Assembly (NCBI GenBank): GCA_048882385.1
Contig: JBHLRQ010000047.1
Location: 1 to 22,813, forward strand
From: Candidatus Thorarchaeota archaeon
GTDB taxonomy: Archaea > Asgardarchaeota > Thorarchaeia > Thorarchaeales > Thorarchaeaceae
Direction: 5' to 3'
Length of the DNA stretch: 22,813 bases
Shown: positions 1 to 22,813 of the stretch, piece after piece
How the letters are laid out: every line of letters begins with the position of its first letter
Numbering within the stretch: position 1 is the stretch's first letter
Notes under the pieces: generated by a model
Database searches by the model: none
Seen by the model: only the letters and a program-made list of their open reading frames with translations
Told to the model about the DNA's origin: nothing
Position numbers and translations under genes: made by a program

Positions 1-47
1 TTTACTTCCGGTGGAATAAATGCTTCGTTTTCATATAAAGTAATCAT
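1..47 (-). CDS. Possible 5' end of a gene running off the left edge (MITLYENEAFIPPEV...)
   Basis: Open minus-strand frame to the edge (open from ATG at ~131); too short to identify. Confidence 0.25.
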   Translation of the reverse strand, partial: MITLYENEAFIPPEV

Positions 48-170
48 CAAACCCAGACAATAGCCCCGTCTAACGTACGTAATACCCCAATACCAATGAG
101 GGTATGAAATGGGGAGCATCACAATGAACATCTATGAAGCTTTTATCGTGTTTGGCGCCAAACGAGTTTC

Positions 171-620
171 TCACTCTAGCATCTTGCGAATCATATCAGG
201 AACAAGAGCCGGTTCTGAAATGAACGGTTCAAAGTCACGAGAAAGTGCTTCATTGATTGAAAGAGATAGATTCTCTAGATTCTTGCACCAGATTAGATGA
301 CCTCGTCGTGACATTTCTTCAATTAGTTGTGATTGATGACCTTCCATGAGTGTCGTGTTTTCAACGACCACAAGGCGGAGACCTCGTTTCACACATTCCA
401 TGATGGTGCCAGCACCACCAGTACTGATGATAACATGAGCCCTGTCATATGCTGGTTTTAGAGACCTCATGAACCTGAAATATCTGAAGTTTCGTGGAAT
501 GAAAGAACCTCTTCCAATCTGAGCGACAACAGGTTCTTTAATCACTCCGGATTCAACAAGATAGTCCATTTTTTCAAGCAGAGGGTCAAAATGAGCTGTA
601 CCAACTGTCACGAAAATCAT
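171..620 (-). CDS. alg13: Alg13/PssE-like GT28 C-terminal (UDP-sugar-binding) glycosyltransferase subunit
   Basis: Starts MIFVTVGT..FD.L; ISTGGAGTIME; VVVENTTLMEGHQSQL. Start moved to ATG at 620, which overlaps the upstream stop (ATGA, 617-620). Confidence 0.88.
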   Translation of the reverse strand: MIFVTVGTAHFDPLLEKMDYLVESGVIKEPVVAQIGRGSFIPRNFRYFRFMRSLKPAYDRAHVIISTGGAGTIMECVKRGLRLVVVENTTLMEGHQSQLIEEMSRRGHLIWCKNLENLSLSINEALSRDFEPFISEPALVPDMIRKMLE

Positions 621-1099
621 AGCAATTGCCCCCCATAGATCGATCCAGATATCCTTGCCGCGAGATTTGGCCACTGAACAACGAAGAGATCAGTCTTGCC
701 CAAGAGAATGCGTCCAGTCATGGAGAGCGACTCAACTCTAGACATGCTTTCAATAAAGACCGTCTTGATACCTATGGCTCGTGCAGCGTAAAATATTGGT
801 ACTGTAAGACCTGTTCCACAACTGATGATGATAGTTGGACTAAAAAGAAGCAAGTAGAAGAAGGAAAGAACTAGTGTGACAAGCGTTCTGATAATTGACA
901 TTAATCTAGAGTCTTGGGGGAGGAGTCTTGGGGGAATCACTGGGAGTATTCTTCCGGGAATCTTGATCTTCTTAGGTGTTAGTGAGTCAAGGATTCCGAT
1001 TAGGTACAGATAGTCATACTGTGGACCGAGATAGTCTACTAAAGCAAATGTTTGTGCAGTATGTCCACCTCGTCCCAGTATTACTGCAATTCTTGTCAA
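617..1099 (-). CDS. alg14: Alg14/PssD-like GT28 N-terminal (acceptor-binding) subunit
   Basis: VILGRGGHT, ISCGTGLTVP, FIESMSRVESLSMTGRIL, FVVQWP motifs; TTG start; translationally coupled to the alg13-like gene. Confidence 0.88.
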   Translation of the reverse strand: MTRIAVILGRGGHTAQTFALVDYLGPQYDYLYLIGILDSLTPKKIKIPGRILPVIPPRLLPQDSRLMSIIRTLVTLVLSFFYLLLFSPTIIISCGTGLTVPIFYAARAIGIKTVFIESMSRVESLSMTGRILLGKTDLFVVQWPNLAARISGSIYGGQLL

Positions 1100-1265
1100 T
1101 CCGTATCACTTAGTCAGTGTCATTTGAAGTCCCATAAAGGGTTATTCGTAAGCATAAATATTGATGATACATAAGCTGACCACTTAGCTATTGTCAGGTC
1201 TAAACCTCAGATGGGCATCAAAAGTATTATTTCAATAGCGGAATTAAGTCGTCGCAATCAATCAG

Positions 1266-2021
1266 GTGTCTATCATGACTAACTCTGGAGAAAAAACGGG
1301 CTCCTTGAAAAACAAGTCCGGAAATCGAGAATTACGTACACTTGACATTGACAGATGTTTACAGGAGTTTGGACATACTCCAAAGAAGATACTTGATGTC
1401 GGCCATGGATATGGAGCAATAGCTAATCACTATCATACCCGCGGATATGACGTGACGGGTATAGATGTGAATCCTGTTCTTGTTGAAGCGGCTTCGAAGA
1501 GCTACCCAGATGTGAAGTTCATTTTATACGATGGAAAGACGTTCCCTTTTGAAGATTCAAGATTCGATACAGTGATTCTTAATGATGTCTTGGAACACAT
1601 TTCATATGAAGATATGGAAGTGGTTCTATCAGAAGTTAAACGTGTCTTGCTCCCAGGAGGTATCATATACATCAGCGTAATGAATCGTTGGCAATTGATT
1701 GAGCCTCATTCATTGATACCCTTGCTCACGTGGCTTCCACGGTCAGCTTGGCATCCAGTAAGCAGGAAATTGAAGAAACGGGATTATATCTATTATTGGC
1801 CCTATACAAGAGGACGAATCAAGAGCCTTTTGAAGAAATACGATCTAGAACACTATGATTTGACTCATGTCTATGTCTATCATAAAATGAGTGGGATTAA
1901 TCCAGTCGGTGACCGGATGACCTCAAAACTGATGAATGTGCTGAGATGGCTTCGTTTAGATTCAGTTGCATTATATTTGGCCCTTAAGGTGAGTGTACTG
2001 TTGTACATCGCTCGAAAGTGA
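1266..2021 (+). CDS. Class I SAM-dependent methyltransferase (Methyltransf_11-like)
   Basis: ILDVGHGYG motif I, VTGID, PFEDSRFDTVILNDVLEHI, VLLPGG. Start is GTG 1266 or ATG 1275. Confidence 0.9.
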   Translation: MSIMTNSGEKTGSLKNKSGNRELRTLDIDRCLQEFGHTPKKILDVGHGYGAIANHYHTRGYDVTGIDVNPVLVEAASKSYPDVKFILYDGKTFPFEDSRFDTVILNDVLEHISYEDMEVVLSEVKRVLLPGGIIYISVMNRWQLIEPHSLIPLLTWLPRSAWHPVSRKLKKRDYIYYWPYTRGRIKSLLKKYDLEHYDLTHVYVYHKMSGINPVGDRMTSKLMNVLRWLRLDSVALYLALKVSVLLYIARK

Positions 2022-2233
2022 TATGCAAATGTCTTGTTGAAGGCCAGTTTCTTGATGTTATTTCTGCCCACGGATGATTACTCTGCATCAACGATGTCTT
2101 GCAAGAGGCTCTTTTTCCGGAAAATCCTAATAAGATACTCACAGGTACAGCGGCAATATTATTTGAAGGCAAGGGATAACGACGACGATCAGCCAATTTG
2201 CCACTTCCCAACAAAACAGCTGGGAGATTGCAT

Positions 2234-3283
2234 CTAGAGTGCTCCAAGGTCTGAATAGACAATCTTCAGTCTTCTATGACTGATATCCCAAGTTGGTCTT
2301 TCGAAGAACTCGACCGCTCTTGGATTCTTAAGAAACTTGATTACTGCCTCTGGCATTTCTGAAGGGTCTACAGCAATGATTGGGAATTCAGCATTAACGA
2401 AGCCACCCATTCTTGGAGCCACAACAGGCTTTCCAAGTGATAGGTATTCTCCAATTTTGAGAATGTTCTCCTTAGTTGTGTAATCTGAAAACGTTGTCCA
2501 CTCTCTTGGGAAAACACATAGATCTGCTACTGAAATATAATCAGCAACCTCTTCATGTTCTATCCATCCTGTTAGATTGACCCTCTTCTCTAGATTATGT
2601 TCTTTGACAAATTTACCTAGAGACCTCTTCTGTGGACCATCACCCACTATAAGGAATTGAGTATCTTGAATTTCTTGAGTGGTTTTCAAGATGATTCTCT
2701 TCAATAATTCACTGCCTTCTAGTAGAGATATTTTCCCAAGGTAGAGCACCGTTGGGGCATCTACTATTCCAATTCGTTTTCTTATGGTTTCAGAATCTTG
2801 TTTAGGGCTAAAATCAGACGGAGGATAGTTGGGAACCATTATTATTCTCTTCGCGCCCCATTTATGTGCTCGATGGGCAAGTGGATAGTTTGCAGTAAGA
2901 ACAACATCAGCTCCCCCAGTCATAATTCTTTCAATAAGCCCACCTATCTTCGAGAGAAAGGAGTTTCCGAGGGATTCCTTTATTGAGGAAAACCAGGGAG
3001 ACCGAACATCATAGATAACTGTCGCACGTTTGAATAGAAGTGGAAACCCGATAACATCTGGTACATTAAAAAAGTGAAAGATATCAGCTTTTGATCCAAT
3101 GACCTGTACGATTAGAACTAGATATCGAACTATCCCCTTTAGTATACGAGGGCGACCATCCGGTTTAGTGTAAGGTCGCATAACCTTAACATTGACTCCA
3201 AGACTCTTCAGACTGCTGAACGTTCTTTTCAATCGAGTCATCCTTTCAGGTTGGCTTCCAATTAATAGAACTGTCTTGGTCAA
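2234..3283 (-). CDS. Glycosyltransferase, GT4 family (GT-B)
   Basis: VLYLGKI, FLIVGDGP, TGWIEHEEVADYISVADLCVFP, KIGEYLSLGKPVVA; TTG start. Confidence 0.88.
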   Translation of the reverse strand: MTKTVLLIGSQPERMTRLKRTFSSLKSLGVNVKVMRPYTKPDGRPRILKGIVRYLVLIVQVIGSKADIFHFFNVPDVIGFPLLFKRATVIYDVRSPWFSSIKESLGNSFLSKIGGLIERIMTGGADVVLTANYPLAHRAHKWGAKRIIMVPNYPPSDFSPKQDSETIRKRIGIVDAPTVLYLGKISLLEGSELLKRIILKTTQEIQDTQFLIVGDGPQKRSLGKFVKEHNLEKRVNLTGWIEHEEVADYISVADLCVFPREWTTFSDYTTKENILKIGEYLSLGKPVVAPRMGGFVNAEFPIIAVDPSEMPEAVIKFLKNPRAVEFFERPTWDISHRRLKIVYSDLGAL

Positions 3284-3552
3284 ATGTAATCAACGCCTGC
3301 ATATTGTCATACACATCTATAGATGAATCCTTTCGAGAGACATTCTACTTTGTCTAAAACCTTTCTTCCATCGACTGGAAAATCTACATATCCCAAGCCT
3401 ATAACAACGAGATTCCTATCGCTCAAAAATAATCACTAAACAACGCCCCATGATGATTTGTTTTAACTCTTATCATGAAATGAGCATTGTACACTCCTTT
3501 ACCAGACAGAAATGATAAATAGACCAAAGATTGCGAAAAAGCAGGTGCAGAT

Positions 3553-4677
3553 ATGCGAGTAAGGTCCTCTATTAAGGCTGGTATCAGCTTATTGGGAAAA
3601 CATAGATCAACATTAAAACGAAGATTTCTGATTTACATGATCGTAATGCTCATGTTTTTTCCATTCGTCTTTGTGAATCGTACTGAGATTTACAGAACAT
3701 TCCTATCTAATTTCGATGAAGAACAATATTCATACACCGAAGAAGGATTAGTCGTTACAGATTATGGTTATCAAACGGGAGTCTATATTGGTCCACACAT
3801 CACAATTCGAGCTGTATCAAATAAAGCAATTCATTATTACGATGAGATGCTAGAGGGTAATTCTACAGCAGGCCAATTCTTCAACAACTCGATTGATTTT
3901 ATCCTTGAGAAAATAAATGTCTTCAACGTTCCAACGGAGAATGGAACAAAAACCATCTGCAATTGGCCATATGAATTCTCTATCTATGGTCTTCCTGTGG
4001 GATGGACTTCAGGAATGGTTGATGCAAAAGCAATTCATACTCTTGCACTTGCATATGAGGCTTATGGAAATTCGACCTATCTCGAAATAGTAGAACAAGT
4101 TGCGGGAACATTTGAAACTCCTGTTAGTTTAGGAGGCAATCTCTATATTCTTGAGGATGGAACGTCATGGTATCCGGAGTTAATTGTCACTTCAGATCTC
4201 GACCCAAATTACAAACCTCCATTCGTTTTTAATGGATTCCTTATTGCACTTTATCATATCTATCAAGCTAACTTGATATTCAACAATAGTAGACTTGAAA
4301 GAGTTTTCAATCTTGGTGTCATATCTGCTGCTCAGAATATTCATCTTTATGATTCAGCTTACGAATGGTCAATATATCATCTTGGTTATCCTTTGAAGCT
4401 GGCGTCTAGGAATTATCATCGGATTCACATTAACATGTGTAATTTTCTATATGATTACACAAATGTAACTATCTTCAAACATTACGCAGACAAATGGGCG
4501 GGATTCGATAACCCACCTCCATTTACCTGGGAAGAAATTGTGTCACCTGAGTTCATTGGTTATGGTTTATTGATGGCGGGAATCATTTTCTTTCCTCTTC
4601 TATCAATCGATATCATTCAAACGCTGGTTCGAAGAAGAATGAAACATTCTAGCAAGAGCAACGATAATTCGCCATAA
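3553..4677 (+). CDS. Membrane-anchored D-glucuronyl C5-epimerase C-terminal-domain protein
   Basis: WTSGM..A.A...LALAY, VSLGG, WYPE, PFVFNGF, LYD...WSIYHL, ASRNYHRIHI, FKHYADKW follow the C5-epimerase motif order; hydrophobic helices at aa ~25-41 and ~334-356. Confidence 0.8.
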   Translation: MRVRSSIKAGISLLGKHRSTLKRRFLIYMIVMLMFFPFVFVNRTEIYRTFLSNFDEEQYSYTEEGLVVTDYGYQTGVYIGPHITIRAVSNKAIHYYDEMLEGNSTAGQFFNNSIDFILEKINVFNVPTENGTKTICNWPYEFSIYGLPVGWTSGMVDAKAIHTLALAYEAYGNSTYLEIVEQVAGTFETPVSLGGNLYILEDGTSWYPELIVTSDLDPNYKPPFVFNGFLIALYHIYQANLIFNNSRLERVFNLGVISAAQNIHLYDSAYEWSIYHLGYPLKLASRNYHRIHINMCNFLYDYTNVTIFKHYADKWAGFDNPPPFTWEEIVSPEFIGYGLLMAGIIFFPLLSIDIIQTLVRRRMKHSSKSNDNSP

Positions 4678-4758
4678 GAATCACAACTTTCAATACAGAT
4701 GTAAAAAAGGCAGATGCGATATCTCTAACCAAACCAACCAGGGTGGTGAATTAAATCC

Positions 4759-5865
4759 GTGAGAATTACAGTTGTCACAGGAACTCGACCTCAAATAATA
4801 AAGTCAGCACCTCTTCTTCATGAACTGGAAAGGAGGGGATTGCAGGTCACTTTTGTTCACACAGGACAGCATTATGATTTCGAGTTAGCGGATCAATTCG
4901 TGAAAGAGCTTGCAATCAAAGAACCAGACTTCAACTTGGAAGTGGGGAGCGGGACAGGGGTCTACCATACTACAGAAATCCTCACAAGATTGTCAGAGAT
5001 TCTCTCTTCAGCTAAGACAGATTACTTGATTGTCCCTGGTGACACCAATTCAGCCTTGGGCGCAGCCCTGACTGGATTCAAAATGGAGATACCAACTTGT
5101 CATTTGGAATCTGGACTTCGAAGCTTCGATATGGAAATGCAGGAAGAGATAAACAGACGCCTAATCGATCATGGAAGTGCTGCACTCTTCGCTCCTACAG
5201 ATATTGCAGTAAAGAACCTTGAGGATGAAAATGTAAGGGGAAGTATCTACAAAGTCGGAGATACGATGTATGAGATTTTGAAGAACAAGTTGAAGGAGAT
5301 CACAAATATAGCTTTCCAGAATTCTGTGCTAGAAGAGGTTGGGGCGGTAGATGATGAGTTCGCAGTTTTAACAATTCATCGCAAGGAGAATGTAGATATC
5401 CCTGCTAGATTGAAAGGAATCTTTGAGGGAATTGAGCGTTTTCAACATAAAGTGATTCTTCCTGTTCATCCAAGAACAAAGCAAAAACTTACGGATTTGG
5501 GTCTTGAATTAAGTAATAACATTGTAGCAACACCCCCAATTCCATACACCAAGATGATGGCATTAGTAAGTAAGTCTTCTCTTCTCATGACTGATTCAGG
5601 TGGACTTCAGAAAGAAGCGTATTTGCTTGATACACCCTGCGTCACGATAAGGGACAATAGCGAGTGGGTTGAAACAATTGAAGCAGGAGCGAATGTACTA
5701 GCTGGAGCAAATCCTGATGATGTTGTTCTTAAAGCTAATCAGATGTGGGGAAAGAAATTATCCAATGATCCTTCTGTATATGGTGATGGAAACGCTTCGG
5801 AGAAAATAACAGATATTCTGCTATCGAATGAGATTCGCATCAAGAATCATGTGATGCTATCATAA
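4759..5865 (+). CDS. wecB: UDP-N-acetylglucosamine 2-epimerase (non-hydrolysing)
   Basis: GTRPQIIK, HTGQHYD, PGDTNS, HLESGLRSFD, EEINR, TIHRKEN, PVHPRT, TDSGGLQKEA, YGDGNAS; GTG start after GGTGA at 4745-4749. Confidence 0.95.
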   Translation: MRITVVTGTRPQIIKSAPLLHELERRGLQVTFVHTGQHYDFELADQFVKELAIKEPDFNLEVGSGTGVYHTTEILTRLSEILSSAKTDYLIVPGDTNSALGAALTGFKMEIPTCHLESGLRSFDMEMQEEINRRLIDHGSAALFAPTDIAVKNLEDENVRGSIYKVGDTMYEILKNKLKEITNIAFQNSVLEEVGAVDDEFAVLTIHRKENVDIPARLKGIFEGIERFQHKVILPVHPRTKQKLTDLGLELSNNIVATPPIPYTKMMALVSKSSLLMTDSGGLQKEAYLLDTPCVTIRDNSEWVETIEAGANVLAGANPDDVVLKANQMWGKKLSNDPSVYGDGNASEKITDILLSNEIRIKNHVMLS

Positions 5866-5873
5866 ATAATCAA

Positions 5874-6875
5874 ATGGGGACAGAAAGCTTGAGAATCCTT
5901 CACACCTCTCACACTGGGTTACCAGATCCTCGAGTAGAGAAGACTGCAATGACAATGCAGAAAGAAGGACACGAACTTGTCTTCCTAGGAGGACGACCCA
6001 TCACTGGTCATAGCTTGCCTGCATTCAATGATTCCCATTACATTCCCATGGTCAACAATCTGAGATTTGTACTTGATTCTAGGTTCAAGAAGAAATGGAT
6101 AAAGAAGATAGACAAGATCGGACCAGATATCATCCATGCGCATAACCTAATTGCTGCATCAATGTTGTTGGGAACAGATTATCCTGTAATCTATGATGAT
6201 CATGAATATTGGGGGAAACAGTCTTTCAGATTTGGGACAAGAGGAATAATTCGAAAGGTGGCTCTACTCCCCCTTGAGAACAGAATTCAAAAATGGGAAA
6301 AACAGATGCTAGAGAATTACCCAGTACTCACAGTGAGTGAGAACATTGCAAAAGAGCATAGAAAATTAGCTAGTCACGTAGGAGTCACAAAGAATTATCC
6401 AACACTATTGGAAGCAGAACAACTCCAGAACCCAGATGAAAGAAATGGGAGTGTCTATGTTGGTGGTGACTTCAACCTCTCAAAATTCCAACCACATCGT
6501 AATATGGAGGGTTTGAAAGATGTTCTTAATTTTGACATTCTTTCAGGTTTAGAACATGGTACCCTCATGGAGAAACTGACTCATTATAGATTCGGGTTAA
6601 CTCCATGGCGCCCTCATCCATTTCATATGTATTGCGAACCAAACAAGCATTACGAGTATCTTATTGCAGGTCTACAAGTGATTCTCACATCAACATTGAT
6701 ACATCCTATCAAGGATGACCCATTCGTGCATTCGTTCGACACATATGATGAGATCCCGGAATTACTCAATCGAATAGAATCAATCGATGGGAGTAAGATT
6801 ATGATGCATTCTAGAGAGAGATACGTTTGGGAAAAACAAGAACAAGTAATTAGGGATACGTACAAATTAGTCTAG
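5874..6875 (+). CDS. Glycosyltransferase, GT4-like
   Basis: DPRVEK, PDIIHAHN, VIYDDHEYW, PNKHYEYLIAGL, YVWEKQ; 8 bp after wecB. Confidence 0.78.
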   Translation: MGTESLRILHTSHTGLPDPRVEKTAMTMQKEGHELVFLGGRPITGHSLPAFNDSHYIPMVNNLRFVLDSRFKKKWIKKIDKIGPDIIHAHNLIAASMLLGTDYPVIYDDHEYWGKQSFRFGTRGIIRKVALLPLENRIQKWEKQMLENYPVLTVSENIAKEHRKLASHVGVTKNYPTLLEAEQLQNPDERNGSVYVGGDFNLSKFQPHRNMEGLKDVLNFDILSGLEHGTLMEKLTHYRFGLTPWRPHPFHMYCEPNKHYEYLIAGLQVILTSTLIHPIKDDPFVHSFDTYDEIPELLNRIESIDGSKIMMHSRERYVWEKQEQVIRDTYKLV

Positions 6876-6935
6876 AAATTGAATAATAGCCGAAAAAGTT
6901 TACTTGAGAGAATTGACAAATAGAGCAATACTGAG

Positions 6936-8345
6936 ATGAAACGATTGGGTAGCATAAACGAAATGTCAAGAGAGTTCCTCAAATTAGAACAAGACCTCAA
7001 TCTCTTTTTCCAAAAGATAGATGGCATCCTGTATTGGGAACGAATCAGATTTCGAGTATACACACGAATCTATGAATCAACAGCTGGTGGTGAAACTCTT
7101 TCCATAAAGAGTCGTCGGAAGAAGAGTCGACTAAGATTCTATATTTCATCACTCATCAATGTCCTCAGGAATCCTTTCCTTTCCAGAAAGAAGGATATTC
7201 TGTTTGTAGGCCATCCTCGCCGTGTCCTCTATAATGATGGCAGTTGGAGTGATCTCTATACAGATCCAATCATTGAAAGTCTCAACAGATCGTATGTATC
7301 TATCGAACCTGATTTCAATTTGTCTCATAAAGAACCCTCGCGTACTGCGAATCTGAAATATCTAGATTTCATTATATTTCTAAGCGATATTCAGAACAAA
7401 CTAGGCATAAGCAAAATCAAGATTACTAAGAGAGAAAATAGTGTGATTGAGCAAATTCAATCAGAAATTCACAGGAGATTCAATATTAACCTGAACATAC
7501 GAAGACTGGTATTGTTGAATCTGCGGCAACGCAAAGCATCTCTTCCGCTCTACCTTGCTCTACTGAAACGTATTTCTCCAAAAATCATCGTAGTTGCAGT
7601 AGGTTACGGAAAAGAAGACTTGATAGAAGCAGCTAAGATATTGAACATTCCAGTAGCTGAACTTCAGCATGGAGTAATCTATCCAATGCATCTAGGTTAT
7701 TCATTTTCTGGAGAACACGTAACCAAATTGACATTTCCAGACTACTTGCTTGTTTTTGGAAAATATTGGGCTAGTGTTGCAGATTATCCGATTACCCAAG
7801 ACAAGATTGTTAGCGTTGGATATCCACACATGGATATAGAAAAAAGAAAGCTCTCTGCAAATATCAAGAAAAACCAGATTCTGGTCATTTCTCAAGGAGG
7901 ATTAGGAAACGCAATTTCGAAATTTGCAGTTGAACTTAGTCAACTCGTTGGTGAAGAATACAATATAGTGTACAAACTACATCCGAGAGAGACTGAAGGA
8001 TGGAAGAAGAGATATCCTGAATTAGTAGACACCAATGTAACAATCATAAATCGAAGAGATACCTCACTCTATCAGTTATTCTCTGAATCAAGGATACAGA
8101 TAGGAGTTTCATCAACTGCTCTCTATGAAGGTCTTGCGTTCGGACTTCAAACTTTTCTTATTGATGCTCCCAGTGTTGAGTTTTTTGATAACTTGATAGC
8201 ATCAGGGTTTGCCCACAAGGTATCAAATCCTAATGAAGTGCTTATTCACATCAATAAAGAAACGAAGTCAACAGATATGGATGTAGAAAGCATATTCAAA
8301 AGTGATGCAGTACCGAATATCCTCGAGTTTCTTAATCAATTCTAG
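6936..8345 (+). CDS. GT-B-type capsule/surface-polysaccharide protein, candidate nonulosonic acid transferase
   Basis: ELQHG, PDYLLVFG, VGYP, ILVISQ, VYKLHPRE, SSTALYEGLAFG. The HP and ST..E motifs resemble CMP-sugar/CDP-polyol-using GT-B enzymes; specificity inferred from context only. Confidence 0.6.
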   Translation: MKRLGSINEMSREFLKLEQDLNLFFQKIDGILYWERIRFRVYTRIYESTAGGETLSIKSRRKKSRLRFYISSLINVLRNPFLSRKKDILFVGHPRRVLYNDGSWSDLYTDPIIESLNRSYVSIEPDFNLSHKEPSRTANLKYLDFIIFLSDIQNKLGISKIKITKRENSVIEQIQSEIHRRFNINLNIRRLVLLNLRQRKASLPLYLALLKRISPKIIVVAVGYGKEDLIEAAKILNIPVAELQHGVIYPMHLGYSFSGEHVTKLTFPDYLLVFGKYWASVADYPITQDKIVSVGYPHMDIEKRKLSANIKKNQILVISQGGLGNAISKFAVELSQLVGEEYNIVYKLHPRETEGWKKRYPELVDTNVTIINRRDTSLYQLFSESRIQIGVSSTALYEGLAFGLQTFLIDAPSVEFFDNLIASGFAHKVSNPNEVLIHINKETKSTDMDVESIFKSDAVPNILEFLNQF

Positions 8346-8387
8346 AATAGAGGAAGCTTTCAATTTCACTGAATTTTACAAATACAA

Positions 8388-9422
8388 TCATGTTTCAGAT
8401 ATTGTTTGCATTTCATCATCTTTCAATTTTAACCCCATAATAATTCCACGGAAGAAATCGATGAAGCCCTCAACTCCTTTTCCAACCAATGGAATGAATG
8501 AGATATACAGAGGCCATATGAATCTCGATGTGAAAGAAGCAAAGAATAGTCCGAATATCGTGATACCGGAAAGGGGAACTCCAATGGTAATTAACCAATT
8601 TAACACAGTCTTTCTTTCATGAGTTCGGTTTCTAAGGACATACAGCCCTATTACCATAAATGGAATTATGAATTGGAATGCGAGTATGACCATTCTTATC
8701 GTATTTGAGCCAGTGAGTATGAAATTATTGAGATGAAACGACCAGAAATATCCTGTATCACTTACTCCAGGATTGAATATTGTTCTATTCAAAAGATAGA
8801 CTGATCCAGATATTATGAATAATGGAATGAAAGTCTTCCAATCTCTAGTATAGAACAAGTAAGCCCCTGCCATCACAATTACAGTTTCTCTAAAGCAGAC
8901 TCCCATTACAAGCAATAGCAAGATATACAATCTATGTTTCTGATCAGGTTTCTGTAGCAAAACATATGCAATCAATGCAATGCTAAGCATCGATCCTGCT
9001 TCAACCAAAACAGCTACTCCATACCCAACCGAAGGATGCGAGAAGGTGTATATTGAAGTGACCAGAAATGATGATAGTTTGGAAAACCTGAATTCTCGAC
9101 AAATCAAATAGATGATATAATTCAACAATAAGAGGAGGATTGTGTTCACCATAAGAAACGATAGTACAGGATCGAGAGGAACAAGGCTCGCAAGGAATGA
9201 TGTAAGGGGTCTGTAACTCCAAGGAGCTATTAGTTCAGAGGTAGAAATCTGTCCGTGAAACCAGTCAACAAGCAGTAGGTATTTTTCACTGTCTGGAAAA
9301 ATCTTAGAATAGAGACGAAATCCAACAGCAATAGAACCGATTGTGCAAACTGTAACTAAGAAGAAATAGATGACATCTTGTCTTGAAAGAGGGTCTTCGT
9401 GATTTTCAGACTGCGATTCCAT
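8388..9422 (-). CDS. Polytopic membrane protein, GT-C-like (polyprenyl-phosphate-sugar transferase candidate)
   Basis: About 9-10 hydrophobic segments; first loop PWSYRPL; VLVE and GVCFRET charged motifs. GGAGG (9430-9434, minus strand) favours ATG 9422 over TTG 9425. Confidence 0.6.
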   Translation of the reverse strand: MESQSENHEDPLSRQDVIYFFLVTVCTIGSIAVGFRLYSKIFPDSEKYLLLVDWFHGQISTSELIAPWSYRPLTSFLASLVPLDPVLSFLMVNTILLLLLNYIIYLICREFRFSKLSSFLVTSIYTFSHPSVGYGVAVLVEAGSMLSIALIAYVLLQKPDQKHRLYILLLLVMGVCFRETVIVMAGAYLFYTRDWKTFIPLFIISGSVYLLNRTIFNPGVSDTGYFWSFHLNNFILTGSNTIRMVILAFQFIIPFMVIGLYVLRNRTHERKTVLNWLITIGVPLSGITIFGLFFASFTSRFIWPLYISFIPLVGKGVEGFIDFFRGIIMGLKLKDDEMQTISET

Positions 9423-9525
9423 CAATTATCCTCCATCATCTGACCTTTTTTAAGCTATGAATCCCACAAATTAATATTACCACTAGTCCAGCGTAGCAAA
9501 GAAACTGTTTTAGGATGTTCTCTTA

Positions 9526-10383
9526 ATGAGTGAATACGTATTGCTGACAAAATTCTGGAACGAACTTGAACGAATTCCCGGAATAGTTGAGAACATCGCA
9601 CAACAGACAAAACAACCCATAAGATGGTTGCTAATTGATGATGGAAGCACTGATGGTGGTGGCGACCTATTTATTGAGCTTCTGAAGAAAGAAGGAATTC
9701 GAGCATTGATTTCAAAATTACCCCAAAAAACCAAAGGAAATCTAGATACACTCGGACGAGCATATTCCTTTGCATTCAAAGAGCATAGAGAAGAGTTATC
9801 GAAATTGAATCCGGGTTATTTGGGACTAATTGACATCGATACTAGAGTCCCTTCGAATTATTTTGAACATATGACCAATGTAATGGATTCTGACAAAAGC
9901 TTAGGATGCATCAATGCCCAAATCAAAGGTGAACGAGGACCAACTGATTGGCCAAGAGGCTCAGGCAAGGTGACGAGATGGACTGTAATTGAATCATTCG
10001 ATGAATTTTGGGATTTGGATGCAGATTCGTTCTTGAACGTTAAAGCAACTCGGATGGGATTGAGATTGAAAGTTTTTGATGATTTGTTTCTTGAAGCGGC
10101 ACCTTCACAGGTTATGTCGAAGAAAGGACTATTCAGATTGGGGCGAGTGAATTATTATGAACAGAAGCACCCACTCTTGGTATTTCAGACAGCATTTTTC
10201 CGTTTGATACAAAGACGACATGGAACTGAATATTTGAGGGGATACTTTCAGGAGTTCCTGAGGGGCACATGGATTTGCAGTGACCGAGATATTCGATATT
10301 ATTACAGTCTGGAATATAGGATTCGGTCAAAAATGCAACGAGTACTTGGAATTGGTCGTCATAGATGGCCCAAAGCAGGTTAA
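9526..10383 (+). CDS. Glycosyltransferase, GT2 family (GT-A)
   Basis: WNE...IP, WLLIDDGSTDG, DID (DxD) motif. Confidence 0.85.
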   Translation: MSEYVLLTKFWNELERIPGIVENIAQQTKQPIRWLLIDDGSTDGGGDLFIELLKKEGIRALISKLPQKTKGNLDTLGRAYSFAFKEHREELSKLNPGYLGLIDIDTRVPSNYFEHMTNVMDSDKSLGCINAQIKGERGPTDWPRGSGKVTRWTVIESFDEFWDLDADSFLNVKATRMGLRLKVFDDLFLEAAPSQVMSKKGLFRLGRVNYYEQKHPLLVFQTAFFRLIQRRHGTEYLRGYFQEFLRGTWICSDRDIRYYYSLEYRIRSKMQRVLGIGRHRWPKAG

Positions 10384-10403
10384 TTTAAAATTGGTCGACT
10401 GAA

Positions 10404-11540
10404 TTATATGATGACTTCTTTGAGTGTTTTAAAAACAAAATCAAGCGCATTGTCAGTAAGTGCAGGATACATTGGCAAGGAAAGTATGCACTCATAGAAT
10501 CTCTCCGTTTTCGGAAGTTGTACATCTCGGTATCCAGACTCTCTATAATACGGATGCCAATAGATTGGAATGTAATGAACTTGGCAATATATCCCCTTTT
10601 TCACAAGTGATTCGAAAACGATCTTCCTTCTCTTTGGATCTGTCAGTTTTATTACATAGAGATGATAGGAGTGAAACTCATCCTCTCTTTCAGGTATGAT
10701 TTCCACCTGATTATTATAACTTTCAAAAAAGTTTGAATACAGACTTGCTATTTCCCTTCGGCGTTTGACAAATTCATCGATTCTGGAAAGTTGGCTTAGG
10801 CCGAGTGCGGCTTGTATTTCGGTCAGCCTGTAATTGAATCCCAGATATTGCATTTCTTGGAACCAAGGCTCATTGTGTTTGGTCTTGAATTTGGATTGAT
10901 CCTTAGTAATGCCATGAGTCCTAAGAGTCTTCAGCATTTCGAATAGATCTTTATTATTCGTGGAGATTAAACCACCCTCACCTGTAGTAACGTGTTTAAC
11001 TGGATGGAAACTGAATGTAGTCAAGTCAGAGTATTTACAGCTCCCAATGGAGGACCCTTTATACTTCGCTCCAATTGCATGACTAGCATCTTCAATTACA
11101 AACAGTTCGTTCTCTTTAGCAATATTTGATATTTCTTCGAGGTCACAAGGTAATCCCATGAGATGAACTGGTATGATTCCAGTGGTGCTGGAGTTAACTG
11201 CCTTCCTCACTTCTTCTGGGTCTATAAGACCCCTTTCAGTAATATCTGCAAAAACAGGAATTCCTGAATTGTAGAGCACACAGTTTGAAGTCGCAGCAAA
11301 AGACATTCCTGTTGTTACAACTTCAGATCCTTTTTGAACACCCAATGCTTGTGCAGCCAGATGAAGCGCTGCAGTCCCATTAGCAACAGCAACTGCATAT
11401 TTTGACCCTACATATTTTGCAAAGGCATCCTCAAACTTTGGAATGACTGGACCAGTGGTCAAATAGTCTGATCGAAGGACTTCTATCACTTGTTTTATGT
11501 CTTCATCAGAGATCCATTGTTTGCCATAAGGAATCTTCAT
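10404..11540 (-). CDS. pseC: UDP-4-amino-4,6-dideoxy-N-acetyl-beta-L-altrosamine transaminase (PLP, DegT family)
   Basis: IPYGKQWI..EDI..V..VLRSDYLTTGP, NGTAALH, IEDASHA, FSFHPVKHVTTGEGG, LGFNYRLTEIQAALG, QVHYIP. Confidence 0.92.
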   Translation of the reverse strand: MKIPYGKQWISDEDIKQVIEVLRSDYLTTGPVIPKFEDAFAKYVGSKYAVAVANGTAALHLAAQALGVQKGSEVVTTGMSFAATSNCVLYNSGIPVFADITERGLIDPEEVRKAVNSSTTGIIPVHLMGLPCDLEEISNIAKENELFVIEDASHAIGAKYKGSSIGSCKYSDLTTFSFHPVKHVTTGEGGLISTNNKDLFEMLKTLRTHGITKDQSKFKTKHNEPWFQEMQYLGFNYRLTEIQAALGLSQLSRIDEFVKRRREIASLYSNFFESYNNQVEIIPEREDEFHSYHLYVIKLTDPKRRKIVFESLVKKGIYCQVHYIPIYWHPYYRESGYRDVQLPKTERFYECILSLPMYPALTDNALDFVFKTLKEVII

Positions 11541-11549
11541 TGTCCCAAC

Positions 11550-12608
11550 CTACAACAAATCGGAGTTCTTGAAATATTCAAGGACTTCCTTTTTTGAGAG
11601 AAGATGATTTTTCGAAGAATATTCCTCCATTTTGGTGTTGTCCATCTTTTCTCCTTCTTTTTGATACAGCGGAGTTTCGACTTCGATGTAACGCTCAATG
11701 AGTGAGGTTATCGCATAGATATCTTCAAGTCTATAGGTCAAAGGAATCTCAAGGTTGTTGATGAGAACCTCATGAATCTTTTCACCTGGTCTAATACCAA
11801 TATCTTCGATTTCATTATCAGCATTCATGATTGTCTTCATTGCATCAATCAAATCTACTACTTTCAATGATGGAATGACAGGAACAATGACTTCTCCACC
11901 TATACTGTAGGATAAAGCCTTGAGAACTAGGTCAACTGCTTGATCAGCAGAAATAACGAAGCGTGTCATGTCTGGATGAGTCAGAGGGATTGGATTTCCA
12001 CTCATAATTTTCTCTTTGAAGAAAGGAATTATAGATCCTGTGCTTGCTAGCACATTTCCATATCTAACAGAGCTCAAAATAGATTTAGAAAATCCTTTAC
12101 TGTAATTTATCTCTGTGAAAATTCTTTCACCTAGGAGTTTGCAGGCACCGTAGGAATTCAAGGGTGAACATGCCTTGTCGGTTGAAACAAAGAGTGATTT
12201 TGAAACTTCGTTTTTCAATGCTGCATTGGCAACGTTAACTGTTCCAAGAATATTCGTCTTGATTGATTCAGTGACATTGTATTCAATCATGTCAATTCGT
12301 TTCAGAGCTGCTGCGTGAATAAGAACGTCAACATCCTCGAGTGCTCTTGAGATTCTATGGTAATCCCTAACATCTCCAATTAGATTCCGAATACGTTCAT
12401 TGTTCCCAAATAAGTTGTTGAAATGATAATGCTTGACTTCATCCCTACTGAAAACCCGCAGAGACTGAGGTTCGTATTCCAAGAACCGGGATGCAAGAGA
12501 TTTACCCAAGAATCCAGTACCGCCGGTGATTAGAACTACCTTGTCTTGTACGCATTCCCAGATATTGTCTTCAAGTTTGCTCAAGATCGATTCACTCTCA
12601 GAATTCAT
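11550..12608 (-). CDS. pseB: UDP-GlcNAc 4,6-dehydratase (inverting), PseB/FlaA1 type
   Basis: ITGGTGFLG, FSRDEVK, HAAALK, STDKA, YGACK (Tyr-type YxxxK), VRYGNV, MTRF, GIRPGEKIHE; directly upstream of pseC. Confidence 0.85.
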   Translation of the reverse strand: MNSESESILSKLEDNIWECVQDKVVLITGGTGFLGKSLASRFLEYEPQSLRVFSRDEVKHYHFNNLFGNNERIRNLIGDVRDYHRISRALEDVDVLIHAAALKRIDMIEYNVTESIKTNILGTVNVANAALKNEVSKSLFVSTDKACSPLNSYGACKLLGERIFTEINYSKGFSKSILSSVRYGNVLASTGSIIPFFKEKIMSGNPIPLTHPDMTRFVISADQAVDLVLKALSYSIGGEVIVPVIPSLKVVDLIDAMKTIMNADNEIEDIGIRPGEKIHEVLINNLEIPLTYRLEDIYAITSLIERYIEVETPLYQKEGEKMDNTKMEEYSSKNHLLSKKEVLEYFKNSDLL

Positions 12609-12643
12609 TCGGATAGTCGTGTTCCGAGATTCTAATGACAGGA

Positions 12644-12714
12644 TTTTAACCTTCTTATATTAATCCAGAATCATAGATTCGAGATTAGAAGTTATTAGTT
12701 GAGAAGTTTTATAA
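12644..12714. promoter_or_regulatory. Divergent archaeal promoters for pseBC and pseI
   Basis: Minus: AGAAGG-TTAAAA (12655-12644), ~36 nt before the pseB ATG. Plus: GAGAAG-TTTTATAA (12701-12714), ~31 nt before the pseI ATG, with GGTGA at 12737-12741. Confidence 0.55.
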
Positions 12715-12745
12715 TTGCACCCAAAAGAAGAGGATTGGTGAACTG

Positions 12746-13792
12746 ATGAAAGTGATTAAGATAGGGGACGTACTTGTCGGGGGAAAGAACCCAGTTTTCA
12801 TTGTCGCAGAAATATCTGCTAATCACCTTCAAGACTACGATCTGGCAGTCCAAATAATCAATGCCGCAAAAAAAGCTGGCGCAGATGCAGTGAAGCTGCA
12901 GACTTACACAGCTGATACTATTACTCTGAATTGTGATAGTAAGTATTTTCAGCTTGACGAAACGATTTGGGAAGGCAAGACTCTCTACCAACTTTACAAA
13001 GAAGCATATACACCATGGGATTGGCAACCGAAGTTAAAAGAACATGCTGAAAGCTTAGGACTGATCTTCTTCTCATCGCCATTTGATAGAACTGCAGTAG
13101 ACTTTTTGGAAGGTCTTGATGTTCCAGCTTTCAAAGTAGCTTCTTTCGAAATCACTGATATTCCTTTGATCGAATATATAGCATCCAAAAAGAAACCAGT
13201 CATAATTTCAACTGGAATTGCTGAGCCTAGTGACATAGAAACAGCAATTGAAGCTTGCAAGAAGGAAGGAAATGATGAGATCATCTTACTGAAATGCACA
13301 TCTGCGTACCCAACACCTCTCTCCGATGTCAACCTTCAAACACTGCCAGATCTTTCTACTCGTTTCAACACTCTCACAGGATTATCAGATCATACATTGG
13401 GAATTTCTGTACCAGTTGCAGCTGTCTCCCTAGGTGCATGTCTGATAGAAAAACATCTGACACTGAAGAGAGAGTTAGGTGGACCTGATGCTGAGTTTTC
13501 ACTTGAACCTCATGAGTTTGAGAGTATGGTGAAAACAATCAGAGAAGTTGAGGAAGCATTGGGTGAAGTATCTTACACATTGACTGAGAAGATGAAGAGA
13601 AGCCGTAAGTTCTCCCGTTCATTGTTTGTTACAGAGGACATCAGAAAGGGTGAAATGTTTACTGATGCAAACGTTAGGTCAGTCAGGCCAGGATATGGTC
13701 TTCATCCCAAGTTTCAGGATAAGGTGTTAGGTAAGCGAGCAACAAAAGACCTCAAGAAAGGAACGCCGCTCAATTGGGATATGCTTGAATGA
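12746..13792 (+). CDS. pseI: Pseudaminic acid synthase (NeuB family with C-terminal SAF domain)
   Basis: AEISANH, KLQTYTADTITL, LYKEAYTPWDW, KVASFEITDIPLI, LLKCTSAYP, GLSDHTLG, IEKH, GGPDAEFSLEP, RSL..RPGYGLHP. Confidence 0.93.
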   Translation: MKVIKIGDVLVGGKNPVFIVAEISANHLQDYDLAVQIINAAKKAGADAVKLQTYTADTITLNCDSKYFQLDETIWEGKTLYQLYKEAYTPWDWQPKLKEHAESLGLIFFSSPFDRTAVDFLEGLDVPAFKVASFEITDIPLIEYIASKKKPVIISTGIAEPSDIETAIEACKKEGNDEIILLKCTSAYPTPLSDVNLQTLPDLSTRFNTLTGLSDHTLGISVPVAAVSLGACLIEKHLTLKRELGGPDAEFSLEPHEFESMVKTIREVEEALGEVSYTLTEKMKRSRKFSRSLFVTEDIRKGEMFTDANVRSVRPGYGLHPKFQDKVLGKRATKDLKKGTPLNWDMLE

Positions 13793-13799
13793 GTTGTGA

Positions 13800-13822
13800 T
13801 TCTTTTCTCTTGTTTGATCTTA
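13800..13822 (+). terminator. Putative archaeal U-rich terminator after pseI
   Basis: TTCTTTTCTCTTGTTTGATCTT just after the stop, in a convergent gap. Confidence 0.35.
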
Positions 13823-13857
13823 ACATATGATTTCGGTGTTTGGTTCAGTGAATTAGA

Positions 13858-14949
13858 CTATAGTGGATTCTTGAGTACCCATCTACTATCTTTTTGCTCG
13901 AATATTTCTCGGTTCCACATTTTTTCAACAATGTCCCAAAATTGTTTTTGGGTATAGCCGAGGAAGCTGATAAAATCGACCATAGCAATTTGGTCCAGAT
14001 TTGGATCAATCTCTCTGATCAGCCGTTTTGCCTCATCAAGTGTGATTAATCCTTCTCTAACTCGCCGACTAGCTATATCAGAAGTCCTTTGAAAACCAAA
14101 TTTGGGGTACTTCAGCCATAAATGAACCATATAGGCTTGAGAATCCATCTGTTCAAAATCCTCAATACATCCTTCTCGCTTCCATTCATGAGCGAGATCT
14201 CGGAAGCCATATCGACGAGCTACCTCTAGATTCCTCATACTACTCCATGGATAGAAATAACTCATGTAGATTACTTCGGGCAGAGGTTTGCTGTTGTCAA
14301 GTTGTATCGAACTAACCTCTGGATCTGTCAGTCCATGGTCAATCCACCATTGCCTGTCTTCTTCTAACTTGTCAGACATTGCTTTTACTACCGGAGTAGC
14401 ACTGAAAAAGTCCTCGCTAACTGTTCCGTACTCGAATGAAGAGTTTTCTCCATATATAACGAATGGAATGTCAAACTTCTGGGCAAGGAGTGTGGGAATG
14501 GTGTAGATAGCATACTCCACAAACTTCAGAGCCTCACCAGTTGTTTCAAAAGCAATCCTTGTGGCTCGTCTGAACAAATCATGATTAATTGTGTATTGAT
14601 AATGATTGAGCTTGAAGGTTTCTATCATATTCCTGAGATTGTGAGCACCAGCCTCTGTGTGAGTGAAACTGTCCGTGACAGTCACAAGTAGCGGATGCAT
14701 ATTCATCTCCTCAATCATAATATGAGCTAGGAAATGGGAGTCCTTTCCACCGCTAACTGGGATAATGCAATCATATGAACCATCAGTCTTTCGATATTTG
14801 TCACACAGTTTCCTGAGCTCTTCTTCTCGCTCCTGCCAATTTACGTCCTTGCGAGATTCATAGTTCAGGCAAGCTTGACAAATGCCATTTGAGCCGAAAA
14901 TTGATCCTGGTCTTGTGTCAGGCATTCCACATTTACTGCAGTGCTTCAT
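13858..14949 (-). CDS. N-acetyl sugar amidotransferase (PseA/WbpG/WbuX family)
   Basis: CSKC.MPDTRP...CQAC metal motif, YDCIIPVSGGKDS PP-loop, YGEN..EYG, LKYPKFGF.R, R.G.IT..EA. Confidence 0.9.
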   Translation of the reverse strand: MKHCSKCGMPDTRPGSIFGSNGICQACLNYESRKDVNWQEREEELRKLCDKYRKTDGSYDCIIPVSGGKDSHFLAHIMIEEMNMHPLLVTVTDSFTHTEAGAHNLRNMIETFKLNHYQYTINHDLFRRATRIAFETTGEALKFVEYAIYTIPTLLAQKFDIPFVIYGENSSFEYGTVSEDFFSATPVVKAMSDKLEEDRQWWIDHGLTDPEVSSIQLDNSKPLPEVIYMSYFYPWSSMRNLEVARRYGFRDLAHEWKREGCIEDFEQMDSQAYMVHLWLKYPKFGFQRTSDIASRRVREGLITLDEAKRLIREIDPNLDQIAMVDFISFLGYTQKQFWDIVEKMWNREIFEQKDSRWVLKNPL

Positions 14950-14991
14950 TCATCAAACCTCAATTCTGTTAAGCATCCGTTAGAGGAGTTG

Positions 14992-15062
14992 ATTTATAGT
15001 TTTCTCAAAAGAAATGTAAATCAAGGAGAAATAGAAACAGTCATTTTTGGAAAGCTTTAATT
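14992..15062. promoter_or_regulatory. Divergent BRE/TATA-like promoters for the amidotransferase and the methylase-spsF-GNAT operon
   Basis: Minus: GAGAAAAC-TATAAAT (15006-14992). Plus: GAAAGC-TTTAATT (15050-15062). Confidence 0.5.
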
Positions 15063-15120
15063 CGTGATAAGAAACTTGAGCCTTGACCACCACAGATCAT
15101 AGATAAATGAGGAATACTGC

Positions 15121-15747
15121 ATGGTGAAGACAACGCAGGAAGAATTCTGGGAAGGCGAGTTTGGTGATGAGTACACTTCACGCAATACTGGTGACTGGGA
15201 TGAGTTTTACAAGAAACAATGGGGAATAACTCGTACTGAACTAAATAATAAATTCCTCTCGAAACTGAGCAAAAATGCGTCTATACTTGAAGTCGGATGC
15301 AACAGAGCCAATCAGTTAATGATTCTGCATGAGCAAGGATTTGAGAATCTATGGGGTATTGATATTAATAAGAAAGCACTTCAAATCGCAAAAGAGAACA
15401 GACATTTCAATATCATTGAAGGATCAGGATTTGACATTCCTTTCAAAGACAGATACTTTGATTTGGTGTTCACAAGCGGGGTCTTAATACACATCGCTCC
15501 TGAAAACTTACCAAAAATCATCGATGAGATATATCGAGTATCAAAACGGTATATTTGGGGTTTCGAATACTTCTCAGAGGAATGCAAGGCAATTGAATAC
15601 CGAGGTCATAAGGATCGTTTGTGGAAGAATAATTTTCTCCAGCTTTATCAAGACCGTCATCCAGATTTGAAAGAAGTAAAGCAGATGAAAATCAAGTATA
15701 TAGAAACAGAAAATGTCGACATGATGTACCTTTTAGAAAAGGTCTGA
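15121..15747 (+). CDS. Pseudaminic acid biosynthesis-associated methyltransferase
   Basis: TTQEEFWEGEFGDEYTSRN, ILEVGCN, FDLVFTSGVLIHIAPE, EYF...IEYRGH...LWK. Confidence 0.88.
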   Translation: MVKTTQEEFWEGEFGDEYTSRNTGDWDEFYKKQWGITRTELNNKFLSKLSKNASILEVGCNRANQLMILHEQGFENLWGIDINKKALQIAKENRHFNIIEGSGFDIPFKDRYFDLVFTSGVLIHIAPENLPKIIDEIYRVSKRYIWGFEYFSEECKAIEYRGHKDRLWKNNFLQLYQDRHPDLKEVKQMKIKYIETENVDMMYLLEKV

Positions 15748-15750
15748 AAA

Positions 15751-16506
15751 ATGAAAATATCCTGCATCATCCAAGCAAGAGTTAGCTCAACTCGACTACC
15801 GAATAAAATCATGCTTAAGGTGTCAGGAAAGGAAATCCTAATTCACGTTGTAGAGAGAGTTCTTAGAGCCACAAAGATTGATAATGTGATAGTAGCGACA
15901 ACAACAAATCCAAGCGACAGCAGCGTTGTGAGTCTTATCAATGAATTCGATGATGATAGAGTCTCTGTAATTCGTGGGTCGGAGGAGGATGTCTTAGACA
16001 GGTATTATCAAGCTGCAATGAAGAGCAATTCAGATGTTGTAATTCGAATAACCAGTGATTGTCCGCTCATTGATTGGCAATTACTTGATAGAATGGTCAA
16101 CGAGTTTGTTGACGGGGATTTTGACTATATATCTAATGTGCTAACAAAGCGTACATATCCGCGTGGTTTAGATGTTGAAGTGTTTTCATTTGAAGTACTG
16201 AAGAAAATGTGGGAATCATGTGAAGAGAAAAGGGAACGAGAACATGTGACAACCCGTATCAGAGAGAATCCAACATTATTCAAAACAAAGAATATCCAAC
16301 AGGAAATGGACCTCTCGAATTTACGATGGACAGTCGATGAAGAAGATGATTTGAAACTCATCAAGATAATTTACGAAGAGCTATATCACAAAAAAGCAGA
16401 TTTCGGAACAAATGACATACTGGAATTGATCAAGGCAAGACCTGAACTTGCTACAATGAATGCTCATGTTGAACAACAAAAAAATGTACAAAGTGAAGCC
16501 AATTGA
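15751..16506 (+). CDS. spsF: SpsF-type acylneuraminate cytidylyltransferase (PseF role)
   Basis: IIQARVSSTRLPNK, RGSEEDVLDRY, IRITSDCP, YPRGLDVE, REHVT, RWTVDEEDD. Confidence 0.9.
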   Translation: MKISCIIQARVSSTRLPNKIMLKVSGKEILIHVVERVLRATKIDNVIVATTTNPSDSSVVSLINEFDDDRVSVIRGSEEDVLDRYYQAAMKSNSDVVIRITSDCPLIDWQLLDRMVNEFVDGDFDYISNVLTKRTYPRGLDVEVFSFEVLKKMWESCEEKREREHVTTRIRENPTLFKTKNIQQEMDLSNLRWTVDEEDDLKLIKIIYEELYHKKADFGTNDILELIKARPELATMNAHVEQQKNVQSEAN

Positions 16507-17738
16507 AATTGCGAATACGAATTGCCTCAGAAGCTGACAGCATGTTTCTATTTGATCTGAGAAACCACCCGATAGTACGAGAAGCATCTTTCAATACAAG
16601 TGAGATCTCATTAGACCAACATCAGAGTTGGTTTGAAAAAACTCTCCGAAACCCTGATACAAGTATATTCATCGGATATGACAATTCTGAAAAAAGAATA
16701 GGCATGGTTCGGTTCCAAAAGACTGGTGACAAAGCGACCATCAGTGTGGCAGTTTCTCCTTCAGTTCATGGTAAAGGCTATGGCACATCACTCCTCAAAG
16801 AGTGTTGTGTCTTGTATCTCTCTAAAGAAAATGAGGTTAACGAAATCATTGCGGAAATAAAGGAATCTAACATCAGATCAATGAAGGTCTTTGGGAAAGC
16901 AGGTTTTGTTGAAACAAAACCAGAAAATGACAAGATGAATATGAGATTGTTCAGGGTTCTTGAACATTATAGAATAGGCGTTAAGATATTCACAGTAAAC
17001 CAGGAGTCATTTGGTAAACTGAAGGAGTTCTATGAGAAGAAAATAATAGACTACGTAGAACTCTATATTGTACCAGGAGTGGTTGATAAGAAATCCCTGG
17101 ACATTCTTAAGGAAATTCCAATCATATTTCATGCTCCAAACATAAATCATGGTTTTGATCTACGGGAGAGAAATCCAGTATTTGAAGAATCATTGAATAC
17201 ACTAAAAACAATCTCAGAATATTTGGGAGAGAAAATGGTAATATTTCATCCTGGACTTGAAAGAGGAGAAGATGACATCAAGCATATCACAGCTACACTG
17301 AAAGAACTGCGCCAAGATTATGATATTATACTTGAGAATATGCCTAAGAAACCAATCAAGGGTCATAGGGGGATTATTGCTTCTCATCATGATGAATTTG
17401 AAAAGATCGTGAAAGATACAGGATCTAAAATCTGTATTGACATTGGTCACACAATTTGCAGTGCTAATCATTATCAAGTGGATGCACTGGACTATATCCA
17501 GAGATTTGTTGACCTCGGACCTTTCATGCTACATATTGGAGATGGAGTTTATTCAAGTCGCTCCGATGTTCACAAACCTCTTACTGAGGGTGATTTTCCA
17601 CTTGCGAAGATTGTCGCGTTAATACCTCCAGCGTCTACCATTACATTAGAAACTCCAAAGACCGATTTTGTATTACTCAGTGAAGATTTAGAAAACTTAC
17701 AGAGATTGAAAAATCTGATTCGTGCAAGAAATCAGTGA
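16503..17738 (+). CDS. Fusion of a PseH-like GNAT N-acetyltransferase (aa ~1-150) and an AP endonuclease 2/xylose isomerase-like TIM barrel (aa ~156-411)
   Basis: LRNHP.VR..SF....IS...H..WF, HGKGYG, N.RS...F.KAGF; then FHAP, IFHPG, LENMP, CIDIGH, HIGD, DVH, TLETP. TTG start overlaps the spsF stop. Confidence 0.85.
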   Translation: MKLRIRIASEADSMFLFDLRNHPIVREASFNTSEISLDQHQSWFEKTLRNPDTSIFIGYDNSEKRIGMVRFQKTGDKATISVAVSPSVHGKGYGTSLLKECCVLYLSKENEVNEIIAEIKESNIRSMKVFGKAGFVETKPENDKMNMRLFRVLEHYRIGVKIFTVNQESFGKLKEFYEKKIIDYVELYIVPGVVDKKSLDILKEIPIIFHAPNINHGFDLRERNPVFEESLNTLKTISEYLGEKMVIFHPGLERGEDDIKHITATLKELRQDYDIILENMPKKPIKGHRGIIASHHDEFEKIVKDTGSKICIDIGHTICSANHYQVDALDYIQRFVDLGPFMLHIGDGVYSSRSDVHKPLTEGDFPLAKIVALIPPASTITLETPKTDFVLLSEDLENLQRLKNLIRARNQ

Positions 17739-17816
17739 TAGTACAATGCTTCAAGTAGAATAGATTATATTTGGATTGCAGAGGCTAGACTAGTAAGAAA
17801 AGAGGGATAGTACAGA

Positions 17817-18845
17817 GTGACTAAGACCAAGTGGATCATGAAGCAGTATTGGCGTGTTGGTCAAATCAGAGCACTGCTGAGTCTTGTATTGGGAATGTTT
17901 GTCCTTGGAAGAGGATACTACAAATATATTCCAATTCTTGCGAATCTTGGTCTGATGGGTGCATTGATACTTGGTTCGCTCCTTGTCCTTCTATTCATGG
18001 GAGTCGGTTGGTGGTATGATGAAAAAAGCAGGATGTGGAGTCCAAAGCTGCAAGCTGTTGCAGAACGGAATCCATACCAGTACATTCCAAACTACAAGTC
18101 GATGACATATGACTATCAAGCCTTTTATGCAATAATTGCCACCATGAGAAACATCCTACGAAAAACAGGGATTGACTCTACACCAATGGATGATATCTCA
18201 AAACATATTGGTACATTCTTTGACAAGAAAGTTCGGCGCTCAGATATTTTTGGAGCAGAATCAGAAGCACTCAATTTCAATAGAAGACACCCTTTTGTTG
18301 AAGGTCAGGAATTTGAAAAACAGCGTGTTCCAATTACATCCAGATTGAAATTAGGATTTGAAACAGAAATTCTCCGACTCAACTGGATTCAAGCATTAAC
18401 AGGTCTTGTTCAAGACGTCTTGGTCTTTGGAGCACTTTACGTAACTATACTCTTTCCTGACCAAGTAACTGAGAATGGGCTAGTGCCAATTGATTACCTG
18501 TTCCTTGGAATCCTGTTCCTGTCCCTTCCCCTATTCCTCGGCCTTATAGCTGCGGGATGGTATTATGATAAGAGATTGCGAGTCTGGTCAGCAGATACTG
18601 TTGTCAAATTCGAACGCAATCCATACATGTATGTACCGGATCCAAGAAATGGTGTGATGGAGATACCATTCTTTTTGGTTCTCTTGAGAACGCTAAGTTC
18701 TCTTTTCGAGAAACAGAACTTAGACAGATTTGAGTTACAGAATATGATTCACTATTTGGAGAAGTATCAGCATTATGATGCTTCAGTGGATCAGAATATG
18801 GAAGATGCAAGAGCTCTACGAAGAGAACTCGATGTGAAATTTTAG
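17817..18845 (+). CDS. Uncharacterised membrane protein with an internal duplication (two ~170-aa units)
   Basis: Two TM-hairpin units, each followed by GW[WY]YD-x5-W-x8-ERNPY-x-Y-[IV]-P (starting aa 64 and 247); GTG start after GAGGG. Confidence 0.8.
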   Translation: MTKTKWIMKQYWRVGQIRALLSLVLGMFVLGRGYYKYIPILANLGLMGALILGSLLVLLFMGVGWWYDEKSRMWSPKLQAVAERNPYQYIPNYKSMTYDYQAFYAIIATMRNILRKTGIDSTPMDDISKHIGTFFDKKVRRSDIFGAESEALNFNRRHPFVEGQEFEKQRVPITSRLKLGFETEILRLNWIQALTGLVQDVLVFGALYVTILFPDQVTENGLVPIDYLFLGILFLSLPLFLGLIAAGWYYDKRLRVWSADTVVKFERNPYMYVPDPRNGVMEIPFFLVLLRTLSSLFEKQNLDRFELQNMIHYLEKYQHYDASVDQNMEDARALRRELDVKF

Positions 18846-18856
18846 GAGATGAAGAA

Positions 18857-19378
18857 ATGGGTTTAAAGAAATGGTTGATGAAACAGCAATGGCGGATTGT
18901 ACAAATCCGTGGAATTTGGGGACTTTTCTATGGAATCCTCTTGCTTGCAATATCGTACTTTGGTTATATTCCATTTTTTGCAGACATGGGTTCATTGGGT
19001 CCGTTTGTATTTTCAGCCGTCCTCATGTTTTCATTTCTAATCCTGGGTTATCTTTATGATAGAGTCTTCATCATGTGGGCTCCATCACAAGAAGTTAGTA
19101 TGGAGAGAAATCCATACCAATATGTACCAAGTCCAAAAGATCACATATTCTGGTTACCAATTTACTCCGTTTTGTTAAATGCAACAGAAACTCTGGCTGA
19201 ACAATTTGAAGTAGATACAAAAGAGATTGCTGACGCGAAGGAGTACTTTGCCAAGTGGCAAAAGCTTAGACCCGAGTTGAAAGAGCATATTGATATTGGA
19301 GCAGAGATGAGAGACCAGTTTATCGCAGGACACTCATTTCACGATATTGCTAAGGATTCAGATGAAGAAAACAATTGA
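18857..19378 (+). CDS. Uncharacterised membrane protein, single-unit paralog of the upstream gene
   Basis: KWLMKQQWR..QIR N-terminus and GYLYD-x5-W-x8-ERNPYQYVP from aa 64, in register with the upstream protein; AGGAG RBS; 11 bp gap. Confidence 0.82.
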   Translation: MGLKKWLMKQQWRIVQIRGIWGLFYGILLLAISYFGYIPFFADMGSLGPFVFSAVLMFSFLILGYLYDRVFIMWAPSQEVSMERNPYQYVPSPKDHIFWLPIYSVLLNATETLAEQFEVDTKEIADAKEYFAKWQKLRPELKEHIDIGAEMRDQFIAGHSFHDIAKDSDEENN

Positions 19379-19470
19379 ATTTTCGATAATTAGCAATCAT
19401 AATTCGGTAAAACCTATCTGAATTTTCTTTATATCAATTGAAATCCAGCTGAAGTTGGTTGTGAAAAATC

Positions 19471-19893
19471 ATGATTGATCAAGCTTGGTATCCATGTATA
19501 TTTGAAATTAGTTCCTCCCCTGGAAAGGTTCAGATGGGAGGACCACTATTCAGCAATGTCGATGGCACTGCATATCAGATGATGTTTCGACTCCCTCTAC
19601 CTCTAAAAAAGGGAAACCTGCGACTACATGTAGCTGGTTGCCAGATTGGTCTTTTGGGTGCGAATCCATCAAATTATGTATCTCAATTGTCCATCAACGG
19701 GATGACTCATTTGGCAATGAAAGTCATGTTTGAGTCAAAGGAGCCTGTTAACATGCAACAGCTCAAGACATACTCCATGGCACCAATGGACTGCGGTGAC
19801 TTCGAAACTGTAGCTGTTCGTGTATGGTGTACAGTAGCAGATCCATATCAGCTCCACATCACTACCATGTTGTTGAATTGTTACTACGCATAG
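19471..19893 (+). CDS. Hypothetical soluble protein, probably beta-rich
   Basis: 140-aa ORF fills the gap; ATG preceded by TTTATAT (~19428-19434) and GGTTGTGA; no family recognised. Confidence 0.7.
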   Translation: MIDQAWYPCIFEISSSPGKVQMGGPLFSNVDGTAYQMMFRLPLPLKKGNLRLHVAGCQIGLLGANPSNYVSQLSINGMTHLAMKVMFESKEPVNMQQLKTYSMAPMDCGDFETVAVRVWCTVADPYQLHITTMLLNCYYA

Positions 19894-19908
19894 TCTATCA
19901 CTTAGTTT

Positions 19909-19986
19909 GAGGGTGGAAAACTCCACCTTCATTCCTCTATTTTTGATTCTTCGAAATAGGATTAAATCTGAGAAGAAATTCAGATT
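19909..19986. repeat. Three short inverted repeats in series
   Basis: GAGGGTGGA-aaac-TCCACCTTC (19909-19930); imperfect CTATTT...AAATAG (~19936-19959); AATCTGA...TCAGATT (19965-19986). Confidence 0.45.
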
Positions 19987-19999
19987 ATACAGACCAAAA

Positions 20000-20770
20000 A
20001 TGACCAATTCAACGGAAATGAAGTATATTGATACACATTGTCATCTTGAGAATGAGGCATTTGAAAATGATAGAGAGATTGTCATCAAACAAGCATCGGA
20101 AACAGGCATATACATTATTACTTCATCGATTGACAAGGGATTATGGTTTAAGGGATTAGAGTTAGCCAAAGAGCATGGTAACGTTTATGCATCAATTGGG
20201 CTGGATCCATCAAACTATGGAGATTGCGACAAAGCAATTGATTGGATTCGAAAAAATCAGTCAGACATAATTGCAATAGGGGAGGTGGGACTAGATCATT
20301 TTAGAATCAGAGACCACTCAGAAAGAGATGAGCAGGAGAAAGCATTCAGGAAATTAATACATCTAGCAAACGAGCTAAAACTACCAATTCAAATCCACTC
20401 AAGATCAGCTGGAGCAAAAGCAATTGCAGTGCTAGAAGACTGTTCAGCAGGGTTAGTCCATATGCATGCTTTTGATGGTAGAGCAAGCTATGCTAGAATC
20501 GCATCACGCGACCTTGACTACTACTTTTCAATTCCAACCTCAGTTGTCCGGTCTCCCCAGAAAAAGAAACTCGTCAAAGCTATTGCTATTGAACGACTAC
20601 TCTTGGAAACGGATAGTCCAGTGCTTGGTTCAATGAAAGGAGAAAGGAATGTGCCAACTAATATCTCAATCGCACTTAAAGAAGTAAGTTCAATACTTCG
20701 GAGAGATGAGGAAGAGCTACGTTTACTCATACTCGAAAATACGCAACGTCTGTATAGAGAAGTCAAGTGA
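20000..20770 (+). CDS. tatD: TatD family metal-dependent nuclease/hydrolase
   Basis: IDTHCH, IGEVGLD, IHSR, HMHAF, LLETDSP. True start is probably ATG 20000 or 20018 rather than TTG 19907. Confidence 0.92.
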   Translation: MTNSTEMKYIDTHCHLENEAFENDREIVIKQASETGIYIITSSIDKGLWFKGLELAKEHGNVYASIGLDPSNYGDCDKAIDWIRKNQSDIIAIGEVGLDHFRIRDHSERDEQEKAFRKLIHLANELKLPIQIHSRSAGAKAIAVLEDCSAGLVHMHAFDGRASYARIASRDLDYYFSIPTSVVRSPQKKKLVKAIAIERLLLETDSPVLGSMKGERNVPTNISIALKEVSSILRRDEEELRLLILENTQRLYREVK

Positions 20771-20812
20771 TACAATTCATAAGTACGACATGATGTGAAC
20801 CTTTGACACACA

Positions 20813-21463
20813 ATGACGAGCATCGAGGACAGGCTTAGATTGATTGTTGAGGTTTCAACAAGGAAGGCTGCAATAAAAGAGTGGAATGATGCTGCTGCAA
20901 GCCAAAAGGTACCACTGTATAATTATCGTCTTGACCATATTGAAGAAGTTGTTGAACTGGCAAAGCATATCGCAGAGGGGACAAATGCAAACATGGAGGT
21001 TGTTGTATTGGCAGCATGGCTTCATGACCTGGCAAAACCTGGGATTGGTGGTATATCTGCTGAGCAACATGGGATAGCAAGCGCAAAGATGGCGGAGGAG
21101 ATTCTAACTGCTGAGAAGGTGCAACATGACACTATCGAAAAGGTTTCAGAGGTAATAAGAAAGCATGTGGGTTTGACTCTTAAAGAACCCCTAGAACCAA
21201 TAGAAGCACAAATTATCTGGGAAGCTGATAAGATATTGAAACTGGGAGTAATTGGGGAGTTTCAAGGTTTGCTGAACGGAGTCAGATTATTTCCGGGTAG
21301 GAATATGAAGCAAATAGCTGAAGACCAGCGGGAGTTTCTTACTTTAGCTAGAAAAATTGTAGACTCAGTGGTAACTGAAAATGGAAAAGCAATTGCTCAT
21401 GAAAGAGTAAGAACCCTTGAATTGATTTCTGAATCACTTGATAGAGAAATGCATCTAAAATGA
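20813..21463 (+). CDS. HD-domain phosphohydrolase
   Basis: H...V, LAAWLHDLAK, HG..SA, I.KH, EADKI..LG. Confidence 0.9.
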   Translation: MTSIEDRLRLIVEVSTRKAAIKEWNDAAASQKVPLYNYRLDHIEEVVELAKHIAEGTNANMEVVVLAAWLHDLAKPGIGGISAEQHGIASAKMAEEILTAEKVQHDTIEKVSEVIRKHVGLTLKEPLEPIEAQIIWEADKILKLGVIGEFQGLLNGVRLFPGRNMKQIAEDQREFLTLARKIVDSVVTENGKAIAHERVRTLELISESLDREMHLK

Positions 21464-22290
21464 GAGGAAGTGGGAGAATGTTAAGAGATATCAGAACAGT
21501 CGGGATTGTGGCAATTGGTAATGAACTTTTAGATGGGAAGGTCCTCGATACCAATTCAAACTGGATGGAGATCCGGTTGCTGGCAATTGGACTCGAAATC
21601 AAACGACTTGTGTCAGTTCGAGACGAAATTGAAGAGATAGGTCATGCAGTGGATTTTGTGCGTGAAACCTGTGATGTGATCATTACATCTGGAGGACTGG
21701 GTCCAACCCACGATGATATGACTCTGGAAGCCTTAGCAAAACATCTCAATTTGAAACTTGAAGAGAACCATGAAGCCTTCGAGATTATCAAGAGGCAATA
21801 TAAGACACTTCATGAGAATGGAATAGTACAAGCTCCTGATATGACTCCAAGCAGAAGAAAAATGGCACAACTTCCAGAAGGATCAAACGCACTTGATAAT
21901 AGGGTGGGAGGAGCTCCCGGAGTGATGATTCAGGACGGACCCACAACAATCTTTTGTTTACCAGGAGTTCCCAGTGAACTGAAATTCGTCTTTGAAGATT
22001 CCGTATTGCCTTGGCTTCTTACAAATGTTTCACAGAAGTTTCATGAGCAGGTAATTGAGTTTGGTATGAAGGACGAATCTGTTTTTGCACCAGCGATTGA
22101 TACAGTAATGAAAAAAGTACCAGGTGTCTGGATTAAATCAATGCCTAAAACCTATGGAACTTCAAAGACACTTCGAGTTTGGATCTCAGTTAGAGGAGAA
22201 GACAATTCTAAGCTGAAGCAACTTGTCAACAAAGCTATCAAGGAGTTGGAAAAAGCCACGGGGATTAAGTCAAGAACTGTTACATCTTGA
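21460..22290 (+). CDS. CinA N-terminal-like (COG1058, molybdopterin-binding fold) pyrophosphatase without PncC domain
   Basis: IGNELLDGKVLDTNS, VRD, SGGLGPTHDDMT, GAPG, LPGVPSEL. Start is 21460 (ATGA overlap) or 21478. Confidence 0.88.
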   Translation: MRGSGRMLRDIRTVGIVAIGNELLDGKVLDTNSNWMEIRLLAIGLEIKRLVSVRDEIEEIGHAVDFVRETCDVIITSGGLGPTHDDMTLEALAKHLNLKLEENHEAFEIIKRQYKTLHENGIVQAPDMTPSRRKMAQLPEGSNALDNRVGGAPGVMIQDGPTTIFCLPGVPSELKFVFEDSVLPWLLTNVSQKFHEQVIEFGMKDESVFAPAIDTVMKKVPGVWIKSMPKTYGTSKTLRVWISVRGEDNSKLKQLVNKAIKELEKATGIKSRTVTS

Positions 22291-22347
22291 CATCTGCCGA
22301 TAGATATATTCACTTGTATGTTCGGACCTCGGTGAGAGTGGGATATA

Positions 22348-22813
22348 ATGCAAGTTGATTTCTCCATTGTCTTCGAAGATATCATCGTCTACTTCATTGC
22401 AGTTTTCTATGCCGCCATAGTACTGACTATTGCGGATATAGCAAGGAAAAGACGCAACTTGGGCTCAGAGGTGACAAGGAGAATTGTCCACCTTTTCGCA
22501 GGAGCTGCTATTTGGACAGTTCCCTATTATCCGCATCCTTGGGTTGCGACTCTTGTAGCTCTGACGTTTGTTATCATGCTCGCACTTGCAAATACACAGA
22601 GATTCAGTGGTTTTTTCGCCGCTATGGCAAGACCAGAAGACTTGGAGAATAATAGTGTGCGAGGCCCCTTCTGGTATGCAGTGTCAATCACTCTCCTTAC
22701 TGGAGTGTTCACCTTTACTGGGTATCCTGCATTCTACTTTGTAGCAGCAGCGGCTATTCATATCATGATGTTTGGTGATGGAATGTCTGCTCCAATAGGA
22801 ATGAAATACGGAG
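22348..22813 (+). CDS. Partial phytol/farnesol/dolichol (polyprenol) kinase family membrane protein, running off the window
   Basis: Not in the ORF track. Manual translation MQVDFSIVFEDIIVYF...EVTRRIVHLFAG...AMARPED...RGPFWYAVS...MMFGDGMSAPIGMKYG shows the R[KR]xxH, GPxxY and GDGxxxxxGxxxG motifs; GGTGA at 22331-22335. Confidence 0.88.
   Translation, partial: MQVDFSIVFEDIIVYFIAVFYAAIVLTIADIARKRRNLGSEVTRRIVHLFAGAAIWTVPYYPHPWVATLVALTFVIMLALANTQRFSGFFAAMARPEDLENNSVRGPFWYAVSITLLTGVFTFTGYPAFYFVAAAAIHIMMFGDGMSAPIGMKYG

Follow-up and report, generated by a model that had tools for sequence, protein, structure and literature searches.

A gene fusion in a Thorarchaeial genome probably encodes a UDP-sugar hydrolase that replaces PseG in pseudaminic acid (Pse) biosynthesis and is not homologous to it, as comparative genomics suggests. 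The gene lies in a stretch of 22,813 nucleotides (the window) and, judging by its neighbours, is part of a Pse cluster. Its 411-aa product joins a PseH-like N-acetyltransferase (GNAT) domain to a TIM barrel of the endonuclease IV (EndoIV) type, hereafter the barrel. To judge from their sequences and gene contexts, related barrels appear to perform the PseG step in numerous bacteria, some Campylobacter and Akkermansia among them.

The canonical Pse route consists of six steps, catalyzed by PseB, PseC, PseH, PseG, PseI, and PseF. The original prediction listed genes for PseB, PseC, PseI, a cytidylyltransferase, and a PseH-like GNAT in the window. This holds at the level of family cut-offs for the PseC aminotransferase (10404..11540, minus strand; TIGR03588, 469.1 bits, cut-off 423.5) and the PseI pseudaminic acid synthase (12746..13792, plus strand; TIGR03586, 512.1 bits, cut-off 340). 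The other assignments are looser. The PseB-like UDP-GlcNAc 4,6-dehydratase (11550..12608, minus strand) scores 325.9 bits against TIGR03589, below the cut-off of 407.75, and matches Polysacc_synt_2 at 6.5e-88; the GNAT also stays below its PseH cut-off. The SpsF-like CTP_transf_3 cytidylyltransferase (15751..16506, plus strand; PF02348, 1.2e-28) is presumed to be the CMP-Pse synthetase. It reaches only 19 bits against the PseF model and thus is not a PseF equivalog; its family is found in 46 of 55 barrel clusters. A pseudaminic-acid-associated methylase (15121..15747, plus strand; TIGR03587, 201.6 bits, cut-off 112) and a WbuX-type N-acetyl sugar amidotransferase for acetamidino modification (13858..14949, minus strand; TIGR03573, 301.9 bits, cut-off 203) are also encoded.

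PseG (UDP-2,4-diacetamido-2,4,6-trideoxy-beta-L-altropyranose hydrolase, TIGR03590) is a metal-independent GT-B enzyme that cleaves the glycosidic C-O bond. No recognizable PseG had been seen in the cluster, and this was borne out on the scale of the genome. TIGR03590 has no match in the window, and its top match in the whole 3.70-Mb genome, which is 95.3% complete, lies on a different contig with E=0.11; a true pseG elsewhere in the genome was not found. By these profile searches, the Pse pathway in the window has a PseG-shaped gap. The barrel would carry out the same step but is unrelated to PseG in sequence and in fold, being a TIM barrel with a metal centre and not a GT-B protein recognized by the PseG HMM.

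The fusion gene (16503..17738, plus strand) starts with TTG and overlaps the stop codon of the gene upstream. Full-length homologues occur in Thor- and Hodarchaeales MAGs; one is an identical 411-aa protein and others have 410-413 aa. Since these homologues align over 99-100% of the fusion, the TTG start is supported. The GNAT domain spans approximately residues 1-155 (16503..16967), with Acetyltransf_3 matched at residues 3-136 (2.3e-14). PseH (TIGR03585) is its best-scoring family, at 48.3 bits over model positions 8-142 against a cut-off of 93.1, and its closest PDB match is MJ1062 (3eo4). The candidate hydrolase domain, the barrel, occupies residues 156-411 (16968..17738). AP_endonuc_2 (PF01261, xylose isomerase-like TIM barrel) is matched at residues 234-386 with 41.1 bits, above the gathering cut-off of 31.1. 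An AlphaFold2 model of the fusion (pLDDT 97.4, pTM 0.93) was matched by Foldseek both to GNATs, confirming the fold indicated by Pfam, and to EndoIV/APN1 barrels, including 5zhz (TMt 0.71), 2x7v (TMt 0.67), and the APN1 structure 10nh. The TIM barrel is thus superposable on solved EndoIV, and with 256 aa it is on the short side compared with the 252-312 aa of solved EndoIV/APN1 chains. When the whole fusion was searched against the PDB with phmmer, only GNATs were recovered, and barrel matches required a family profile. Pfam, AlphaFold2, and Foldseek therefore agree on the architecture originally proposed, a PseH-like GNAT fused to an EndoIV-type barrel.

Nine EndoIV-type metal ligands had been read in the barrel, and an alignment of 76 relatives upholds this reading. 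H210, H249, E278, D313, H316, H344, H357, and E383 are invariant, as are K161 and E186, and D355 is conserved in at least 90% of the sequences. In 58 stand-alone barrels, the D355 position holds 57 D and one E. The claimed residue-for-residue correspondence with EndoIV is likewise confirmed, since in profile alignments each of the nine positions is matched by the same residue in the solved structures 5zhz, 3aam, 1xp3, and 8edd. The alignment with the M. tuberculosis enzyme 5zhz shows HAP, HGG, EN, D..H, H..D, D.H, and E. In E. coli endonuclease IV, we take the matching ligands to be those numbered H69 to E261. By its ligand set, the active site of the barrel is of the phosphoesterase type.

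The barrel belongs to a wide and unnamed family of 563 representatives, with members currently annotated as 'TIM barrel protein', 'deoxyribonuclease IV', or 'GNAT family N-acetyltransferase'. Among 79 barrel loci from many phyla, a PseI/NeuB-like gene is present within 10 kb in 54, PseC in 49, and PseB in 44, and the usual order is PseB-PseC-barrel-(GNAT)-PseI. The remaining 25 loci lack a PseI-like gene in this range, and some of these are on short contigs; at two annotated spirochaete loci, a solitary barrel stands amid unrelated genes and the context is uninformative. Ten long family members were scanned for fusions: four are barrel-GNAT, three GNAT-barrel, one CTP_transf_3-barrel, and two DUF559-barrel. 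As far as domain composition can tell, the fusions to a cytidylyltransferase and, in either order, to GNAT tie the barrel to the Pse pathway. Clustering of the ORFs in 55 barrel clusters revealed no further near-universal unassigned family and no other conserved hydrolase.

The distribution of the barrel is complementary to that of PseG. PseG above its cut-off is found in one of 50 barrel genomes. In three samples totalling 100 PseI-positive genomes, the two are mutually exclusive: none has both, and nine have neither. The 68 Campylobacteraceae genomes comprise 56 with PseG only, 10 with the barrel only, and two with neither; the corresponding numbers are 16, two, and two in Verrucomicrobiota, and three, four, and five in Asgard genomes with PseI above the cut-off. 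The pooled Fisher p is 1.5e-12, or 1.1e-10 when the three centre genomes are left out, values that are overstated because related genomes are not independent. The 10 barrel-type Campylobacteraceae genomes may represent one lineage and hence a single event. Anti-correlation of barrel and pseG had been proposed as a test of the idea, and their co-occurrence is not routine.

Swaps in place are seen in two groups. Five barrel-type Campylobacteraceae genomes have all the Pse enzymes except PseG (0/5); PseB, PseC, and PseF are above their cut-offs (5/5 each), as is PseH in 3/5. The barrel begins 13-14 bp past pseF in four of these five; in PseG-type Campylobacteraceae, PseG follows pseF by 8 bp in 2/5 and is separated by about 2 kb in the remaining three. 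A sister Thorarchaeial genome (G298), whose PseC, PseB, and PseI are 68-76% identical to those in the window, has a 497-aa PseG-PseH fusion in the slot of the GNAT-barrel fusion. This protein also combines an acetyltransferase and a nucleotide-removing enzyme in one chain, but its partner is a PseG of the GT-B fold, and the two domains stand in the opposite order (PseG at 15-277, PseH at 348-484). Like PseG, then, the barrel is found after pseF, beside pseI, and fused to a PseH-type GNAT. The fusions, in-place swaps, and complementarity lend support to the original suggestion that the barrel is a candidate displacement of PseG.

There are exceptions to this pattern. An Asgard cluster (G323) holds both a PseG gene (155.4 bits) and, 10 kb from it, barrel-GNAT-PseI, and in a Myxococcales MAG (L018) a PseG-like gene scoring 116 bits shares a cluster with PseI and the barrel, next to both. 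In a Campylobacter MAG (G014), PseG and the barrel are present in separate PseI clusters, and another genome (G165) has a PseG-like gene and a fragment of a barrel. Finally, neither PseG nor the barrel was found in a genome of the same family as the window (G125; 98% complete, 10 contigs) that does have PseB, PseC, GNAT, cytidylyltransferase, and PseI. Therefore, either another route to the free sugar exists there or the pathway is broken.

In the reading that we favour, the fusion would be a two-step module in the Pse pathway, with the following substrate, step order, and chemistry. The GNAT half would take the PseH step by acetylating the PseC product at its 4-amino group. The barrel half would be a trinuclear-metal phosphoesterase derived from the endonuclease IV/AP_endonuc_2 stock and would strip the nucleotide off UDP-2,4-diacetamido-2,4,6-trideoxy-altrose, releasing the free sugar for PseI to condense with PEP. 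By analogy with EndoIV and CbiR, a metal-activated water may attack phosphorus, and we speculate that the barrel cleaves a P-O bond, whereas PseG cuts C-O. The products would be UDP and the sugar, or UMP and the sugar-1-phosphate followed by dephosphorylation; an attack on the pyrophosphate yielding sugar-1-phosphate would call for an additional phosphatase. Whether the unnamed branch as a whole is a new class of nucleotide-sugar hydrolases, which displaced PseG in more than 10 phyla and uses three-metal P-O cleavage, is in our estimate evenly balanced. This broader reading would cover Pse and probably related nonulosonate pathways, and its phyla include Asgard archaea, a group of Campylobacter species, relatives of Akkermansia, Gastranaerophilales, and Holosporaceae.

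CbiR (NF041277) is a precedent for such a change of substrate. This enzyme of the AP endonuclease 2 superfamily, to which the barrel also belongs, is reported to hydrolyse a phosphoribosyl bond in a small molecule and to be EDTA-sensitive (PMC7733943); as with the barrel, its metal ligands are conserved and gene context defines it. The recruitment of the superfamily to small-molecule phosphoester hydrolysis thus counts for the hydrolase reading. CbiR and the barrel differ in their clusters and substrates, and barrels score only 17-27 bits against the CbiR model, whose cut-off is 105 (17.4 bits, E=0.0025, for the window protein).

The barrel could have a different job in a nonulosonate pathway, as a sugar isomerase, epimerase, or dehydratase, or as a sugar-1-phosphate phosphatase, with an unlinked housekeeping enzyme removing the nucleotide. 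AP_endonuc_2 members are mostly sugar isomerases and epimerases, and the best solved sequence relative of the barrel, the 293-aa MJ1311 (PDB 3wqo; 4.5e-18, same nine positions), is deposited as D-tagatose 3-epimerase-like. A different job would also accommodate the two clusters that hold a PseG-like gene together with the barrel (G323 and L018) and the genome that manages without either (G125). Moreover, 23 of the 50 barrel genomes have NeuB-like synthases under the PseI cut-off, which may make other stereoisomers. We nevertheless regard this alternative as unlikely. The ketose epimerases and isomerases of AP_endonuc_2 have fewer metal ligands than the full EndoIV set of nine preserved in the barrel. 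In 49 of 50 barrel genomes, no gene would remain for the obligatory removal of the nucleotide, with no other conserved hydrolase in the 55 clusters to take it over, and the in-place swaps and the 0/100 co-occurrence would go unexplained. This complementarity also counts against a multinuclear non-haem iron enzyme of the MbnB/TglH/ChrH type that modifies a sugar or glycan oxidatively, and against a CbiR-like phosphodiesterase that cleaves a different phosphoester. Some similarity in these directions is detectable: the family profile weakly matches MbnB structures (E=1.6e-4), PF05114 is matched in one homologue (P0031) at 5.3e-4 (19.8 bits), and the C. gastrosuis barrel matches ApyH at 8e-5 and CbiR at 2.7e-6. 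CbiR itself is reported to be oxygen-sensitive (PMC7733943), a hint of iron. However, PF05114 (MbnB/TglH/ChrH, cut-off 25 bits) has no match in the window protein at E<=0.01, the scores are far under the family cut-offs, and EndoIV and MJ1311 are much nearer to the barrel. Judging from their taxa, the hosts are probably mostly anaerobes or microaerophiles, contrary to O2-dependent chemistry. Taken together, these points make both variants improbable.

A fold and nine ligands identical to those of EndoIV would also suit an ordinary DNA-repair endonuclease IV (Nfo/Apn1) that has come to lie beside, or be fused to, sugar genes by chance. JGI labels some homologues deoxyribonuclease IV, the DUF559 portion of two family members is an endonuclease-like insert, and the genome has no nfo above the cut-off. 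When the whole genome was searched with nfo TIGR00587 (cut-off 129.65) at E<=0.01, the only match was G000:C58 (42.6 bits), and the window barrel was not matched. In contrast to EndoIV, the barrel family is acidic, with a median pI of 5.84 and a net charge of -6 in 58 members, and its presumed substrate is a nucleotide sugar and not DNA. Chance placement hardly fits with 54 of 79 loci lying in nonulosonate clusters, with fusions to both GNAT and cytidylyltransferase, or with a distribution that tracks PseI and the absence of PseG. We consider a DNA-repair function highly improbable.

The six-step Pse pathway is treated as complete, and it is used for genome annotation and for choosing anti-virulence targets. 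Yet PseG is absent from many PseI-bearing genomes, and the barrel is a specific and testable candidate for the absent step. No description of the barrel as a PseG substitute was found in searches of the literature on Pse, on PseG and archaea, or under EndoIV-type terms. Searches combining pseudaminic acid with TIM barrel returned only the barrel of NeuB itself, and those on PseG and archaea described no alternative enzyme. Nothing relevant was among the matches listed for pseudaminic with EndoIV, AP endonuclease, or xylose isomerase, or for Campylobacter fetus, C. lanienae, and C. hyointestinalis. If the hydrolase reading is correct, the hydrolysis of nucleotide sugars at a three-metal site would be a new reaction for the endonuclease IV/xylose isomerase-like superfamily. 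It would mend the three current labels of the homologues, make Pse production predictable in organisms scored as pathway-incomplete, and provide a second, unrelated enzyme for the chemoenzymatic synthesis of Pse sugars.

Two other sets of genes near the fusion were considered for phosphohydrolase or PseG-like roles. The downstream HD-domain and TatD genes were rejected as alternative phosphohydrolases, as they are present whichever hydrolase the cluster has. The TatD-HD-CinA-orf155 block adjoins the Pse cluster in G000, G125, G307, and G298 and lies near the barrel in just 1-2 of 79 other loci; it is kept regardless of the hydrolase and rare at other barrel loci, and is therefore regarded as a housekeeping neighbour. 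In G125, its genes may act as phosphohydrolases. Directly after the hydrolase module, both in the window and in G298, are two conserved Asgard-only ORFs of 342 aa and 173 aa (17817..19378, plus strand), with synteny in L090 and L085. Pfam and NCBIfam searches assigned neither to a family. The 342-aa ORF has 103 homologues, every one an unnamed Asgard protein. An internal repeat and hydrophobic stretches are apparent when they are aligned; the ORF was therefore rejected as a cryptic PseG or GT-B protein and is read as a membrane protein.

The GNAT-barrel fusion protein is encoded by a single open reading frame (ORF) of 411 amino acids (16503-17738, plus strand), whose TTG start codon shares bases with the stop codon of the cytidylyltransferase gene upstream (16503 versus 16506). 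Pfam assigns residues 3-136 to GNAT and residues 234-386 to AP_endonuc_2, the latter with 41.1 bits against a cut-off of 31.1. The AlphaFold2 model of the fusion, built on a 76-sequence alignment, has a pLDDT of 97.4 and a pTM of 0.93. In Foldseek searches against the PDB, the first domain retrieves GNATs, and the second retrieves the EndoIV/APN1 barrels 10nh, 5zhz, 2x7v, and 4hno, as well as MJ1311 (3wqo). The database holds an identical 411-aa protein and twelve others at 61-81% identity, with 89-100% of the fusion covered; the named homologues belong to Thorarchaeota and Hodarchaeales MAGs.

Among solved structures, the family profile matches MJ1311 (4.5e-18), M. tuberculosis EndoIV (3.3e-14), T. 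thermophilus EndoIV, and others, the weakest named match being E. coli 1qtw (5e-7). In the profile alignments inspected, H210, H249, E278, D313, H316, H344, D355, H357, and E383 each align to an identical residue of solved EndoIV. The counterparts in the E. coli enzyme are presumably those numbered H69 to E261; a literature search for these residue numbers found no paper. Across an alignment of 76 family members, K161, E186, and all nine ligands except D355 never vary, and conservation of D355 and D347 is 90% or higher. At the position of D355, 58 stand-alone barrels have 57 aspartates and one glutamate. Although the ligand residues are common to EndoIV, the window barrel is not an Nfo orthologue: a genome-wide search with the nfo model TIGR00587 at E≤0.01 does not retrieve it. 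The CbiR model gives the window protein 17 bits, under its cut-off of 105.

The fusion gene lies in a Pse cluster. PseC (10404-11540, minus strand, 469 bits), PseI (12746-13792, plus strand, 512 bits), a WbuX amidotransferase (13858-14949, minus strand), and a Pse-associated methylase (15121-15747, plus strand) are all over their cut-offs. The PseB-like dehydratase (11550-12608, minus strand) scores 326 bits, under the cut-off of 408, and the cytidylyltransferase (15751-16506, plus strand) is of the CTP_transf_3 type and not a PseF equivalog. A search for PseG (TIGR03590) in the whole 3.70-Mb, 95.3%-complete genome returned nothing better than E=0.11. The 342-aa ORF directly downstream of the fusion was considered as a hidden GT-B PseG and rejected, as it is a membrane protein specific to Asgard archaea and contains an internal repeat. 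With the ligands in place, a Pse context, no PseG, and no GT-B fold in the 342-aa ORF, the original prediction of a GNAT-barrel fusion with nine EndoIV-type ligands in a Pse cluster lacking PseG is confirmed.

The original prediction also suggested testing whether the barrel is anti-correlated with pseG, and this pattern was found. Among 121 Campylobacteraceae genomes, 68 were PseI-positive (E≤1e-90), of which 56 had only PseG, 10 only the barrel, none both, and two neither; in these last two, PseI lies on contig fragments. Across all 121, 11 genomes carry the barrel, one of them lacking a PseI match, 56 carry PseG (E≤1e-15), and no genome carries both. The corresponding counts (PseG only, barrel only, both, neither) were 16, 2, 0, and 2 for the 20 PseI-positive genomes among 251 Verrucomicrobiota, and 3, 4, 0, and 5 for the 12 genomes over the PseI cut-off among 301 Asgard archaea. 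The three Asgard PseG-like matches score 77-124 bits, and the barrel is no more than a fragment at a contig edge in one of the four genomes that have it alone. Pooled over 100 PseI-positive genomes (75, 16, 0, and 9), Fisher's test gives p=1.5e-12; if the three centre genomes, picked for carrying the barrel, are left out, p is 1.1e-10. Kinship among the genomes violates independence, so both values overstate the case. The barrel-type Campylobacter cases may represent one single event. In a separate search of 50 of the genomes behind the 79 barrel loci described below, PseI was over the cut-off in 27 and a NeuB-like gene was present in 48. PseG was over the cut-off in one, and the next best match (36.6 bits) was confined to the C-terminal half of the model.

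Replacement is also seen in place. In G298, a genome of the same Thorarchaeial family with PseC, PseB, and PseI 68%, 76%, and 71% identical to those of the window, the gene beside PseI encodes a chain of 497 aa in which PseG spans residues 15-277 (122 bits) and residues 348-484 form a PseH-like GNAT. It is followed by homologues of the 342-aa and 173-aa ORFs, the same two that the GNAT-barrel fusion precedes in the window. With just 25% identity between the two GNATs, acetyltransferase and hydrolase were apparently swapped together as one unit. In Campylobacteraceae, the barrel lies 13-14 bp after pseF in four of five barrel-type genomes, and pseG lies 8 bp after pseF in two of five PseG-type genomes and about 2 kb away in the other three. 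PseB, PseC, and PseF pass their cut-offs in all five barrel-type genomes, each of which also has PseI and lacks PseG; PseH passes in three, and its best scores in the other two are 91.7 and 64 bits. In Campylobacter gastrosuis, a compact barrel/ATP-grasp/methyltransferase/PseI unit, barrel first, sits between nusA and miaB.

Searching the full library by HMMER with the barrel half as query gave 563 cluster representatives at E≤1e-3, of which 361 remained at E≤1e-10. Among the matches listed, 45 of 150 are 394-516 aa long, and a domain scan of ten such members identified four barrel-GNAT, three GNAT-barrel, and one CTP_transf_3-barrel protein. The remaining two, both 405 aa long, contain a DUF559 (Vsr-like endonuclease) domain, which lies within the barrel in P0113, precedes it in P0155, and may be a mobile insertion. 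Relatives occur in 175 stretches of one-genome-per-species contigs. The 79 loci fetched belong to Spirochaetota, Campylobacter, Akkermansia, Gastranaerophilales, Holosporaceae, Planctomycetota, Elusimicrobia, Heimdall- and Thorarchaeota, Methanosarcinales, Woesearchaeota, and further groups. By tblastn with the window's own proteins, a PseI/NeuB-like gene lies within 10 kb of the barrel in 54 of the 79, PseC in 49, PseB in 44, Epimerase_2 in three, and a PseG-like gene in one. The usual order is PseB-PseC-barrel-(GNAT)-PseI.

All ORFs within 8 kb were clustered for the 54 PseI-bearing loci and the window. The widespread families in these 55 clusters are barrel/PseI/GNAT, joined via fusion proteins, cytidylyltransferase (46), PseC (42), and PseB (40). 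Tailoring enzymes follow: PIG-L deacetylase and hexapeptide acyltransferase (16 each), aldo-keto reductase (13), GFO/IDH/MocA (10), class-III aminotransferase (9), and RmlD-like and WbqC (8 each). No other conserved candidate for nucleotide removal was found in the 55 clusters. Some bacterial clusters encode GNAT-PseI fusions (four proteins), and thus each neighbour of the hydrolase step occurs fused in some lineage. Open frames of 478-496 aa surround PseI in the genomes G030, G045, and G049.

Exceptions occur in both directions. In the Asgard genome G323, one cluster has both PseG (155.4 bits, just over the cut-off) and the barrel, with two WbuX paralogues, HisH/WbuZ, a methylase, a cytidylyltransferase, a NeuB/PseI-like gene, a GNAT, and PseC. 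A B12-radical-SAM gene lies beside PseG, and one of the two barrel copies (L086, G323:C86; G323:C175:11575-12336) is broken by a TAA stop. This archaeon may make two different nonulosonates. In a Myxococcales MAG (L018), PseB-PseC-PseF-barrel faces PseI, a 169-aa ORF, and a PseG-like gene (116 bits). A Campylobacter MAG (G014) has PseG and the barrel in separate PseI clusters, and G165 combines a PseG-like gene with a fragment of the barrel. Thus, co-occurrence is rare but real. Conversely, PseG and the barrel are both absent from the genome of G125, a relative of the same family (98% complete, 10 contigs), whose Pse cluster (L085, G125:C1:1491000-1510900) comprises a methylase, WbuX, a stand-alone GNAT, PseC, PseB, a cytidylyltransferase, and PseI. 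Therefore, either a third solution exists or the pathway is defective; barrel-for-PseG replacement does not explain the absence of both genes. In G125, the sugar may be freed by a third route. Its PseI is followed, after 43 bp, by an HD-domain gene.

The barrel is solitary in the two annotated spirochaete loci (L008 and L032), amid unrelated LolA-like, SH3, GGDEF, transposase, PIN-TRAM, and IspF genes. No Pse-type gene was detected by tblastn with the window's proteins within 10 kb of any spirochaete barrel locus. NeuB-like genes occur elsewhere in the spirochaete genomes that were among the 50 searched.

Fold, ligand set, gene context, fusions, and complementarity with PseG are shown by the analysis, and this comparative genomics gives good support to the reading that a known Pse-pathway step is probably carried out by an unrelated enzyme family. 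The GNAT half would perform the PseH acetylation, and the barrel half would then free the sugar for PseI. Its EndoIV-like three-metal centre would activate water for attack on phosphorus. Attack on the beta-phosphate of the UDP-sugar, with sugar O1 leaving, would give UDP and free sugar; the other outcome would be UMP and sugar-1-phosphate, requiring a second dephosphorylation at the same site or by another enzyme. CbiR is one existing case in which a member of the AP-endonuclease-type superfamily was recruited to act on a phosphoester in a small molecule; it is EDTA-inhibited and oxygen-sensitive (PMC7733943). A different role within the pathway, as isomerase, epimerase, or phosphatase, is conceivable but unlikely. 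MNIO-like or other chemistry, suggested by weak similarities only, is improbable. That the barrel is a plain DNA-repair EndoIV is highly improbable despite the common ligands: the gene context contradicts it, the nfo model fails, and the barrel family is acidic (median pI 5.84).

Database names for barrel-family proteins are limited to 'TIM barrel protein', 'deoxyribonuclease IV', or 'GNAT family N-acetyltransferase', and no NCBIfam model covers them. Among the papers listed by literature searches, none ties such a barrel to Pse synthesis. In two pseudaminic acid papers, 'TIM barrel' refers to NeuB's own barrel, and in a 2026 preprint on nucleotide sugars, PseG is still the reference enzyme.

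ORFs of 342, 173, and 140 aa without any family accompany the Pse hydrolase module (window 17817-19893; loci L002, L085, and L090). The 342-aa protein, which could be a transporter or glycan transferase, contains GWxYD...ERNPY twice and has many paralogues across Asgard archaea, and the 173-aa ORF is similar to one half of it. A conserved block of TatD, HD phosphohydrolase, CinA-like gene, and an ORF of no assigned function (window 19907-22812; loci L085, L088, and L090) adjoins the Pse cluster in four Thorarchaeial genomes. Between PseI and this block, gene content varies among genomes, which suggests a variable insertion site. As a whole, the window is a large surface-glycan island; it also includes a split PssE/PssD (Cps14G/F-type) glycosyltransferase pair (171-1099, minus strand), a gene resembling glucuronyl C5-epimerase (3553-4677), and a non-hydrolysing WecB (4759-5865).
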